The notes under the pieces: generated by a model | Told to the model about the DNA's origin: nothing | Databases searched by the model: none | Seen by the model: the letters and a program-made list of their open reading frames with translations, nothing else | Translations under genes and position numbers: made by a program | Part shown: piece after piece, positions 1 to 64,000 of the stretch | Numbering within the stretch: position 1 is the stretch's first letter | How the letters are laid out: the number at the start of each line of letters is the position of its first letter | NCBI GenBank assembly: GCA_965248925.1 | Contig: CBDFLE010000006.1 | Coordinates: 4,064,001-4,128,000, forward strand | Reading direction: 5' to 3' | Length of the DNA stretch: 64,000 nucleotides | DNA from: Candidatus Multivoradales bacterium | GTDB lineage: Bacteria > Acidobacteriota > Thermoanaerobaculia > Multivoradales > J023

Positions 1-251
1 TAGACTAGGCTGCCGGTCGTCGTCGGGGCGATATCGACGAAGCGGGTCAGGTCGAGGAGAAAGTCTCGGGTCATCGCCTGGCCGCGCTTGGCTTGGACCA
101 GGTAGTAGAAGTTCGATACCGAGTGCCAGGCGATAAAGGCCATTCCCGGCCTTTGCTGGAGTCCATCGAGAAGCTGGGCTGCCGCACCGGCGAAGGGCTC
201 GCGGTCCAGGGCCAGGTCGATCAGCACGTCGGTGTCGACCAGGATTTTCAC
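1..251 (-). CDS. PIN-domain (VapC-like) toxin, runs off window start
   Basis: Manual translation from GTG at 251: MKILVDTDVLIDLALDREPF...; GTGA overlap with the upstream antitoxin stop. Confidence 0.85.
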   Translation of the reverse strand, partial: MKILVDTDVLIDLALDREPFAGAAAQLLDGLQQRPGMAFIAWHSVSNFYYLVQAKRGQAMTRDFLLDLTRFVDIAPTTTGSLV

Positions 252-481
252 AGAAAACGCTCACTGAGTTTCTCGAATCGCGGACTTGTTGGATCCTGGT
301 TGGCTGAGCTGACCTCGAACCTGCCGCGCCATTTGGACGAAAAAGACCCACGCTCGAGCAGATCGAGTGCGCGCAACGCGCTCTCGATCAGCGATGACAA
401 CGAGACTCCACGCGCTCTGGCATATTGCTTGGCCCTGGGAATCAGCTCCTGATCGATGGTCACGGTCAGCTTGGTCTTCAT
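248..481 (-). CDS. DUF6364-like RHH antitoxin
   Basis: MKTKLTVTIDQELIPRAKQYARARGVSLSSLIE ribbon-helix-helix pattern, directly upstream of the PIN gene. Confidence 0.8.
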   Translation of the reverse strand: MKTKLTVTIDQELIPRAKQYARARGVSLSSLIESALRALDLLERGSFSSKWRGRFEVSSANQDPTSPRFEKLSERFL

Positions 482-866
482 CGGTTCTCCGTATACGTCA
501 TTCAGTGTAGAGTATACGTGGTCTACCCTGCTTCAGGTTGTGAATCTGTAGTTGAGTTTCGCTGTCTACCGCTAGCGCCGATGTGAGCCTCTTGAGGGTT
601 TGATCTTGCCTTGAGCAAGCGGCTCAGAACGCCAACTCGTGAGTCGGATTCTCTACGGTGAAAGTCAGTGTGCGGTGGTCATCATCCCTGTCCAGTACGA
701 CGGTGTTGATCTGCTGCTTGGAGAGGGTGAAGAATAGTCGATTCGACAACGCGCAGTAACCGCGAAAGGCCGGTACGGGAAACTCAATGTAGAGCCAAAT
801 TTGGGCGCTGCAAAAAGGTGTTGAGCCCTTCGTCCGTCCAGGTCCACTGCCGTTCGTCGGAGTTGA

Positions 867-1242
867 CGATCATCGGAAAATAGTTGTGGCGACCTGGTGT
901 CCCTGAGCATCCCAGATGAACTTGCGCGAGCTGGTGAAAGCGAAGTCGTGGCCGTTCTCAGCGCGGTAGATCCAGGTCAGTTTCCGAGCCGGTCAGCCGT
1001 TGCTCGACATCGTCCAGTTCGGCATCGATCACGTAGTCGGCGCGCTGTCGCCAGTATTGCGGCCCGGGCGCGCCGGAGGCGGTGCGGTAGACCGTGGGGC
1101 TCGGCAGAATCTCTTCGAGCTGGCGAAACTTGTCGTCTGAGGAATCCTGCGCCAGGAGGCTAGTGGCAGGGAGTGCCAGGTAGGCCATGAGGCAGAGGCA
1201 GGTGCGAAGAATCCTCGGGATCGAGTGGCAGGCTTTGGTCAT
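867..1242 (-). pseudogene. M1-family aminopeptidase remnant with internal deletion
   Basis: Signal peptide plus YRTASGAPGPQYWRQRADYVIDAELD (M1 N-terminus) joined out of frame to [24 protein letters not shown] (mid-protein M1 motif); no HEXXH region. Confidence 0.7.
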
Positions 1243-1389
1243 TGGCGAGTCCTCACGAGCGCTGACGATCCGCTGTGGACGGATCGCTGAGGGCGGCAGT
1301 GGTTGAGATTCGAAGGCTGAGTTTTTATCCCTCTGCTGGTGTCGGCGAAATCCGGTTTGAGGAGGTAGGTGGTTGGTCTTGGTGTCGGA

Positions 1390-1932
1390 TCAATTTCCCA
1401 ACAGCTCTTCGAGCGCCGAGCGAGTCTTTGGCTGGAGCTGATTTTCGTCGAAATAGCAGGCGACGATGCTCAGCGCTTCTTCCGCCGAAGAAATGTTCAA
1501 GAAACGCAGTAGGTAGCGGACGTCATCCAGGTCATGGAATTCTTCACCGAGGCGCATGGCGGCACACTTCATCGCCAGCAAGTAGTGAGGTTCGGCGACG
1601 TAGACCCGTAGGTTGGCCAGCTCAAGGTAGAGAGCGAACTCGCCGCGCGGACTCAAGAACCCCTTGACGGCGTCATTCAGCCAGGTCACTGGTACTCCGT
1701 CTCGACTGGCGACGCGAGCAGCAGCGGTTCGAATCAGCTGGGTCGGTTTGAACAAAGCGTCGATATCGCGTGTTGCGTCTCGGGCGTTCAGTGCCAGGCA
1801 CATGACAGCACCTCCAACCAGATAGAGTTCGCCGATGGCCTCGACGGATGCTAACTCCTGGTCGAGGAGCTTGAGCAGTCTGCTGATGTCAGCTCTGGTC
1901 AGACTGCTCATGCTGCTAGATGCGGTCGCCAA
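1390..1932 (-). CDS. DUF6036-like nucleotidyltransferase (putative toxin)
   Basis: LYLVGGAVM...ATRDIDA NTase motif; LAMK...DLDD C-terminal motif. Confidence 0.75.
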   Translation of the reverse strand: MATASSSMSSLTRADISRLLKLLDQELASVEAIGELYLVGGAVMCLALNARDATRDIDALFKPTQLIRTAAARVASRDGVPVTWLNDAVKGFLSPRGEFALYLELANLRVYVAEPHYLLAMKCAAMRLGEEFHDLDDVRYLLRFLNISSAEEALSIVACYFDENQLQPKTRSALEELLGN

Positions 1933-2410
1933 CGGTCGAATCGACGAAGATGTTGCGGCGCCGGAATGGTACCGGCGCCGCGTGCAGCAGATGCGGCCGC
2001 AGGCTTGCCGAGGGAGTTGCGAAGTGGGGCTGTTCCAGGGGCTCGATATCTCGCGGCCAGGCTGGAGGAGCGGTGTTTTTCTGGTAGGCGGCCAGTTCGA
2101 CCATCGCCGCGATATAATTCCGCAGGTAGGGCGATAACTGGCCTGGCGGGGCCTCGGCGATCGCCTCTCCGAACTCCACCGGAGCCAAACTAGACAGCAG
2201 GTCGTTGAGTTCGGCGAGCACGAAGCGCGAATCGTCTTTTCCTTCTTCCAGAGCGCGCATCAGCTCAGCGAAACGGGCTCCTGCTTGGGGCAATACTCGA
2301 CTGAGGACATATTCCGACAGTCCTTGCCCAGCTTGCTTCGCCGACCGTCGGAGAGTTGCTTTCTGCTCCGAGGTCACGCGAATCTGCAAATACTCGGATT
2401 TTGCGGCCAT
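1916..2410 (-). CDS. DUF1778/RHH-like DNA-binding protein (putative antitoxin)
   Basis: KSEYLQIRVTSEQKATLRRSAKQAGQGLSEYVL RHH N-terminus; overlaps the NTase ORF. Confidence 0.65.
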   Translation of the reverse strand: MAAKSEYLQIRVTSEQKATLRRSAKQAGQGLSEYVLSRVLPQAGARFAELMRALEEGKDDSRFVLAELNDLLSSLAPVEFGEAIAEAPPGQLSPYLRNYIAAMVELAAYQKNTAPPAWPRDIEPLEQPHFATPSASLRPHLLHAAPVPFRRRNIFVDSTVGDRI

Positions 2411-2419
2411 GATCCAGTG

Positions 2420-2465
2420 AGTGTAGGCGCCATTTCCTTGCGATGTCAATACGTATGTCATGACA
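2420..2465 (-). promoter_or_regulatory. sigma70-like promoter TTGACA-N18-TACACT with TGACA-containing operator repeats
   Basis: -35 at 2449-2444, -10 at 2425-2420, ATG at 2410; TGTCATGACA palindrome at 2456-2465. Confidence 0.55.
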
Positions 2466-2506
2466 ACCGTGGAGTGACAACTCTTGAACCTGCCCGGGGG
2501 CGCTGC

Positions 2507-3847
2507 TCAGGGCGAGTCGCCAACGCTGGCCCAATACCCACCTCGTGAATGGTCGAAGACCGCTTCCCGGCCGCTGACCGTGGGATCGACTTGGCCGTTG
2601 CGGAAGACCTCCTGACCGAGTACCCAGGTGCGGACCGGCCAGCCCGTGAGGGTGCTGCCGTGCCAGGGGCTCCAGCGGCTCTTGGTGAGTTGATCGTGAT
2701 CCAGAATGGTGGCTTCTTTGGCCAGGTCGACGAGCACCAGATCGGCGTCGTAGCCTTCCTCGATGCGCCCCTTGCCGACCAAGTCCCAGACCCTCGCTGG
2801 AGCGTCGCACATCCAGGCGACGACCTGTTGCAGGGTGATGTTGTCGCGGTGGACTTGGTCGAGCATCAAGGCCAGAGAATTCTCGACTGCTGGCAAACCG
2901 GAAGGCGATTGGGGGTAAGGCTGAGCCTTTTCTTCCAGGGTATGCGGAGCGTGGTCGGTGGCGACGACCTGCAAGCGGCCAGCAGATAGCGCTCGCCACA
3001 GCTCTTGGCGGTCGGTGGCTGTCTTGATCGAGGGATTCATCTGCACGCGGCTGCCGAGGCGCGGGTAGTCGCCGAGGTCGAAGAATAGGTGGTGCAGGCA
3101 GGCTTCGCCGGTGATCAGCTGGCGGTGGTCGGCCAACAGGTGGGCTTCGGCAGCGGTCGAAACGTGCAGTACATGGAAGCGGTGGTGGTGGCGAAAAGCC
3201 AGGTCGAGAGCCCGGCGGGTGGCGATGATGGCAGCGCGATGATCGCGGATCCGCGAATGGTCGGCGAGCACCAGATCGTCGCCAAGGGCCTGGCGATTGC
3301 CACGAACGGTGGCTTCGTCCTCGCAGTGGGCGGTGATCGGCAGCCGGGTCTCGGCGAAGATCCGCTCCAGCGCGTCCTGGTTGTCGACCAGTAAATCACC
3401 GGTCGAAGAGCCGATGAAGATCTTGATCCCGGGAGTTCGCTCAGCGGCTTTCAGCTCGGCGAGATTGCCGGGAGTGGCGCCAATGTAGAAGCCGAAGTTC
3501 ACCCGGCTCTTGCTCGCCGCTAGCTCCAGCTTGCGATGTAGCAACCCGACGGTGGTGGTGGCCGGCTGGGTGTTGGGCATCTCTAGGAAAGTGGTGACAC
3601 CACCTTTGGCGCAAGCGCTGCTGCCGCTGCGGAGATCTTCTTTGTGAGTTAAGCCGGGCTCGCGGAAGTGAACTTGGTCGTCGATGACCCCCGGCAGCAG
3701 ATGCAGGCCGGTGGCTTCGACCACTTGCTCGTACCGGCCTCCGGCCGGCGCGCCGAGGTGCACGATACGGCCGCCATCGAGGGCGATATCGGTGAGGATG
3801 GTCTCGCCGGGCAACACACAGGTGGCACCGCGAATCAAAGTAGACAT
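2507..3847 (-). CDS. pyrC: Dihydroorotase
   Basis: [31 protein letters not shown] motifs. Confidence 0.9.
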
Positions 3848-4021
3848 GGATACAGGCTCCTTTACCGCAAGACTAGCGGAATGTGCCTTGGCGGGTGCAT
3901 TTTGGGGTGTTCCGAACCCTCTACTCTGGCCAGATGGGTTGCGATGTGGCAGTCTTCACCGGAGTTTTTCGAAGGTTGCCGAGCGCCCACAGGTCCGTCG
4001 CCGTGCTCGAGTGAAATAACG

Positions 4022-5374
4022 ATGTCAAGTCAGCACCGAGCCGAAAGCTGGATGCAGAGTCTGCGCAGCGGGAAACACCGGGTCTTCGTCCTGGTCTGGC
4101 TGGGGCAATGGGTCTCGGTGATGGGTTCGTCGATGACCACCTTCGCTCTCGGGGTGTGGATCTTGCAGCACACCGGCTCGGTGACGCAGTTTGGGTTGGC
4201 CTACTTGCTCACTCAATTGCCCGGCATCTTGATCTCCCCGCTGGCGGGTGCTCTCACCGATCGTTGGGATCGACGCTGGGTGATGGTGCTGAGCGATTCG
4301 GTCGCGGCTCTGGCCACTCTGGCGATGGTGCTATTGCTCTATTTTGATCGTCTACAGACCTGGCATATCTACCCGGCGATGGCGATGAACTCCATAGCGG
4401 CGGCATTCCAATGGCCGGCCTACAGCGCTGCGACGACTCTGATGGTGCCCAAGAACTCGCTCAGCCGGGCCAGTGGCATGGTGCAGATGGCGCAGTCGGC
4501 AGCGCGCATCGTCTCTCCCTTTCTCGCTGGCCTGCTGCTCTCCAGGATTCGTATCGAAGGAGTGCTGCTGATCGATGTAGTGTCGTTCTGCTTCGCGCTG
4601 CTGGTGTTGTTGACGGTGCGTTTTCCGCGGCCGCCGAAGCTGCCGGAGCTAGTTCAGCGGCAGAGCTTGTGGCGCGACGCAGTCCGTGGTTGGACCTACA
4701 TCCGGCAACGGGGTGGGTTGCTCGCGCTGGTGATCTTCTTCGGTCTAGTTAATTTTTCGATTGGTTTTGCGCAGGTGCTGGTGACGCCGATGGTGCTCAG
4801 TTTTGCCTCCGAGCAAGTCTTGGGGGCGGTGCTGTCGATCGGTGGAGTCGGCATGCTGCTCGGCAGCGTCGTGATGAGTGTCTGGGGAGGGCCGCGGCGG
4901 CGAATTCTCGGGGTGCTCGGATTTGCCCTGCTGCACGGCGTCAGCCACATCATGCTCGGCTTGTCACCGTCACCGACGCTGATCGCCATATCCCTCTTCC
5001 TGCTGTTCTTCGCCATGCCTTTTATCAACGGCTGTAGCCAGGCGATCTGGCAGACCAAGGTGCCACCCGCGTTGCAGGGCAGGGTGTTCGCCATCCGCCG
5101 GATGATCGCCTGGTCGACCCTGCCGGCGGCCTACTTGGTTTCGGGGCCAGTGGCGGACCACCTCTTCGAGCCGATGATGGCGGCGGATGGTCTGTTGGCG
5201 AATAGTGTCGGTATGGTGATCGGTGTCGGTCCGGGACGTGGCATGGGTTTATTGTTCGTCCTGCTGGGCTTTGCTAGCCTGTTGATCGCGTTGATCTCTT
5301 TCGCCGTGCCCAAGATGCGCCGGGTGGAAGAGGATCTGCCGGACATGATCGATGAGGAACCCGAGCTCGCCTGA
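4022..5374 (+). CDS. MFS transporter (DHA3/macrolide efflux-like)
   Basis: About 12 hydrophobic segments, AGALTDRWDRR motif A, QGRVFA; start moved to MSSQHRAE. Confidence 0.88.
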   Translation: MSSQHRAESWMQSLRSGKHRVFVLVWLGQWVSVMGSSMTTFALGVWILQHTGSVTQFGLAYLLTQLPGILISPLAGALTDRWDRRWVMVLSDSVAALATLAMVLLLYFDRLQTWHIYPAMAMNSIAAAFQWPAYSAATTLMVPKNSLSRASGMVQMAQSAARIVSPFLAGLLLSRIRIEGVLLIDVVSFCFALLVLLTVRFPRPPKLPELVQRQSLWRDAVRGWTYIRQRGGLLALVIFFGLVNFSIGFAQVLVTPMVLSFASEQVLGAVLSIGGVGMLLGSVVMSVWGGPRRRILGVLGFALLHGVSHIMLGLSPSPTLIAISLFLLFFAMPFINGCSQAIWQTKVPPALQGRVFAIRRMIAWSTLPAAYLVSGPVADHLFEPMMAADGLLANSVGMVIGVGPGRGMGLLFVLLGFASLLIALISFAVPKMRRVEEDLPDMIDEEPELA

Positions 5375-5411
5375 GTGGCCACCGGGCCTGGAGGGAAAGA
5401 GGAAACTGGCG

Positions 5412-6341
5412 ATGCGAGTGAGCGATCTACGCCTGTTGGTTGCCTGCGACAGTTGCAAGACTCAACTCGACGCCAGTGGCCTGGCCGGCGGCAGTCGATT
5501 TCATTGCGGTTGCGGCGAGTTGGTGGAGGTGCCGACAGTCACCCCACATGACGCCGCGGTGGTGCGCTGTGCGTCCTGTGGTGCGCCGCGCCAAGCCGGG
5601 AGTGCTGCTTGCGGCCATTGCAGCTCGGATTTCACTCTGCACGAGCAAGATCTTCACACCATCTGTCCGGAGTGTTGGACGCGGATCGGAGACCGGTCGT
5701 CTTTCTGCCATTCTTGCGGACTGATCATCGCTCCCCAAGGCGAAGTTGGCGAAGCCAGCGAGCACCGCTGTCCAGCTTGCGTTGGCGAGCGCCAGCTGAC
5801 CCGGCGTGAGCTGGGCGGTATCGGGGTGCTCGAATGCCCGGGCTGTGCTGGCCTGTGGCTCGCCAGCAAGACCTTTCATCGTCTCGAAGAACGAGCCAAG
5901 GGCCGAGCTTCGCCGTGGCAGCCAGGGCGGTTGTCAAGACAGCCTCAGTCGCCTCTCACTCCAGGATCGCCGGCCGCGGCGGCCTACCGGCCCTGTGTCG
6001 AGTGCGGCGCCTTGATGAACCGGCAGAACTATGCTCGCAGGAGTGGCGTGCTGATCGATGTCTGTGCGGCCCATGGGGTCTGGTTCGACACTGACGAACT
6101 GGAGCGTATCTTGGCCTGGATCAGAGCTGGTGGGCTGGAGCGTAGCCGTCAGTTGGAGGCTGAAGGACGCCGTCAAGCTGAGCGCATTCAACCGAGTCGT
6201 GGTGGGCTGGCCTCCGCCACCGCCGGCGAGGTGCTGTACGGCGGTGGGGTCCGTGGAGGGTCGGGGGGATGTAGCCATTGGGGCGGCCGCTTCTGGCTGG
6301 TGGATCTGCTCGATGGCCTGATCGAGATATTTTCTGAGTAA
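5412..6341 (+). CDS. Multi zinc-ribbon protein (zf-TFIIB-like domains)
   Basis: Many CxxC pairs; ECPGCAGLWL and DVCAAHGVWFDTDEL zf-TFIIB-type motifs. Confidence 0.8.
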   Translation: MRVSDLRLLVACDSCKTQLDASGLAGGSRFHCGCGELVEVPTVTPHDAAVVRCASCGAPRQAGSAACGHCSSDFTLHEQDLHTICPECWTRIGDRSSFCHSCGLIIAPQGEVGEASEHRCPACVGERQLTRRELGGIGVLECPGCAGLWLASKTFHRLEERAKGRASPWQPGRLSRQPQSPLTPGSPAAAAYRPCVECGALMNRQNYARRSGVLIDVCAAHGVWFDTDELERILAWIRAGGLERSRQLEAEGRRQAERIQPSRGGLASATAGEVLYGGGVRGGSGGCSHWGGRFWLVDLLDGLIEIFSE

Positions 6342-6363
6342 GGCGCGGCTTGGTTGGCTCGGT

Positions 6364-7176
6364 TCAGTGGGCCTTGCTACGCATCTCAGTGGCTTTGACC
6401 TGGAACAGCTGGTGGTCCTCCAGCCGCAAGGCGGAGAGCTTGCCTCCCCAAGCCGCGCCGCTGTCGAGTGCGCTGATGCCGGGTGCCAGGTGAATCCCCT
6501 GGGCGGCCCAGTGGCCGCACAGCACCTCCACCTTTCGGCTCTGACGATCCTTGGCCTCGAACCATGGACGATGCCCCGCGGGGGCGTTCTTCGGCGGTCC
6601 GGAGTAGCTACTCGGCTGACCCGTGGCGTCGAGGGTGCGCAGCCGGGTCATGACTGCCAGCGCGGTACGTAGTTGTTGGGTTTCCGCGTCCAGCTTGCCT
6701 CGAGGGTGGTGGGAGAGTATCGCCTTAGCTGCCGGGCCGCGCAAACGCTGTTCGATAGCGCGGGCCAGCCTCTCCGCCTGCTTGGGCTTCCAGCTCGGCA
6801 GTAGGCCGGCATGGACTAGCAGGGTTTTCTTGCGTCGGTGGATCAGAGGTTGGGCGAGCAGCCAACGTACTAATCGTGGCCGGTCCTCGGCCGCCAACAG
6901 AGGGTCGAGAGTGTCTTTCCCCCGGCGCCGCGAATAGCCGAGGACCAGGGCGAGCAAGTGGAGATCGTGATTACCCAATACGGTGACGAAGCGCTTGCCC
7001 ATTTGCTGTTGGGTCGCTCGAGCCCAGCGCAGCGCTTGCAGCGACTCGGGACCGCGGTTGACCAGGTCGCCGGTCAGCCACAAGTGGTCTTGATCGTAGT
7101 TTGGCTGGATCTTGCGCAGCAGGCGCTTGAGGGTGTCGAAACAGCCGTGGATGTCGCCAATAACGTAGGTTGACAT
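6364..7176 (-). CDS. apaH: Symmetrical bis(5'-nucleosyl)-tetraphosphatase
   Basis: GDIHGC, GDLVNRGP, LGNHDLH, VHAG, GHWAAQG, LDSG motifs. Confidence 0.92.
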   Translation of the reverse strand: MSTYVIGDIHGCFDTLKRLLRKIQPNYDQDHLWLTGDLVNRGPESLQALRWARATQQQMGKRFVTVLGNHDLHLLALVLGYSRRRGKDTLDPLLAAEDRPRLVRWLLAQPLIHRRKKTLLVHAGLLPSWKPKQAERLARAIEQRLRGPAAKAILSHHPRGKLDAETQQLRTALAVMTRLRTLDATGQPSSYSGPPKNAPAGHRPWFEAKDRQSRKVEVLCGHWAAQGIHLAPGISALDSGAAWGGKLSALRLEDHQLFQVKATEMRSKAH

Positions 7177-7252
7177 GCGATAGTCCGGCGGCATCGGGCG
7201 CTGGGTCGAGCCCGATGCACTGGTGGCGAGAGCCGAGTAGGGCGCAGCAGCC

Positions 7253-7501
7253 CTAGGCTTTCTTGACTAAGCCGACGAGGAAGAGCAGCACCACCGCGCC
7301 GATCAAGGCAGTGAGGATCGAGCCTAGCATTCCGCTGAAGAAGGAGATGCCGAGAGCGCCGAAGATGAAGCCGCCCAGAATGCCACCGAGGATGCCGACA
7401 ACAATGTTGCCGAGCATTCCAAAGCCGCGGCCCTTCATCACCTGGCCGGCAAGAAAGCCGGCGATCGCACCGACGATCAGTTGGTAGAGAATAGTCATCA
7501 A
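7253..7501 (-). CDS. GlsB/YeaQ/YmgE family small membrane protein
   Basis: 82 aa, three Gly-rich TM helices, GAIAGFLAG...NIVVGILGG. Confidence 0.88.
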   Translation of the reverse strand: MMTILYQLIVGAIAGFLAGQVMKGRGFGMLGNIVVGILGGILGGFIFGALGISFFSGMLGSILTALIGAVVLLFLVGLVKKA

Positions 7502-7746
7502 GATCTCCTTGTTGGTTGTTCCAGATCATGGCGCCTAAGAGTCGTGGGACCGGGTCCGCAAACCGAGGTCTCAGCTGAGCCTTGATCAGCAGCCCCATTT
7601 CTTCGGGCACATCCCAACCGAGTTGCCGCGGAGGGCACATTCACCTTCAGCTGGTCCCAGAAAGGCGAGACGGCGGATACTGGAAGTTGTGGCTGCATCT
7701 TACACCAACCTTTAGGCTCCGGCCTCCGCGGAGTACCGGCGGCGGC

Positions 7747-10161
7747 TCAGGGGCGATCCTGAAGGGGGAACAGTGCTTCCAACCAACGGTCGTTGCGTGA
7801 CTTCCAACTCTCGAATCCGTGGCCGTCTTGAACCTCGCCACCGGCCGGCTGATAGCCGTGCTGGCTAAGTTCTTCGAGCAGCCGACGGTTGCTCTTCACC
7901 AGGCTCCAGCCTTCGCGCTCGGCGCGCAGGTCGAAGCGGCCCCAATCGAGGTAGATCAGCAGCGGAACTTGCTCGGCAGATTGCAGTAGCGAGTTCACGG
8001 CCTGCTCTTGTCGGGTGAGCAAGAAAGTGGATTGTAGGCCGAGTTTGCCGACCAGATGGGGTTGGTTCAGGGTGACGTTGAGGGCCGCGAAAGCGCCGAA
8101 AAAAGAACCGATGTTGGCCCGCTGATCGGCGCTGGGCAGGGTGCGAAAGCGCTGGTCGATCAGTGGCACGATCTGCTCTGCGAACAGTTTCACGTAGGCC
8201 TCGCCGAGCATCTCCCCAAATTGCTCCGGGGCGATCTGCTGAATGTACACCGCAATCAGCGGCTCGACACTCTTGCCAATCAGGTTGTCGAGGCTGTTTT
8301 CGAGCTGTCCCCAGCGCCGCACGGCGCCTCCCCAATGGACGTAGGCTACCGGGTAGCGGCGCCCGTCGTCCTCGTCGTAGCCCGGCGGCAGGTAAATATT
8401 TAGGGAGCGTTTGCCGTCGAAACCCTCGCTTTCTATCTCGATCGTCTCGATCCGGCCACGCGGTCCAGTGGGTTCCTGCAGATGGCTCGGCAGATGCCAA
8501 GCCGGCATGGCGAACCAGGAGTGCTGGCCATCGCGGTAGTGTTCCGTCGTCCGGGGGTTCTTCGGGTCGGGCAGCTGATCTTCGAAATCGCGGATGAAGT
8601 GATAGTTCAGTCGCGCGTCGGTCGGCAAACGGGTGGAGTAGTGAAACAGCTGAGTGCCAGCGACCTGGACCATTGCCTCCTCCAGCCGGTCGCCAATCCA
8701 ATCGCTGGCAATGGCCATATCTTGAGCTTCGCCGTGATAGAGAAAATGTACCTGATTGCCCTCGATCAGCGGCATTTCGGGATGTTGGGCGAAGAAAGCA
8801 GCGATCAGCTCCGTTGGCTCGGTCGCTGTTTCGAGCTTGGCGAGAAAGGCGTCGGTGGCGCCCAGCGCTGCGGCGCGGATTCCTCCCGTCGCCCCCGGGG
8901 GGCTGGCCGGCCGCAGCCGAACTCGGGCTAAGTGGCCCATGCTGCGAGCAAAGATGGCGCCCTCCGCATAGCTCGCTGGCGTCCAGGAATCGTCTTTGAA
9001 GAGTTCCAGGCCAGCGACCTCGCGGTAGCCTTCAGAGCTAGCTTCGGCGACGTGCAGGGAGCCTCTTTTGGTGGTCAGCACCAAGTGGTCGCCGACGCCG
9101 ATGACAAAGCCGTCGCCCGGCTGGCGTGATTTCCAAACCGCCTCACCGCTGGCGGCGTCGACAGCGGTGAGGAAGCGGCTGCTGTAGCCGTAGAGATGCT
9201 CACCGTGGACCACCGGTGTGCTGTAGGTGCCACGGATCGAGCGGCTAGTCCATAGGGTTTCGAGTCGAGGCGTTGCGGGCTGTTGGTTGTCGCCCTGGCC
9301 AAACTGATAAAGCATGCTTTCAGGCCTGGTCGAAGTCATGAACAAGCGCTCTTGGCCCAGCAGCACCGGATTCAGGGTGCTGCCGCCCATCGCCGACTGA
9401 TCGCCGCCGTGTTCCTGCTGCCAGAGGATTGTACCCGTCCGGGCGTCGAGACCAAAAAGCTGAGAGTTGCCAGCCGCCAAGATCTGGCGTTGCCCTCCGA
9501 GTTCGGTGACGATCGGCGATTGGTAGTTGACGCCGTCCTTGCCGACTCTCCAGAGCTCCTTGCCGGTCGCTGGATCGAAACCGCTGATCGCCGTGTCTTC
9601 GCGACCTAGCTGCACGACCAGCACGCCACCGTCGAGCACCGGTGAAGTCGAAAAGCCATAGTGAGGCTTGGTCGCTCCGAGGTCTTCGACCACATTTTGC
9701 GACCAGATCAGCTGGCCGTCGGCCAACGATAGAGCCACCAGCTGGCCCCGCGGGGCCAGGGCAAACACCCGCCCAGCGGCGAGCAAGGGGGTCGAAATCG
9801 GGCCGTCGTGCGAACCATCATGGCCGACATAGGTGGGACCGATGGTGTGGCGCCACAGCTCGTGTCCGTCGCTGCTGGCGAAGGCCGCGAGATGATCTTG
9901 CTGGCCGTCCGAGAACATCGTCACCGCTTTGCCATCGGCGATCGAGACACTCGAGTAGCCAGGGCCGATGGCGGTCATCCAAACGACTTCCAGGGTCGTC
10001 GCGCCGGCCACTTCAAGGGATGTCGGGACCTTGCCCGAGTAGTTTGGACCGCGCCAGCCTGGCCAATCGTCAGCGGTCGCTGGGAGGACTGTCGAAATGC
10101 AGATAGATAGAGCTGCCCAACAGGGCAGGAAGGTGCAGCGGCGACGGGCGAGTAACAACAT
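7747..10161 (-). CDS. PQQ-like beta-propeller fused to an enterochelin-esterase-like alpha/beta-hydrolase domain
   Basis: Signal peptide, DWPGWRGP start, propeller repeats (TGKELWR); IYLPPGY...YPV esterase motif. Confidence 0.8.
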   Translation of the reverse strand: MLLLARRRCTFLPCWAALSICISTVLPATADDWPGWRGPNYSGKVPTSLEVAGATTLEVVWMTAIGPGYSSVSIADGKAVTMFSDGQQDHLAAFASSDGHELWRHTIGPTYVGHDGSHDGPISTPLLAAGRVFALAPRGQLVALSLADGQLIWSQNVVEDLGATKPHYGFSTSPVLDGGVLVVQLGREDTAISGFDPATGKELWRVGKDGVNYQSPIVTELGGQRQILAAGNSQLFGLDARTGTILWQQEHGGDQSAMGGSTLNPVLLGQERLFMTSTRPESMLYQFGQGDNQQPATPRLETLWTSRSIRGTYSTPVVHGEHLYGYSSRFLTAVDAASGEAVWKSRQPGDGFVIGVGDHLVLTTKRGSLHVAEASSEGYREVAGLELFKDDSWTPASYAEGAIFARSMGHLARVRLRPASPPGATGGIRAAALGATDAFLAKLETATEPTELIAAFFAQHPEMPLIEGNQVHFLYHGEAQDMAIASDWIGDRLEEAMVQVAGTQLFHYSTRLPTDARLNYHFIRDFEDQLPDPKNPRTTEHYRDGQHSWFAMPAWHLPSHLQEPTGPRGRIETIEIESEGFDGKRSLNIYLPPGYDEDDGRRYPVAYVHWGGAVRRWGQLENSLDNLIGKSVEPLIAVYIQQIAPEQFGEMLGEAYVKLFAEQIVPLIDQRFRTLPSADQRANIGSFFGAFAALNVTLNQPHLVGKLGLQSTFLLTRQEQAVNSLLQSAEQVPLLIYLDWGRFDLRAEREGWSLVKSNRRLLEELSQHGYQPAGGEVQDGHGFESWKSRNDRWLEALFPLQDRP

Positions 10162-10245
10162 TTTTAGACCTCTACGGAATGAGCGGGCTAGTGCTTCTCA
10201 AGATTGGGCGTGCTGAATAGCTACGCCGTCGAGAGCTGAAAAATC

Positions 10246-12798
10246 CTAACGCCCACCGGCGAGCAAATTGGCGAATAGCCGATAGGCGCCGGGTACTCCA
10301 GCGGGCAGCTGGCGAAAGAACGAGTAGCCGGTGTAGATGAAGACCCCTTCGCCGTGGCGAGCCCACAGCAGGCCCCCAATGAGCGGCTCTTCCCCGGGAT
10401 CAGCAGAGGCCAGTAGCGGCTGGTAGCGGCGATCCCATTCGCCGGGGAAGTAGAGGCCGCGTTCCTGCACCCAATGGGCGAAATCCTCGGCGGTAATTCG
10501 GTTCGGGGAGTTCAGCAGGGGGTGTTGCGGGCTGAGCAAAGTGACCGGAGCTTCTTCCACCGTCACCCGATCGCGGGACAAGCGCAAGGGGAAGGGGCCG
10601 AGTTCTTCGGTGACCAGACCGTGGGCGGTGTTGTACTGCATCACCAACACCCCGCCACTCGCTACCCAGTCGAGCAGTCGCTGCTGTAGAGCCTTTAGCC
10701 GCGGTCTGGTGTTGTAGGCTCGCACCCCGGTTACCACGGCATCGAAGCGGTCGAGATCGTTGCTTGCCAGATCTTCGTCGCTCAGCAAGGTGATGCGGTA
10801 CCCGAGTTGTTCAAGGGCGGCGGGAACCTCGTCGCCAGGCCCCATCACGTAGCCGATCTCACGACCGCCGATCTCGATTTCTAGCGGCACCAGCTGGGCG
10901 GCTGCCTGGCGCAGCACGCTCTGGGGCGGAATGTGCGGGTAGTCGATTTCTAGGCGCTGGCGGTGGTAGCCGCGGCCAGCGCTTTCGGCAATAGCGCTAA
11001 GTTGGCCCGGCTCCGCAGCGGCAGTGGCGATGAGGCTGAAAGTGAAACGGCTCTCACCGCCATCCGTGGCGAGTGTAAATGGCACCTTCGTCGGCTCGAT
11101 CCGCCAGCCTGGCGGCGTGGTCAGTCGTAGCTGGCCGGATTGCGCACGAGCGGTGCCGGCGTTCAAAGTCACTTGCACCTCTCGCGGCTGAGAGTCGGCG
11201 GCGATGAGAATCGTCGGCTCGACCCGCAGTGAGATCTTCGGTACGACCTGTAGCGGGCGCTCGAGTTCGCCAATCGCCGGATCGACCCAGCGATGCTTGA
11301 TCGGAGTCACCAGACTCAATAGCTGGCCGGCGATCTTCAGCGACCAGGTGGCACTCAGCTCAAGCGGATTCTCGGCCCGACCTCGCAAGGCCAGAGAGGG
11401 TACTGAGAAGAGGGCGCCGTCGGCGGGCTGGCGCAGCCAATAGGGCTCGCTGGCCGGGGTGTTTGGCGACAGCTGCAGGGTCAGTTTCTCAACCAGTGGC
11501 CGATTCTCTTGCAGGTGGCGGCCGGCGAAAGCGGCGACCGGCCCGGTCGGCATTTCTAGGGCGACGATTTCGAACTCGAGCGGGCTGCGGGCTAGGGCGG
11601 TGATGGTCAGCTCAACCGCCTCGCCTTTGGCCACCGTCGGGGCAGCTGCCTTGACGTCGAGCCACAGACCGCTGGCGGCGGCGATCACCGCCGTCAGTCG
11701 CTGCTGCTTGTAGCGTGCCCAAGGGTGGTCGAGTTGGGCTAGCTCGGCCGCCGCGTCAAGCAGCTGCGGCACCACGACAGAGGGTTGGTGAGGATCAAAG
11801 GCAGCTCGCGCCGCGGCCAGTCGTCGCCCCACCTCGGCGCCGCGCGGAATGCGTGCCCAGCTGGTGTCGATGCCTTGCAGCAGATCGCTCTCGGCCTGCT
11901 CGCCGGCACGGTGTTCCAGAGCCTCGGAGTGGCGACCGCGTTGCGCGGCGGTGCCGAACCCCTGGCTCTTGTGCTGGCTGCGGCTGGCGGCCGCAAGTTC
12001 GCCCAGTGAGCGGCCGAGCAGGGGGCTGTAGCCACCGACGTCGACTTCGAAGGTGCGGGTTTCATCCACCGGCTCGTCACGACCAAGAGCGCCGCGCCAG
12101 TTGTTCCACAGCAGACGCTTGGCCTGCCAGGGCTCGACATGGGCCATTTGATCAGTGAAGCGGTTGGCGTCGGCGGCGGCATCAAAGGCCTCGGCAGCCA
12201 GCTGTGCCGAGGCGGTGTGTTGGCCATGGCGGCCGCGGCCGTCTCCCGGAAAGCGGGTGATCACCACGTCGGGCCGAAAATTTCGCAGCACCCACACCAC
12301 GTCTTCGAGCAGCGCTTCACGATCCCAAGCGGTGAAGGCTTCGGCGGCCGACTTGGAGTAGCCGTAGTCGATAGCGCGGGTGAAGAACTGCTCGGCGCCA
12401 TCGAGACGTCGGGCGGCCAGTAGCTCCTGGGTGCGAATCACCCCCAGCGCGGCTCCCTTCTCGGCGCCGATCAGATTCTGGCCGCCGTCACCGCGAGTCA
12501 GCGACAGGTAACCGGTGCGCAGATGCTGGCCACGAGCCAGCCAGGCCAGAAGGGCGGTGTTCTCGTCGTCCGGGTGAGCGGCGATGTAGAGCACGCTGCC
12601 GAGCACCTGCAGCTGGTCGAGCGCCAGCTGCAATTCGCCGCTTGACAGCTGTGGGGTGGAGGCTAGACCCGGGCCGAGATCGGCTGCCGCGGCTACCGGG
12701 ACCAGCCCCACGGCAACAGCGGCTATCGCCAGCCAGCAGAAGGCGACCGGGTACCGCGACCAGTGGCAGCTTCGAGCAAGGAATTGAGGGCAGAACAT
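10246..12798 (-). CDS. PIG-L/LmbE family deacetylase with C-terminal GATase-like domain
   Basis: AAHPDDEN, TRGDGGQN, HGQH, RSQHKSQGFG motifs; start uncertain. Confidence 0.88.
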   Translation of the reverse strand: MFCPQFLARSCHWSRYPVAFCWLAIAAVAVGLVPVAAAADLGPGLASTPQLSSGELQLALDQLQVLGSVLYIAAHPDDENTALLAWLARGQHLRTGYLSLTRGDGGQNLIGAEKGAALGVIRTQELLAARRLDGAEQFFTRAIDYGYSKSAAEAFTAWDREALLEDVVWVLRNFRPDVVITRFPGDGRGRHGQHTASAQLAAEAFDAAADANRFTDQMAHVEPWQAKRLLWNNWRGALGRDEPVDETRTFEVDVGGYSPLLGRSLGELAAASRSQHKSQGFGTAAQRGRHSEALEHRAGEQAESDLLQGIDTSWARIPRGAEVGRRLAAARAAFDPHQPSVVVPQLLDAAAELAQLDHPWARYKQQRLTAVIAAASGLWLDVKAAAPTVAKGEAVELTITALARSPLEFEIVALEMPTGPVAAFAGRHLQENRPLVEKLTLQLSPNTPASEPYWLRQPADGALFSVPSLALRGRAENPLELSATWSLKIAGQLLSLVTPIKHRWVDPAIGELERPLQVVPKISLRVEPTILIAADSQPREVQVTLNAGTARAQSGQLRLTTPPGWRIEPTKVPFTLATDGGESRFTFSLIATAAAEPGQLSAIAESAGRGYHRQRLEIDYPHIPPQSVLRQAAAQLVPLEIEIGGREIGYVMGPGDEVPAALEQLGYRITLLSDEDLASNDLDRFDAVVTGVRAYNTRPRLKALQQRLLDWVASGGVLVMQYNTAHGLVTEELGPFPLRLSRDRVTVEEAPVTLLSPQHPLLNSPNRITAEDFAHWVQERGLYFPGEWDRRYQPLLASADPGEEPLIGGLLWARHGEGVFIYTGYSFFRQLPAGVPGAYRLFANLLAGGR

Positions 12799-12818
12799 CA
12801 GGATTTGGTGCACCGCAC

Positions 12819-13286
12819 CTAACGGAAGTAGCGCCAGCCCGCGAGGACTTGCCCTTCGCTCAAGAGCACTTCGTTGCCCACCACCTGATGCTGCAGCGGT
12901 ACTGGCTTGCAGCCGCCGCCGCCAGCGTTGATCGAGGTGAGTTCGAACGATTTGTCGCATTTGCGGCAAGTCAGCCAGCCATCGGCAGCGCTATAGCCCC
13001 GCTTCAGCTTGTAGCACTGTTCGTTGGCGTCGAAGCCGACTTGGATTTGACTCTCAATGTCGCGCCCAATGAAGAACTTGATCTCCTGATTGCCGGTGTT
13101 CAGGAAGCGGAAGAACCGTACCTGCTCAGTCTCAAGGTCGCTGATGTCTATGCGCAGGGAGCCATCGGGTTGCGGAGAGACCTGTTCATAGGAACCGTAG
13201 CTGAAGCCGCCTTCGAGGGCGAAATCAGCCGCCAGCACACCAGCGGCAAAGACCAAGACGAGGGCGAAAGCATGGATAGGTTTCAT
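12819..13286 (-). CDS. DUF2318-like exported Fe-S/metal-binding protein
   Basis: Signal peptide; FDANEQCY...GY...LTCRKC...GGCKPVPL. Confidence 0.7.
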   Translation of the reverse strand: MKPIHAFALVLVFAAGVLAADFALEGGFSYGSYEQVSPQPDGSLRIDISDLETEQVRFFRFLNTGNQEIKFFIGRDIESQIQVGFDANEQCYKLKRGYSAADGWLTCRKCDKSFELTSINAGGGGCKPVPLQHQVVGNEVLLSEGQVLAGWRYFR

Positions 13287-13601
13287 CTCTAGGGACCTCG
13301 CGGAAGAAGCCAAGCCTAGCACAGGGTGGTGGGGGAGGAGGTGGCCAGTCCGTCGCTCCCAGCGTCGACCAGGGCTGCTACATACCGGAGAGGCGGGTGA
13401 CGAGGAAAGCCACTTGGCGATAAAGACCTACAACCTGAAGCGACCGACTGCGCTCAAGGTTGGGAGCCAGACTGCCGTTCCGCAGCTTATTGGCAATGGC
13501 GTCCGCTGAATTCGGGCGTTCGCTGAATTCGCCTCGATTAGCCACCAGGGTCTGAGCTGATGTGCATCTTCTGAAACCTCGGTGCGGAAGAGTATAGGAT
13601 A

Positions 13602-14030
13602 TCAGGTGCGAATGTCAACGTGTCGTGCTTGCGCATTCTCTTGCCAAACTCGTTTCAACTGATGCGAGGCGACAGTCTGGGAGAGTCGTAGGGCATAGGG
13701 GTGGTCCGCTTTCCATGTCGCATTTTGGATAGTGTACTCATAACCTGGCCAACCGTGGTTTGACTGAGTGTCTTTCAGGCTATCTCTATGCCCTCTTCCT
13801 ATGGTGTCACACGAGAACTTGCCCGCCTTTGGTTCGAAGAACACTCGGAAAGTGAATTTGTCGATTTTTCCGTCAGCTGCGTAATGAAGGGAGAACTCTT
13901 CCCAACTGTTGAGGAGCTTGGAGTGCATGCCTGGCCAGGTATGAGTCAAACTGATTGCTCTAGTTTCTCCCGGTTCCATTCTTGGAAGAAAAAACAACGT
14001 GACCTTTTTGAACAGAGGTTGATCTTCCAC
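13602..14030 (-). pseudogene. 3' fragment of a lower-GC gene truncated by ISL3
   Basis: AT-richer, protein-like open frame VEDQPLFKKVTLFFLPRMEPGETRAISL... with no start before the IS boundary. Confidence 0.45.
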
Positions 14031-14034
14031 AGGG

Positions 14035-15145
14035 GGCGCTACCGTATCTTGTGTGGGCCATGGACCAGCGGATAGGCTGTCTGGATGCGAGACAAAGACC
14101 TGTACGCGAAGATCCTGGGCATCGAATCGCCGTGGCGTGTCACTGAAGTAGACCTGGCCTTGGAAGAGGGTGAAGTCTTGGTGCATCTGATCAACGGCGA
14201 GAAGCGCCCACCCTGTCCTGAATGCGGCAGGCCGTGCAGCGGCGACGACGCCCGCTCCCGTCGCTGGCGGCATCTGGATACCTGCCAGTACCCCCGAGCA
14301 GTAGCCAGAGGTCTGGCTCGGCGAGAGCGCAAACTCCCTCAGCGTCTCGGTGTGGATGAGACCTCCTTCCAGAAGCTCCATGAATACGTGACCGTGGTCT
14401 GTGACCAGCAGCAGGGTGTCGTCATTCATGTGGCCGACGGTCGGGGCCGAGACTGCCTCGACGACTTCTACAAAGCATTCGACGAAGAGGACAGAGAGGC
14501 CGTCGAGTCCGTCTCGATGGACATGTGGCCAGCGTACATCGGCTCGACCGAGCAGTACATTCCTGGGGCCGAGAAGAAGATCGCCTTCGACAAGTTCCAT
14601 GTGGCCCAGCACCTGTCCAAGGCGGTGGACAAGATCCGCCGACAGGAGAACAAGATTCTCATCAACCAAGGTGATGAGTTCCTGAAGGGCAGCAAGTACC
14701 TCTGGCTCCAGAACCCTGGAAACATGAGCGCTGAGCGCTGGGCGGGATTCGAGGAGCTGCGCGAAAGCAGCCTCAAGACCGCCCGCGCATGGGCGATCAA
14801 AGAACTCGCGTTGAGTCTGTGGCACTACACCTACCGAGGCAATGCTCGCAAAGCCTGGAACAAGAGGTACGCCTGGGCGATCCGCTCCCAGCTTGAACCC
14901 ATCAAGAAGGTTGCCAGGATGGTAAAACGCCACCTGGAGGGTATCCTCACCGCCATTGTCCAATACGTCACGAATGCTCGTTCCGAGGGAATCAATGCGA
15001 AGATCCAGTGGGTCAAGTACACGGCCAGGGGATTCCGTAACCGGGAGCGCTTTCGTAACGCGATCTACTTCCATCTCGGGGGTCTTGATCTCTACCCGGA
15101 AAGCCTCGGGCGGTGAACGCTACCCACACAAAGTGTTGTTGCGCC
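14035..15145 (+). mobile_element. ISL3-family insertion sequence (degenerate)
   Basis: Terminal IRs GGCGCTACCGTATCTTGTGTGGG (14035-14057) and GGCGCAACAACACTTTGTGTGGG (reverse complement of 15123-15145), 17/23 identical; no target duplication seen. Confidence 0.8.
14085..15116 (+). pseudogene. ISL3 transposase with in-frame internal deletion
   Basis: CPECG, WRHLDTCQY, GVDE, SMDM, DKFHV, EGIN, ARGFRN motifs; LDTCQY runs directly into PRAVARGLARR, missing the usual second zinc-finger half and HTH. Confidence 0.8.
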
Positions 15146-16319
15146 ACTGGATCTATGAGTGTGCTCATGAGGATCGGACCGAGATTCATCCACCGGTGAT
15201 GGTTGCCTCCCAACGGCCGCGCCCGGTGAAGATCGCGGAGTCTCTCAACCTCGGCTCGAACGTCTGGGTGCCCGGCATTGTCACCCATCTGTGGGTCAAC
15301 AACGAAGGTGGTGCGGTGACCAATTCTTGTGCCGATACTGATCTCCACCAACCCTTTTCCCAGCGGCCGGTGCCGCTGAAGCCGCTCTGCGTACCGCCGC
15401 GGATCTTTCCCTTGCCCGCTACCAACCCGATCAGAAAACGCCACTAGTTCGACATCCACCTGCCACGCAACCCGCGAGAGCTGCTGGCTCCCTACAAGGA
15501 TGTGCCAGCCGCACCGCTGCATCTGGAGATCCTCGATCCGCGCAATGTTGGCGGGCCGAGTCCAACGATCACTCAGGATCCGCTGAACCCCAGCCTGCTG
15601 CACGTTTCCGTAGACCTCACTTTTTTCACCAGCGACGTTTACTCACGGAAGATCTATGCCGCCTGGGCGCTGCCTTCACCAGACAACTGGGGGCTCAGCG
15701 AGTGGCGGTTAGCGGTCAATAAACTCGATGTTCACAACGACGGCGACCGGATTGGGGGTGGTCCGACAACACTGGCGACGTGTTGTTGGAGTTGCCTCAG
15801 GAAACTACAATCGGTCGAGAAAAGAGCACTTGCAAAAGTGGTACCCTGTCGGGCTGTGCCAGCTACACTCTGCACTATCAGGTGTCGCAGGTGGCGGCCA
15901 AGGTTACCCCGACTCTCAGCCAAGCCGGCCTCGACCTCTACGACGAATATGTCGTCACCTACGAGCAGGTAGGCGACCAAGTCGAGGTCCCGGACCCTTT
16001 CCAGGATTGGGGTACGCCTGGCGACATCTTCGTCAAACAGGGAGAACCGCCGGTGGTGCTCGACCTCGAAGACTTCGACCCGCAGCAGGGTCCAGAACCC
16101 AACAACCTCTTCGAGATGTCAGAGGAAGAGCTGGCCGAGATGATCGCCCTCGCCAGCGAGGAGGATCCGGAGGGCCTCGACAGCTGGCTGACGGCCGTGC
16201 GCGAGAATGCCCTCGAAGCCCTCGGCTCACCACGCGAAGAAGAAAGTGCGGATAAATCTGGCGGAACTCAAAGCGTCTTTCCCGAGCAACTACTGGGAGC
16301 AATACTTCGGCGATTTTGA
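15146..16319 (+). pseudogene. Disrupted gene remnant (5' end lost at the IS, in-frame TAG at 15445-15447, frameshift near 15760)
   Basis: Protein-like reading HWIYECAHEDRTEIHPP...RKRH*FDIHLP...DVHNDGD, then a second frame LLELPQETT...; GC3-biased codons. Confidence 0.55.
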
Positions 16320-16375
16320 GATTCCAGACCTCTGACACGAGTCGTGAATCGGCGTTGGCTGGCGCAGGCTGTTGG

Positions 16376-17605
16376 CTAGAACGACAGCAGCAGGCTAGTC
16401 AGCGCCGCGCTCATCAGATTTGACAGGGTGCCGACCAGGATCGCCTTCAGCCCGAGCTGGGCGATCTCGTGTTTGCGCCTCGGCACGATGCTGCCGACCC
16501 CACCCATCATGATGGCCAGCGCGGTCAAGTTGGCAAAGCCGCAGAGGGCGACGGTGATCACCGCCTGGCTGTGGCTGCTCAGGCTGGCTTTGGCATCGAC
16601 AAAGTTGATGTAAGCGACGAATTCATTGAGGATGGTTTTCTGTCCCACCAGATTGCCAGCGATCTGGCAATCTTCCCAGGGGATTCCGAGCACCCACATC
16701 AGCGGTGCGAAGATCACTCCGAGGATTTTCTCGAGCGTAAGATCCGGGGTTCCGAAAACCCCACCGATGCCACCGACAATGCCATTGGTGAGGGCGAACA
16801 GGGCGACGATGGCGACCAGCATGGCGCCCACGTTGAGGGCTATTTTGAGCCCGGTGGCGGCGCCGTCGGTGGCCGCCTCGATGATGTTCACCGGCGGATT
16901 TTCATCGTCGAAGCTGCGGGCATCGAGCAGCTCGCCGGGTTGGCGCGAATCGTCGGATGTGTCGGGGATCAGGATCTTCGACATCAGCAAGCCACCCGGT
17001 GCGGCCATGAAAGAGGCGGCGATCAAGTAGCCGAGATCCATGCCGAGCTGGGCATAGGCGAGCAGAATAGCTCCCGAAACCGAGGCCAGCCCGCCGCCGA
17101 GTACGGCGAAGAATTGCGAGCGGCTCAATGAGGTGAGGTAAGGCCGCACCACCAGCGGCGCCTCGATCATGCCGACGAAGATGTTGGCGGCGGCGCAGAA
17201 AGATTCCACCTGAGTAACGCCGACGATCTTGCGGATGGCACCGCCGAGCAGCCGGATCACCCACTGCATCACCCGTAGGTAGTAGAGCACCGAGATCAGG
17301 GCTGAGGCGAAGACGATCACCGGTAGCACTCGGATCGCCACCACGAAACCAAACTCCTCCACTGAAGCCAGCCGACCGAAGACGAATTCCGTACCCACAT
17401 CGGCAAAAGCCACCACCCGCTGCACCCCATCGGCCGCGGCCTGCAAGATGCGCCGTCCCAGCGGCACGTAGAGCACCAACACCGCGATGGCCGCTTGCAG
17501 GCCGAAAGCGCTCAGCACCACCCGCGGCCGGATCGCCCGGCGGTTCTCCGAGCACAGGATGGCGATGGCCAGGAGGACGAGAATTCCCAGAGGGGCGGCG
17601 TTCAT
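16376..17605 (-). CDS. NupC/CNT family nucleoside transporter
   Basis: AANIFVG, ASFMAAPG, NEFVAY, ALCGFAN motifs. Confidence 0.92.
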   Translation of the reverse strand: MNAAPLGILVLLAIAILCSENRRAIRPRVVLSAFGLQAAIAVLVLYVPLGRRILQAAADGVQRVVAFADVGTEFVFGRLASVEEFGFVVAIRVLPVIVFASALISVLYYLRVMQWVIRLLGGAIRKIVGVTQVESFCAAANIFVGMIEAPLVVRPYLTSLSRSQFFAVLGGGLASVSGAILLAYAQLGMDLGYLIAASFMAAPGGLLMSKILIPDTSDDSRQPGELLDARSFDDENPPVNIIEAATDGAATGLKIALNVGAMLVAIVALFALTNGIVGGIGGVFGTPDLTLEKILGVIFAPLMWVLGIPWEDCQIAGNLVGQKTILNEFVAYINFVDAKASLSSHSQAVITVALCGFANLTALAIMMGGVGSIVPRRKHEIAQLGLKAILVGTLSNLMSAALTSLLLSF

Positions 17606-17656
17606 CGGGTTTCCTTTCAAGTAGCTTGAGAGGTATCAATCACCAGGCGGATTGTC

Positions 17657-18546
17657 TCAGACCGCCAGCGAGGCGAGGCTGGCATCGATCTCAGCTCGGC
17701 TCAAGACCTGTGGGCCGACGAAAACGGCCTGCACTTTGGCCAGAGCCTCGAGGGTGGTCAGGGGATTGTCTTCGAGCAGAATCAGTAGCGCCCTCTTGCC
17801 CTCCTCGACCGTGCCCCAGTCGGACTCTTCGCCGTAGAACTCCGCCATGCTGACAGTTGCTGCTCGCAGCGCCTCGTAGGGCGACAAGCCGGAACTGGCG
17901 AGCAGCCGCAGTTCTTCGAGCATGGAAAAGCCCGGGACGATGAAGGCGCCATCGCCAGCACTAACCAGCAAGGGCACTCCTGCTTGCGCCATCATCAGGG
18001 TGATGGTCTTGCGCACCAAGGTGCTGCCGTAGGCGCCGGCGGCTTGACCAGCGGCGCGGCGCAAGGAAATATCTGCGGCAATGCCAGCCCCTGCTGCTGC
18101 AATTCACGGAGTTCAGCCGTTAGGTCCGGAGTGTGTCTCGTAAAGCGCAGAGTGGTGACGCCCGCCGCTAGCGTCAGGCGCAGATAGTCAGCCAGCGGCA
18201 GGTCGATCCCTTGCCGACCCGGCGGATGTGGATGACCGTCGGCGAGCCCCGGCATCAGGTATTTGCCAGCGGCTTCGATGAGCCGCGGGTTTGCATCGTC
18301 GTGGCGCGTTGTGCCATCGGGTGAAATCGAGTGAATTACGCCATCACGGATCAACACGTCGCGGCTCCTCAGCAGGCGTGCTCGATCCATGGGTATTACA
18401 TGCACGCCGCGTAGCAGCGTCGCATCGCCAGCGGTTTCCGGTCGTCCGCCGCTAGGTGGTTCCATCGCTGCCGCCCTTCTGACTTGGGCCGATCCGGCGA
18501 GAGAAAGGGAAAGGCCGGTGCCGAGCAAAAACCTTCTACGGTCCAT
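17657..18546 (-). pseudogene. Tat-exported amidohydrolase, internally deleted and frameshifted near 18045
   Basis: DRRRFL Tat motif, KYLMPGLADGHPH N-terminus and GLSPYEALRAAT...GTVEEGKRA C-terminus in different frames; central barrel missing. Confidence 0.75.
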
Positions 18547-18653
18547 CGCTGTGTTCAAAAAAGGAGCATTGCATAGGCAGTCACAGAGCCAGGAATGAGA
18601 TTCGTAAAACTCTTCGCGCCGAGGTTTAGGTTCGCCGCTTCGGAAGGGCCTCT

Positions 18654-19070
18654 TCAGGAGCCCTGCTCGACCCGCTTGCCCAAGCGAACGACCCAGGGGC
18701 GAGTCTTGCGCTCAGCGGTCAGTAGACGGGCTTCGAGAGTCAGAGCCAAGGTGATGAAGACGGCGTCATATTCCGTTGCCTGGTAAGAGAACGCAGTTTG
18801 TAGAACCCTTGCAGGTTCGGGCTCGCTGGTTCTGAGAGGAGCGGCCAAATGCAGGCCGTAGATCTCTTGCGCCAATGGCTCATCGATCTCTCCGCGCCGC
18901 ACGTAAGTGCGAAGTACGCTGGCGATTTCCCAGAAATGCAGCCCCGGGACCCACAGATGTACCTCTCCGTCGAGTATTCGTTGTTACCATTCACGGGCTG
19001 CCTGCGACGAACTCTCGGGCAAGTACCAGGCGATTGCGACGCAGGTGTCGAGAACTAGATCCTGGGTCAT
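18654..19070 (-). pseudogene. VapC PIN toxin with premature TAA at 18986-18984
   Basis: MTQDLVLDTCVAIAW...AREW*QRILDG...EYDAVFITLAL...LLTAE. Confidence 0.8.
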
Positions 19071-19306
19071 ATTCGGTTGCGATCTTCGCGCAAGAGTTCG
19101 CTGGGTGCCTGTCGAAGACGCAGATGGCGAGTCTTGGATTCAATTCCGCGCCAGCGATCGCGGTAGCTGGCGGAGCGTTCTTGGTCGGCTTTGACGGCGA
19201 CGAATAGGAGCAGAGCTTCCTCGACCACGGCGCGTTTTGAAGTGGCGGAGGAATATTTCGCCGCTTCTCGCATCAGGTCGTGATTGAGCACGATGTTGGT
19301 TCTCGT
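19067..19306 (-). pseudogene. VapB-like antitoxin whose expected start codon reads ACG
   Basis: (ACG)RTNIVLNHDLMREAAKYSSATSKRAVVEEAL matches the MRTNIxxDxxL antitoxin pattern; ATGA overlap with the toxin. Confidence 0.7.
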
Positions 19307-19450
19307 ACACCAAATCGTACACCAATTGTATTGCCGGGTGTTTGCAACTGCAACACGGAATCGGAGTAGCACACGCGTCGATCCGGGAATCTCTGTGTTT
19401 GAAAGAGGCGGGAGGGCCGCTCGCCTGCAAGTACTCGGGGCAGCTCGGTG

Positions 19451-19981
19451 CTAACCGCCAGTGACAGGGCGCCGGCCGAGAATCATGCAGGTGGTGCTGC
19501 CATGGGCGAGCAGCTGACCTGCCTTATCCTCGATGCGGCCATCGGCGGTGGCGGTGCGTTTGCCGCAGTGGATCAGCCTGCCGATGGCGCGCACCCGGCC
19601 GGTGGCGGTGGTCATCGGCCGGATGTAGTTGATCTTCAGTTCGAGGGTGGTGTACGCGGTGGTGATCGGCAATTGAGTGTGGATGGCGCAGGCCATGACG
19701 GTGTCGAGCAGGGTAGCGGCAAGGCCGCCGTGGACGATCCCCATCGGGTTGTAATGGGATTCGTCGGGGTCGCATTCGAAGACCGCTCGACCGTCGCTGA
19801 ACTCCACTGGCCAGTAGGCCATCAACTCAGCGATCGGCGGCTTGGCCAGCTCGCCGGTGCGCATCGCCTCCAGCATCTCCAGGCCACTGCGGTAGCGGCC
19901 GCTGCGGACCGCTTGCTGGAATTCGTCGGGGTCGGTCCAGCTGATCAGTCGGCAGCGCGCCGGGGCCGCGGAATCGGTCAT
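19451..19981 (-). CDS. PaaI family thioesterase
   Basis: HYNPMGIVHGGLAATLLD, TLELKINYIRP. Confidence 0.9.
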   Translation of the reverse strand: MTDSAAPARCRLISWTDPDEFQQAVRSGRYRSGLEMLEAMRTGELAKPPIAELMAYWPVEFSDGRAVFECDPDESHYNPMGIVHGGLAATLLDTVMACAIHTQLPITTAYTTLELKINYIRPMTTATGRVRAIGRLIHCGKRTATADGRIEDKAGQLLAHGSTTCMILGRRPVTGG

Positions 19982-20538
19982 TACTCGGCGTCGGGCACCG
20001 CGGGCAGTGAGTAGGCGAATTCGTAGCGATGCTCACCGTCGACAACGTCGATCTTGAATTCGCCGGTGAGACCGGTCAGCCCGTCGCTACCTGAGCCCGG
20101 TATCACGGTGATGCTGAGCTCCTGACTTGTGGCGCTCATCAACCCGCGGTGGAGGAAGACGAAGCTACCGCTGCGACCATGGAGAGTGCCGCTCACCCGC
20201 TCCATGGCGACGTAGCCCGCCGAGCCTTTGGTTTCGGTCACTGCGGTGAGCATCTCGCCCTTGCCGGCGGCTTCGAGATCGCCGTGGAATTGTTTGTCGA
20301 GGGCCATTCTTGCCAGCTGCGCGCCGGCTCCGGCGTCGGGCTCGCCTTGGGGGACCATCTTGACCTCGAATGTGCCGCTAGCTGTTTGGGTCGTCACCTT
20401 TGCTTGCTCCATGGTCTGTGAATGAAGGGGTGCCGCCAACAGCCCGAGCAAGCTGAGTCCGAGAAGGGCGCGGGCGAGAAGAGTCGGCGGCTGGATCGTC
20501 GTCGAGATTGGGTTTGGGGTCGATGTGGTCTTGTTCAT
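19981..20538 (-). CDS. DUF3224 domain protein
   Basis: KQFHGDLEA...SAGYVAMERVSGTLHGRSGSFVFLH...PGSG. Confidence 0.85.
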   Translation of the reverse strand: MNKTTSTPNPISTTIQPPTLLARALLGLSLLGLLAAPLHSQTMEQAKVTTQTASGTFEVKMVPQGEPDAGAGAQLARMALDKQFHGDLEAAGKGEMLTAVTETKGSAGYVAMERVSGTLHGRSGSFVFLHRGLMSATSQELSITVIPGSGSDGLTGLTGEFKIDVVDGEHRYEFAYSLPAVPDAE

Positions 20539-20607
20539 TGTCGAGCATTGTATGGCAGGTGGGCTGGCGTCGGTATAATTGTAGGGACAACCCAAGGAGT
20601 TCCAAGC

Positions 20608-22029
20608 ATGATCGCGCGCATCCTCTCCCTAGCCCTGTTGACCAGTACTTTGCCGATTCTCTGCTCGGCCAGCGTCGCCGCCGAACTTCCCCGGACCCTG
20701 CGGCTGGATTACTTCCACACCGGCGGCATGGGCACGGAGGTGTTCAGTGTCGACGCCTTGCGCCGCGAGCCGCTGCCCTGGCCGGGTCATCCACGGCGGG
20801 CGGTCGACACCACCAACCGGGGCAAGTACCGCTTCGAAATCCGCCGCTCGGACGGCGGTAAGGTGCTCTACTCGCGGGGCTTCGCCTCGATCTATGGCGA
20901 GTGGGAGACCACCGCCGAAGCGCAGAACAGCCACCGTACTTTTCACGAGTCGCTGCGCTTTCCCGACCCTGGCGAGCCTTTCTCAGTGCTGCTATCGGTG
21001 CGCGACGTGGCCAATGGCTGGCGGTCGCTGTGGCAGTTGGAACTCGACCCGTCCGCGATCTTCGTCGATCAGGCACAGCCGCCCCGTCAAGACTTGATCA
21101 CCCTCGAGTCTCATGGCCCGCCGGCCGACAAAGTCGACTTGCTGCTGCTCGGTGACGGTTACACCGCCCAGCAGTGTCCGAAGTTCATCAGCCAGGCCAG
21201 GCGATTGGTAGCGGCTTTGTTCAGCGAGCCCCCCTTCGCGGCGCGGCGCGAGGACTTCAATGTCTGGGCGATCTGTCCACCAGCGGCGCAGTCCGGGGTT
21301 ACCAGGCCATCGACCGGCATGCACCGCCATAGCCCGCTGGGCGCGACTTACGATGCCTTTGGTTCAGAGCGCTACCTGCTGAGCTTCGAGAATCGCCGTT
21401 GGCGTGATGTGGCGGCCTGGGCTCCCTATGAATTTGTCGAGATCCTGGTCAACAGCGAGACCTACGGTGGTGGTGGGATATTCGGTCTCTACAGCACCGC
21501 GGCGGCGCGCAGCTCGGAAGCGGAGTACCTCTTTGTGCATGAATTCGCCCACCACTTCGCGGGTCTCGCCGACGAGTACTACACCTCGCCGGTGGCCTAT
21601 CAGCCGACCGCCATCGAGACCGAGCCGTGGGAGCCCAACGTCACGGCCTTGCTCGATAAGACGCTCAAGTGGGAAGCGTTGGCCAGTCCAGGAGTCGAGT
21701 TGCCCACGCCGTGGCCGAAGCTGGTCTACGAGACTCATGCACGCAAGATCCAACAGCGCCGCCGACAAATCCGCGCCGCCAACCGACCGGAGAGCGAGAT
21801 GGCGGCGCTGTTTGCTGAGCAGCGTCAGTACGAGACCGAGCTGTTCCAGCAAGCGCCGAGCTGGGGCCAAATGGGAGCTTTCGAAGGCGCCAACTACTCG
21901 GCCACTGGCTACTACCGCTCCGAGATGGACTGCCTGATGTTCTCGCGCAATCCGGTCGGTTTCTGCACTGCGTGCCGGCATGGCCTGGAGCAGATAATCG
22001 ACTTCTACACGCCACCAGCTACCCCTTGA
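20608..22029 (+). CDS. Peptidase M64 (IgA peptidase-like) with N-terminal domain
   Basis: TLRLDYFHTG, GDGYT, HEFAHHFAGLADEYY, CLM...FCTAC; AGGAG RBS. Confidence 0.9.
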   Translation: MIARILSLALLTSTLPILCSASVAAELPRTLRLDYFHTGGMGTEVFSVDALRREPLPWPGHPRRAVDTTNRGKYRFEIRRSDGGKVLYSRGFASIYGEWETTAEAQNSHRTFHESLRFPDPGEPFSVLLSVRDVANGWRSLWQLELDPSAIFVDQAQPPRQDLITLESHGPPADKVDLLLLGDGYTAQQCPKFISQARRLVAALFSEPPFAARREDFNVWAICPPAAQSGVTRPSTGMHRHSPLGATYDAFGSERYLLSFENRRWRDVAAWAPYEFVEILVNSETYGGGGIFGLYSTAAARSSEAEYLFVHEFAHHFAGLADEYYTSPVAYQPTAIETEPWEPNVTALLDKTLKWEALASPGVELPTPWPKLVYETHARKIQQRRRQIRAANRPESEMAALFAEQRQYETELFQQAPSWGQMGAFEGANYSATGYYRSEMDCLMFSRNPVGFCTACRHGLEQIIDFYTPPATP

Positions 22030-22040
22030 GCTAGAGCGCG

Positions 22041-22796
22041 ATGAATCTACTGCTGGTCGAAGAGGATGAAGTGTCGCCCGGCAGTCGGGTGCGGCTCAGC
22101 GGGCGGCGGGCGAAACACTTGCTGAAAGTACTGCGGGTAGAGCCCGGACGGCGGCTACGTGCCGGGGTGGTGAACGGAGCCTTGGGTGAGGCCAAAGTCG
22201 AGCGGATCGAGGGTCACGAGGTTGTGCTGCGCTTCGACCTCCATGAGCCACCGCCCAGCGCCTCGGCTTGGCTCGATCTGGTCTTGGCGGTGCCGCGTCC
22301 GGCGGTTTTACACCGAGTCTTGCAGACCGCTGCCACCATGGGGGTTGGCCGGTTGTGGTTGACCAATGCCTGGCGGGTGGAAAAGAGCTTCTTCGGCTCG
22401 CCGTCGCTAGAATCCGAGGCCATCGCCCGCCATCTCCGATTGGGCGCCGAGCAAGGTGGCACCACCCGGCTACCGGAAGTGCGTCTCGAACGCCTGCTGG
22501 TGCCTTTCTTGGAGCAACTTGGCGCGCCGCCGCCAGGCACCTGCCGGGTGTTGGCCGAGCCGCGCTGCGGAACGCAAATCGAGGACCATCTAGCCGGCTT
22601 GGGCGCCGCTGCCGCCAAGACTCGCTACCAACTTGCTATCGGCCCAGAAGGTGGCTGGATCGAGCGTGAAATAGAAACCTTCGGCAATGCCGGCTTCACC
22701 CCGGTCGAACTCGGCCCTTGGGTGCTCAGAGTCGAGACCGCGGTCGCCGCCGCCATGGCCCAGATCGAGCTGTTGCGGCGTCAGGCAGGTGGCTGA
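22041..22796 (+). CDS. rsmE: 16S rRNA m3U1498 methyltransferase
   Basis: HLLKVLR, AEQG, IGPEGGW, LGPWVLRVETA. Confidence 0.9.
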   Translation: MNLLLVEEDEVSPGSRVRLSGRRAKHLLKVLRVEPGRRLRAGVVNGALGEAKVERIEGHEVVLRFDLHEPPPSASAWLDLVLAVPRPAVLHRVLQTAATMGVGRLWLTNAWRVEKSFFGSPSLESEAIARHLRLGAEQGGTTRLPEVRLERLLVPFLEQLGAPPPGTCRVLAEPRCGTQIEDHLAGLGAAAAKTRYQLAIGPEGGWIEREIETFGNAGFTPVELGPWVLRVETAVAAAMAQIELLRRQAGG

Positions 22797-22924
22797 TCTG
22801 GCCTCCTTCAACGGCTTCAGAGGCGTGCTAGAATTACCTCTAAAGCGCCATGCTGACCGACTGGCAGAGACGGTTGGCCACCCATTCTGATCCCCCAACG
22901 CTTGCAGCGCCGTGGAGGTGTTTC

Positions 22925-24196
22925 GTGTCCGAAGGCTGGACCTATCGGTTAGATTTTCAAGGCCAGGCTATCGAACTCACTGTGGGTGAGATGAATATCG
23001 GCCGTAGCCGCCGCGCCGATATCTCAATCAACGACCCGAGTGTCAGTCGGATTCATGCCAAGCTGCACATAGGTGACGGAGTGGTGCGGGTGGAGGATCT
23101 GGAGTCCTCCAATGGCACTTTTGTCAACGGCTTGCGCCTCGCCGATCCAGTGCCCGCCCGGCAAGGCTCGACCCTGGCCTTGGGCGATGCTGAACTTACC
23201 GTTCATATCGAGGCTCTGACTTTTCGCACGGTCCAGATGTCGGCTGCCGACCTAGCCCAGGTGCCGGGACTGCCGTCGGTGGGTGAGGCCACTTCGCTGT
23301 TGCAGGCCGGGTCGGTGGAGCTGGCCCAGCAGGTGCTGGATCAAGACTCGGCGCAAGCCGCGGCCGAGCTGCCGCCGGTGCTCGACACCGTGCCGCCGTT
23401 GCCCTCCCTGGAGAAAGAGGCGGCAACCCCTTCCGTCCCATCTTCGTTCGCCGCCCCGCCAAAGCCTGTCGCGGCGGTTCCACCGCCACCACCGGTTGCC
23501 CCACCTTCCTTTGAAGATCCGCCGTCGGCTTCGTTTGCTGCTCCTGCCGTCGCGGTCGCTTATCCCGAGCCATTCGGGCAGGGCGTGGCGATGCCTGCAA
23601 CCAGTGGCGACCCTGATCCCGATGCCGAGGGGGCGCTTGGCACTCCCCTCGCCGATCCAGATCAGAGTCAACTACTGCGCACCTTTGATGATATCGAAGC
23701 AGGAATAGACGGCCCTCCGGCGGCGGCCGAGGTGGCGGTGGCGGCCGCCGTGCCGGCTGCCCCGGTGGTCGCCGCCGCAGCTCCAATTCTGGCTCCACCG
23801 GCGGGGTTTTGGCGTCGGCTGGGGGCTGTGCTGATCGATGCCGTGTGGATGGTGCTACTAAATGTGGCGTTGCTTTTTGGTTGGAATATGGCCGGTGGTA
23901 GCGGCGCCTTGGAGGCGTTTGTGCCCGGCTTGGCGGTGTTTGTGCCCGCCTTGGTGGGTTTTGCCATCTCCTTGGTCATTGTCGTCGGTTGGGCGACGGT
24001 GGGCACCACGCCGGGGAAGAAGCTGCTGGGGCTTACCGTCCGCACCCTCGATGGTCGCGCCGGGGTGGGCTTTGGCCGCGCCCTGCTGCGCTATGTCACC
24101 TATCCAACCCTGATTGTCGGCTGCTTCTTGATCGCTTTCTCATCCACCAAGAGAGGCTTGCACGACCTGATTGCTGGCACCTACGTCGCGCGCTGA
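22925..24196 (+). CDS. FHA domain, Pro/Ala-rich linker and RDD membrane domain protein
   Basis: IGRS...VSRIHA...SSNGTFVNG; AGFWRRLGAVLID...TPGKKLLGL...GLHDLIAGT. Confidence 0.85.
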   Translation: MSEGWTYRLDFQGQAIELTVGEMNIGRSRRADISINDPSVSRIHAKLHIGDGVVRVEDLESSNGTFVNGLRLADPVPARQGSTLALGDAELTVHIEALTFRTVQMSAADLAQVPGLPSVGEATSLLQAGSVELAQQVLDQDSAQAAAELPPVLDTVPPLPSLEKEAATPSVPSSFAAPPKPVAAVPPPPPVAPPSFEDPPSASFAAPAVAVAYPEPFGQGVAMPATSGDPDPDAEGALGTPLADPDQSQLLRTFDDIEAGIDGPPAAAEVAVAAAVPAAPVVAAAAPILAPPAGFWRRLGAVLIDAVWMVLLNVALLFGWNMAGGSGALEAFVPGLAVFVPALVGFAISLVIVVGWATVGTTPGKKLLGLTVRTLDGRAGVGFGRALLRYVTYPTLIVGCFLIAFSSTKRGLHDLIAGTYVAR

Positions 24197-24337
24197 GGTT
24201 GAGTGGGCGGACCATCCGCGAGCCGCCGGCGGTGTTCGCTGTCGGGCGGTAAAACGCTGGTAAATCTGGGCCTTGCCGCACTTCAGCAGGGCTGAGTGCG
24301 GTTGCTCGGCGAATCCCCGAAAGTTAGGATGAGGGCT

Positions 24338-25294
24338 ATGGAAAAGGCCTCTCCAACCTGGTTGAAATTCGCTGGCTCGGCCGGTGGCGTCGTGCTCGGT
24401 CTGGTCTTTTTGGTCGCCGCCTGGGCGAAGACTCTCGACCCCTCGGCCTTCGCTCAGGAGATCGAACACCAAGGCTTGGCAATCCTGCTGCCGGCTATGG
24501 CGGTGGCGTTGATCGCTCTCGCTCTCGAGGTTGCCCTGGGTTCGGCCTTGGTGCTCGGGGTTCGCAGGCGGTGGGTGCTGTGGCCGACGGCGGCTTTGGT
24601 GGTGTTCTTCCTTTTCCTCACCGGACGGGCCTATCTGCGCTACCTGGGCGGGGAGGTTCCCGATGAGGCCGGCTGTGGCTGTTTTGGCAATTTGGTCGAG
24701 CGCACGCCGACCGAGGCCTTCTGGCAAGACCTGCTGCTGATGGTGCCGGCTTTGCTACTGGCTTTCCTGGGTCGCCGCGGCGCCTCCCATCGCTTGCCGG
24801 TGTTGCGTCTGGTGTGGGTCGGGTTACTGACTTTGGCCACGGTGGTGGTGGCCTGGAAAGCCCCCGATCTGCCGCTCGATAACTTGGCTACCAGGGTTAA
24901 GCCGGGTACCGAAATCCTCAGTCTCTGCGCTGGCAGCGAGGAAGATGGAACGCGGGTCTGTATGGACGGCGTGGCTCCCGAGCTCGGCAGTGGTGAGCAC
25001 CTGGTGCTGTTGGCCGAACTCGAAGATCCAGCATTGATCGCCAACCTGGACGCCCTGAACGAGTATCATCTGTCGGGAGAGGCCGGGATGGTCTGGTTGT
25101 TGACCGGGGCTAGCGACGAGCAGCTCGCCGCTTTTCGCTTCGGCTATTTCCCGGCGTTCGAGATCCGCGAAGCCCCCGCCGCCTTGCTCAGGCCGATGTA
25201 CCGCACCCTGCCGCGCTCTTTCCGGATTCGCGATGGCCGGGTCGAAGAAACCTACTCCGGACTGCCGTCGCTGGGCGAGATCGGGGCCGGCTAG
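24338..25294 (+). CDS. MauE/DoxX family redox-associated membrane protein
   Basis: TM helices, CGCFG motif. Confidence 0.8.
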   Translation: MEKASPTWLKFAGSAGGVVLGLVFLVAAWAKTLDPSAFAQEIEHQGLAILLPAMAVALIALALEVALGSALVLGVRRRWVLWPTAALVVFFLFLTGRAYLRYLGGEVPDEAGCGCFGNLVERTPTEAFWQDLLLMVPALLLAFLGRRGASHRLPVLRLVWVGLLTLATVVVAWKAPDLPLDNLATRVKPGTEILSLCAGSEEDGTRVCMDGVAPELGSGEHLVLLAELEDPALIANLDALNEYHLSGEAGMVWLLTGASDEQLAAFRFGYFPAFEIREAPAALLRPMYRTLPRSFRIRDGRVEETYSGLPSLGEIGAG

Positions 25295-25356
25295 CTTGAC
25301 AATCACCGCTTCTCTGCTCGGTGGGGGAGGCCAACGATACTGAGGATGAGCCAGTG

Positions 25357-26244
25357 ATGAAGACACTCACTTACTTAGCAACCACGAGTCTGGCCGACAG
25401 ATCGCCGCGGGTTACCGTGGCGCGCGGCACTGTTTCGCGGCTCACCGTGTCGCGGGCCATCGTGCTGGTCGCCGCCGCTCTACTGGCCTTGCCGGCCGCC
25501 GGCCAGATGGCGGCCGACGCCTTGTTCAGCGACTTCGAGCCCAATGGCGAATACGTCTTTGTGCTCGATGGCAAGGCGCTCAAGGACGCCGAGATCTTTC
25601 AGTCGAAGCGCGCGGGCGCTTTCTTGATCATGGCCCCCGAGCTAGCTTCGCCGGTGATCATCAATGCTCGGGCGCAGCAGGTGCAGAGCGTTCACATCAT
25701 GAAAGTCGCGCGGCGCGACAGCGGCAAGGTCGATATTTTGGCCGATGCTTCCTTCGATTCGTTGGGCGGTTTCAACTTCAAAGAAGGCAAGGTGTATTTC
25801 GCCATTGGCGACCGCAAGGCGGTGTTGGAAGAGAAGCCGCCGCTACTCGGTTGGCGCCAGGCAGACGAGCTGATCGACTATAAGGTGGAGTACGTGCGCG
25901 GCTCAGCCGCTTACACCCCGAGCGCGGAGCACCTCGGCTTGCTGCAAGGCCAGAAGAAAGCGGTCGAGGTCAAAGTCTACTTCGCCACTTGGTGCCCGGC
26001 TTGCACCCGCGCGGTGCCGAAAGTGCTGAAGGTGCAAGAAGGGTTGGCCGATTCCAAGATCCGCTTCTCCTACTACGGCCTGCCGCACAAGATCGACGAC
26101 GATCCGGTCGCCCGCGAGGTCGAGATCAAAGGCATTCCGACGGTGGTGGTGCATGTGGCCGGCAAAGAGGTGGGCCGACTCAGCGTCAGCGATCTCAACG
26201 CGCCGGAGAAAGCGCTGCATCAGCTAGTGGCCAAGGCTGAGTGA
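25357..26244 (+). CDS. Exported thioredoxin-domain protein
   Basis: FATWCPAC active site, GIPT cis-Pro loop. Confidence 0.82.
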   Translation: MKTLTYLATTSLADRSPRVTVARGTVSRLTVSRAIVLVAAALLALPAAGQMAADALFSDFEPNGEYVFVLDGKALKDAEIFQSKRAGAFLIMAPELASPVIINARAQQVQSVHIMKVARRDSGKVDILADASFDSLGGFNFKEGKVYFAIGDRKAVLEEKPPLLGWRQADELIDYKVEYVRGSAAYTPSAEHLGLLQGQKKAVEVKVYFATWCPACTRAVPKVLKVQEGLADSKIRFSYYGLPHKIDDDPVAREVEIKGIPTVVVHVAGKEVGRLSVSDLNAPEKALHQLVAKAE

Positions 26245-26325
26245 AAGGCAGAACACCTCTGGCCGGAAGATACACTTCTAAGGCAACGTCACGGAAATCC
26301 CACAAGTTATTGAGAACAAACTTTT

Positions 26326-26361
26326 TTTTGTAGGGGCGCATCGCGATGCGCCCCTACAAAA
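26326..26361. repeat. GTAG-type REP palindrome / probable bidirectional terminator
   Basis: Perfect palindrome TTTTGTAGGGGCGCATCGCGATGCGCCCCTACAAAA between convergent genes. Confidence 0.8.
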
Positions 26362-26371
26362 TCCCTCGAAG

Positions 26372-28795
26372 CTACGTCGTAAACTCAGCGAAGAAGTCTC
26401 TGGCGACCTCGTGCGGCCTGCCTGCTAGCTGACCGCCGTCGTCGGGATGCCAGTCGGCAGGTAGGTGCTCTTTGTAGGGGCGGCGCAGGAAGCGGCGGTC
26501 GTAGAGGGCGATCACCCCGGTGTCGTGGGCGGAGCGGATCAAGCGGCCGGCGGCTTGTACCACCCGGGTCATGCCGGGCACCACGAAGGCATATTCGAAG
26601 CCGCGGTCGAAACGCTCATCGTAGTAAGTTTGCAGCAGCTTTTGGTCGAGGGTCACCGGCGGTAGGCAGGGGCCGATCACCGCCACCGCCTTGAGCATAT
26701 CTCCCGGATAGTCGACCCCCTCGGCGAACACCCCTCCCGCCACCGCCAGCAGCAGCACGTCGCCGAAGATGGCGGTGCGCAGAGTCTCAAGAATCTCCTC
26801 GCGCTGCTGGGCGCTGTCGCCCGAATTTTGCACCAGGACCCGCTTGCTGTCGGGACCCATCATCGAAGCCACTTCAGCGAGAAACTTGTAGCTCGGGAAG
26901 AGGGCTAGGCAATTGCCCGGCACGGCGTCGGCAAAGCGACTGAGGCCGTCGGCGATGCGTGGGTAGTTGGCCGGACGCTCGCGCCAGGTAGTGGCGACGG
27001 AGGTGTCGATCACTACCCTGCGATTCTCGGCGGGGAAGGGGTTGCTAATTCGCAGGGGCACGGTGCGCCCTGAATCGAAGCCCAGCAGGTCGCGGTAAAA
27101 CTCATGCGGCGACAGGGTGGCCGAGAGGCCGACGACGGCATGGCAGCGGTTGATCGTCTTGCCCAGAAAGAGGCTGGGATCGCGGCATAGGATGCACAAT
27201 TTGCTGTTCTGGTCGCGGCGCTCAACGTAGTGCGAGAATGAGGTGTCGGACAGGGAGAGAGCATTCAAGAACTTGAGCAGGCCGAAGTAGAGATCGACGA
27301 AGCGGTCGTCGGCGGTCAGGGTCTTGGTCTCGCGGCGGTGTTCCAGGTAGTCGACGAAGGCTTGATCGAAGGCGCCGCGCAGCTGGTGTAGCGCATCCTC
27401 GGGCAGCGCTTGCTCGGCAGCCCACTGGTGTTCTTCGCCCACGGGTTGGGCGTCGGCCACGGTTTCTTCGATCAGCTTCTCCAGCCGGTAGCACAGCCGT
27501 GCCAGCGTGCGGTGGATCGGTGCCAGGCCGAGGGCGACTTCTTCGCCGGCCTGGAAGGCTTGGCGGGAGGTTAGCCGCGGACTGTAGTAGCCGCGACCAC
27601 GGTCGACCAAGTTGTGGATCTCATCGACGATCAAGATAGTGCCTTCGAGCGAAGCGTCGGGGCCGAAGTCGCTCAGCGCGACGTAGGGGTCGAAAGCATA
27701 GTTGTAGTCGCACACCGTCACCTGGGCTTGGCCGCTGAGTTCCAGGCTGACTTCGAAGGGGCAGACCTGGCTGTTGCGGGCGGCGGCGAAGATGTCGTCG
27801 GGGAGCAAGGTGCCGTATTGATCGAGCAGCCGGCTGACGATCTCGCTGCGGTGCAGTTTTTGGTAGTACTCCTTGGCGAACTCGCAATATTCTTCGTGGC
27901 AGAGCATCTCGCCGTTGGCGCACATCCGCGACTTGGCGCGCAACTGCAAGGTGCGGAAGGCCTGGTCTTGGTTGAGCAACTGCAAGACGGTGGTGGCCAT
28001 GGTTTGCTGCAAGTTCTTGGCGGTGAGTACAAACACCCGCTTGTTGTGCTCCAGGGCGAAGCGCAGCACCGGCAAAATGGTCGCCACGGTCTTGCCGATG
28101 CCGGTGGGTGCTTCGACCAGCAGGTGCTCACCGGCGGCGACGCTGGCAGCCACGGCGCTGCTGATTTCACTCTGCCCGGGGCGTTCTTCGGTATAGGGAA
28201 AAGCCAATTGGGTGGCGGCGGCGCGGCGTTCTTCGAACTCTCGGCGAGAGGCTTCCTGACGCCGCAGCAAGTGATTGACCCGCCGTCTGACCAGCGCCCC
28301 GAGGAGGTCGAGATCTACCTCTACCGGCTCACGTTCGAGGTGTTCGGAGCCGATCTCGATCAGCAGCAGCTCTGCACGGATCGGCGGTGCCTCGGGTTCC
28401 GGCTCCGACTGCGCCAGCATCCAAGCGTAGAGGCTGGCCTGGCGCTCGTAGATCTGTCGGGTGTTGGGCGCCAGTCGCGAGTCGCGCCGCACCGACTTGA
28501 TTTCCTCAACCACTCGCTCCCCCCGGTCGCCGCGGCGCAGGCCATCGATGCGGCCATGGACCGTCACCCGCCAGCCGTGGTGCTCGAAGGTGTGGCGGAC
28601 GGTGACTTCGCTGCGATAGGTGGGGTCCTCCTCGAGGGCTTGCTGCTGATAGCGACTGTGGATCGCCTGGCCGAGCCACATCCGTTCATAGCCGCCACGG
28701 TTGGCGAAGCCCAAGCTGCGCAGCAGTTGGGTGTCGAGCAGGTCGGCGACGGCCAGCTCAAGGGTGGAGGAGTCGGTGTCGAAACGCGGTGCCAC
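26372..28795 (-). CDS. DinG/Rad3-like Fe-S helicase with N-terminal PD-(D/E)XK (Cas4-like) nuclease domain
   Basis: GRIDG...EEIKS; APTGIGKT; Cys cluster MC..C..C..CPFE; DEIHN; SATL; QAAGRLIR. Confidence 0.88.
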   Translation of the reverse strand: MAPRFDTDSSTLELAVADLLDTQLLRSLGFANRGGYERMWLGQAIHSRYQQQALEEDPTYRSEVTVRHTFEHHGWRVTVHGRIDGLRRGDRGERVVEEIKSVRRDSRLAPNTRQIYERQASLYAWMLAQSEPEPEAPPIRAELLLIEIGSEHLEREPVEVDLDLLGALVRRRVNHLLRRQEASRREFEERRAAATQLAFPYTEERPGQSEISSAVAASVAAGEHLLVEAPTGIGKTVATILPVLRFALEHNKRVFVLTAKNLQQTMATTVLQLLNQDQAFRTLQLRAKSRMCANGEMLCHEEYCEFAKEYYQKLHRSEIVSRLLDQYGTLLPDDIFAAARNSQVCPFEVSLELSGQAQVTVCDYNYAFDPYVALSDFGPDASLEGTILIVDEIHNLVDRGRGYYSPRLTSRQAFQAGEEVALGLAPIHRTLARLCYRLEKLIEETVADAQPVGEEHQWAAEQALPEDALHQLRGAFDQAFVDYLEHRRETKTLTADDRFVDLYFGLLKFLNALSLSDTSFSHYVERRDQNSKLCILCRDPSLFLGKTINRCHAVVGLSATLSPHEFYRDLLGFDSGRTVPLRISNPFPAENRRVVIDTSVATTWRERPANYPRIADGLSRFADAVPGNCLALFPSYKFLAEVASMMGPDSKRVLVQNSGDSAQQREEILETLRTAIFGDVLLLAVAGGVFAEGVDYPGDMLKAVAVIGPCLPPVTLDQKLLQTYYDERFDRGFEYAFVVPGMTRVVQAAGRLIRSAHDTGVIALYDRRFLRRPYKEHLPADWHPDDGGQLAGRPHEVARDFFAEFTT

Positions 28796-28904
28796 GGCAG
28801 CAGTATACGCAAGCTATCGGTAGGCTTCAGGCAAAATTCGTGGGACCGGAATCTGGGTGGCGGACGATTGAAAGGTGGATCCTCGGGGGGACAAGCGGCT
28901 TGAA

Positions 28905-29288
28905 TTAGATCACTTCGAGTTGCGGTAGGTGTCGGAAGTGGTGGTCGCCAGTACACAGCACCAAGTTGTGCTCGGTGCACAAAGCAGCGATCCACAGGTC
29001 ATTGATCGGGATTGGTGTTCCCTGGCGGCGGAGCTGGCGGTAGAGGCCAGCGTAGACGCGGGTCGTCTGTTCGCCCGCGTAGAGCACTTCAACGCCTGGC
29101 TTGCTGAGGAACCGCCGCAACACCTCTTCGTTCTGCGCTGTTCGAGTACCGGTGGCGAATCCACCTCGCAACTCCGCCAACACTACGAATGGCAGGTAGA
29201 TCCGCTCAGCTTCTTCTAGCCTTCGGGTCAAGCGTTGATCACCGCGGCAGAGGTCGGTATACCGATTGGTGTCGAGGGCTAGTCTCAT
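28905..29288 (-). CDS. vapC: VapC PIN toxin
   Basis: LDTN, AEL, NDLWIAA, TGDHHF. Confidence 0.9.
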   Translation of the reverse strand: MRLALDTNRYTDLCRGDQRLTRRLEEAERIYLPFVVLAELRGGFATGTRTAQNEEVLRRFLSKPGVEVLYAGEQTTRVYAGLYRQLRRQGTPIPINDLWIAALCTEHNLVLCTGDHHFRHLPQLEVI

Positions 29289-29530
29289 GACCAGTCTTGA
29301 GGGTCGATCCGGCGTTGATCGGCAAGCGCCGAAGCCACCTCTGGATTTTCCTGCCAGGTGCCGCCGAGGTCCGAGAGATCACGCCTCCGAGTCTGCTTGT
29401 CGGCCACTCCCAGACCACGGCGGAGGATCTCAACGGCGGTTTGGTTGAGGCTCTTACCTGCCTCACTCGCCGCTCGCCGGAGCGCTTGGTCTAAGTCGTT
29501 CGGGACGTTGCGCAGGGTGTATTGAGTCAT
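29285..29530 (-). CDS. FitA-like RHH antitoxin
   Basis: QYTLRNVPNDLDQALRRAA...SLNQ; ATGA overlap with the toxin. Confidence 0.82.
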   Translation of the reverse strand: MTQYTLRNVPNDLDQALRRAASEAGKSLNQTAVEILRRGLGVADKQTRRRDLSDLGGTWQENPEVASALADQRRIDPQDWS

Positions 29531-29536
29531 GCCTGC

Positions 29537-29565
29537 ATGCTAGGCAGGCGGTGCCTGCATGTCAA
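29537..29565 (-). promoter_or_regulatory. sigma70 promoter TTGACA-N17-TAGCAT (probably leaderless) with GCCTGCATG operator repeats
   Basis: -35 at 29565-29560, -10 at 29542-29537, ATG at 29530. Confidence 0.65.
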
Positions 29566-29594
29566 GCGATCATCGAGGAGGAGGTCGGCCAGAA

Positions 29595-29624
29595 TTGACA
29601 GCCTCGGCAAATAAGCATATGCTT
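29595..29624 (+). promoter_or_regulatory. sigma70 promoter TTGACA-N17-TATGCT with AAGCATATGCTT palindrome over the -10
   Basis: -35 at 29595-29600, -10 at 29618-29623, palindrome at 29613-29624. Confidence 0.7.
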
Positions 29625-29665
29625 GTGGCATAGGCCGATCATTCTAGTCGCGACTCAAGGAGTTA

Positions 29666-29905
29666 TTGGTGCAGCAATTCACCGCCAAGGTATTTCGCAA
29701 CGGTCGCAATCAAGCGATTCGTATCCCGGTTGAGCTGAGTTTCGACACGGACACGGTTATTCTCGTGAAGCGCGGCGACACACTGATCGTGCGACCTAAG
29801 CCGAAGGCGGGCTGGGATCAGTTTTTCAGCGATCCGTCGCTGGCCTTGCCTGAAGACTTCAAGCTGGGCGAAGATCCACCGCCTCCCGAGCGTGACCTCT
29901 TCTGA
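29666..29905 (+). CDS. vapB: AbrB/VagC-type VapB antitoxin
   Basis: AKVFRNGRNQAIRIPVE. Confidence 0.88.
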   Translation: MVQQFTAKVFRNGRNQAIRIPVELSFDTDTVILVKRGDTLIVRPKPKAGWDQFFSDPSLALPEDFKLGEDPPPPERDLF

Positions 29906-30309
29906 TGTTCTTGCTCGACACCGATATCTGTAGCTATGTGATGAAGCGGCGACACATCGCCCTCATCGACCGGATTCGGGGATTCGCAACCGGTGAACTC
30001 AAGGTCTCGGTGGTGACCGTCTACGAACTCGAGTTTGGTGCTCAACGCAGTGGCCGGCCAGAGATCGCTCGGGTTATTCGGGCTTTCCTGGCAAATGTCG
30101 AAGTGCTCCTCTTCGACTCTCCCGCAGCTCGGGAAGCTGGTGAAATCCGTGCCCGCTTGGCGGCGGCTGGCAAGCTGATTGGAGCCTATGACCTGCTGAT
30201 CGCCGGCCATGCGCGGTCGCTCGGAGCGGTGCTGGTGACCAACAACGTCAGAGAGTTTTCCCGCGTTCGCGATCTACAGCTGCAGAATTGGGCCGGTGCC
30301 GAAATCTAG
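29905..30309 (+). CDS. vapC: VapC PIN toxin
   Basis: LLDTDICSY, YELEFG, IGAYDLLIAGHA, VTNNVREF. Confidence 0.92.
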   Translation: MFLLDTDICSYVMKRRHIALIDRIRGFATGELKVSVVTVYELEFGAQRSGRPEIARVIRAFLANVEVLLFDSPAAREAGEIRARLAAAGKLIGAYDLLIAGHARSLGAVLVTNNVREFSRVRDLQLQNWAGAEI

Positions 30310-30359
30310 GCGCCAGCCGCTTCGTGCTGTCAACAAGCATCCAGCTCTTGACCTCCGTT

Positions 30360-31901
30360 TCAAGGAGACTCGTCGTCCTCCTCGGTGGCTGTTCCGAGGT
30401 TCAGCACCTCCGAGGGCTGCTCGTTCAGGCCGACCAGCCAGTTGGTCGGTGCGTAACGGTCGCTGAGCACCAAGGCTCCTTCGAGATCCATTCCCTTGGT
30501 GTAGCGATTGTCGACGATCTCTTCGAGGCTGGGGTCGAAGTCGAGCCGGCTGTCGAGCTGCCGGGCGACGACGAGCAGCTCTTCTGCTGAGAGTTGGTGC
30601 TCGGCGTCGGTCGCTATCACGAAGAGGTTGGGGCCCGGTCGGCAAGCGAAGACCCGGAGCTGGCGAAAGTGCTGCCGCAAGGTGATGTAGATCGCCTTGA
30701 CGAAGGGATCTTCGGTGGAACCGGCCATGTTCAACCCGAAGACTCCACCGGGGTTGAGGTGCGCCTTGACCTCAGCGACGTACTCGCTGGTGGCCAGGTG
30801 GAAGGGAACGGAGGCGCCGATGTAGGTGTCGTTGTAGATCAAGTCCCAACTTTGGGTCGAGTTGCTGAGGAAGCGCCGGGCATCGCCGAGATGCACCCGC
30901 GTTCGTTCATCGCTGCGGAATCCAAGGTAGCTTTCGGCGAGTTCGGCCACCGCGGGGTCGATCTCGACGTAGTCCACCTGCAGCCGCGGCAGACGCTGTT
31001 GCAAATAGGAGCCGACGGTGCCCCCGCCCATGCCGAGCACCAGCATGCTCCGAGGTTCCGGCTGCCACAGCAAGCTGGCTGCCGAATAGCGAGCGTAGGA
31101 CAAGGCTGGCTCGCCGCTTTTGGTCCAGATGGCGCTGTGCAGCACTCGGTTACTGCGCAGATAACGAGCGCCGCCTCGCTCATAGACTTCAAGGGTCTGA
31201 TAAGGGCTGGTTTGGACATGCAGCAGGCCCGAGTCAGTAGTGCCCCGCCGTCCCTTGCCGTAGCCGGCATAGACCACCAGCACCAGGGCGAGCACAATGG
31301 CCGGCAGCTCTTTTCTACCTGCGGCGACCAACCCAGCCAGGGCGGCAGCGACGGTGAGCAAGATCAGCAAGCCGAGGCCGCGATCAAACCTCAGATAGGG
31401 GATCAAGACGAAGGTACAGCCCAAAGTGCCCAGCAGGCTACCGAAGGTGGAGAGGGCGGCGAGTTGCCCGGCGGTGTTCCCCAGGTTTTGCAGATCGTGA
31501 GTGGCGAGGCGAATAGCGAAGGGAGAGACCATTGCTAGCAGCACGCTCACCGGGCCAAAGAGAATCGACGTGGCGATCAAAGTGCCACCGGGTGAACCAC
31601 CGGTCCATTCGCCGAGCACCGCCACCACCGGGTGGCCAAAAGCGAGCAAGGCCGCTTGGCCCAGCGCGGCCAGCAGGATCACCCGGCCGAGCACCTCAAG
31701 CCTTGGTTGCCGGTCGGCGAGCCGGCCGCCGAAGTAGTAACCCAGCGACAGGGCGGCCAGAAAGACGCTGATGATCGAGCCCCAGACATAGACGCTGCTG
31801 CCAAATTGCGGCGCTAGCAGGCGGCTCGAGAGAATCTCGAGCGCCATGATCACCGCGCCGCAAAGCACCACCACCGCGAACAATTGGATTCGAAACCACA
31901 T
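30360..31901 (-). CDS. Fused MFS-like membrane domain / spermidine synthase-like methyltransferase
   Basis: MALEILSSRLLAPQFGSS TM domain; LVLGMGGG, VEIDP, GDARRF. Confidence 0.87.
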   Translation of the reverse strand: MWFRIQLFAVVVLCGAVIMALEILSSRLLAPQFGSSVYVWGSIISVFLAALSLGYYFGGRLADRQPRLEVLGRVILLAALGQAALLAFGHPVVAVLGEWTGGSPGGTLIATSILFGPVSVLLAMVSPFAIRLATHDLQNLGNTAGQLAALSTFGSLLGTLGCTFVLIPYLRFDRGLGLLILLTVAAALAGLVAAGRKELPAIVLALVLVVYAGYGKGRRGTTDSGLLHVQTSPYQTLEVYERGGARYLRSNRVLHSAIWTKSGEPALSYARYSAASLLWQPEPRSMLVLGMGGGTVGSYLQQRLPRLQVDYVEIDPAVAELAESYLGFRSDERTRVHLGDARRFLSNSTQSWDLIYNDTYIGASVPFHLATSEYVAEVKAHLNPGGVFGLNMAGSTEDPFVKAIYITLRQHFRQLRVFACRPGPNLFVIATDAEHQLSAEELLVVARQLDSRLDFDPSLEEIVDNRYTKGMDLEGALVLSDRYAPTNWLVGLNEQPSEVLNLGTATEEDDESP

Positions 31902-31920
31902 CGGCGGCAGAGTATAAAGC

Positions 31921-32877
31921 CTAGGCCTGGCTGCGGCGAGAGTCGTGGTGCTCGGTCTCGCCATCACCGATTTTGACACTCCAGCAGAATTCGCAGTCGC
32001 CGGGACCGGTGGGCTCACAGCGGAACTCGACCTCGATCGGCGTTCCTGCCTCGACCTCCACCGTACGGTCGAGGGGAAAGACGTAGCGGCCCCAATGGGT
32101 GTCAGGAGCGTCGGGAGCGTTGGTCAGCGGCGGGCTGCCGTACATCTCGGCGGAGAACCAGGTGGCCAGAGCCGAGAATTGGCGTGGCTCGCCGCTGGCG
32201 ATGAAGCTCAGGTTGGCGGCGTGCACCTCGCCTGCTTGTTCGAGACTGACGGTGTAGGGATCGTTGGTCCACATCTCCTGTGGTGGCGCCAGCAGCGAGC
32301 CCTGGCGGACGTTGTGGCGGTTCATGAACATACCGTGGACGCTCATATCGCCGATCGCCCGCAAGTCGAGCCCATGGGGCCGTGATTCCCAATAGTCGAG
32401 TTCGTCGGCGAGGTCACCGTCCCAGACCGGCGCCAAGTAGGCGTTCAACCGGCCGGGAATGATGATGCCCCCCTCCTTGAGAAATTTCTGGCGCGCGATG
32501 GCGAGCAGGCCGAGCATATTCTCGTCCATGCCAAAGCCGCCCATCCACTCGGAGATCAACACATCGACCCGCGCCGGTAAGCGAATCTTCTCCAGGTCGT
32601 CGTAGATCACATCGACCTGGTGGTCGACGCCGTTGTGCTGCGCCAGCTGGCGCGCCAAGTAGCTGATCTGGGTGCGTTCTACCGCGTAGACCTTGCGCGC
32701 CCCGGCGCGGGCGGCAAAGAGGCTCAAGATGCCGCTGCCGGCGCCGACATCGAGCACCGTGGCGCCGGGTTCCACGGCGGCCATGATGGCGCGTTCAAAG
32801 GCCTCGTTGCGCACTTTGTCGAGCAGCATCATGCGATGCAAAGAGATATCGGCGTAGAGCTCGTAGTCGTAGGTCAT
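31921..32877 (-). CDS. PRMT-like SAM-dependent protein arginine methyltransferase
   Basis: HRMMLLDKVR, VLDVGAGSGILS, VYAVE, DVLISEWMG..DE, THW loop. Confidence 0.8.
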   Translation of the reverse strand: MTYDYELYADISLHRMMLLDKVRNEAFERAIMAAVEPGATVLDVGAGSGILSLFAARAGARKVYAVERTQISYLARQLAQHNGVDHQVDVIYDDLEKIRLPARVDVLISEWMGGFGMDENMLGLLAIARQKFLKEGGIIIPGRLNAYLAPVWDGDLADELDYWESRPHGLDLRAIGDMSVHGMFMNRHNVRQGSLLAPPQEMWTNDPYTVSLEQAGEVHAANLSFIASGEPRQFSALATWFSAEMYGSPPLTNAPDAPDTHWGRYVFPLDRTVEVEAGTPIEVEFRCEPTGPGDCEFCWSVKIGDGETEHHDSRRSQA

Positions 32878-33477
32878 GCTATTGGGCGCTCACTTCGCTA
32901 GGGCTCATCCGCAGCCAAGCTGCGGGCCTTTCGAAGTCGGTCATTGGTCTTTTTGTTTGGATTCGGACACGGCCGAGTGATAGAAACACTATATGCGACT
33001 TGGAGCGCTACGCCACGCACGAGTTGATATGGAATCGAGTTCTTATGGATGTGCGGTCGCCGCCGCGAGTCGCTGGCGGCGATCTGGAGTTGCGGTTGTT
33101 TCCTCAGCCCCTTGGCCGGGGCGGTCGAGGCCAAGACCCTTTTGGTCGACTTCGATGGTGCGACTATCTCGGCCTTGAGGTGGACGGGGTCTTTAGCAGT
33201 GCCGACGACGTCGATGTCGATTTCGGCGTCGATCAATTCGTCAACACCGAGGGCTAGTCCCCAAGAGACCGAGCCAAACCACTTAGTCTTCGTGGCAGGC
33301 ACGACCGGCGCCGCATTACACCCTGGTCGATCTGGCGGATGGGCGGTGGATGTTGTCCGGAACACTGCGAACTTGGATCATAGTGGACATGCTTTCAGCA
33401 AATCTTCATCTGTGGAACTTGTCAAGCTGAACTGAACTCCCTGTCCGCTGCCGCCGGTTTGAGTTGCTGTATGCCGG

Positions 33478-34494
33478 TCACCCGCCGCCGAAGTGTTCTT
33501 GCCAAGCGGCAGTCAGCGTGCTGAAAGTGTCGGCCATGGTGGGTAGCGGCAGGTTGCGGACGCGGGCATAGTGGCTCGCCGGCAGTTTGTTGCGGGCGAT
33601 TTCGGCGGGGGTGGCGCTGAGCAGGATCGGTTGCAAGTAGGTGCCAGCCAAGAGGCCTTGGGTGGTCGGCTCGATCAGCCAATCGAGGTATCTCTTGGCG
33701 GCTTCTGGGTGGGGGGCGGCGCTGGCCAGGCCGGCGACCGTGAGGTGCTTGAAGGAGCCGTCGCGAGGAATAATCACCCGCACGGGGGCGCCACTTTCGC
33801 GCAGCCGGTAGCCATCGGCGTCGAGGCCGATCCAAACGCCAATTTCGCCCTTCGCCAGAGCGCTTTCGGCAACGGCGGGGCTTAGTGCCCTGGCTCCGTT
33901 TTGGTGTAGCTCCTTGAGATAGGCGAGGCCGGGTTCGAGGTCTTCCGCGCTGCCGCCGAGCAGCTGATTGATGCCGAATAGGAAGGTGTAGCCGGAACCG
34001 CCGCCGCGCGGATCTTCGTAGGCCACCTGGCCGCGGAAAGGTGGTCGGCCGAGATCTTGCCAGCTTCCCGGTAGGGTGACCTTGCCCAAAGCGCCTTGGT
34101 GCACCACCAGCGCCACGGTAGCGATGTGGACTGTGAACCAATGGCCGCCGCGGTCGCGATAGCCGGCCGGCACAGTTGCCAGGCCGACTGGGTTGTAGGG
34201 CTCGAAGAGGCCCTCGCGGGTAGCCAGTACAGCGCTGGTTCCCGGCAGCAGAAGGCAATCCGCGGTACTGGCAGGGGGTTTTGCGGTGAGCTGTAGCAGG
34301 ACCTGGGTGGGGGCTGAGGGGCTGCCGGCGAGGCGATGGCCGCTGGTTTCTTCAAACCCTGCCCGCAGCTGGTTCCAGACCTCCGTCGCGCCGTAGCCCT
34401 GCTGCACGATGAAAGCGGCGGGAGCAGCTTGGGGTCGTAGGCTGAGCCCGGTGGCCAGCAGAATCAGCACGGCTAGAGTCATGGTGCGTCGCAT
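33478..34494 (-). CDS. ABC transporter substrate-binding protein (AfuA/thiamine/Fe3+-like)
   Basis: Signal peptide, GLFEPY, YRDRGGHW, SWQDL, DPRGGGSG, APHPEAAK. Confidence 0.8.
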   Translation of the reverse strand: MRRTMTLAVLILLATGLSLRPQAAPAAFIVQQGYGATEVWNQLRAGFEETSGHRLAGSPSAPTQVLLQLTAKPPASTADCLLLPGTSAVLATREGLFEPYNPVGLATVPAGYRDRGGHWFTVHIATVALVVHQGALGKVTLPGSWQDLGRPPFRGQVAYEDPRGGGSGYTFLFGINQLLGGSAEDLEPGLAYLKELHQNGARALSPAVAESALAKGEIGVWIGLDADGYRLRESGAPVRVIIPRDGSFKHLTVAGLASAAPHPEAAKRYLDWLIEPTTQGLLAGTYLQPILLSATPAEIARNKLPASHYARVRNLPLPTMADTFSTLTAAWQEHFGGG

Positions 34495-34702
34495 GGTCTG
34501 TCCCCTTCTTGCATCCGGCTTGCATCCGGCTGAGCTGCCGGACGCGCCTAGTGTACTGCTGCTGCCGCGGGCCGGCGAGCGCGCCGCGATCTGATACTCT
34601 TGTCGGACTCATTCACCGCAGATTTTTGCCCAGCCTGACTCGGTGCCGCGGTGTCGTAGCAGCGTCGCAAGAGTTGGGCTTGGCCCAGGAGGTTAGCCGA
34701 CC

Positions 34703-35728
34703 GTGTCTCAAAGTCCGTTTGGCGATCAGATCAACATTCCTCGCTTCGATCCACCGAAGATTCCCCGCCGCACGCTGGTGCTTGTTTTCGCCGCGATTCT
34801 GGCGTTGGCGGTCTTATCGAGCGCTTTCTACAAGATAGACCCGGAAGAGGTCGGGGTGGTGATGCGTTTTGGCAAGCACATCACCACCACCGGCCCGGGG
34901 CTGCATTTCAAGTTGCCCGACCCGCTCGACAAGGTGATCCACGTCCCCACCCAGCGTCAGCTCACTGGCGAGTTCGGTTTCCGCACCCAGAAAGCGGGGG
35001 TGCGCAGCCAATTCACCAACAAGGGGTATCAGGCCGAGTCGAGCATGCTGACCGGTGATCTCAACACCGCCGTGGTCGAGTGGGTGATCCAGTACCGGAT
35101 CATCGATCCGGTGAAATTCTTGTTCACGGTGCGCAATCCGATCCCCACTTTCCGCGACATGAGCGAGGCGGTGATGCGCGAGGTAGTGGGTGATCGGACG
35201 GTCAACGAGGTGCTCACTGTCGGCCGTCAAGAGGTCAGCTCAGTGGTGCATCAGAAGCTGCAAGCATTGTGCGCACAATACGAGATCGGCCTACAAGTGG
35301 AGCAGGTGCTGCTGCAGGATGTCACCCCGCCGGATCCGGTGAAGCCGGCCTTCAACGAGGTCAACCAAGCCGAGCAGGAGAAAGAGAAGCTGATCAACCA
35401 AGCACAGTCGGAGTACAACAAGGTGGTGCCGCGCGCCCGTGGTGAGGCGCAGCAGACCATCCTCGCCGCCGAGGGCTATGCCCTCGATCGGGTCAACCGG
35501 GCCGAGGGTGAGGCGGCGCGCTTCAATTCTCTCTACCAGGAGTTCCGCAAGGCGCCTGAGGTGACCCGCAAGCGGATCTACCTTGAGACCATGGGCGAGA
35601 TTCTGCCGCGCGCCGGGCGCAAGGTCATCGTCGACGACTCGGTGCGCGGCCTACTGCCGCTGCTCAATTTGGCACCCCCTGCCAGCCGCGCACAACGGTC
35701 TCTAGCGAACACCGGAGGTGAAGGATGA
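34703..35728 (+). CDS. hflK: FtsH modulator HflK
   Basis: GVVMRFGK, MLTGD, PRARGEA, APEVTRKRIYLETM. Confidence 0.93.
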   Translation: MSQSPFGDQINIPRFDPPKIPRRTLVLVFAAILALAVLSSAFYKIDPEEVGVVMRFGKHITTTGPGLHFKLPDPLDKVIHVPTQRQLTGEFGFRTQKAGVRSQFTNKGYQAESSMLTGDLNTAVVEWVIQYRIIDPVKFLFTVRNPIPTFRDMSEAVMREVVGDRTVNEVLTVGRQEVSSVVHQKLQALCAQYEIGLQVEQVLLQDVTPPDPVKPAFNEVNQAEQEKEKLINQAQSEYNKVVPRARGEAQQTILAAEGYALDRVNRAEGEAARFNSLYQEFRKAPEVTRKRIYLETMGEILPRAGRKVIVDDSVRGLLPLLNLAPPASRAQRSLANTGGEG

Positions 35729-36663
35729 AGAAATCTCCTCTGTTGATTCTCGTGTTGATCGCGGCGGCGGTGGTGCTGTTCGGCTCGGCCTACATTGTCG
35801 AGCAGTGGGAGCAGACCATCATCACCCGCTTCGGGGAGCCGGTCGGGGAGCCGGTGCAAGAGCCCGGGCTCTACTTCAAGCTGCCCCTGATCGATACCGT
35901 GCATCGCTTTGATAAGCGTTTCCTCGAATGGGACGGCAAGGTCACCGAGGCACCGACCAAAGAGAAGCAGCCCATCCTGGTCGACACCTATGCCCGCTGG
36001 CGGATCGTCGATCCGCTGCTGTTCTACCAACGGCTGAACAACGAACTCGGTGCCCAAGCGCGGCTCGACGGCCTGCTTGATGGCCCCACCCGTGACGCGG
36101 TGGCTCGCCACACCCTGGCCGAGTTGATTCGCACCTCGGACCGCGAGCCGGTGCTCGACCCAACCCAGGAGGCCGACGAGACGAGCAAATTGGAGGCCAT
36201 TAGCGTCGGCCGCGAAGCGATTCGTCAGGAAATCCTGGCCAACGCGCAGAAGGCCTCCGCGGGCCTCGGCATCGAGATTCTTGATGTGCAATTCAAGCGC
36301 ATCAACTATGTCGAAGCGGTGCGTCGCAGTGTTTTCGAGCGGATGATCGCCGAGCGTCAGCGGATTGCCGATCGCTATCGGTCCGAGGGTGAGGGCGAGG
36401 CTTCCCGGATCCGCGGTGATAAGGAGCGTGAACTCAAAAGGATCACCTCCGAAGCCTATCGCCGGGCGCAGGAAATTGTCGGTGAGGCCGACGCCGAAGC
36501 CACCGAGATCTACGCTCGGGCTTACGATCAGTCGGCTGATTCTCGGGCTTTCTACGGCTTCCTCAAGACCATGGAGAGCTACTCGAAAACAATCGACGAG
36601 GATACCTGGCTGGTGATGTCGACCGAAGCCGAATTCTACCGTTACTTGCAGAAGAGTCGGTAA
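35725..36663 (+). CDS. hflC: FtsH modulator HflC
   Basis: PGLYFKLP, RMIAERQRIA, YRSEG, FYGFLKTMESY. Confidence 0.93.
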   Translation: MKKSPLLILVLIAAAVVLFGSAYIVEQWEQTIITRFGEPVGEPVQEPGLYFKLPLIDTVHRFDKRFLEWDGKVTEAPTKEKQPILVDTYARWRIVDPLLFYQRLNNELGAQARLDGLLDGPTRDAVARHTLAELIRTSDREPVLDPTQEADETSKLEAISVGREAIRQEILANAQKASAGLGIEILDVQFKRINYVEAVRRSVFERMIAERQRIADRYRSEGEGEASRIRGDKERELKRITSEAYRRAQEIVGEADAEATEIYARAYDQSADSRAFYGFLKTMESYSKTIDEDTWLVMSTEAEFYRYLQKSR

Positions 36664-36694
36664 GGACCGGCCGACTAGCACCGGGGGACCGCGC

Positions 36695-38302
36695 ATGGAT
36701 AAAGCGATCAGCTTGTTGGGCCTCGTCGTCATCATGGGAATTGCCTGGGTGTTTTCCAAGCATCGTCGGCGGGTCAATCTCCACACCGTAGTCTGGGGCG
36801 TTGGCTTGCAGCTCTTGCTGGCGGTGGTGATCTTGCGTAGCGGCACGGCGTCATTCGTCGCCATGTTCGTGCTCGCTGCGTTAGTGGTGATCTACCTGCT
36901 CACCGCCGAAGTTGAAGAACGTGGCTGGAGCCAGCTCCAAGCATTGCTGGTGGCGGTGGTCGGGGCCGCTGGGCTGGTGGCTTTGGGCAGGGTTCTCTAC
37001 GCCTATAGAGTCACCGAGCTATTGATCGCCGTGGCGGTGGTATTGATGGTGTTGGGGGGCTGGAGCGAGCGGCCGCAGTGGGTGCGCTGGGGCATGGCCT
37101 CGGCGTTGCCTTTGGGGGTGGCGGCGTTGTGGGAGCGTGGCATCGATGGGCGGGAGTTATTCCAAGGGCTGTCAGACCGGGTGTCCGGGTTCCTCAATCT
37201 CTCCACCTTGGGCTCGGAGTTCCTCTTTGGCAACTTGGTCAAGGCGGAGTATTGGTTCCCGGCCGCAGGCGACAGCTACTGGCCTGGGTTCGGCGTGCAG
37301 TTCGCCTTTGCCGTGCTGCCGACGATCATCTTCTTTTCCGCCTTCATCGCGGTGATGTATCACCTTGGGGTAGTGCAAGTGGTGATCACGGCGATGGCCC
37401 GCTTCATGCGTTGGAGCATGAAGACCAGCGGCTCTGAGACCGTGTCGTGTTCGGCCAACGTTTTTGTCGGTCAGACCGAGGCGCCATTTCTAGTTAAGCC
37501 CTTCCTCGAAGGGATGACCACGTCAGAGTTACACGCCATCATGGTCGGCGGTTTCGCCACCGTGGCGGGTGGGGTGCTGGCAGGTTATATCCAGATGGGG
37601 GTCAATCCCGGCCACCTTATTGCCGCCAGCGTTATGTCGGCGCCGGCGGCGTTGGTGATCGCCAAGCTGCTCTATCCCGAGACCGAGCAATCGGCGACCG
37701 CCGGTGATGTAGAGCTGCCCAATTTACGTACCGCCGACAACGTGGTCGGTGCGGCCGCCAACGGCACTACCGATGGTCTCAAGCTGGCCTTGAATGTCGG
37801 TGCCATGTTGATCGCCTTTATTGCTCTGATCGGTTTCCTCGACGTGTTGTTGGGCTTTGCCGATGGTTGGGTCGATGGCCGTTTGCTGGGCGGTTCGTTG
37901 GTGCAGTCAAGCGGCGAGTATGCGGGTATTTTTCCCGGCTCGATGAAAACTTTGTTTGGCACTGTGCTGCGGCCCTTGGCGTTCATCATGGGGGTGCCGT
38001 GGGAGGATTCGGCGGCGGTGGGTAATCTGCTCGGCGTCAAGCTGACAGTCAACGAATTCGTAGCCTACGGTTTCCTCGGCGAGGCGATCAACAACGGCGA
38101 GATGGGCGAGCGGGCTCAGATCATCTCCACCTACGCGCTGTGCGGGTTTGCTAATTTCTCGTCGATCGGCATCCAGATTGGCGGTCTTGGTTCGGTGGCT
38201 CCGGGGCGGCGGTCGGATTTGGCGAAGATCGGTGTGCGGGCGATGTTCGGTGGCGCCCTGGCCTCCTTCATGACTGCCACCGTGGCTGGCATCTTGCTCT
38301 AG
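36695..38302 (+). CDS. NupC/CNT nucleoside transporter with extra N-terminal TM insertion
   Basis: ANVFVGQTEAP, ASVMSAP, NEFVAY, YALCGFAN. Confidence 0.9.
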   Translation: MDKAISLLGLVVIMGIAWVFSKHRRRVNLHTVVWGVGLQLLLAVVILRSGTASFVAMFVLAALVVIYLLTAEVEERGWSQLQALLVAVVGAAGLVALGRVLYAYRVTELLIAVAVVLMVLGGWSERPQWVRWGMASALPLGVAALWERGIDGRELFQGLSDRVSGFLNLSTLGSEFLFGNLVKAEYWFPAAGDSYWPGFGVQFAFAVLPTIIFFSAFIAVMYHLGVVQVVITAMARFMRWSMKTSGSETVSCSANVFVGQTEAPFLVKPFLEGMTTSELHAIMVGGFATVAGGVLAGYIQMGVNPGHLIAASVMSAPAALVIAKLLYPETEQSATAGDVELPNLRTADNVVGAAANGTTDGLKLALNVGAMLIAFIALIGFLDVLLGFADGWVDGRLLGGSLVQSSGEYAGIFPGSMKTLFGTVLRPLAFIMGVPWEDSAAVGNLLGVKLTVNEFVAYGFLGEAINNGEMGERAQIISTYALCGFANFSSIGIQIGGLGSVAPGRRSDLAKIGVRAMFGGALASFMTATVAGILL

Positions 38303-38305
38303 ACG

Positions 38306-39820
38306 ATGGTGGCCCGCGCGGTGATCGGAGGGCTGTTCGCCGGCTGCACTTTGCTCTTTGGGCTGAGCCTGGTGCCGCCGCTGTTTGCTGATTCGGCGCA
38401 CGCGGTGGGGCTCACGGTAGTGCCCAGAGTGGCACTTGAGGTGGTGCCTGCGTCGCTGACCGCGGCGGTCAAACTCAAAGTGACCGCGGCGCGTAAGGTG
38501 GCGCCGGCTCTGGGGGTGCATGTAATGCGGGTCGCTGACGGTGCCCACGTCTATGGCTTTCGCGCCGATCAGCTGCGTATTGCCGCCTCTAACACCAAGC
38601 TCTTCACCTCGGCGGCGGCTCTAGACCGTCTGGGACCTGGCTACTTTTTCGAGACCCAAATACTGCTTCGCGGCGAGTTGGACGGGGGGGCTCTTGGGGG
38701 CGACCTGGCGATCGTCGGCGGTGGTGATCCCAATATCTCCGGTCGTCACTATGCCGGCGATTCCTTCGGCGCCTTCCGCGAATGGGCGCGGGCCTTGGAC
38801 CGTTTCGGCATTTCCAGGATCTCCGGCGATCTATACCTGATCCACGGTTTTCTCGATCGCCAATACCACCATCCGAGCTGGCCCCGGGAGCAGCAAGATC
38901 GCTGGTACGAGGCGCCGGTGGCGGCGTTGGCCTTCAACGACAGCTGCACCTTGGCCAAAGTGCATCCCGGCGATCGAGCGGGTGTTCGGGCACTGACCGA
39001 GCTGGTGCCGCCTTTGGGGCTCTATCCGGTGGACTCGACCGTGCTGACCAGCTCCAAGGGCCGCCAGGTCAGCGTTGGGCGGGCCGCCGGCCAGAAGCGC
39101 ATCGTGGTCAGCGGCCGCATTGGCAAGGGGCGTCTGTCCTACGACGAGTGGGTGGCGGTGCCCGATCCGCTGGAATATTTTGGCGTCGCCTTGATCCACG
39201 CACTCAGCGAAGAAGGCATCCAGCTCGATGGCCGGTTGCTACTCACCGCCGAGGTGCCAGCGGGGCACTGGCGGCGCTTGCTGACCCACCGTAGCGATCT
39301 GCTGAGCACCCTCGAGATCGTCAACAAGCGGAGCCAGAATTTCTACGCCGAGAGTGTTTTCAAGACCCTGGGCAAGCAGGCCTGTGGTGATGGTAGTTGG
39401 GCCGGTGGCCAGCGAGCGGTGAAGGAATTTTTGACCGCTGTAGGTATCGAAGAAGATACCTACCAGATTGCCGATGGATCGGGGATGAGCCGCGGCAACC
39501 GCTTCGCGCCAAGCCAGGTCACCACCTTGCTGCGCCACATGTACAACCAACACCGTTGGGGGCAGGAGTATCTACGCACCTTACCCTACAGCGGCGAGTT
39601 CGGCCTGGGCTGGGCCAAGCGTCTAGCCAAGCCGCCCTACCGTGGCAACGTCTTCGCCAAGACCGGCACGCTGAGCGGTGTCTCGGCCCTGTCGGGATTC
39701 GCCAAAGGGCGCTCCGGCGACCTCTATGTTTTCTCGATTCTGATGAACTCGACCCGCTCAGCCTGGCAAGCCCGCAATGCCCAGGACCGCATCGTCGAGG
39801 CGTTGATCGACGGCGGATGA
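38306..39820 (+). CDS. dacB: D-Ala-D-Ala carboxypeptidase/endopeptidase (PBP4)
   Basis: ASNTK (SxxK), SQN (SxN), DGSGMS, AKTGTL. Confidence 0.92.
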   Translation: MVARAVIGGLFAGCTLLFGLSLVPPLFADSAHAVGLTVVPRVALEVVPASLTAAVKLKVTAARKVAPALGVHVMRVADGAHVYGFRADQLRIAASNTKLFTSAAALDRLGPGYFFETQILLRGELDGGALGGDLAIVGGGDPNISGRHYAGDSFGAFREWARALDRFGISRISGDLYLIHGFLDRQYHHPSWPREQQDRWYEAPVAALAFNDSCTLAKVHPGDRAGVRALTELVPPLGLYPVDSTVLTSSKGRQVSVGRAAGQKRIVVSGRIGKGRLSYDEWVAVPDPLEYFGVALIHALSEEGIQLDGRLLLTAEVPAGHWRRLLTHRSDLLSTLEIVNKRSQNFYAESVFKTLGKQACGDGSWAGGQRAVKEFLTAVGIEEDTYQIADGSGMSRGNRFAPSQVTTLLRHMYNQHRWGQEYLRTLPYSGEFGLGWAKRLAKPPYRGNVFAKTGTLSGVSALSGFAKGRSGDLYVFSILMNSTRSAWQARNAQDRIVEALIDGG

Positions 39821-39821
39821 G

Positions 39822-39893
39822 GCTGATTGAGGTGCCAGTCACATTTGTGATTGAGGTGCCTGCTGATTGAGGTGCCAGTCACATTTGTGATTG
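39822..39893. repeat. Direct repeat of 32 bp, period 40 (GCTGATTGAGGTGCCAGTCACATTTGTGATTG)
   Basis: Copies at 39822-39853 and 39862-39893, plus a partial third TGATTGAGGTGCC between them. Confidence 0.85.
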
Positions 39894-42800
39894 GAGATTC
39901 GTTTCAAGACCTGATCACGGTCGCCGCGTCGAATGGCGGGACGAACGTACCGGTGACGCTGAGCTGGGGTTCGAACCTAGTGATCTCGGGTCAGACGGCA
40001 ACTGCAATCGTGGTGGCGGGCGTTGGGGGAAACCTGTTGCCGACCGATCCGGCAGGGACGCTGACCGCGTCGACGAGCCTTCCCTTCGACACCTTCAGTC
40101 TGATCTACCAAAACGGCCCGGACGACCCGATTAACGAGGGAGGGGCCGGGGTGAGCAACGGACATTCAGTGCGTATACCCGGCTTCGACTTCTGCGTCGA
40201 AGACACGCCGCCGGATCTCGAGATCGTCAAGACCGCGAGTCCGGCCGGCGCCGTGTCGCCCGGCGACACGATCACCTACACGATCGAGGTCACCAACAAC
40301 GGGCCGGGCAGCGCCACCGCCGTCACCGTCACCGACACCTTGCCCACCGGGGTCACCTACGTGCCGGGCTCGAGCTCGGCGACGTATTGGGTCGATCAGA
40401 TCACCGTCGTACCGGGCAGTTTTACCCACAACTACGGCGGCGCCACCTTCGACATCGCCGGTTTGAGCCAGACGTTCGACACCACCGGCAGCATTCCGGC
40501 CGGCGCCACGCTGACGTCGTACGAATTCACTGTCACCGGCAGCACGGTGGATTTCCTGAGCGACATCTCGTTGGCCGCGACCTATCCCGGCGGCACCGCC
40601 TATTCGTTGGCGGCCGGCAGCTTCGGCGGCGGTGGCCCGGGGGCGTTTAACGAAACCCGTGGCCCTGATCCCCTTGCAGGATCAGCCGAGGGGGTGTATC
40701 AGCTCATATGGGGAGATGTCTTCGACGGCGTCGGCGGCGACGACAACACGATCACCGCGGCGTCGTTCACCATCAACCACGAAACCACAACGGTGGGGCT
40801 AAGGCTGCGGGTGACCAATCCGTCGGCCGCGGCGCCCGGTCTGGTCACCGCCACGGTGCCCGAAGCCGGGGGCATCGATCTCGAGCCCGGCGAGACCATG
40901 ACGGTCACGTTCCAGGTCACCGTCGACGATCCGGCCCCCGGCGGCATCACCCAATTCCTTAACACCGCCGCGGCCGCGGCCACCGGCGTGCCGCCAGTCA
41001 GCGACACCGCGACCAATCCCCTCGGCGGCGCCGACGTAGCGGTGACCAAGACCTTGCTCACCCCGGGTACCTGCAGTGCGGGCCAGCAGGTGACCTACTT
41101 GGTGGCGGTGACCAACAACGGGCCGCTCGTCGCCACCAACGTGGTGGTGAGTGACACCCCATCCAACGTGATCATCCAGTGCGTCTCGAGCGCGAGCTGC
41201 GCGGCCTTCCCCTGCACCATCCCGAGCTTGGCCGTCGGTGCCACCGAGACCATCACGGTGGTGGGAGTGATCGGTGCCATCGGCGTGTTCGAGAACGCGG
41301 TGAGCGTCGCCGCCGACCAGGCCGACAGCGATCTCACCAACAACTCGGACCAAACCTCACACCTCGCCGGCAACGCGGTCAACGCGGCGTGCGAGTTCGA
41401 CAACGTGGCCTTCGTCAGCGCCGACACCAACGATCCCAAACCGGCCGATAACGTGGACGCCACGGGCAATGGTGGCTCGGCGTGTGCCGTCGACCTGGCG
41501 ATCACCAAGAGTGCGTCGCCGGATCCGGTGGCGGTGGGCGAGACCCTGACCTACACCCTGACCGTGACCAACAACGGGCCCGACGGTGCCACCTCGGTGG
41601 TGGTGACCGATCCCCTGCCGTCGCAGGTGACATTCCAGGGTGCGGTCCCGATCCAGGGTACGTGCAGCGAAGCCGGCGGCACTGTCAGCTGCAATATCGG
41701 GGACCTGGCGAACGGCGCTACGGCGACCGTCACCGTCACCGTCATCCTCGACACCACCGCTGTCTCTGACCCGCCGTGTCCGGCCGGCAGCATGAGCAAC
41801 GTGGCCACGGTCGGCGCTACCGAGTCCGATACCGACAGCGCCAATGATCAGGCCCAGATCTGCACCGCTACCCAGGCCCAGCTGCGGGTGGTCAAGAGCC
41901 TGGTCCCGAATACCGACATCGGGACCTTCGATTTGCAGATCGCCGGCGTCACCTACGCTGCGGCGGTCGGCAACGGCGGCGATACCGGCTTCCAGGGCGT
42001 CGACGCGGGCACCCCGGTGACCTTCGGGGAGCTGGCGGTGAGCCCGGCGGCGCTCAACTCCTACGACGTGATCTTCCTGTGTGTCGATGGCCATGGCGAT
42101 GTGCTGGCGACCAGCAACGAGGTGGTCACCGGTACCGGCGCCACGGCCGACGTGACGATCCCGGCGGGCGGCGCCGTCACCACGCTCGACCAGCAGGTCA
42201 CCTGCACAGTCTCCAATATCCGCAAGGCGAACATCGCGATCACCAAGAACGCGACACCGGCGGACGAGACCAACTTCGATTTCATTAGTGTCAAGAGGGT
42301 GGGCCCGGGGCCCAACCAGATCGGCGACTTCACGCTCGACGGCGAGCTGGTCGATGGCGCCGACGCCGACAGCGTCAACAACCAGCTGAGCTTCCAGGTA
42401 TCCGCCAACCGGACCTACCAGGTCACCGAGCTGGTGCCGGCGGGGTGGGAGCTGACCGATATCTCCTGTACAGACAGCACCTCCAACTCGACGGTGGACG
42501 TGGCGGGCCAAACCGCGACGCTGGTGCTCGATCCGGGCGACACGCTGGTCTGTACGTTCTTCAACCGCCAGCTGAGCCAGCTGACAGGAACGGTGTGGCT
42601 GGACGTCGACGGCGACGGTGTCGAGGACAACGGCGAGCCGGGGATCGCCGGCGTCACGGTCTTCTTGTGCGACGCGTCAACGCCGGTGTGCGATGCCGGC
42701 ACGGAGATCGCCACGGCGGTGACCGATGCCGACGGCAACTACGTGTTCCCGGATCTGATGCCCGGCAACTACCAGGTCCAGGTGGACGACACCGATCCGG

Positions 42801-45795
42801 CGCTCGACGGTCTCCAGGGCTCACCCGGCAACGGGGTGGGCAACAGCGGCACCATCGCCTTGCCGCCGGGCGGCACCGAAGTGGTCGATTTCGGCTACCT
42901 GCCGGACGCCGGCACCGCCGCCGTCGAAGGCACAGTGTGGAGCGACGCCGACGGCGACGGCATCGAGGATCCGGACGAGGTGGGAATCGCCGGCGTCACG
43001 GTGCAGCTGTTCAATGCCGACGGCACCCCGGCGCTCGACAGCGGCGGGCAGCCGATCACCGCGATCACCGGCCCGGACGGCTCCTACTTACTCACCGGAA
43101 CGCCCGTCTTGATCGGCACCACGGTCACGGACGCGAGCGGTAACTACAGCTTCAACAACCTGCCTGACGGCGACTACGTGGTCGAAGTACAGACCGCCGG
43201 TACCGCGGTGGACGGCTATGACCAGACCACCCAGAACGCCACGGGCGGTGTCGAGCTGGTCACTCTCGCGGGGGCGGACTCCACGGACCACGACTTCGGT
43301 TTCTTCGACAGCGGGCTAGTGACCAACCCGGTGACCCTGGCGTCGTTCGAGGCGTCGGGCACCTCTTTCAGGTGGGCCACGGCGACCGAGAGCGGAAATG
43401 TCGGCTTTTTCCTGTGGGCCTGGAACCGGGAGACCGGCGACTGGCAGGCGATCAACGAATCGCTGATCGCGTCTGAGGCGGTCTACTCGACTGATCCGCA
43501 GCACTATGCCTACGACGCGGGCTTACTCCACCAGGGACCGTTCATGGTGGAAGATGTCGACATCTACGGCCGCTCGCGTTTCCACGGGCCGTTCGAGGCG
43601 GATCAGCGCTTCGGCCATAAGGTCGCCGCGCAGCCGATCGATTGGCTGGCGGTGCGCGTTGCCCACGAACGTGCCGCGCGGTCGCGGTCGGCCGCCAAAG
43701 CTGCATCGTCCGGGACCGCGTCCGGGGCCGAGCTGCTGGTTGCCCAAACCGGTCTTTACCGCGTCACCTACGAACAGCTGTTGGCCGGCGGTGTGGACTT
43801 TCGAGGAACGCTCAAGCGCCGCCTGGCGCTGCTCGGTCCGGACGGCCCGGTGCCGATGCGCGTCGAATCGCCGCAAGGGCGTTTCGGCCCCGGCGGCTGG
43901 CTCGAGTTCCTGGGTGAGGCCATGGAGTCTCTGTACACCGAGACCCAGGTCTACCGCCTGGTAGTCGATGCTGCCCAGGCGCTGCGGCCGGCGGTCGACC
44001 ACAAGCCGGTGAACCCCCGGGCGGTAGCCCCCACCTCGTACCTCGAGACTCTGGCGGTGGGCCAGGACCGCCTTTACAGCTTCGGCTCGCCGAACGGTGA
44101 CCCATGGTTCGACGCTCGGCTTCTCGCCTCGTCGCAGCCGGCCGAGAAGGTCTATCGCTTCGAACTCGACGGCTACCTGCCCGATCAGCGGGCGCCTGAG
44201 CTGCGGGTCGAGCTGTGGGGTGTGACCGATTGGCCCGCAGCCCCCGACCACCATGCCGAGGTGTCGGTGAACGCTACCGTGGTGGCTGAGGCCCTCTTCG
44301 ACGGCCTGAGCGAGCAAACGCTCAAGGCGACCCTCACCGGCCTGAGCGCTGACGGCTCCGAAGAGCTGGTCGTGCGCTTGCCCCACGACACCGGTGTCGG
44401 CTTCGATCTGGTCCATGTGGAAGGCTTCTCGATTATCTACCCCCGTGCCGTCATCGCCCGCGATGGCCGTCTGCGGCTGGAGGCCAGCAGCAAAGTGCTT
44501 GAGGTGCGTGGCATGCCGTCTCCCAAGGCCGTGGTCTACCGTCTCGAAGACGGCCAGCTGACCCGCATCGACGCGCTGCAGAGCACCCTCGAAGCAGACG
44601 GATACCGCCTGCGCTTCAACGGTACCGCCGGCATGCCTGCGACCTGTTGGGTGGCGGATGTTGCCGCCCTGCTGACTCCGCAGATCCGTCCTGGCGCGGC
44701 AGCGGTCGATCTGCTCGACCGAGAGGCCGAACTCTTGATCGTCGCGCATCCGAGCTTCCTGGCCGGCATCGAGCCGCTCGCTGCGGCCCGCCGTGACGAC
44801 GGCCTGAGCGTGCGGGTGGTGGATCTCGAAGATGTCTACGCGGCTTACAGTGGCGGTGTGATCGATCCCGAGGCGATCCGCTCCTACGTCGCAGACGCTC
44901 ATGCCCGGATTGCCACCCGCTACCTGCTCTTGGTCGGATCGGATACCTACGACTACCTCGACCATCTCGGTCTCGGGGGGATCAGCTTCGTGCCGACTCT
45001 CTACGGCGCCACCGACGACATTGTAAGCTTCGCGCCGATCGACACTCGATTCGGCGACATCGACGGTGACCATGTCCCGGAGGTCGCGGTGGGCCGGTTG
45101 CCCGTGCGCACCCCGGACGAGCTGGACACGATGGTGAGGAAGATCTTGGCCTACCCCGCCATGGCAGCCGAGCGAACCGCGGTGTTCGCGGCCGATGGCT
45201 ACGACGCGGCCAACGCTTACTCCTTCACCGCCGACAGCGAGAGCCTGGCCGCGACCCTGCCCGCATCTTGGCAGTTGACCCGCGCCTACATCGACCAGCT
45301 CGGCCTGGCAGGTGCCAAGGAGTTGCTCATCGACACCCTCGACGCGGGTGTCTCCCTGGCCAGCTTCTTCGGCCATTCGGGTCCCACGGTGTGGAGCTTC
45401 AGCGGCCTGCTGAGCGCTGGTGACGCCGCCGCGCTCGACAACCGAGGCCGGCCGACGGTGATCACCCAATGGGGCTGCTGGAATACCTACTATGTATCGC
45501 CGTACTACGAGACCATGGGCCACCAGCTCATGGCCGGCGGCGATCCGAGAAGCGATCGCGGCGCCGCCGCCGTGCTCGGTGCCTCTACCCTGACCACCGC
45601 GGAAGGCGAACGCGAACTCGCGGCCGTCTCGTGCCGCGGCTCTTCGTCCCCGGCAACCGTGTCGGCGACGCCATCGTCGCCGACAAGCGAGCCTTGGCCC
45701 GAGAGTTCGGAGTAGGTGGCAGGCTAGACGTGCTCCTCGGATGGAACTTGCTCGGAGACCCAACCCTGGACCTCGGCCAAGCCGCGGCGCCCTAG
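39851..45795 (+). pseudogene. Giant surface protein: DUF11 repeats, SdrD-B-like repeats and C25 (gingipain-type) peptidase; 5'-truncated and frameshifted near 45620
   Basis: DLEIVK..TYTIEVTNNGP DUF11; GTVWLDVDGDG..EPGIAGVTV SdrD-B; LLLVGSD, VGRLP, FFGHSG, QWGCWN; conserved WNLLGDP tail lies in another frame ending 45795; no signal peptide. Confidence 0.78.
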
Positions 45796-46196
45796 ATCGT
45801 AGTCGCGGGTGGCTTCGAATCGGGAGATATCCATCTGTAGTCGAGCGATAGGGCACACAGTTGACGTCAAGGACGAGATACTGGGAGAGCCAGAGGACAC
45901 CGTTCAGGCCCATATGAGGGGACGACAGAGTTGCACACTCAATGGGTCGTCCCCCGTAGCCTTGCCTCATACCCCGCCGCGAAGTGTCTGGCACCGCCGC
46001 GGGTGGTGCCAGTGGTGGCACCACCCGGAACCCAGCCCAACCAAACCGGAAGGACCGCAAGAAGAATGCTGAAGCTGCCCGACAAGGATGAAGTTTCGAT
46101 GCCGGCCGGCAAGAGCTAGGAACAGCAGACGGTTTCAATGCAGCTGCGCCCGCCCTAGCTCCTCGGCGGCGGTTCATGACAGCAGGAACCGCACCC

Positions 46197-48683
46197 TCAT
46201 GGAAAGGGCTCGAGACGGATCTGATAACCGATCGTCACCGCCGGTTCATCGAACTTGGTCATCACCAGGTGCAGCTCGAAGTCGGTTCCAGGAACCACCG
46301 GCGACACCAGATTGACACTCCACTCGCGGACGGACCCGCCCACGGCCAGGTGCCGTCAGGTTGCTGGCGGATCGCGCTCCGTGGATAGGCCACGAGTGCT
46401 GGTAACATGAAGAGTTCGACTTCCGCCGACCAATTCCAAGATCACCGTGTTGTCGAAGATGATGTCGATGTCACTGATGTGATCCAGGTCGATGGTCGCG
46501 CAGCCCGACGTCGGATGGTCGAATTCGCAGGTCTGATCGGGGCGATCAATATCTCTCAACCCCAGCACCAACCTGCCACTGTCCGATGCCAGCAGATTGG
46601 GAAGTTGCCCGAAAATGTCGATCTTTCTGTGAAAGTTAGGGCTATTGAAGTCCACCGCGGCCAGCAGCTCGAACTGGCCCTCAGCCAGGAGTGTCGACCC
46701 GCCGACGGCAGGCAGGCAAACATCGATACTGGAATTGAAACCGAAGTCCGGGCCTACGTCCTTGACGCAGACCAACCCACCGGCGCACTCCGAGTCGTTA
46801 TCGCAGTCTCCCTGGCCGCGGCTGCAGGGGCCGCACTCGGTGCAGAAGCGGCCATGACCCGGCGGCCGAGGGCAGCTTCCACCACCGCCACCACCACCAC
46901 CACCACCGGTCCCGGCAAGGCAGACATCGACGGCGGGAGGGAAACCAAAGTCCGCACCAACATCGTTAACGCAGATCAGCCCGCTGGCACATTCCGAGTC
47001 GTTATCGCAATCCCCCTGGCCCTGTGTGCAGGGACCACATTCGGTGCAGAAACGGCCATGACCAGCCGGCCGAGAACAGCTTCCACCACCACCACCTCCT
47101 CCGCCGCCTCCGCCGCCACCGCCACCGCCGCCACCGCCGCCATCACCGGCAACGCAGACATCCACCGCCGGATTGAAACCAAAATCGACTCCGACATTGT
47201 TGGCACAGACCAGGCCTGGGGCACATTCGGCATTGCTGTCGCAGTCCCCCTGGCCAGCGGCGCAAGGCCCACACTCGGTGCAGAAACGGCCGTGACCAGC
47301 AGGACGGGAGCAGCTGTTACCGCCACCACCTCCGCCGCCACCTTCAGCCACGCAGACGTCGACGGCGGGAGGGAAACCGAACTGGCTGCCGACGTTGTCG
47401 GCGCAGCTCAGGCCAGCGAGGCATTCGAGGTCGCTGTCACAGTCGCCCTGTCCCTGCCCGCAAGGGCCACAAACAGTGCAGAACCGACCATTGCCAGGTG
47501 GCAGATCACAGTCCCTGGCGATAGCGTAGAGGAAACGCAGATCGGGCCGCTCAGCGTCGGCGAAGGCGATGGCGTCGTCGCTCACGGCAATCAGCGCAGG
47601 CTGGGCTCCTGCTGTCACTCCAAGCCAGGACCCTGTCTGAGTCGCGTCGATACGACCCAGGCTGTGGCGAATCTCACGACCGAGCAGAGCCATCGCGGCG
47701 CCTCGGCCACTGGCCAGCCAGCACTCGGCACCCTTGTTGAGCAGCACCTCGGCGCGAACGATCTGGTGAAACGGCTGGCCCTTCCAGGGATGCTCGGCAG
47801 GCTCGTACCAGACTCCGCTGAGCGCCAGGGTACCACCCTCTTGACAGTCGAAGCTGTCGCCGAGCAAGTCCGAGGAGGCGTCGAGATAGAGCACATTCGA
47901 TCCGCTGGCAGACTTGAACGGCAGACTGGTCAAGTCGCTAGCCAGCGCGCCTTGGAGGAGATCAATGGCGAAGAAGGGATCGCTCGACCAGAGCTCCAGA
48001 TTCCGAGAGAATGGCCCCAGATATTCGGCGACAGGGTCTGTAGCCAACCCATGAAGGTCCCACTGAACCGAGCCGCCATCGTCGAAGACCCGCCAGCGGA
48101 GGTTCACCGCCGAACTCTTCGTCGTCGTCAGGGCGCCAGCCAGCTCGACCGGTGACTCGACGAGATAGTCGGTCTTGACCTCCAGACCTTGGCTGGAGTC
48201 GCGCAGCCAGGCGAGGAAGCGCTCGGCGTGGCGATAGGGCCGCTGCTCAGTACCGCCCGGCGCCGCGGACCACAGCCGGCCCTGCTCGGAATCGACCCGC
48301 CAGAAGACACCTTGCGGAAAGTCGACCAGACGGTAGTGCTCGCTGCCACGGCGCAGGAAGAGCAATACCTCCTGACCGGGTGAGAAGACCGGTGCCCCCC
48401 AGATGTGGAGCACTCGGCCGCTCGATCCACGGCCGCCGGGAAATGACAGCCGCAGCACGGATCGAGCCACGTCACCAGCGATCAACGCCTCAATCCGCAC
48501 TTCCACCTCGGTGCGCGGACCCTGGGGAGTAGCGACAAACGCGACCTCGTCGACCACTCCCCGAACGATCAGCTCTGCCCGTTCAACCAGCCGCTCGTCC
48601 GCAACCTCGACGTAGCTGGTCGCCAGACTCGGCGCCACAAGACAGAGCATGCTCGCCAGAGCGAGCAGCACCTTGGTCGGCAT
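46197..48683 (-). CDS. Secreted Cys-repeat protein; 775 aa to the UGA at 46358-46356, or 828 aa if the UGA is read as selenocysteine
   Basis: Signal peptide, degenerate metzincin-like domain, four Cys-rich repeats; 52 further in-frame codons and a SECIS-like hairpin after the UGA. Confidence 0.7.
46326..46343 (-). promoter_or_regulatory. Putative bacterial SECIS element
   Basis: UGA + 12 nt + GUGGGCG-GGUC-CGUCCGC hairpin; same GGUC apical sequence and similar spacing as the E. coli fdhF SECIS. Confidence 0.6.
46716..47510 (-). repeat. Four intragenic ~54-aa Cys-rich repeats separated by poly-Gly linkers
   Basis: CxxPxG(H/N)GRFCTxCGPCxxGQGDCDxxxECxxGLxCxxxVGxxFGFxxxxDVC, four copies. Confidence 0.9.
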
Positions 48684-48924
48684 TCGTACCCCTTCACAGT
48701 TGACGCAGATGACCTGCGCCGGTGGACCTAATGCAAAAAGTTGACCGCACCAGCATAAAGAAGCTGTGGCGATAGGGCCACAGGCCTGTGACAGCTGGTA
48801 GGTAATTTGGGTCGAAATGGAGGCCTATAGGGGCGGCCAGCACATAGCTGCTAGAACCCGCTGACCGTCTCGACCCGGCTGCGGCCCCCGCCTCTATTAA
48901 AACGATGGCACCATTTGAGCGGGA

Positions 48925-49245
48925 TCACCCGACGGCATGCGCCGGAATCTTCTCCAGCTCTGCGCCGAGCCGCCTCTCTGCGTGCCAGAGATCGTAAGCC
49001 TGCTGCATCCGCAGCCAGAGCCCCGGTCCGTTGCCACAGAATCTACCGAGCCGAACGGCCATCTCCGGGCTGATGCCAGACTTGCCGGCCAGAACTCGGT
49101 GGAGAGTCTGGCGGGTCACTCGCAGCTCTCGTGCTGCCGCGGTGACCGACAGGTTCAGCGCCGGCAGCACGTCCTCGCGCAGGATCTCGCCAGGATGGGT
49201 TGGTGGCCGGTCGCGCCGTGCGCCACCTCTCAGGTCTTTAGACAT
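48925..49245 (-). CDS. higA: HigA antitoxin
   Basis: PTHPGEILRE, HTH, ISPEMAVRL, WLRMQQAYDL. Confidence 0.92.
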   Translation of the reverse strand: MSKDLRGGARRDRPPTHPGEILREDVLPALNLSVTAAARELRVTRQTLHRVLAGKSGISPEMAVRLGRFCGNGPGLWLRMQQAYDLWHAERRLGAELEKIPAHAVG

Positions 49246-49537
49246 CTCGTTCACCTCGCTGGTGGTATTGCTCCAAGTCCAGGTGCATGGCCCGCTTATT
49301 CTCCCAGCCGAAGGTGATGGACCAGGGGCCGTTGACGTGCAAGCTATACCTCGTTGGCTTGCCCCTCAGAGCATGGAAGTTGAATCCTGGCAGGTTCAGC
49401 TCAGACAGCTCCTCGGCAGAATCGAGAGCGTCCAGTCTGCGGAGTGCGCGGGTCTGGAGATCGGATCTCATCCGCCGGCTCCTACCGCGTTCTGAAAGCT
49501 CTTTGAGACCCTTGTGCCGGAAGCTCTTGATCACCAT
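49238..49537 (-). CDS. higB: HigB (RelE-like) toxin
   Basis: IKSFRHKGL, FHALRG, SLHVNGPWSITF, EQYH; toxin-first gene order. Confidence 0.9.
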   Translation of the reverse strand: MVIKSFRHKGLKELSERGRSRRMRSDLQTRALRRLDALDSAEELSELNLPGFNFHALRGKPTRYSLHVNGPWSITFGWENKRAMHLDLEQYHQRGERDV

Positions 49538-49540
49538 CGG

Positions 49541-49563
49541 AGTGTAACATGAGACGTGACACT
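49541..49563. promoter_or_regulatory. Probable HigA operator
   Basis: Imperfect inverted repeat AGTGTAAC-N7-GTGACACT just upstream of higB. Confidence 0.55.
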
Positions 49564-49570
49564 CTGCCGT

Positions 49571-49609
49571 TGCTCAGATGGGCTGCTCAGTTGGGCTGCT
49601 CAGTTGGGC
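49571..49609. repeat. 13-bp tandem repeat x3 (TGCTCAG(A/T)TGGGC)
   Basis: Seen directly in sequence. Confidence 0.85.
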
Positions 49610-49654
49610 TGGTACCCTCTTGGCAGATTCGCTGCATGAAATTCGGTAGTTGAT

Positions 49655-49888
49655 TCACTTCCTGAGCGCCGCCCGGGCCGCTGCCAGCTTCGAGTCCGAA
49701 ATTGCTGGCTGGGAAGCGCGCAACTCCACCAGAGCCTCGATTGCCGCTGCCCGTCGCTGAATTCTGCGACGCTTCGTCACCGCCTCTTGCATCAGTCGGG
49801 CGACGATGGCGTCCTTGTCCTCGCCGGAGAAGGTAGAGTCGAACTCTTCCTCGACTTGATCGGGTACGTTGAATTGGATCGTCGCCAC
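49655..49888 (-). CDS. Orphan antitoxin-like small protein
   Basis: MATIQFNVPDQVEEEF... RHH-like start, GGAGG RBS; no cognate toxin follows. Confidence 0.6.
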   Translation of the reverse strand: MATIQFNVPDQVEEEFDSTFSGEDKDAIVARLMQEAVTKRRRIQRRAAAIEALVELRASQPAISDSKLAAARAALRK

Positions 49889-50011
49889 CGCAGCCTCCGC
49901 GTTGAGATCATTGGCTAGATTCTAGAGCTTGTGAGTCCGCGCTCGCAAGCTGGAGAGACCAGGCCAGGCCGGCCTTGATCGACTCGACCCGACTGAACCT
50001 CGAACGCAGCG

Positions 50012-52543
50012 ATGACCCTCAACCACCACATTCTGCCAGCTGCCAACCCGAGCGCCAGGCTCAGCGGCTGGCGTCTATTGGCAGTCTGGGTGTTGATCTG
50101 CGCAACCGCGGCCTGCGGCACGGAAGAGCAGCTCCCCGAGGCCCCTGCCTTGGCCGGCGAGAGCATAGGGGATTTGGCGACCTCGCCAGATATTCGCTGT
50201 GGCCACCATCTCGAGCAAGGTGAGAATCAGTTGGCCCGCGCGGTCTGCGAGGAGGCGGTCGAGCAGGCTAGGCGGGACGCCAACCCGCGGCTCGAAGCCT
50301 CGGCGCTCAGCAAACTCGGCCAAGCCTGGCATGCGTCGGGCGATTTGCAGCGCGCCCTTGAACTCTACGGTCAGTCCCGTGACCTGGCGACCGCGGTTGG
50401 CGCGAGGGATTTGGCGACGGCTGCCGGGCACAACCTGGCGGTGTTGTTCGGTTCGGTAGGGCGCTACGACGATGCGGCTGAGCAGTTGCGGCGAGTAGTT
50501 TCGCAGCATGCTCCCGGTCCGGAACGGGCTGTGAGCACCATGACCTTCGGTCTGGCCCTGGTGGATAGTGGGCGGTTGCAGGAGGGCCTTGCTACCTACC
50601 ACCAAGCGCTCCAGCGACTGCGGGCTAGCGGCCAGACCGCCTACCTGGCGTTGACCCATGATCTGCGCGGCAAGTTGCTACTCCAGCTGGGTCGCCCGGA
50701 GGAGGCTCTAGCGCAGCATCAGCTGGCACTGCGGCTGATCAGAGAGACCGACGCCGTGCCCATCAAGGCCCATATTCACCTCAGCCTGGGCCTGCACTAT
50801 CAGCAGCGCGGCGACTGTGCGGCTGCCCGGCAATCCTTACGCCATGCCCGGCAGCTCTTCACCGAGCAGGGAAACGACGCCGCGGTGGCCGAGGGTGTGC
50901 CGGCAGAGGCACGTTGTCTGGCGTCGCAAGGCCACTGGCAGGAGGCTGAAGGTATATTGAATGAGGCGATGGAGAAGATCGAAGCGATGCGGGCTCGCCT
51001 TGCCCAACCCTCAATGCGGGGCGACTACCTGGGCTCCCGCTTTGGCATTTTTGGTACCGCGGTAGAGCTGGCCATGGAGCGTCATCGCGCCGAGCCTGGG
51101 GCTGGTCACGATGAGCGCGCCTTCGAACTCGCCGAAGGTGCTCGGGCTCGCACCCTGCTCGACCAACGGGTGAGGGTCGAACAGCGTTCGCGCTGGCGTT
51201 CCGACAGTGAGGAGGGGCGCCTGCGTCAGCGGCTCAGTGAGCTGGAAAATCGCCAGCTTCGTGCTCAGCTCGCTGGCCGCGAGCCAGCAGCGGAGTTGAA
51301 TCAGCGGATCGAGCAGCTCTACCAGCGCATCGATCGTCTCACCGGTCCCTTGCCACTCACCACGCCGCCCCTTGACTTGGCGACGATCCAAGCGGAGATC
51401 CTCGAGCCTGGGACCGTCCTCTTGAGCTTTCTATTGGGCAGCGAGCGCAGTCATCTGTGGTGGATCGAGCACAACGATCTGCACAGCTTCGAGCTGCCGG
51501 GTGTCGAGATCATCGATCGCTTGGCGCGCCAGGTACACCGCTCTTTGGCCAGTCCGGCGGATGCTGCCGGCGCTGACCAGCGCGAGCTCGATTTGAGGGA
51601 TCTCAGTGGTTTGTTGCTCGGCCCGGTGGCCGAGCGGTTAGCAGGGCAGCGCCTGCTGGTGGCGGCCGATGGCGCGCTGCATTACTTGCCCTTTGCGGTG
51701 CTTGCCCATCCGCTTACCGGCGAGCCCCTGGTGATGGAGCACGAGGTGGTTCACCTGCCCGCCGCGTCGTTGCTGGTGGCGCAGCGGCGGCGGCTAGTCG
51801 ATCGTTCGCCGGCCAAAGGTTGGTTAGCGGCGATCGGCGATGCAGTCTTCGATGCTGACGATCCCAGGTTGTCGGCAGCCGGTGCTGGCGTTGTGGTGCC
51901 GGGAACCGAGGAAACAGCTACGGCCAGCCGGGCGCTTGCCGGCCTGGGCATTGCGGGCTTGCGGCGATTGCCATTCTCGGGTCGTGAGGTAGAAGCCATT
52001 GGCAAGTCAGGCAAGCGAGAGGATGAGGTACTGCCCGCCACTGGCTTCGCCGCCACCCGCGAGCTGCTGCTCGGCGGCGGTGTGCGAGGTTTTCGCATTA
52101 TCCATCTGGCCACGCACGGGGTGTTCGACACTAGCCATCCTGAACGGTCCGGCTTGGTGTTCTCGCTTTTTGATCGCCAGGGGCGCCCGATCGATGGTTT
52201 GGTGCAGGCTCACGACATCACTGACCTCGACTTGCCCGCCGAGTTGATCGTGCTGAGCGCTTGCCGGACGGCACTTGGCAAAGAAGTACGTGGCGAGGGT
52301 TTGATGGGCCTCACCCAAGCGTTCTTTCAGGCCGGTGCCGCTCGCTTGATAGTCAGTTTCTGGCGCATTCCCGATCGTTCGACCGCCGAGTTGATGGGTC
52401 GTTTCTACCGTCACCTGGGTGAGGGCGGCCTGGCCCCAGGGGCGGCACTCCAGCAGGCCCAACGCTCGATGTATCAGGAGGGGTACGCCCCGCACCAATG
52501 GGCCAGCATGGCCCTGATCGGCGATTGGCGAGCCTTCGAATAG
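50012..52543 (+). CDS. TPR-CHAT (caspase-like) protein, possibly a lipoprotein
   Basis: TPR repeats, AEGARARTLLD, DGALHYLPF, HLATHG, LSACRT, SFWRIPD, HQWASM. Confidence 0.9.
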   Translation: MTLNHHILPAANPSARLSGWRLLAVWVLICATAACGTEEQLPEAPALAGESIGDLATSPDIRCGHHLEQGENQLARAVCEEAVEQARRDANPRLEASALSKLGQAWHASGDLQRALELYGQSRDLATAVGARDLATAAGHNLAVLFGSVGRYDDAAEQLRRVVSQHAPGPERAVSTMTFGLALVDSGRLQEGLATYHQALQRLRASGQTAYLALTHDLRGKLLLQLGRPEEALAQHQLALRLIRETDAVPIKAHIHLSLGLHYQQRGDCAAARQSLRHARQLFTEQGNDAAVAEGVPAEARCLASQGHWQEAEGILNEAMEKIEAMRARLAQPSMRGDYLGSRFGIFGTAVELAMERHRAEPGAGHDERAFELAEGARARTLLDQRVRVEQRSRWRSDSEEGRLRQRLSELENRQLRAQLAGREPAAELNQRIEQLYQRIDRLTGPLPLTTPPLDLATIQAEILEPGTVLLSFLLGSERSHLWWIEHNDLHSFELPGVEIIDRLARQVHRSLASPADAAGADQRELDLRDLSGLLLGPVAERLAGQRLLVAADGALHYLPFAVLAHPLTGEPLVMEHEVVHLPAASLLVAQRRRLVDRSPAKGWLAAIGDAVFDADDPRLSAAGAGVVVPGTEETATASRALAGLGIAGLRRLPFSGREVEAIGKSGKREDEVLPATGFAATRELLLGGGVRGFRIIHLATHGVFDTSHPERSGLVFSLFDRQGRPIDGLVQAHDITDLDLPAELIVLSACRTALGKEVRGEGLMGLTQAFFQAGAARLIVSFWRIPDRSTAELMGRFYRHLGEGGLAPGAALQQAQRSMYQEGYAPHQWASMALIGDWRAFE

Positions 52544-52799
52544 CGGCCCCAAGCCCCCTGGCCACCTACCCGTTCTGGTCGCGCATTCTGCCCAATGCGG
52601 CTCCATCCCGGCGATCGACAATACGTTCCGTCTTGATCCCACCAGACCTCTCAGGGCAATTCCGACGTGTACTCGAGGTTCTTCGGGTACTGGAGTCTGA
52701 GTTCTTGTCTTAATCCCACCAGACCTCTCAGGGCAATTCCGACCAAGCTGCACGGCGTCTGAGGTGCTCCCCATGGTTCTACCACGGCCAATGAGAGTT

Positions 52800-53645
52800 T
52801 TAGCACACTCTCATTTCTTGCTTGCTCATCGCACCAGCAAACTCAGCCGGCGGTAGGTTCCCCAACGAGCTGTGGGGACGTACATGGTTGTAGTCTATTC
52901 GCCAGTGCTCGATCTTGCGGCGAGCGTCTACTAAGTTCGTGAACCAGTGCAGGTTGCGGCACTCATCTCGCAGGCGGCCATTGAAGCTCTCCACAATACA
53001 GTTTTCGATGGGCTTGCCGGGCCGAATAAACAACAAGGTGACGGCGTTCTGGTAGGCCCACTCATCCAAGGCTCTGCTAGTAAACTCCGGGCCGTTGTCC
53101 ACCACAATCCGGTGCGGGTATCCTCGACTCTCGGCAACGCGATCTAGTACTCGGGCCACACGATGACCCGACAGGGACGTATCGACCTCGATAGCTACAC
53201 ACTCTCTCGTTGCCTCGTCCACAACGTTGAGAGCTCGGAAGCAGCGTCCACCTGCCAAAGTGTCGCTGATGAAGTCCATCGACCACTGCTCATTGGCTTG
53301 CTCAGGAACGACTCGCGGCAAGCGGTTTGCCTGCGCTACTCGCTTGCGCTTCCGGCGCCGCACAGCGAGCCCCAGGGCCTTGTAGAGCCGATAGACGCGC
53401 TTATGGTTGATCTGCTTGCCTTCGCGTCGTAGCAGCACATGCAGGCGCCTGTAGCCAAAGCGTGGCCGCTCGCCAGCGAGCTCTAGGAGTCTTTCCACTA
53501 CCTGTTCTTCATCAGGATTCTCTTGGCGGTGATAGCGCACCATCGAGCGACAGGTAGTCGCCAGACGGCACGCTCGGCGCTCACTACAACTGCGGCGCTC
53601 CCGGATCCACTCGACTGCCTCACGCCGGGTCGCGGGCGTCACCAT
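52800..53645 (-). CDS. IS3 transposase OrfB (DDE)
   Basis: [41 protein letters not shown]. Confidence 0.93.
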
Positions 53646-53905
53646 TTTCTCGACAGGGCTTCTTTGAGCACTTGCTTGTCCAGAGTTAACTCGGCAACAG
53701 CGACCTTTAGCCGCCGATTCTCCTGCTCTAGCTCTCGCAGTCGACGCGCCTCGCTGACCCCCATGCCACCGAACTTCGACTTCCACCGGTAGTAGGTTCC
53801 TTGGGACACGCCGTGTTCCCGGCATACGTCCTTCACTCGCTGCCCCGACTCCACTTGGTCGAGAACTCGGATGATCTGCTCTTCACTAAATCGGCTCTTG
53901 CGCAT
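53639..53905 (-). CDS. IS3 transposase OrfA (HTH)
   Basis: [12 protein letters not shown]...[31 protein letters not shown]. Confidence 0.93.
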
Positions 53906-55860
53906 CGGCTCCTCCTCATGCCCAGTCTCTCATTTTGACTGGACCAGAATTCGGGGAGCACCTCACGTCAACACCATCCCTCGAGACGGAACCTGTCTTA
54001 ATCCCACCAGACCTCTCAGGGCAATTCCGACTCGAAAGAGGTGTTCGAAAATGGCCAAGCAAAGCCAGAGTCTTCATCCCACCAGACCTCTCAGGGCAAT
54101 TCCGACGACTTTTTTTTGGGGACACGATTCTGGGTATTCTGTCCCGTCTTCATCCCACCAGACCTCTCAGGGCAATTCCGACAGTGACGAGTGGCGGATG
54201 GTATTTGATTTGTCCGCAACGTCTTCATCCCACCAGACCTCTCAGGGCAATTCCGACTGGCTGACATTCCCATTCCTGACAGGATGGTGATGGAGGGTCT
54301 TCATCCCACCAGACCTCTCAGGGCAATTCCGACGCACGGAAGCAGTGGCCCGTGAGGCACAAGCCTCGCTGTCTTAATCCCACCAGACCTCTCAGGGCAA
54401 TTCCGACCGGACGAGACGGTTTTCGTCGTCACCGAGATCCTGGCTACAGTCTTAATCCCACCAGACCTCTCAGGGCAATTCCGACCGTTCAATTCCAGCG
54501 GCGCGGTTGCAGGCGAGTTCCACCGTCTTAATCCCACCAGACCTCTCAGGGCAATTCCGACAAGGCCGAGTGCTGCCGATCAACGGTGACTCCACCAACG
54601 TGTCTTAATCCCACCAGACCTCTCAGGGCAATTCCGACCACCTCTTTCGGGATGGTGGGATGATCATCACTTCTTGGTTGTCTTAATCCCACCAGACCTC
54701 TCAGGGCAATTCCGACTTGAACGGGATAGCATATATTTCATCCATCTCAGGATCAGTCTTAATCCCACCAGACCTCTCAGGGCAATTCCGACATAACAAT
54801 TGAAGAGTGCAAGCTAAAGTTTAAGGAAGGTCTTAATCCCACCAGACCTCTCAGGGCAATTCCGACCGAGTATGCAACGGGGAACCTTGTTGGAATCAGT
54901 GATGAGGGTCTTAATCCCACCAGACCTCTCAGGGCAATTCCGACAAGGCCGAGTGCTGCCGATCAACGGTGACTCCACCAACGTGTCTTAATCCCACCAG
55001 ACCTCTCAGGGCAATTCCGACCACCTCTTTCGGGATGGTGGGATGATCATCACTTCTTGGTTGTCTTAATCCCACCAGACCTCTCAGGGCAATTCCGACT
55101 TGAACGGGATAGCATATATTTCATCCATCTCAGGATCAGTCTTAATCCCACCAGACCTCTCAGGGCAATTCCGACATAACAATTGAAGAGTGCAAGCTAA
55201 AGTTTAAGGAAGGTCTTAATCCCACCAGACCTCTCAGGGCAATTCCGACCGAGTATGCAACGGGGAACCTTGTTGGAATCAGTGATGAGGGTCTTAATCC
55301 CACCAGACCTCTCAGGGCAATTCCGACTCTATTTGGAGGCCCTCTATTTGGAGGCCCTCGAGAAAATCGTCTTAATCCCACCAGACCTCTCAGGGCAATT
55401 CCGACTGTTTTGGGGGGTTTTACGCAACTTGGCAGGATTGGAGAGTCTTAATCCCACCAGACCTCTCAGGGCAATTCCGACAGCGTAGACGCAGGAGGCG
55501 GCAAGTATGTGGGTGGCCCGTCTTAATCCCACCAGACCTCTCAGGGCAATTCCGACCTTCCTTATGTTCCAACAGTCGGTCGGGTCAGTCAACCGTCTTC
55601 ATCCCACCAGACCTCTCAGGGCAATTCCGACGCACGGAAGCAGTGGCCCGTGAGGCACAAGCCTCGCTGTCTTAATCCCACCAGACCTCTCAGGGCAATT
55701 CCGACTTTCGATACTTAAATTCAGCGCCAAACTGGCATTTAAGCGTCTTAATCCCACCAGACCTCTCAGGGCAATTCCGACGTAAAGGTTCTCCTCGATC
55801 CTACTCCACTTACGTCTTTGTGTGTCTTAATCCCACCAGACCTCTCAGGGCAATTCCGAC

Positions 55861-56058
55861 CCCTGCCTCTGTAAGTGGCTCATTCTATTGAGTTTAAGTG
55901 TCTCGTTTCTGTACCCTCTATTTTCTGTTAGCAAAACCATTCGAAAAGTTACCCGTAAGTGCCTCTGCTCAAGAGGCTATCCCACTGAATCAAAGCCACT
56001 TACAGGTATTTGTGTATCCTCCGGTCAAAACTGGCTTGAGAGCCTGGTATGCTCTTTG
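55861..56058 (-). promoter_or_regulatory. CRISPR leader
   Basis: AT-rich, next to the terminal consensus repeat; 12-bp inverted repeat CTGTAAGTGGCT (55869-55880) / AGCCACTTACAG (55994-56005). Confidence 0.75.
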
Positions 56059-56406
56059 CTAGTTAGCACCTTCCAGCTTCTGGCGCAGCCTGAAATCACG
56101 CCGTAAGGCTTGATCATCAGCCTGCGTGGCCGAATAGAGGGTTTGGATCGCTTCATTCAGCGACTCCTGCCGCACCCCGCCGATGATGGCGTAGAGGTGC
56201 ATACCCAGATCATGCGGCAGCTGGTCCTCGCCCATTTGTTGGCTATCCACGGGGATAGGCAGCATTCGACTGAGCTGGAACAGATGCTGATCGCAGCGCT
56301 GTAGCGAGATGACCAACTCGAGCAACTTGCTCTGCGCTTTGGCCAAGTCCAGCGGGCCATTTTGCCCCTGGAGGTTGATTGAGGTAGAGTAGTCGGAATC
56401 CGACAT
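56059..56406 (-). CDS. Hypothetical helical protein (115 aa) between cas1 and the leader
   Basis: AGGGAGG RBS before ATG at 56406; amphipathic helical sequence. Confidence 0.65.
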   Translation of the reverse strand: MSDSDYSTSINLQGQNGPLDLAKAQSKLLELVISLQRCDQHLFQLSRMLPIPVDSQQMGEDQLPHDLGMHLYAIIGGVRQESLNEAIQTLYSATQADDQALRRDFRLRQKLEGAN

Positions 56407-56533
56407 AGGGCTTCCTCCCTGTGTGGGATGGCTCGGTGAGTATTCGAAGTATTCACCGGGCCGTTTGGTGAAAGGTCTGGTGGGACCTACTTTCATCTGT
56501 TGATCAATCATGAGTCGATCGACGAAAGCGACT

Positions 56534-56577
56534 TCATATCTAGTTGGAGTATATGAGATGTCGGTCATTCTTGTCAA
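56534..56577 (-). promoter_or_regulatory. sigma70-like promoter TTGACA-N18-TATACT with overlapping TCATAT...ATATGA inverted repeat
   Basis: -35 at 56577-56572, -10 at 56553-56548. Confidence 0.55.
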
Positions 56578-56587
56578 GCCATTCCGG

Positions 56588-57577
56588 TCAAGTACCCATG
56601 CGAAAGCCATTGTATTCGACTCCCTCTAGAGCCTCTCTGTAGCGCTCTACTTGGCGACGAAAGAGCTCACGGTAGCAGAGCCGAGCACCGCCGACGGAAA
56701 CCTCACCTTCGAGTGCCTTCTCCCAAGCCGGGAAGAATCTTTTTTGACCCAAACGGGTCAGCCGAACACCTTTGTTGGGATGTTTTCGAAAATGCTCAAG
56801 CCGCAGGATCTTTGTTCTGACCAGGCGGAGCACGAAACGATCGACCAATGGGGCTCGAAACTCCTCGAGTAGATCCAAGGCCAAGGACGGCCGCCCGTAT
56901 TGAGTTTGATGCAGCACCCCCAGGTAGGGATCAAATCCCATGCCGTCCAGCAACGCCTGCAGCTCCACGCCGGCCAAGACATAGGCGAATGAGAGTAGCG
57001 CGTTGACCGGGTCCGGGGGAGGGCGGCGTTTGCGGCCTGGGAACTCGAACGGCGCCGGGATGAGCTTGGCCAGCAGAGAGAAGTGGCGGCGGGCAGCGGC
57101 TCCCTCGGTGCCCAGCAAAGACCCCATCGAACCCGCTTCGAGAGCCTGAGCGGCGGCTGATTTCAGCTCGCGAATCTCGCTCAGCGGGACTTCCTTGGGA
57201 TGGTTGCCGCGAAACCGCTGCCACACAGCCGCCGCTCCGCGGATCTTGTTGCTGACCAGACGACGGCTCAGATCGAGGCAGAAGTCAGGATCGACCGATC
57301 TTTCGTACTGCCGCAGACGAAGATGGACATTCTTGGTCTCTGGCGGTGTTAGCTGGCCGCGGAGGCGGCCGTTGCGCGATAGCAAGGCTAGCTCAATGCC
57401 GTGGTCCAGCATCTCTACCGCCGCCTGCGTGGTAAACTGAACGTTGCCGAATAGCATTACTGTGGTCAGCTTCCTGCACGGCACTTCGAGCAAGATGCGG
57501 TCGTCCTTTTCTACATAAAGACGGTCACTGGTTTTGCGGACGATCGCTTGCTGTTCGGTGATGTAGAGGGTTGTCAT
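56588..57577 (-). CDS. cas1: CRISPR-associated endonuclease Cas1
   Basis: TLYITEQ, LLGTEG, RRPPPDPVNALLS, DPYLGVLH, LALDLLEEFR. Confidence 0.96.
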   Translation of the reverse strand: MTTLYITEQQAIVRKTSDRLYVEKDDRILLEVPCRKLTTVMLFGNVQFTTQAAVEMLDHGIELALLSRNGRLRGQLTPPETKNVHLRLRQYERSVDPDFCLDLSRRLVSNKIRGAAAVWQRFRGNHPKEVPLSEIRELKSAAAQALEAGSMGSLLGTEGAAARRHFSLLAKLIPAPFEFPGRKRRPPPDPVNALLSFAYVLAGVELQALLDGMGFDPYLGVLHQTQYGRPSLALDLLEEFRAPLVDRFVLRLVRTKILRLEHFRKHPNKGVRLTRLGQKRFFPAWEKALEGEVSVGGARLCYRELFRRQVERYREALEGVEYNGFRMGT

Positions 57578-58533
57578 ATCGAACTCTCCTTGCTGGCGAC
57601 CGAGCGCAGCTCGATATAGCGTCGTAGCCCAAGAGCCTGGGGCAGCGACGGCCGGCGCCGCTCTCGCTTCGCAGTGTCGAATGGGCGATAGATGGCATCG
57701 CCCACGAAGAGGGCGCCGAGAAAGCGAAAGCCACGCTCGAAGTTAGTCACCGAGGTCTTGGTGGGTTCGAGCAGCAGCTCCAGCTCGGCCAGCAACTCAT
57801 CGGCTACTCCCAGGGCGGTTTCGGCAGCAGGCTCGTCGCGGCAGAGGAGAATGAAGTCGTCGCCGTAGCGAACCGCCTGTTGACCGCGTCGCATCAGCTC
57901 CTCGTCGAACCGGTCGAGAAAGAGGTTGGACAGCATCGGTGAGACCACAGACCCCTGCGGTAGGCCCGCTTTGAGCTGCCAGATCGAAGTCCCATCGTAG
58001 ACTTCGGCGCAGACCCACAGCTCGATCAGAGTTTCTAAGTAAGGGTGAAGAGAGAGTTCCTTGACCCGACCCATCAATAGCCGATGGTCTACGCTGTCGA
58101 AAAAGTCGTCGATATCGGCGTCGACCACCCAGCGGAAACCGCGATCACGAAGATCTCTGACTCGCAACACCGCGTCTCTGACCGAGCGCCCGGTTCGATA
58201 GGCGAAGCTGCTGTCCTCGAAGCTAGCTTCGAAGCGTTCGCGACAGAGGAGATAGACGGCGCTCTGGGCGACCCGGTCGCGCACCGTCGGCACGCTCAAC
58301 CAGCGCTGACCGCCGTTCGGCTTGCCGACCGCAAAGCGCATCAGCGGCAGAGGGCAATAGACCCGGCGCGCCAGTGAGTTGGCGAGATCGTCGAGTTCGT
58401 AGTCCAAGCGGGCTCTGAAGCCGCCAAGATCCTGCCCATCGCAGCCGCGGCAGCCGCCGTTCTTGGCCACCCGCTCGAAGGCTCGGTGAAGCAGGCCGCA
58501 GGACGTCAGCTCTGCCATCAGTTCGTCGTTCAC
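57574..58533 (-). CDS. CRISPR-associated stand-alone reverse transcriptase (group II intron RT-like)
   Basis: GCDG, PTVRDRVAQ, SFAYR, DADIDDFFD, GLPQGSVVSPMLSN, RYGDDF, FRFLG; 4-nt overlaps with cas2 and cas1. Confidence 0.93.
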   Translation of the reverse strand: MNDELMAELTSCGLLHRAFERVAKNGGCRGCDGQDLGGFRARLDYELDDLANSLARRVYCPLPLMRFAVGKPNGGQRWLSVPTVRDRVAQSAVYLLCRERFEASFEDSSFAYRTGRSVRDAVLRVRDLRDRGFRWVVDADIDDFFDSVDHRLLMGRVKELSLHPYLETLIELWVCAEVYDGTSIWQLKAGLPQGSVVSPMLSNLFLDRFDEELMRRGQQAVRYGDDFILLCRDEPAAETALGVADELLAELELLLEPTKTSVTNFERGFRFLGALFVGDAIYRPFDTAKRERRRPSLPQALGLRRYIELRSVASKESSI

Positions 58534-58805
58534 AGGACGTAGACCTCCGGGTCATGGGTTAGCTCGCCGACCCCGAGAATCCGTACTCGCGGATGGCATT
58601 GCCCGCATAGCAGGTAGAGCCGCAAGCTGTCGACTTCTGGGTCGATCTCACGGGCTGTCGCGGCCTCCAGCTCCGCGATGCCCGTCGGCTCCAACCAGCA
58701 CTCGAAGACCGACAGCTGGACCCGCCGGCCGAAATCCTCGAGCCGGTGCGCCAGCCGGGTGCGGCGGCGGTCGTCTGAGATGTCATAAGAAATCAGCACT
58801 AGCAT
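58530..58805 (-). CDS. cas2: CRISPR-associated Cas2
   Basis: MLVLISYDISDDRRR...RVQLSVFEC...DSLRLYLLCGQC. Confidence 0.95.
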   Translation of the reverse strand: MLVLISYDISDDRRRTRLAHRLEDFGRRVQLSVFECWLEPTGIAELEAATAREIDPEVDSLRLYLLCGQCHPRVRILGVGELTHDPEVYVL

Positions 58806-58968
58806 CAAGGGCTCCAGCAGCCGGCGAAGTTCCAAATCGGCCGGCTCTGATTGGGTAGACCCCATCTCTCGGCCCGAGGGTGGAGAAGAATTCCGAAATA
58901 ATCTGCCGGATTCGACGCCCTGCTCCAACTTTGGTTCCGGCTTCGCTTATTTGGTCCATAATCTGTGC

Positions 58969-60969
58969 ATGGACTACCAAAATCTGTGGATCAACTTGCA
59001 GTCGCGGGGAGAGGAAGAGATCGTTGTCGAGCATATGGTGAAGCACCCGAGCGGGGACCGGCCGCTGCGGCTCGCGTTTGCCGTGGGTGATATTCAGCGC
59101 CGCCTCGCCGAGCTCGAGAAGTTGATCATCACCTGCGCGTCACAGAACCCTGATCCGAAGGTGGCCCTTGATACCGCGGAGGCCACCAAGCTGGCTAGCG
59201 CGAAAGCCAAGCTCGCTGAGTTGCAGGAAGAGCTGGGTTGCAGCTTGTATGAGGCGATCTTCTACGAACACCATGCGGGGATCGTCGCCGACCTCTGGCA
59301 CAAGCACAAGAGCCTCCGCCTGCGGCTGACCATCGATCCCAGCGATAGCAGGGTCGCGCCGCTACTCAGCTTGCCGTGGGAGCTGATGCGAGCAAGGGAG
59401 CAAGGCGATGCCTATGCTCGACTCCGTCAGACTCCCATGGTGAGGTACGGGATAGTTCCCCGCCAAGTTGTCGAGAGTCTTGCCGGGGAGGTCGGGGAGC
59501 TGCCCGAGTCTCCCGAGCTACGGGTCCTCTTTGCCGCTGCTTCTCCCGACCAGCCCGAGCGGGCGATCGACATCGACGGTTTCCGAGAGTGGCTGGAGCA
59601 AGGTATGGCGAGCGCTCAGAAGCTCGCGCCCAAGGTGCTTTCGCAGACCACAATCCAGTCTCTGGATGCGGCGTTGCGGGACTCAGAACCTCACATCTTG
59701 GTGTTGCTCAGTCACGGAGTGTTCGATCCGCAAGACGGCATCGGCTATTTGGGTCTAAAGGATCAGGATCAGGATATGGCCTCTGTGACCGACTCCGCAT
59801 TTGCCGAGATTCTCAAGGGCAAGGCCTCCCTGCGTCTGGTAGTTCTGGCGACCTGCTCCGGTGGGGCCTTGCGTCGGCGGGGTGATCAGCATCCCTATGC
59901 CAATGTTGCGGCGGCATTGTTGCTAGCCGGAATGCCCGCGGTCATTGCGATGCAGCACCCGATATCTGAGGAGGCGGTGCGGACGTTCTGCCGCGCCATG
60001 TTCGCCGATCTGGCCAAGAACTTGCCGGTAGAGGCCGCTGTTGCGGCGGGCCGCATGGCGATCTACCAGCACCCGACACACAGCCTGGAGTGGGCCACGC
60101 CGGTTCTGTTTAGCCGCGCGGACGATGGCCGGTTGGTCGCCTTGCCGGAAGAGCCGGAAGAGCAGGAACTCGGATTGGACTACGGGCAGCGGTTGCCGCT
60201 GCGGGCCGCTATTCGCAGCATCGGCCGCGGCTGGGGAGTCGAAATCGAGCAGCAGGGGCTGGCGGACCGATGGCTCAAGCTTGAAGATCACTTCCGGCCC
60301 GATCGTTTTAGGGTTCTCAAGAACCCGGATGCCTGGAATACGGTGCTATTTCCCGCGGTTGCCGACTTTCTCGAACAGGTGAGGTCAGAAGGCCGGCCCG
60401 TAGAGCTTATCTTGCCCTGTTGCGGCAGCCTCGCGTTCGCTGCCGGCTATTCAATGGAAAGATGCAACGTGCCGGTATCGGTGGTTCAGCGGGCCCGCTC
60501 CAAACGCTTCTTTCTCTGGCCCGATCGGGGACCAGAGGATGGCAAGGGTTGCGAAGGTCCGGATTGGCGGGTCGAAGAGCGGGAACTCGGCGAGCAGGGA
60601 GGCCTCGCTGTGGCACTGAGCGTGTCGACGCCAATCCACAAACATCTGAATAGCTTTATTGACCACCAACGCTTCCCAGCAGTCCGCCGGGTAGTTTGGT
60701 TCGAGCCCGAGGGCGGAGCCCACCCAACGGCGATCTTCGGGGCGGCACATGCGCGCAGACTAGTTCAGGACTTGATGCTCTGGCTGCTCAAGAACGTGAC
60801 GGTCGAAGAAGAGAAGGCGGGCCTGCACATCTTCTTTGCGGCCCCCAACAGCCTGATGTTCTATCTCGGCCAGCAGGCGGCGAGCCTGTCCCGAGTACAG
60901 ATCTGGGAACTACCATTCGGCATGGGTAGACCCGGAGAGTATGATCCGGCGATCCGGCTGCCCCTCTGA
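58969..60969 (+). CDS. CHAT-SAVED fusion (predicted cyclic-oligonucleotide-activated caspase-like protease)
   Basis: LPWELM, LSHG, LVVLATC, VIAMQHPI, EWATPVLF (CHAT); SLAFAAGY, AVALSVS, LHIFFAAPNSLMFYLGQ (SAVED). Confidence 0.88.
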   Translation: MDYQNLWINLQSRGEEEIVVEHMVKHPSGDRPLRLAFAVGDIQRRLAELEKLIITCASQNPDPKVALDTAEATKLASAKAKLAELQEELGCSLYEAIFYEHHAGIVADLWHKHKSLRLRLTIDPSDSRVAPLLSLPWELMRAREQGDAYARLRQTPMVRYGIVPRQVVESLAGEVGELPESPELRVLFAAASPDQPERAIDIDGFREWLEQGMASAQKLAPKVLSQTTIQSLDAALRDSEPHILVLLSHGVFDPQDGIGYLGLKDQDQDMASVTDSAFAEILKGKASLRLVVLATCSGGALRRRGDQHPYANVAAALLLAGMPAVIAMQHPISEEAVRTFCRAMFADLAKNLPVEAAVAAGRMAIYQHPTHSLEWATPVLFSRADDGRLVALPEEPEEQELGLDYGQRLPLRAAIRSIGRGWGVEIEQQGLADRWLKLEDHFRPDRFRVLKNPDAWNTVLFPAVADFLEQVRSEGRPVELILPCCGSLAFAAGYSMERCNVPVSVVQRARSKRFFLWPDRGPEDGKGCEGPDWRVEERELGEQGGLAVALSVSTPIHKHLNSFIDHQRFPAVRRVVWFEPEGGAHPTAIFGAAHARRLVQDLMLWLLKNVTVEEEKAGLHIFFAAPNSLMFYLGQQAASLSRVQIWELPFGMGRPGEYDPAIRLPL

Positions 60970-61014
60970 GGCTGAGTCGCAAGAGAAGGGGCAGCCGGGC
61001 TCTGCTCAATCGGC

Positions 61015-61176
61015 CTACGGCGTGTCATCCGCCGGCTGCTTGGTTTTCTCTTCTGCCGGCTGTGCGTCGTGGTCCTGTGACATTTTGCCGGTCGCCTTGC
61101 TCTTCTTGCCAGGTACATCCATGCCGAGAATCCAAGCTCCCTTCTGGCTCATTGTTTGTTCTGGGTCATCGCACAT
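61015..61176 (-). CDS. Small 53-aa hypothetical peptide
   Basis: AGGAG-N6-ATG; MCDDPEQTMSQKGAWILGMDVPGKKSKATGKMSQDHDAQPAEEKTKQPADDTP; not in the supplied ORF track. Confidence 0.55.
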   Translation of the reverse strand: MCDDPEQTMSQKGAWILGMDVPGKKSKATGKMSQDHDAQPAEEKTKQPADDTP

Positions 61177-61226
61177 CGCGAACTCCTACGGTTTGTTGTC
61201 AGTGGTTACGTCTCCATGCTGCGCTA

Positions 61227-61976
61227 CTATCTTCCCCCCGTGTGGTCGCTCATGAATTGAGGCACTCCCTCATGGGCGTCGCTAGGTTCAAGAATCAAGC
61301 CCTTTCGCCCTCCTTTTTCGCCTTTGCCAACGACGTAGATTGATGAGACTGCACATTCTTCGGCAGCTTGGAAGGCGCCGATCGACATGGGCACCGTGCC
61401 GCCTGTGGTGTCGACAAAAATGCGGTGGCGGTGAATGCCAAGACGCTTGAAACGGTCAACGAAGTGCAGTGCCATTCGCCGGCTGTCTTCTGGATTGTGC
61501 GGATCATCAAGCCAGAAACCGCCGCGGTCGATCTCGGCAACTGGCGGGTAGATCTCTACCCGATCGGCGAAGCTGCGAGCCAACTTGGCGGCGATCTTCT
61601 GAGTTTGTTCAGTGTATAGAAATGCCACGCGCTCGGGCTGTAGGTGACGCAAGATCCACTCCGGCTGCTCGCGGCGGCTGACCGGGACCACCATCGCATC
61701 GACCTGCTGTTCGAGGATTGCAAGCCGAACGCCTGCGTTGGCGAACTCACGGCGTCGCACCCAGCGCCGCACTAGACGGCGCACCGAGCCGCGTTCGATC
61801 AAGGCGAGTAGAAACCCCGCCGCACCTAGACAACTCCAGGCGAAGCTGAGCAGGATTCCGGCATGATCGAAGGCATCAATCCAACCCGGCGAAAAAAGCT
61901 TGGAGAAGAGGACCGCCGCAGTGGCAATTGCCAGGAAGAAAGCAGCGGTCAGTAGGATTGTGCGTAGCTTGGGCAT
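61227..61976 (-). CDS. Transmembrane-CARF effector (Cam1/Cam2-like)
   Basis: Two N-terminal hydrophobic helices; CARF motifs VVPVS..QPE, VAFLYT, IFVDTTGGTVPMSIGAF. Confidence 0.82.
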   Translation of the reverse strand: MPKLRTILLTAAFFLAIATAAVLFSKLFSPGWIDAFDHAGILLSFAWSCLGAAGFLLALIERGSVRRLVRRWVRRREFANAGVRLAILEQQVDAMVVPVSRREQPEWILRHLQPERVAFLYTEQTQKIAAKLARSFADRVEIYPPVAEIDRGGFWLDDPHNPEDSRRMALHFVDRFKRLGIHRHRIFVDTTGGTVPMSIGAFQAAEECAVSSIYVVGKGEKGGRKGLILEPSDAHEGVPQFMSDHTGGR

Positions 61977-61990
61977 GATCCTACTCCCGC

Positions 61991-63127
61991 TCAGGGTTTT
62001 TCACCCAACAGGCGGATGATCTTGAGAGTCCGCATATGCGGCTTGTCGTTTCGCGCTTTGCCCAGAAGGCGCGGGCGCCAGTGATCTTGCGCCAGCATCA
62101 GTTCCTTTGCCTTGCGGGCGGCGCGCAGTAGCTCGTCGCCCTGCCAGGTGTTCTTGTAAAGCCCCTCGACAATCAACTCGTAGTCGGGCTTCTTGCGGCG
62201 AATCGCTTTTTCGGCGAGCTTGGCGAGGGAGCGGTCGAAAGGATCGAGGGCGGCATATCCGGCGTGGCGTTCCTGGGTGTCGAGCTGTCGTTCGAGCCTG
62301 GAGAGGATTCTCTTGTCTCCGGGAATCAGCTGGCCATAACCTGCCGCGGTCTTGGCGCCAGCTCCCAGCAGGTCAAGGGCCTGGCGCATCTCTGCAAAAG
62401 CCGCCGGCACCTCGGCACGGGCTGTCTCCGTGCGGGCCGCTATCTGGACGAGGAATGATGGCTGCTTGGCCACCAGGAACTTCACCGGGTTGGGACTGTG
62501 AAAATCCCCAGGCAGAAGCTCGGCGGAGTCGGCCGAATCGATCTCCTCGATTTGATCACCGCGCTCGTACCACTTGCCCATGTGCGGTGTCATCACATCT
62601 ACTACCAGCGATGGTGCGGTGATCGGTAGTGCATCGAAGAAGATCAGATCGCCGGCTCGATCGGGCTTGCCGGGTTGCTCGGGCTCACCCAACCAGCGGC
62701 GACGGCGCTCTTGGCATAGCTCAGCGGTTTCTCCGGACCATTCCTCGAGCCACCCCCGCAGTATGCCCTTGACCGCCGTGCCGGTCAGATAGGGGACTCC
62801 CAGCGTAGGGTGCCAGGCAAAACCATTCTCCAGCGGGTGCGGCAGACCGAGGCCGGATGCGAAGTGCCAGCTGGCCTGAAGCTCACGGCTCTCGGCCCCG
62901 AGCGAACGGCCCAGACGCAGCAGGCGTAGGGCCGTCGCTTCGGGTAGCTCCGTGTCGCTACAGGTGGCCTGTGCCAAGTCTCTAAGCCAGTGATTCTTGG
63001 TGTCGGGATCGTCGAGAGTCCAACCTTCTTCATAGCGAAAGAAGCGGCTGTGCCAGAGGCCCAGATGGGCGCCGGCCGGTGGTCTGTTGGGAGCGCCATG
63101 GCCACGGTATAGGGGCAGCTCAGTCAT
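61991..63127 (-). CDS. cmr6: Type III-B RAMP Cmr6
   Basis: LENGFAWHPTLGVPYLTGTAVKG, FFDALP, DVMTPH, PNPVKFL, GAGAKTAAGYG. Confidence 0.95.
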   Translation of the reverse strand: MTELPLYRGHGAPNRPPAGAHLGLWHSRFFRYEEGWTLDDPDTKNHWLRDLAQATCSDTELPEATALRLLRLGRSLGAESRELQASWHFASGLGLPHPLENGFAWHPTLGVPYLTGTAVKGILRGWLEEWSGETAELCQERRRRWLGEPEQPGKPDRAGDLIFFDALPITAPSLVVDVMTPHMGKWYERGDQIEEIDSADSAELLPGDFHSPNPVKFLVAKQPSFLVQIAARTETARAEVPAAFAEMRQALDLLGAGAKTAAGYGQLIPGDKRILSRLERQLDTQERHAGYAALDPFDRSLAKLAEKAIRRKKPDYELIVEGLYKNTWQGDELLRAARKAKELMLAQDHWRPRLLGKARNDKPHMRTLKIIRLLGEKP

Positions 63128-63548
63128 CACTGGCCTCCTCGCTCTCTGACTGGTTGTCCTCGTCCAAGAAGGCTGTTGCGAATTTGCGCACCCACTCCAT
63201 CAGGGCCATGGCCTCGGTTTGGGCGACCCGATAGTGAAACATCTTGGTCTTGGTGATGCCGGTCAGCAGATCGTCGTATTCCTCCAGAGGCTGGCCGGCC
63301 TGTGTCATCCACTCCGAGACAATGTTGTACAGCTCGCCGTGACTGCCGCCCTTCATTTTGCTGAAAGCAGCTGCCTGGCCGAGCCCATTCATGCGAATCA
63401 TGGCTGGCAACTCTTGGGCGTAGGCGCGAAACTCCTTGGCCTTGAGTTCGTTCGCGGCGATCTTCGTATTGACGGTGTTGATGATCCGTTTGAGGGCGAA
63501 CGCTGCGCGTCGCTGTTCGATGGTTTGCGGTACGGCTGCGGGGTCCAT
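63120..63548 (-). CDS. cmr5: Type III-B small subunit Cmr5
   Basis: TIEQRRAAFA, LPAMIRMNGLGQA, EAMALMEWVRKFA. Confidence 0.93.
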   Translation of the reverse strand: MDPAAVPQTIEQRRAAFALKRIINTVNTKIAANELKAKEFRAYAQELPAMIRMNGLGQAAAFSKMKGGSHGELYNIVSEWMTQAGQPLEEYDDLLTGITKTKMFHYRVAQTEAMALMEWVRKFATAFLDEDNQSESEEASDD

Positions 63549-63550
63549 GC

Positions 63551-64000
63551 TCAGCCCTCCACGGTGGGGAGTTGAACTCGGCACCAGCCCATGCCAACGG
63601 TTTCGTTACCTCCGAGCTGTAGGTAAGGCTGCTCGCCGAAGAGCTGAGCTAGGGTTTCACTCAGCACCTGAGCCGAACTCTTCTTCAGATCGCTACGCGA
63701 GGCCCACGCGGCCAGCGCTACGTAGAGCAGAGTGTCTGGCGGCAGGGTTTCCTCATACCAGAGGGCGCCGGATTCCACCGTCTTCGTCTTGTTGTCGATC
63801 CGCACATGCGCTGCCACAGGAACCGCGAAGCGGGCCAGATATCCGAACAGGTCGTCGTCGACGACGGCCAGCTGCTCGCTCAAGCGATCTCCAGCTTGGG
63901 GATCGGGGAACAGGTCGGCGAGCTCCCCTATCACGCTAGTGAGATCCCCGGTGACGACCTCCAGGCGAAACTCCTCGAGGAAGAGCAGGCTGTCGCTACT
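63551..64000 (-). CDS. cmr4: Type III-B RAMP Cmr4 (3' part; runs off window end)
   Basis: HVRID..T.TVESGALWYEETLPPDTL, QLGGNETVGMG. Confidence 0.95.
   Translation of the reverse strand, partial: SSDSLLFLEEFRLEVVTGDLTSVIGELADLFPDPQAGDRLSEQLAVVDDDLFGYLARFAVPVAAHVRIDNKTKTVESGALWYEETLPPDTLLYVALAAWASRSDLKKSSAQVLSETLAQLFGEQPYLQLGGNETVGMGWCRVQLPTVEG

Follow-up and report, generated by a model that had tools for sequence, protein, structure and literature searches.

In the window (the whole stretch of DNA that was analyzed, 64,000 nucleotides in length), the UGA at 46358–46356 on the minus strand is almost certainly a selenocysteine (Sec) codon. Our best explanation as a whole, to which we assign a probability of about 0.92, is that SelB and a hairpin would direct Sec insertion into a secreted protein of an undescribed selenoprotein family. 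At the UGA, the ribosome would encounter SelB with Sec-tRNA(Sec), bound to a hairpin whose 7-bp stem starts 12 nt downstream and is capped by a GGUC tetraloop, with a short lower stem beneath it. Sec would be inserted, and translation would then proceed through 52 more codons up to the stop at 46199–46197. The predicted product has 828 residues and would be composed of a signal peptide, a metzincin-like module with a degenerate catalytic site, four Cys-rich Dickkopf-like repeats, and a C-terminal Sec-containing beta sandwich. The features are as follows:

46200..48683, minus strand: putative complete selenoprotein gene of 828 codons, codon 776 being Sec (open reading frame plus read-through; conserved TGA and downstream sequence)
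48618..48683, minus strand: putative signal peptide, MPTKVLLALASMLCLVAPSLAT, read off the translation
47484..48614, minus strand: degenerate metzincin-like module, with REIRHSLGRID where homologues have HELGHTLGLGHS and no Met-turn
46719..47483, minus strand: four Cys-rich Dickkopf_N-like repeats with poly-Gly linkers between them (Pfam PF04706 and inspection by eye)
46200..46718, minus strand: domain of a new family, predicted to fold as a beta sandwich with Sec as model residue 115; its Cys pair is invariant
46356..46358, minus strand: UGA very probably read as selenocysteine; all 11 loci retrieved by protein similarity and 54 metagenome loci have TGA in this alignment column
46320..46353, minus strand: putative SECIS element, GGUC invariant and stem conserved and covarying in 11 loci
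46343–46326, minus strand: upper hairpin, GUGGGCG / GGUC / CGUCCGC
46352–46350 and 46323–46321, minus strand: lower stem, CAC paired with GUG (RNAalifold)
46200..46355, minus strand: the 52 codons 3' of the Sec codon, predicted last four beta strands of the domain (translation, alignment, model)
46197..46199, minus strand: true stop codon TGA, where homology stops (translation)

Translation of window positions 46150–48683 reveals a minus-strand ORF, 48683..46356, of 775 codons that ends in ...RDPPAT-TGA and continues in frame for 52 codons, exactly as an earlier note on this DNA had quoted. No further stop occurs among the remaining 827 codons. GC contents by codon position amount to 0.69/0.40/0.77 for the extension, compared with 0.69/0.53/0.70 for the main ORF. 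Four sequencing runs of one sample gave identical contigs over 46150–46800, and thus the TGA at this site is not an assembly slip. Public-style gene calling would end the window gene at 775 aa.

A protein search covered 41 genomes, i.e., the own genome and 40 relatives. It yielded 11 matches in ten of them, each with exactly one in-frame TGA, which in all 11 falls in the same alignment column (PEPDGP-U-DHSxVGGS; RDPPAT-U-RHLAVGGS in the window). Downstream of the TGA, 50–88 codons per locus are conserved, with G, S, W, and G columns invariant across the 11 loci. The recurrence of UGA at this column together with conserved downstream sequence, considered in the earlier note as a check on Sec, was therefore found, and the opposite case named there, homologues that end at the stop with nothing conserved behind it, is contradicted. 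Two more genomes carrying the family, both with TGA, were identified among 300 others in a sample of the phylum. In most relatives the family occurs as a stand-alone, putatively secreted protein of approximately 200 residues.

Among 167 database homologues, 88 end at the Sec column, 35 begin just 3' of it, and 27 span it. The first two groups are as expected if gene callers stop at a Sec codon; the 35 C-terminal fragments start 4–10 profile positions past the column (120 or 126 in most). Fragments from Acidobacteriota MAGs are named 'hypothetical protein' in NCBI entries. Homologues with Cys at the UGA column, the second mark that had been looked for, do exist: five of the 26 full-length real members (P0021, P0023, P0063, P0088, and P0125) carry it. 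The other 21 reveal Arg (5), Gly (5), Ser (3), His (2), Trp (2), Ala (2), Thr (1), and Asn (1). Two of these have a Cys four residues upstream of the column, and the other 19 have other residues. The full-length non-Sec homologues are distant homologues, not orthologues. Two candidates were rejected as family members, P0031 (4072 aa), which matches weakly with 7–13 bits per repeat within SWM_repeat/Big_5 adhesin repeats, and P0149, with a weak local match of 4.4 bits.

With Cys missing from the column in 21 of the 26 full-length members that lack Sec, the fold appears to tolerate loss of the residue. Such tolerance is unusual for a catalytic Sec, and, judged from these alignments, the non-Cys residues count against a strictly essential Sec. 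Trp or Arg at this position had been named beforehand as evidence against Sec. Both are present (Trp in 2, Arg in 5 of 26), which weighs against the proposal to that extent, but they occur in distant homologues and do not clearly refute it.

A DNA pattern composed of TGA and hairpin retrieved 60 metagenome contigs, 54 of which encode the family in frame. Because the pattern required TGA and the hairpin core, these 54 loci show abundance rather than independent conservation. No confirmed relative was obtained by scanning metagenomes with protein patterns, one of which carried Cys at the Sec position and was unable to match TGA, and a search of the ESM Atlas with the Cys form P0021 gave no usable match.

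The hairpin is located twelve nucleotides 3' of the UGA, as described before: the TGA is followed by the spacer cggcacctggcc and by GTGGGCG-GGTC-CGTCCGC at 46343–46326, whose stem has seven pairs, two of them G-U. From one sequence alone, this hairpin is unremarkable and its folding energy is not significant (single-sequence z-score −0.88, with 41 of 200 shuffles folding as well). It is conservation across relatives, rather than folding energy, that supports a SECIS. The GGUC loop and its spacing from the UGA are invariant in 11 of 11 loci, and 97.4% of the 77 stem cells are paired, compared with 31–53% in slid controls. Three of the seven stem pairs show changes on both sides (G-C to A-U, C-G to U-A, and G-C to C-G), and locus L013 keeps only five of its seven pairs. 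These compensatory changes are mirrored in the protein, where Gly-Ala of VGGSA is coupled with Asp-Val of VDGSV. The putative RNA element, being placed in the coding region, appears to fix the amino acids V-G-G-S-A and probably likewise the His at +2. Residues conserved only in Sec forms (this His, and Ser and Ala of GGSA) lie within the SECIS-encoded stretch and therefore tell nothing certain about an active site; as a general caution, a conserved residue near Sec need not be catalytic.

An Rfam search of the hairpin region returned no family and only two rows at chance level. Scanning the genome for TGA, 16–22 nt, a stem of at least 5 bp, and a GGTC loop in open frames gave six matches and no other selenoprotein, the combination of a long stem and a long ORF being confined to the window site.

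The check on selA, selB, selC, and selD suggested earlier turned out positive for all four. The own genome contains a tRNA-Sec (70.8 bits; anticodon tca according to ARAGORN), SelA (431.7 bits), SelB (wing domain match in a 648-aa ORF), and SelD (282.3 bits). SelA is present in all ten genomes that carry the Sec-domain family. No Sec-type FdhA was found in the own genome with TIGR01553.

This machinery also bears on whether the UGA might be decoded as something other than Sec, either by near-cognate read-through with Trp, Cys, or Arg via the hairpin, or as Cys delivered by SelB if selenium is scarce. In other systems, Sec codons are known to receive Cys when selenium is limiting, which provides a precedent, and Trp and Arg, found in two and five database homologues, respectively, are both one base away from UGA. 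Still, we regard such decoding as improbable, given the full Sec machinery and a GGUC loop at nearly the fdhF distance (19 versus 18 nt). Moreover, the family genes end with TGA in seven cases (the window copy included) and with TAG in four, so these genomes also use TGA as a normal stop. In the Trp entries themselves, a gene caller applying an alternative code may have translated a TGA.

Decoding as Sec is also in line with the structure predicted for the C-terminal domain. The AlphaFold2 model (pLDDT 90.7, pTM 0.87) is an all-beta sandwich of 11 strands, in which Sec is placed just before the eighth strand and four strands (116–120, 125–131, 140–150, and 155–164) lie 3' of it. The extension had been presumed to read like beta strands that complete the domain, and so it does in the model; a product truncated at the UGA could accordingly not fold. 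The Cys pair TCEFDHPTSGCAT pointed out before, Cys58–Cys67, is present, and neither Cys varies among the 11 relatives. A CxxU or UxxC motif is absent, which counts against Sec.

The need for both halves in this sandwich argues against the notion that the TGA is a real stop, followed by a separate small gene or by a non-coding regulatory hairpin (attenuator or terminator). In its favour, 35 C-terminal fragments are predicted by gene callers as genes of their own, and the hairpin is GC-rich. However, the downstream frame is always that of the upstream ORF, the downstream stretch has coding-type GC by position, 26 full-length homologues run through the column with a sense codon, and no run of T follows 3' of the hairpin; we hold a real stop to be very improbable. 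Scarcely any credence is left for a nonsense mutation in a decaying gene with the downstream frame as its uneroded remainder, which could draw on a seemingly frameshifted adjoining Peptidase_C25 gene and on the degenerate N-terminal metzincin motif of the same gene, but is opposed by the TGA that all 11 loci from ten genomes have at this column and in the two phylum-level genomes, by 88 truncated database clusters ending there, by a covarying hairpin at fixed distance, by the lack of another stop in the remaining 827 codons, and by SECIS covariation, which excludes independent recent TGA mutations in the relatives.

Sec thus remains the preferred reading of the UGA, and the proposal of Sec in a secreted domain is supported overall, none of the refutation tests that were run being clearly against it. 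The window protein is presumably exported: similar hydrophobic leaders start the homologues of the N-terminal module and all stand-alone family members. Homologues of the N-terminal module were identified in 41 of 41 genomes by a six-frame search, while the word-indexed protein search gave no match for this region. Of 16 homologues scanned, 13 match Peptidase_M10 and/or Reprolysin, and 17 of 18 aligned ones keep HExxHxxGxxH. In the window module neither this zinc site nor the Met-turn is intact, and no Pfam match occurs there. Metzincin paralogues and orthologues in every relative have HELGHTLGLGHS and a Met-turn and match PF00413 or PF13688; compared with them, the first His is replaced by Arg, the third by Asp, and Met is absent. 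The window N-terminal module is therefore probably not a protease. Dickkopf_N (PF04706; E 4e-9, 37.1 bits against a cut-off of 25) is the only Pfam match of the whole window protein; it covers three stretches, and the fourth repeat was recognized by eye in the translation.

No widespread conserved neighbours were found, neither by Pfam on the flanks of five loci nor by all-against-all frame clustering at 73 loci, and the neighbourhood thus gives no lead to function. One downstream ORF without Pfam match is common only to a close subgroup. A Peptidase_C25 gene is convergent to the family gene in the window and in one relative; the window copy seems frameshifted near its 3' end. In one relative, a GDSL-lipase/Dickkopf-repeat gene adjoins the family gene.

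Any selenium chemistry of the domain is presumed. Our best guess is an extracellular binding module with a lone selenol as soft nucleophile or ligand. The fusion to Dickkopf repeats and the adjacent GDSL-lipase/Dickkopf gene hint at Se-S exchange with Cys-rich secreted partners. Redox chemistry, directed at peroxide or at the thiols of such partners by Se-S exchange, is a possible role of the selenol, if a rather doubtful one; binding of a thiophilic metal or metalloid we would call unlikely, though worth naming. With odds somewhat short of even, the window protein may be the founding member of a widespread, Sec-dominated extracellular family with a non-thioredoxin fold, whose exposed selenol would react outside the cell in metal or metalloid capture, peroxide defence, or Se-S exchange. 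A secreted beta-sandwich family dominated by Sec forms would widen the known uses of selenium, and, if true, such proteins could partly explain the retention of Sec machinery in genomes in which no Sec-type FdhA is found. The compact, highly conserved new SECIS (UGGGCG-GGUC-CGCCC) could improve SECIS models. In public protein collections, no fewer than 88 N-terminal and 35 C-terminal fragment clusters would represent halves of a single gene.

As to known structures, Foldseek against the PDB found nothing at E ≤ 1e-3. The best VIA Z-scores were 7.2 (3lxu, rmsd 3.9, 110 aligned) and 7.1 (4omc, rmsd 3.4, 107 aligned); unrelated models typically reach 7–8. The domain is an all-beta sandwich similar in size to the jelly-roll accessory domains of secreted proteases and to carbohydrate-binding modules (TPP II, the furin P domain, the C-terminal domains of KP-43 and Tk-SP, CBMs, and GOLD), and, like them, it is C-terminal to a protease-type module. 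In contrast to these accessory domains and CBMs, with which it shares 5–16% sequence identity and none of which contains Sec, it carries the predicted Sec; the resemblance is one of general architecture only.

The putative SECIS resembles that of E. coli fdhF in its position within coding sequence directly 3' of the UGA and in its apical GGUC tetraloop. The comparison drawn in the earlier note was confirmed on E. coli MG1655, where the loop starts 18 nt after the UGA, against 19 nt in the window. The fdhF element has a 3-bp apical stem in a longer interrupted helix, whereas the window family has a perfect or near-perfect, GC-rich stem of 7 bp. A bulged U in the upper stem is reportedly important for E. 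coli SelB; the 7-bp stem has no bulge in any of the 11 loci, and thus no counterpart of this U. The host protein of the fdhF element, formate dehydrogenase H, is unrelated to the window protein.

The great majority of bacterial selenoproteins are redox enzymes of the cytoplasm or periplasm that have a thioredoxin-like fold and a UxxC or CxxU motif. The earlier note could assign the domain to no known selenoprotein family, and this holds for all collections searched. No family was found at E ≤ 1 in Pfam (three stand-alone members and the window domain) or in NCBIfam 20.0 (the same and the whole window protein). The families of Haft and Tolstoy 2025 reportedly have NCBIfam models and are covered through the latter scan. 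Among the 119 prokaryotic selenoprotein families in the main table (Table 1) of a 2026 list (PMC13188914), none matches the domain; Pfam, TIGRFAM, or NCBIfam ids are given for all but four of them, and these exceptions, listed under cd or PTHR ids, are Trx-like, CopZ-like, BtuF, and Fe-S oxidoreductase-like. The family thus appears to be undescribed, its gene apparently being split in two by public annotation, and public databases show this truncation artefact for the predicted selenoprotein families of PMC13188914, too. There, predicted bacterial families rest on the same type of evidence as ours: conserved UGA, downstream SECIS, Cys homologues, and Sec machinery. Unlike most known families, the window family is predicted to be an extracellular beta sandwich; its Sec stands alone, no Cys being near it in sequence, and its Sec forms far outnumber the Cys forms (88 truncated clusters versus 5).

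We consider it very probable (about 0.92) that the first TGA of the gene described here, UGA in the mRNA, encodes selenocysteine (Sec), with insertion directed by a SECIS that is conserved, covarying and fdhF-like. The site was described accurately in every detail in an earlier note, which proposed a novel selenoprotein from the sequence alone. Its elements in the window are:

48683 to the first TGA at 46358-46356, minus strand: selenoprotein ORF with ATG start, 775 codons by translation
47484-48614, minus strand: degenerate metzincin N-terminal module of 377 residues, with REIRHSLGRID in place of HELGHTLGLGHS and without Met-turn
between the first and second TGA, minus strand: read-through extension RHLAVGGSVREW...RLEPFP, exactly 52 codons, open in the same frame
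46343-46326, minus strand: 7-bp hairpin GTGGGCG-GGTC-CGTCCGC, starting 12 nt past the first TGA
46199-46197, minus strand: second TGA, closing the read-through frame

By codon position, GC of the extension (0.69/0.40/0.77) resembles that of the main ORF (0.69/0.53/0.70), in line with the GC3 bias reported earlier. Contigs from four sequencing runs on a single sample, possibly the source sample, agree fully over 46150-46800.

The query was the C-terminal stretch of 174 residues, with the TGA written as X; it was run against six-frame translations of the genome containing the window (the own genome) and of 40 relatives. Among these 41 genomes, 11 matches were found in 10 genomes, each with exactly one in-frame TGA, and in a MAFFT alignment all 11 TGAs share one column, hereafter the Sec column. 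The earlier proposal is thus borne out among the homologues: TGA occupies the column in 11/11 loci and is followed by 50-88 conserved codons. The consensus context is PEPDGP-U-DHSxVGGS, that of the window RDPPAT-U-RHLAVGGS. The terminal stops of the 11 genes are TGA in seven cases and TAG in four; hence, these genomes use TGA as a normal stop, with read-through confined to the Sec column. No paralogue of the Sec domain was found in the own genome. The distribution of the family is patchy, comprising 7/23 genomes of the window's taxonomic family plus a few others, and sampling 301 genomes across the phylum (300 plus the own) yielded just two extra carriers, both with TGA. That the TGA is a nonsense mutation, or that it separates two genes, is contradicted by several of the results reported here.

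The window hairpin, with its GGUC loop and two G-U pairs among 7 bp, is statistically unremarkable by itself (fold z-score -0.88), so the case is decided by comparison with the relatives. All 11 loci carry a GGUC tetraloop on a 7-bp stem at constant distance from the UGA, and RNAalifold adds a short lower stem of CAC with GUG. Of 77 cells in the upper stem, 97.4% are paired, while controls with the 3' arm shifted by 1-3 columns reach 31-53%; the exception is L013, the hairpin of one relative, which keeps just five pairs. Both-sided changes affect three of the seven stem pairs: four loci have A-U in place of G-C, and the locus L022 shows C-G to U-A and G-C to C-G. Because the hairpin is coding, these compensatory changes surface as amino-acid differences: one group has VGGSA(H), another VDGSV(R), and L022 has LGGST(Q). 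Sites that could vary synonymously are held constant within the hairpin: no change occurs at the third bases of GGG, UCC and the next codon, and that of the GGC codon differs in L022 only. These proteins share just 26-41% identity with the window copy. No Rfam model matches the region. The likeness to fdhF holds up, since the GGUC loop starts 19 nt after the UGA in the window and 18 nt after it in E. coli MG1655 fdhF.

All four Sec machinery genes that the earlier note named, selA, selB, selC and selD, were found in the own genome: a tRNA-Sec (70.8 bits; called tRNA-SeC with anticodon tca by ARAGORN), SelA (431.7 bits), SelB, recognized by its wing domain within a 648-aa ORF, and SelD (282.3 bits), encoded some 62 kb upstream of the window. 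SelA is present in 38/41 searched genomes, including all 10 family carriers. Read-through of the UGA with an amino acid other than Sec is likewise contradicted by several results. The own genome keeps all four genes despite the fact that TIGR01553 detected no Sec-type formate dehydrogenase alpha subunit in it (best match 58 bits, without in-frame stops).

A profile built from the 11 domains matched 18 proteins in a word-indexed collection and 150 in an exhaustively searched representative library, 83 of the latter at E <= 1e-10. Rescored locally with the same profile, the 167 distinct proteins comprise 88 whose last residue lies at the Sec column or a few residues from it (with tails such as ...PEPDGP and ...PDAFSPG), 35 that start 4-10 profile positions past it, 27 that span it, and 17 other fragments. 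Fragments of the first two kinds are the expected outcome of gene calling across a Sec codon. Members held at NCBI are named 'hypothetical protein' and stem from Acidobacteriota MAGs. The spanning protein P0031, a giant adhesin, was set aside due to weak per-repeat matches. In the remaining 26, the column holds Cys, Arg or Gly (5 each), Ser (3), His, Trp or Ala (2 each), Thr or Asn (1 each). Cys homologues thus exist, as expected of a selenoprotein; the Trp, Arg and other residues, which the earlier note had taken as speaking against Sec, also occur. Arg (CGA/AGA) and Trp (UGG) codons are one step from UGA, and the Trp entries might go back to a TGA that was translated under an alternative code. 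In the distant branches the column is not confined to Sec/Cys, which speaks against an indispensable catalytic role. In P0115 (540 aa), two Calx-beta domains come after a C-terminal family fragment that starts right past the Sec column, so some members have extra extracellular domains C-terminal to the Sec domain. A conserved tail, (L/I)FADGFE(S/T)GDTSAWSxTVP, forms the C-terminal 18 or so codons of 8/11 members (L014-L021) and is absent from the window copy, L013 and L022; it might conceivably be a signal for sorting or processing.

A DNA pattern of invariant columns only (TGA, spacing, hairpin core, Trp codon) matched 60 metagenome contigs, 54 of which carry an in-frame family sequence whose TGA falls on the Sec column. 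This shows the abundance and near-specificity of the element; as the pattern required TGA and hairpin, the 54 loci are not independent evidence of conservation, and pair counts on their 52 distinct segments are biased by the required hairpin core. Their dominant motif is P-[GT]-U-P-H-[TS]-A-V-G-G-S-A.

AlphaFold2, run on the 11-sequence alignment, predicts an all-beta domain of 11 strands (pLDDT 90.7, pTM 0.87) with Sec as residue 115, directly ahead of strand 116-120. Four strands follow Sec, in agreement with the earlier view that the stretch completes the domain; a product stopping at the UGA would, in this model, be short of one third of the sandwich. Foldseek returned nothing at E <= 1e-3. 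An exhaustive VIA search peaked at TPP II (Z 7.2, rmsd 3.9, 110 aligned) and the furin P domain (Z 7.1, rmsd 3.4, 107 aligned), followed by CBMs, GOLD and subtilase C-terminal domains, a Z range also reached by unrelated jelly rolls.

As the earlier note had held, the domain could not be assigned to a known selenoprotein family. Three stand-alone members gave no match at E <= 1 in Pfam-A or NCBIfam 20.0, nor did the window domain (Pfam-A) or the whole window protein (NCBIfam). Table 1 of a May 2026 review (PMC13188914) lists 119 prokaryotic selenoprotein families/subfamilies, with Pfam, TIGRFAM or NCBIfam identifiers on all but four (Trx-like, CopZ-like, BtuF, Fe-S oxidoreductase-like). The portions of BSepDB (PMC13326102) and deep-Sep (PMC12013277) consulted mention nothing similar, and a full-text literature search, covering main texts, turned up no account of a comparable family. 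Within the libraries and literature covered, it is undescribed.

In a comparison of 54 Sec and 25 non-Sec forms, both retain the residues of the fold core, namely the Cys pair, D, W, N and the Trp that follows the hairpin; the Cys pair, persisting in non-Sec forms, is most likely a structural disulfide. His at +2 (98% vs 28%), Ser of GGS (100% vs 16%) and the following Ala (87% vs 40%) mark the Sec forms. Their codons all lie in the SECIS, the His codon CAY pairing with GUG at the Trp codon in the lower stem; since these residues are SECIS-encoded, a U-x-H dyad is not inferable.

In the window protein, four Cys-rich repeats with poly-Gly linkers (Dickkopf_N, E 4e-9) precede the Sec domain. The 377-residue N-terminal module has no Pfam match of its own; intact homologues, either paralogues or orthologues, occur in 41/41 relatives with 1-6 copies each, and the own genome holds three further matches at two loci. 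Peptidase_M10 and/or Reprolysin matches were obtained for 13/16 scanned homologues, in most cases with fn3 or PKD domains behind them, and 17/18 aligned homologues retain HELGHTLGLGHS and the Met-turn. Judged by sequence, the window protein looks like a secreted pseudo-protease scaffold in which Cys-rich repeats and Sec domain replace the usual fn3/PKD tail.

Neighbouring features of the window are:

39851-45795, plus strand: surface protein of 1954 aa (three DUF11, SdrD_B, SpaA-like, Peptidase_C25), convergent with the selenoprotein gene
50012-52543: CHAT-TPR protein
52800-53825: IS-type integrase
56588-57577, minus strand: Cas1
57574-58533, minus strand: reverse transcriptase gene, adjoining Cas1

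A Peptidase_C25 gene is convergent with the Sec gene in the window and in one relative, G021. In another, G015, the stand-alone Sec gene (L016, L024) lies directly downstream of a gene for a secreted GDSL lipase (L024:1497-3563, plus strand), whose Dickkopf_N-like Cys-rich repeats are 49-58% identical over aligned segments to the window repeats; this single Rosetta-stone-like case is a hint. Otherwise, the genes beside the Sec gene vary locus by locus. The last 60 or so codons of the surface-protein gene run on in another frame (...LLGWNLLGDPTLDLGQAAAP*), like the C-terminus of the C25 homologue in the relative's locus L027, which implies a probable frameshift near 45600-45630, real or an assembly error. 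The reverse transcriptase-Cas1 pair suggests an RT-associated CRISPR adaptation module.

As to function, we favour the proposal that Sec may be exposed on a binding module and act there as nucleophile or ligand, for redox exchange or soft-metal binding; this is tentative, given the variability of the column in distant homologues and the lack of conserved neighbour genes. The family shares the in-frame kind of SECIS with known bacterial selenoproteins. In contrast to the usual ones, it is predicted to be extracellular and to adopt a beta-sandwich, is devoid of UxxC/CxxU motifs, and its Sec forms outnumber the Cys forms.

Follow-up and report, generated by a model that had tools for sequence, protein, structure and literature searches.

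Gene content of the type III-B locus

The window (the whole 64,000-nucleotide stretch analysed) ends inside a type III-B (Cmr) CRISPR-Cas island that, judged by its gene content, is complete; positions beyond 64000 are given as window equivalents (flanking stretch L001 + 63000). The first-pass annotation had recognised cmr4 (63551-64483, cut by the window end; TIGR02580 E 1e-66), cmr5 (63120-63584; Pfam Cas_Cmr5 E 8.5e-28) and cmr6 (61991-63130; TIGR01898 E 4.4e-27) on the minus strand, assignments borne out by these profile matches, and had pointed past the window for the rest of the operon. There, on the same strand, we found cmr3 (64471-65676), cas10/cmr2 (65673-67670), cmr1 (67667-68857) and cas6 (68854-69897), followed by a Uma2 gene (70088-70693). 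Together, Cas6, Cmr1, Cas10 and Cmr3-6 would form an RNA-guided sensor. The 665-aa Cas10, on which the initial reading hinged, is present with a Cmr2_N domain at its N-terminus and an intact GGDD cyclase motif (within YAGGDDVLAM); no HD domain was found in this protein, and defence must therefore rely on signalling. By analogy with its relatives, Cas10 would make cyclic oligoadenylates (cOAs) once target RNA is bound. Family profile searches recognised no ring nuclease among the ORFs scanned in and around the locus. Every element listed in the first-pass annotation is present in the sequence at this one locus, and the set is far above chance.

CRISPR array and adaptation genes

The annotated leader and array resolve into an AT-richer leader (55861-56058), between a 115-aa gene and the first repeat, and 27 repeats of 37 nt in two parts, transcribed on the minus strand, on which the repeat ends 3' in ATTAAGAC. 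The main array (53995-55860) holds 25 repeats and 24 spacers of 37-42 nt, and the distal end (52630-52743) two repeats and one spacer; the 1251-nt gap between them is an IS3-family insertion (52744-53994, minus strand) with an IS3-type transposase ORF (52800-53825, minus strand; Pfam rve E 3.7e-22, rve_3 E 6.3e-28, HTH_21). The first repeat of the distal part differs at one base (GTCTTG...), in keeping with a trailer end. Duplication of a five-unit block (54525-54824, repeated at 54908-55207) and of one more unit leaves only 19 unique spacers among the 25 intact ones. A whole-genome search found no other copy of the repeat outside the locus. The first-pass annotation had suggested that the memory of this locus may derive from RNA; spacer searches found no protospacers.

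The adaptation module adjoining the array would comprise cas1 (56588-57577; Pfam Cas_Cas1 E 5.8e-86), a stand-alone reverse transcriptase (RT) of 319 aa (57574-58533; Pfam RVT_1 E 1.1e-31) and cas2 (58530-58928; Pfam CRISPR_Cas2 E 3e-20), all on the minus strand and, as first annotated, separate genes with the RT between the other two. Since the CRISPR_Cas2 domain begins at residue 42, cas2 may in truth start later, at Met42 (58805). The RT is group-II-intron-like and carries a YGDD motif; TIGR04416 matches it at E 1.8e-75, below the family cut-off, and the PADLOC matches entered for it are RT (E 1.2e-82) and Cas1_IIIb (E 5.6e-51). A group-II-intron-like RT beside cas1 and cas2 is likewise described for type III adaptation modules with an RT (Silas et al. 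2017, PMC5513706; Toro et al., PMC5541045). The RT here has a gene of its own and is no part of an RT-Cas1 or Cas6-RT-Cas1 fusion.

Two small ORFs had also been listed with the locus. The one next to the leader exists, but its extent (56059-56610) had been overestimated: an identical representative of 115 aa places the gene at 56059-56406 (minus strand). The small helical protein that it encodes has no Pfam match and no significant PDB match (best E 0.022), and belongs to a multi-copy family matched in 106 out of 300 genomes from the order, in up to 12 copies per genome; in a further 11 short loci (of about 2-3 kb each), no cas homologue adjoins it. It is probably not a CRISPR component. The other, a 53-aa ORF (61015-61176, minus strand), is there as an ORF but unsupported as a gene, with no family match in profile searches and no tblastn homologue in any fetched locus.

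Two candidate cOA effectors

Two proteins of the locus would read the cOAs made by Cas10, and the earlier proposal of two different signalling effectors holds in that both genes encode recognised cOA-sensor domains (CARF and SAVED). The first, a 249-aa protein (61227-61976, minus strand) initially described as a CARF protein with TM segments, is a member of the Cam1 family (PDB Cam1 8t64 E 8.9e-16; PADLOC CARF8--CARF_TM E 7.8e-30 and 'CARF, 2 TMs' E 1.8e-18) with two predicted N-terminal TM helices (hydrophobic residues 4-30 and 39-61) and a predicted cytoplasmic CARF domain. Its homologues form 97 clusters, and it falls in a subfamily of 240-250 aa drawn mostly from metagenome bins of other phyla. 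Like Cam1 of Nitrosococcus halophilus, as described in PMC10808066, it is anchored in the membrane by its N-terminus and encoded at the end of a cmr operon of type III-B, and the CARF domains of the two are homologous, but the N. halophilus protein is given there as 206 aa with one TM helix. Three of the six cA4-contacting residues named for Cam1 in that paper are kept in an alignment to PDB Cam1 (S75, T97, Y180), and three are replaced (N76 by R, K160 by T, T183 by G). The relationship to Cam1 points to cA4 as the ligand of the Cam1-like protein, which by analogy would then depolarise the membrane.

The second effector, CHAT-SAVED, is encoded on the plus strand (58969-60969), inverted as first annotated, and carries both domains by Pfam (CHAT E 9e-23, SAVED E 1.1e-16), the caspase-like CHAT domain N-terminal and the SAVED domain C-terminal; its start is most likely ATG 58969, giving 666 aa, rather than TTG 58951. 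The dyad His249/Cys296 is invariant in 33 homologues. The SAVED domain is nearest to that of Cap4-type proteins by PDB (Cap4 E 3.4e-16), by PADLOC (SAVED3--SAVED_PDDEXK E 1.9e-41 and another Cap4-type match E 1e-41, as against SAVED_CHAT E 1.4e-13) and by Foldseek, in which the structure model (pLDDT 83) retrieves the Haliangium protein 8tl0 at rank 38 (E 9.5e-9), after Cap4 and separase/Csx29; the Haliangium protein gave no PDB sequence match to CHAT-SAVED at E<=0.01. Cap4 proteins are sensors of cyclic trinucleotides. To judge from its relatives, CHAT-SAVED would bind cyclic tri-adenylate (cA3), to which we give about the same weight as to cA4, then oligomerise and cleave proteins.

The two effectors may plausibly differ in the messenger to which they respond. 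That both instead respond to cA4, one signal serving two targets, is a less probable but serious alternative: type III loci usually employ a single messenger according to Hoikkala et al. 2024 (PMC11229360), where mixed-signal loci are described as very rare, with one case combining NucC and Cam1, and where the SAVED domain of CalpL is described as recognising cA4, and N. halophilus Cam1 is reported to bind cA4 and not cA3 (PMC10808066). Against it stand the Cap4-type affinity of the SAVED domain, the reported activation of the Haliangium SAVED-CHAT protein by cA3 (Steens et al., bioRxiv 10.1101/2023.06.23.546230) and the pairing of CHAT-SAVED with a CD-NTase homologue in five of the 51 CHAT-SAVED loci that we fetched. 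The effector pair itself, for which the first-pass annotation had suggested a search, is rare, being found in two of 300 genomes of the order.

A conserved sigma factor module

Earlier the protease had been presented as a proteolytic arm of the response. On gene neighbourhood, CHAT-SAVED is not free-standing but part of a four-gene module, conserved across the order, which also encodes an ECF sigma factor and an anti-sigma factor together with an exported TPR-CHAT protease. Here the sigma gene (70873-71517; Sigma70_r2 and r4) and the 252-aa anti-sigma gene (71540-72298; NCBIfam NF052375 E 7e-10) lie just beyond cas6, and the 843-aa TPR-CHAT gene (50012-52543; Pfam CHAT E 5.6e-59 plus TPR families) lies at the other flank, on the array side, all on the plus strand. 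Scattered around the CRISPR genes at distances of 6-10 kb, the four genes form no operon. TPR-CHAT has an N-terminal lipoprotein-type export signal with the lipobox-like sequence RLSGWRLLAVWVLICATAAC, such a signal also being present in 20 of 37 homologues, and in the module-linked homologues its dyad is kept (H702 in 36/37, C751 in 37/37). The anti-sigma protein has a predicted cytoplasmic N-terminal domain of about 110 aa, and its strongest hydrophobic, likely TM, segment starts near residue 116 (about 106-161 in homologues). TPR-CHAT is probably its periplasmic partner.

Among the 51 CHAT-SAVED contexts, a non-random sample picked from homology matches with many from related genera, TPR-CHAT occurs together with sigma and/or anti-sigma in 36 and with both in 25, and the co-directional order CHAT-SAVED, sigma, anti-sigma, TPR-CHAT is found in 21. 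In one relative only (L089), anti-sigma and TPR-CHAT are fused in a single ORF of 1348 aa. The sister locus (G602; L002/L094) has all module genes together with a Cam1-like gene.

An ECF-type motif, [CT]CAAC-N14-17-[CGT]GTGT[CT], recurs in these relatives, totalling 61 copies over 49 loci, compared with an average of 13 over 20 shuffles; it lies upstream of CHAT-SAVED in 16 loci, of cas6 in five, of cas10 or cmr1 in three and of RT in two. In the sister locus it precedes both the cas6-CHAT-SAVED-sigma-anti-sigma-TPR-CHAT unit and the cas10-RAMP genes, after which come the Cam1-like gene and Uma2. These AAC/CGT promoters before defence operons resemble the DdvS promoters P1-P4 presented for Myxococcus xanthus (PMC11506125, PMC6061681). 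No intergenic region of the locus studied here yielded the motif; the sole ECF-like site there, GGAAC-N16-CGTC at 58938 upstream of cas2, was chosen post hoc and, with 129 copies, shows no enrichment in the genome.

Relation to known systems and proposed mechanism

The first-pass annotation had taken the Haliangium SAVED-CHAT protein as its precedent, to which the protein here is only distantly alike; a closer precedent than any other is the M. xanthus island under DdvS/DdvA control. As described (PMC11506125, PMC6061681), that island, a CBASS/type III-B island switched on by DdvS/DdvA, contains CHAT-SAVED, ddvS, ddvA (with a periplasmic TPR-CHAT part) and III-B cmr genes under DdvS promoters. 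Both have an ECF sigma factor, an anti-sigma factor that crosses the membrane once, a TPR-CHAT module that is periplasmic and has a His/Cys dyad, an effector of CHAT(N)-SAVED(C) order, and an array alongside type III-B cmr genes. What they share is architecture, not sequence, as sigma, anti-sigma and TPR-CHAT have no significant match to DdvS/DdvA (DdvA N-terminus E 0.11). Unlike DdvA, moreover, anti-sigma and TPR-CHAT are separate genes here, TPR-CHAT having its own export signal; the anti-sigma lacks a zinc-binding His/Cys motif; the Cam1-like effector and the RT adaptation module are extra; and CHAT-SAVED has no adjoining CD-NTase, so that Cas10 is the likely source of its signal.

With moderate confidence we read the locus as a complete, signalling-dependent III-B island in which two cOA-reading effectors are joined to a split DdvS/DdvA-like sigma switch. 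An envelope signal would act through periplasmic TPR-CHAT and the anti-sigma factor, the two making up a split DdvA-like sensor, to free the sigma factor and turn on the defence genes.

The sigma module may also be an output, activated CHAT-SAVED cleaving the anti-sigma cytoplasmic domain or the sigma factor itself such that the CRISPR alarm triggers, or feeds forward on, a transcription programme. We consider this rather unlikely, although CHAT-SAVED is predicted to be cytoplasmic, as is the N-terminal domain of the anti-sigma, and comes first in the 21 co-directional units. Protease-to-sigma wiring is described as recurrent in type III systems (Steens et al.), with the Haliangium cascade acting on PCc-sigma and CalpL acting on CalpT/CalpS as models. 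The CalpL-CalpT-CalpS system, as presented in PMC11229360 and by Steens et al., likewise sets a SAVED-fused protease beside an anti-sigma factor plus a sigma factor of ECF-like type in a III-B context, but its protease is Lon rather than CHAT and, unlike CalpT, the anti-sigma here is predicted to span the membrane and to have a periplasmic protease partner, its cleavage being hypothetical. A regulator and its own regulon would be equally adjacent, in six of the 51 loci CHAT-SAVED adjoins cmr genes while the fetched stretch holds no sigma module, and the M. xanthus pair is described as acting upstream of its island.

A merely coincidental neighbourhood of ordinary paralogues, unrelated to the CRISPR locus, is improbable. 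The 8-Mb genome has many ECF sigma genes and about 14 long TPR-CHAT paralogues (about eight beside an ECF sigma gene and six without a sigma neighbour), so that one near the array could be there by chance, and here the genes are non-contiguous and share no detected promoter motif; yet both flanks carry CHAT-SAVED partners, as in the 36 contexts above, for which we estimate a rough chance adjacency of ~3-5% per flank and well under 1% for both, and the sister locus holds all the genes together. We give similarly little credence to CHAT-SAVED being a stranded CBASS effector that lost its CD-NTase and ignores Cas10 products, leaving only the Cam1-like protein to serve CRISPR: the genome's second CHAT-SAVED does adjoin an SMODS CD-NTase, and SAVED-CHAT goes back to CBASS on the inference of Steens et al., but a Cas10-family gene lies near CHAT-SAVED in 35 of the 51 contexts and a CD-NTase homologue in only five, and the gene here, flanked by cmr6/Cam1-like and by cas2, retains an intact dyad and SAVED domain.

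The Haliangium ochraceum III-B system (bioRxiv 10.1101/2023.06.23.546230), as described, likewise has a protease that combines CHAT and SAVED, with a sigma gene in the neighbourhood, and by analogy cOA-triggered proteolysis is expected here. The second protease at this locus is the exported TPR-CHAT, unlike in the Haliangium PCaspase cascade: no PCaspase (Peptidase_C14), PCi or PCk was found in the locus and no Peptidase_C14 gene near it, the genome having eight elsewhere. The parts described here are known, and it is their combination that is new, an RNA-sensing CRISPR system with a membrane-disrupting protein, a caspase-like protease, an RT and a sigma switch. A gene for a C25-type peptidase lies nearby (window 39851-45715), as one does in the M. 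xanthus island as described.

A complete Cmr system with two predicted sensor-effector genes

A first-pass annotation had proposed that the end of the window, which covers positions 4064001-4128000 of contig C6, holds a type III-B CRISPR locus in which a reverse transcriptase (RT) adaptation module is combined with two different cyclic oligoadenylate (cOA) effectors. Every gene and element that it named is present in the window by ORF listing, repeat finding and family scans, including, on the minus strand, cmr6 (61991-63130), cmr5 (63120-63584) and cmr4 (63551 to the window end), the last of which is completed to its full length of 310 aa in the 19-kb stretch past the window end (L001). That same stretch contains the genes that the annotation had left to be sought there, namely cmr3, cas10/cmr2, cmr1 and cas6. 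Cmr1, Cas10/Cmr2, Cmr3, Cmr4, Cmr5 and Cmr6 were all matched in the NCBIfam and Pfam scans, and are encoded in a single operon ordered cas6-cmr1-cas10-cmr3-cmr4-cmr5-cmr6. Cas10 (665 aa; Pfam Cas10-Cmr2_palm2, E 1e-31) keeps GGDD in its translation (YAGGDDVLAM), so that both the cas10 gene and the cyclase motif on which the proposal had been staked are in place. Its N-terminus is a Cmr2_N domain (residues 6-108), and a family scan of the translation returned no HD family match. Judged from its sequence, the Cmr system is complete, cyclase-competent and HD-less; since Cas10 appears to have no HD nuclease, defence must run through the cyclase and the sensor proteins. Cas10 presumably synthesizes cOAs. 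Scans of the ORFs with Pfam, NCBIfam and PADLOC picked out no ring nuclease, the other component that the annotation suggested looking for.

The first of the two effector genes, TM-CARF (61227-61976, minus strand), encodes a 249-aa protein of the Cam1 family. Its C-terminal CARF domain matches the NhCam1 structure over residues 68-217 (phmmer, PDB 8t64, E 8.9e-16), and PADLOC returned CARF8--CARF_TM (E 7.8e-30) and 'CARF, 2 TMs' (E 1.8e-18). The N-terminus bears two hydrophobic segments (4-30 and 39-61); NhCam1, of 206 aa, is described as having one helix (PMC10808066). Aligned with the NhCam1 residues reported to contact cA4 (S75, N76, T97, K160, Y180 and T183; PMC10808066), the protein keeps the S, T and Y and carries R, T and G in place of N76, K160 and T183, respectively, such that three of the six positions are retained. 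By analogy with NhCam1, we infer that cA4 is the ligand and that its binding would open a channel and depolarise the membrane. Proteins of the subfamily are ~240-250 aa long and form 97 clusters in a large protein collection. A single-protein scan of contigs yielded no homologous loci, and an alignment-based scan of species-representative genomes yielded 53, many of them in type III contexts; RT and Cas1 homologues were both found in seven of these, and the joint occurrence of a Cam1-like protein with RT adaptation is not unusual.

The second effector gene, CHAT-SAVED (58951/58969-60969, plus strand; Pfam CHAT and SAVED), encodes an N-terminal caspase-like CHAT protease domain followed by a C-terminal SAVED domain. 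The His/Cys dyad (H249 and C296, numbered from the ATG at 58969) is invariant in 33 aligned homologues. The SAVED half is matched in the PDB by Cap4 of Enterobacter cloacae (E 3.4e-16) and by Cap4-type PADLOC profiles (E ~1e-41), and the PADLOC SAVED_CHAT profile matches the CHAT part only. A Foldseek search with an AlphaFold model of the protein (pLDDT 83) returned Cap4 first, then separase, Csx29 and the anti-sigma factor DdvA. The SAVED-CHAT protein of Haliangium (PDB 8TL0), which is activated by cA3, forms filaments and likewise fuses SAVED to a CHAT domain with a His/Cys dyad, came at rank 38 (E 9.5e-9, 15-18% identity), and phmmer did not match it at E<=0.01. Because Cap4 leads both the sequence and the structure matches and the Haliangium filament ranks only 38th, we read CHAT-SAVED as an independent fusion of CHAT and SAVED of the same kind, and not as a close member of the Haliangium family. 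The two systems differ further in that the Haliangium-type cluster has a PCaspase partner, whereas none of the eight matches to Peptidase_C14 in the source genome lies near the locus (contig C6, 4.11-4.14 Mb). As for the ligand of CHAT-SAVED, cyclic tri-adenylate has about an even chance when set against cA4. That one messenger serves both effectors is rather unlikely. In favour of this reading, loci in the survey of Hoikkala et al. tend toward one messenger, and a mixed-signal locus, pairing NucC with Cam1, is described there once (PMC11229360).

A linked sigma, anti-sigma and TPR-CHAT module

The protease had been correctly named in the first-pass annotation; what escaped it was a linked module consisting of an ECF sigma factor, an anti-sigma factor and a second CHAT protein. 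The sigma factor gene (window-equivalent 70873-71517, plus strand; Sigma70_r2 and r4) lies past cas6 and a Uma2 gene, and is followed by the anti-sigma gene (window-equivalent 71540-72298, plus strand; NCBIfam anti-sigma, E 7e-10), whose product opens with an anti-sigma domain, followed by a single membrane segment (~113-133) and a short C-terminal domain, and gave weak profile matches to ChrR and RslA. TPR-CHAT (50012-52543, plus strand; CHAT, E 5.6e-59) starts with a lipoprotein-type signal, found under a strict pattern in 20 of 37 homologous frames, and has a dyad formed by H702 (36 of 37 homologues) and C751 (37 of 37). Because of this signal, TPR-CHAT is predicted to be most likely located outside the cytoplasm. 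A Haliangium-type cascade in which TPR-CHAT would be the direct substrate of CHAT-SAVED was downgraded on account of the same export signal.

Homologues of the full-length protease were sought in relatives and their contexts fetched, after which the search was widened with the SAVED half, which returned 65 of 300 genomes of the order versus five of 401 genomes in a sample of the phylum. The resulting 51 contexts (11 from full-length matches and 40 from SAVED-half matches in the order) were picked for long contigs and good scores, and are thus a non-random set with many members from related genera; in 36 of these 51 loci TPR-CHAT occurs beside CHAT-SAVED together with the sigma factor, the anti-sigma factor or both, and all three accompany it in 25. 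A co-directional arrangement CHAT-SAVED>sigma>anti-sigma>TPR-CHAT was found in 21/51. In the window locus the four genes are all on the plus strand, interleaved with the CRISPR genes of the minus strand. One could suppose that, as with CalpL, the protease targets the sigma and anti-sigma factors; this analogy would fit the co-directional gene order and is compatible, as a feed-forward loop, with the switch reading developed below, and we consider it unlikely in its own right. Chance adjacency of the sigma, anti-sigma and TPR-CHAT genes would sit well with the interleaving seen in the window and poorly with the recurrence of the module, and is very unlikely. Equally improbable is that CHAT-SAVED is a stranded CBASS effector: a Cas10-family gene lies near CHAT-SAVED in 35 of the 51 loci and a CD-NTase homologue in five.

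The closest known parallel to the module comes from Myxococcus xanthus, where DdvA and the ECF sigma factor DdvS are reported to control a defence island in which ddvS-ddvA and a C25 peptidase are found together with two CBASS, one of them a CD-NTase with CHAT-SAVED, and with type III-B cmr genes and their array (PMC11506125; PMC6061681). With DdvS/DdvA the locus shares an ECF sigma factor and an anti-sigma factor that spans the membrane once and carries its anti-sigma domain at the N-terminus. It differs in that the TPR-CHAT part belongs to the anti-sigma factor itself in DdvA, whereas here it is encoded by a separate gene with its own export signal. The two forms are bridged by one of the related loci (L089), in which a single 1348-aa ORF (4933-8979, minus strand) comprises an anti-sigma domain of the zinc type (HxxxCxxC), a transmembrane segment, a small periplasmic domain and TPR-CHAT, which is exactly the DdvA architecture. 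On the basis of this fusion, of the layout of the anti-sigma factor and of the export signal and dyad of TPR-CHAT, we read the three proteins as a switch of the DdvS/DdvA kind in split form. The likeness is one of architecture; neither profile nor single-sequence searches of the PDB found significant homology to DdvS/DdvA for TPR-CHAT, sigma or anti-sigma (DdvA N-terminus, E 0.11). We lean slightly toward this being an envelope switch that acts upstream of the island.

The source genome encodes ~14 long TPR-CHAT paralogues, ~8 of them beside ECF sigma genes; the triad is therefore viewed as a general signalling cassette that was recruited by the defence island. Sites of paralogues in this genome include C5:1912197-1921078, C6:461206-467537, C6:1217023-1222220 and C6:5041287-5047547. 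We note that four of the eight caspase-like genes (Peptidase_C14) have such a triad only a few kb away, a hint that cassettes combining envelope proteases with sigma factors make up a wider family.

The plus-strand gene at 39851-45715 encodes a surface-type protein of 1954 aa that contains DUF11 and SdrD repeats and ends in a Peptidase_C25 domain (E 2e-55), reminiscent of the C25-type peptidase in the ddvS-ddvA operon of Myxococcus. A second neighbour (46356-48683, minus strand) encodes a 775-aa protein in which Dickkopf-like cysteine-rich repeats are split by long poly-glycine runs. Both were considered as parts of the module and rejected, their link not being conserved in other loci; no homologue of the C25 peptidase was found in the other CHAT-SAVED loci. 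Between the gene for the cysteine-rich protein and TPR-CHAT, the minus strand encodes a HigB-like toxin of 99 aa and an HTH antitoxin of 109 aa (48925-49537).

A putative promoter motif in related loci

An ECF-type element, ~CCAACAA-N14-CGTGTC, is conserved upstream of CHAT-SAVED in many relatives. A search for [CT]CAAC-N14-17-[CGT]GTGT[CT] counted 61 occurrences across 49 loci, where 20 shuffles gave a mean of 13 (range 8-21). By scripted placement, 16 loci have it in front of CHAT-SAVED, five in front of cas6, three in front of cas10 or cmr1 and two in front of the RT gene, and the coordinates place it ~45 nt before CHAT-SAVED in two further loci (L077 and L104) beyond the scripted 16. This placement mirrors that of the four DdvS promoters, and suggests that in relatives with the motif the sigma factor drives the interference, protease and adaptation genes. 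In the window the element was found in no intergenic region by regular expression or position weight matrix, both of which gave hits only within spacers or coding sequence. A different, canonical-looking sequence, GGAAC-N16-CGTC, was noticed post hoc at 58938 in the divergent cas2/CHAT-SAVED region, and this arrangement upstream of cas2 showed no enrichment genome-wide. From the relatives, we infer sigma control of the window locus as well.

Another conserved element, ~GG(T/C)TCTGTGGAAAGCT, is found in the spacer between CHAT-SAVED and the sigma gene of ten related loci (L076, L079-L082, L090, L094, L095, L099 and L112), 15-20 nt before the sigma start codon, where it may act as an internal promoter or as a signal for translation.

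Rarity of the effector pair and a proposed circuit

A Cam1-like gene is present in three of the 300 genomes of the order (the source genome, G602 and G029), and the search for loci sharing both effectors, suggested in the first-pass annotation, found the Cam1-like and CHAT-SAVED genes co-located only in the source genome and G602. None of the 53 Cam1-like loci has CHAT-SAVED within ±10 kb in the stretches fetched, that of G602 having one just beyond on its contig. In the G602 locus (L002/L094), cas6, CHAT-SAVED, sigma, anti-sigma and TPR-CHAT are followed in turn by RAMP genes with a different Cas10, by the Cam1-like gene and by Uma2, with the ECF-type motif before cas6 and before cas10. In a maximum-likelihood tree built with a quick method only, the CHAT-SAVED proteins of the two genomes do not group as sisters: that of the window has a long branch and is placed loosely with its own family, and that of G602 falls in a well-supported clade of another family. 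The pairing probably arose more than once.

Both of these loci also encode a putative endonuclease of the Uma2 family, matched by the PADLOC candidate defence family PDC-S03 at E 5.9e-35 (L001 7088-7693, or window-equivalent 70088-70693; L002 10836-11435), and several Uma2 paralogues occur in the source genome. Elsewhere on contig C6 (285000-310300; fetched as L070, 288500-308499), an island with a Cas10-like gene, an SMODS CD-NTase, a second CHAT-SAVED, TPR-CHAT and sigma, and with cas2-cas1-RT sets on both flanks, forms a CBASS-type twin of the window locus and recalls the duplicated cluster reported in Haliangium.

Taken as a whole, the locus has two predicted sensor-effector genes, the protease with its dyad intact and the Cam1-like protein with three of six cA4-contact positions retained, and is flanked by sigma, anti-sigma and TPR-CHAT genes. 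A circuit may be imagined in which exported TPR-CHAT would act on the periplasmic side of the anti-sigma factor upon an envelope or phage cue, and CHAT-SAVED would act on its cytoplasmic domain upon cyclic tri-adenylate made by Cas10. The CRISPR alarm would thereby feed forward on the sigma factor driving the whole island, including the RT-Cas1 adaptation genes, and cA4, as a second messenger, would separately open the Cam1-like membrane channel. In this full form, with one anti-sigma factor controlled by two caspase-like proteases, one on each side of the membrane, with sigma feed-forward and with a separate cA4 channel, the proposal is a speculative one to which we attach little likelihood.

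Type III-B, Cam1, SAVED-CHAT, RT adaptation and a defence island under an ECF switch are each known, and taken together the locus comes closest to the Myxococcus island. SAVED-CHAT was reported in three loci of the data set of Hoikkala et al. (PMC11229360), and similar loci could be contained in their locus tables or in the gene-cluster lists of Steens et al. What is new is that the switch is split, that it has spread in an unrelated order and that it is coupled to Cas10 instead of a CD-NTase; in this locus a Cam1-like effector is added, as is a module for RT adaptation. Three questions thus become testable in one natural system. The first is whether a single Cas10 can act on two effectors via two different messengers, a situation for which the survey of Hoikkala et al. 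records only one locus (PMC11229360). The second is what a CRISPR-linked CHAT-SAVED without a PCaspase partner cleaves. The third is how general DdvS/DdvA-style switching by an envelope-sensing protease and an anti-sigma factor may be, given the split form seen here, copies related to which occur in 65/300 genomes of an unrelated order, with motifs that in relatives reach the RT gene beside cas1. If the sigma factor does control the adaptation genes, infection sensing would be tied to memory making.

Adaptation module, array and small ORFs

The adaptation genes cas2 (58530-58928), RT (57574-58533) and cas1 (56588-57577) adjoin one another on the minus strand, and the group-II-like RT carries its catalytic YxDD motif, here YGDD. 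The array comprises 27 repeats of 37 nt, 25 of them at 53995-55860 adjoining a 198-nt leader and two at 52630-52743, and its repeat is confined to this locus within the whole genome. The last two repeats are severed by an IS3-family element (52744-53994) lodged between two repeats, with a transposase at 52800-53825 (rve/rve_3/HTH_21). Of 25 intact spacers 19 are unique, a block of five repeat-spacer units (54525-54824 = 54908-55207) and one further unit (54297-54407 = 55595-55705) being exactly duplicated, which could be an effect of recombination or assembly. Contigs of four short-read runs of one sample end within the array, and for this reason neither confirm nor refute the IS junctions and the spacer duplication; they yield the IS as a separate 1152-nt contig, indicating that it is multi-copy. 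The first-pass annotation suggested that spacers may be acquired from RNA. Protospacers were found neither in the genome, where the spacers gave short partial matches only, nor in a phage collection, which the array did not match. The most distal spacer (52667-52706) contains an 18-nt stretch matching ~29 sites genome-wide with one mismatch, which probably belong to a repeated element.

Two small ORFs had also been listed in the first-pass annotation. The 53-aa ORF (61015-61176, minus strand) exists as such, with no support for its being a gene. The other (56059-56610, minus strand), between cas1 and the leader, contains a gene for a 115-aa helical protein (56059-56406), which was rejected as a CRISPR accessory: it is multi-copy and cas-linked in none of 11 short loci checked. 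It has no known domain, and members of its family turned up in 106 of the 300 genomes, where a single genome may have as many as 12 copies, often close to contig ends. An association with a mobile element or with a toxin-antitoxin pair is conceivable. Within the end of cas1 and facing the 115-aa gene and the leader is a near-consensus sigma-70-type promoter, TTGACA-18-TATACT (11/12; 56577-56548, minus strand), that could support constitutive transcription of the array.
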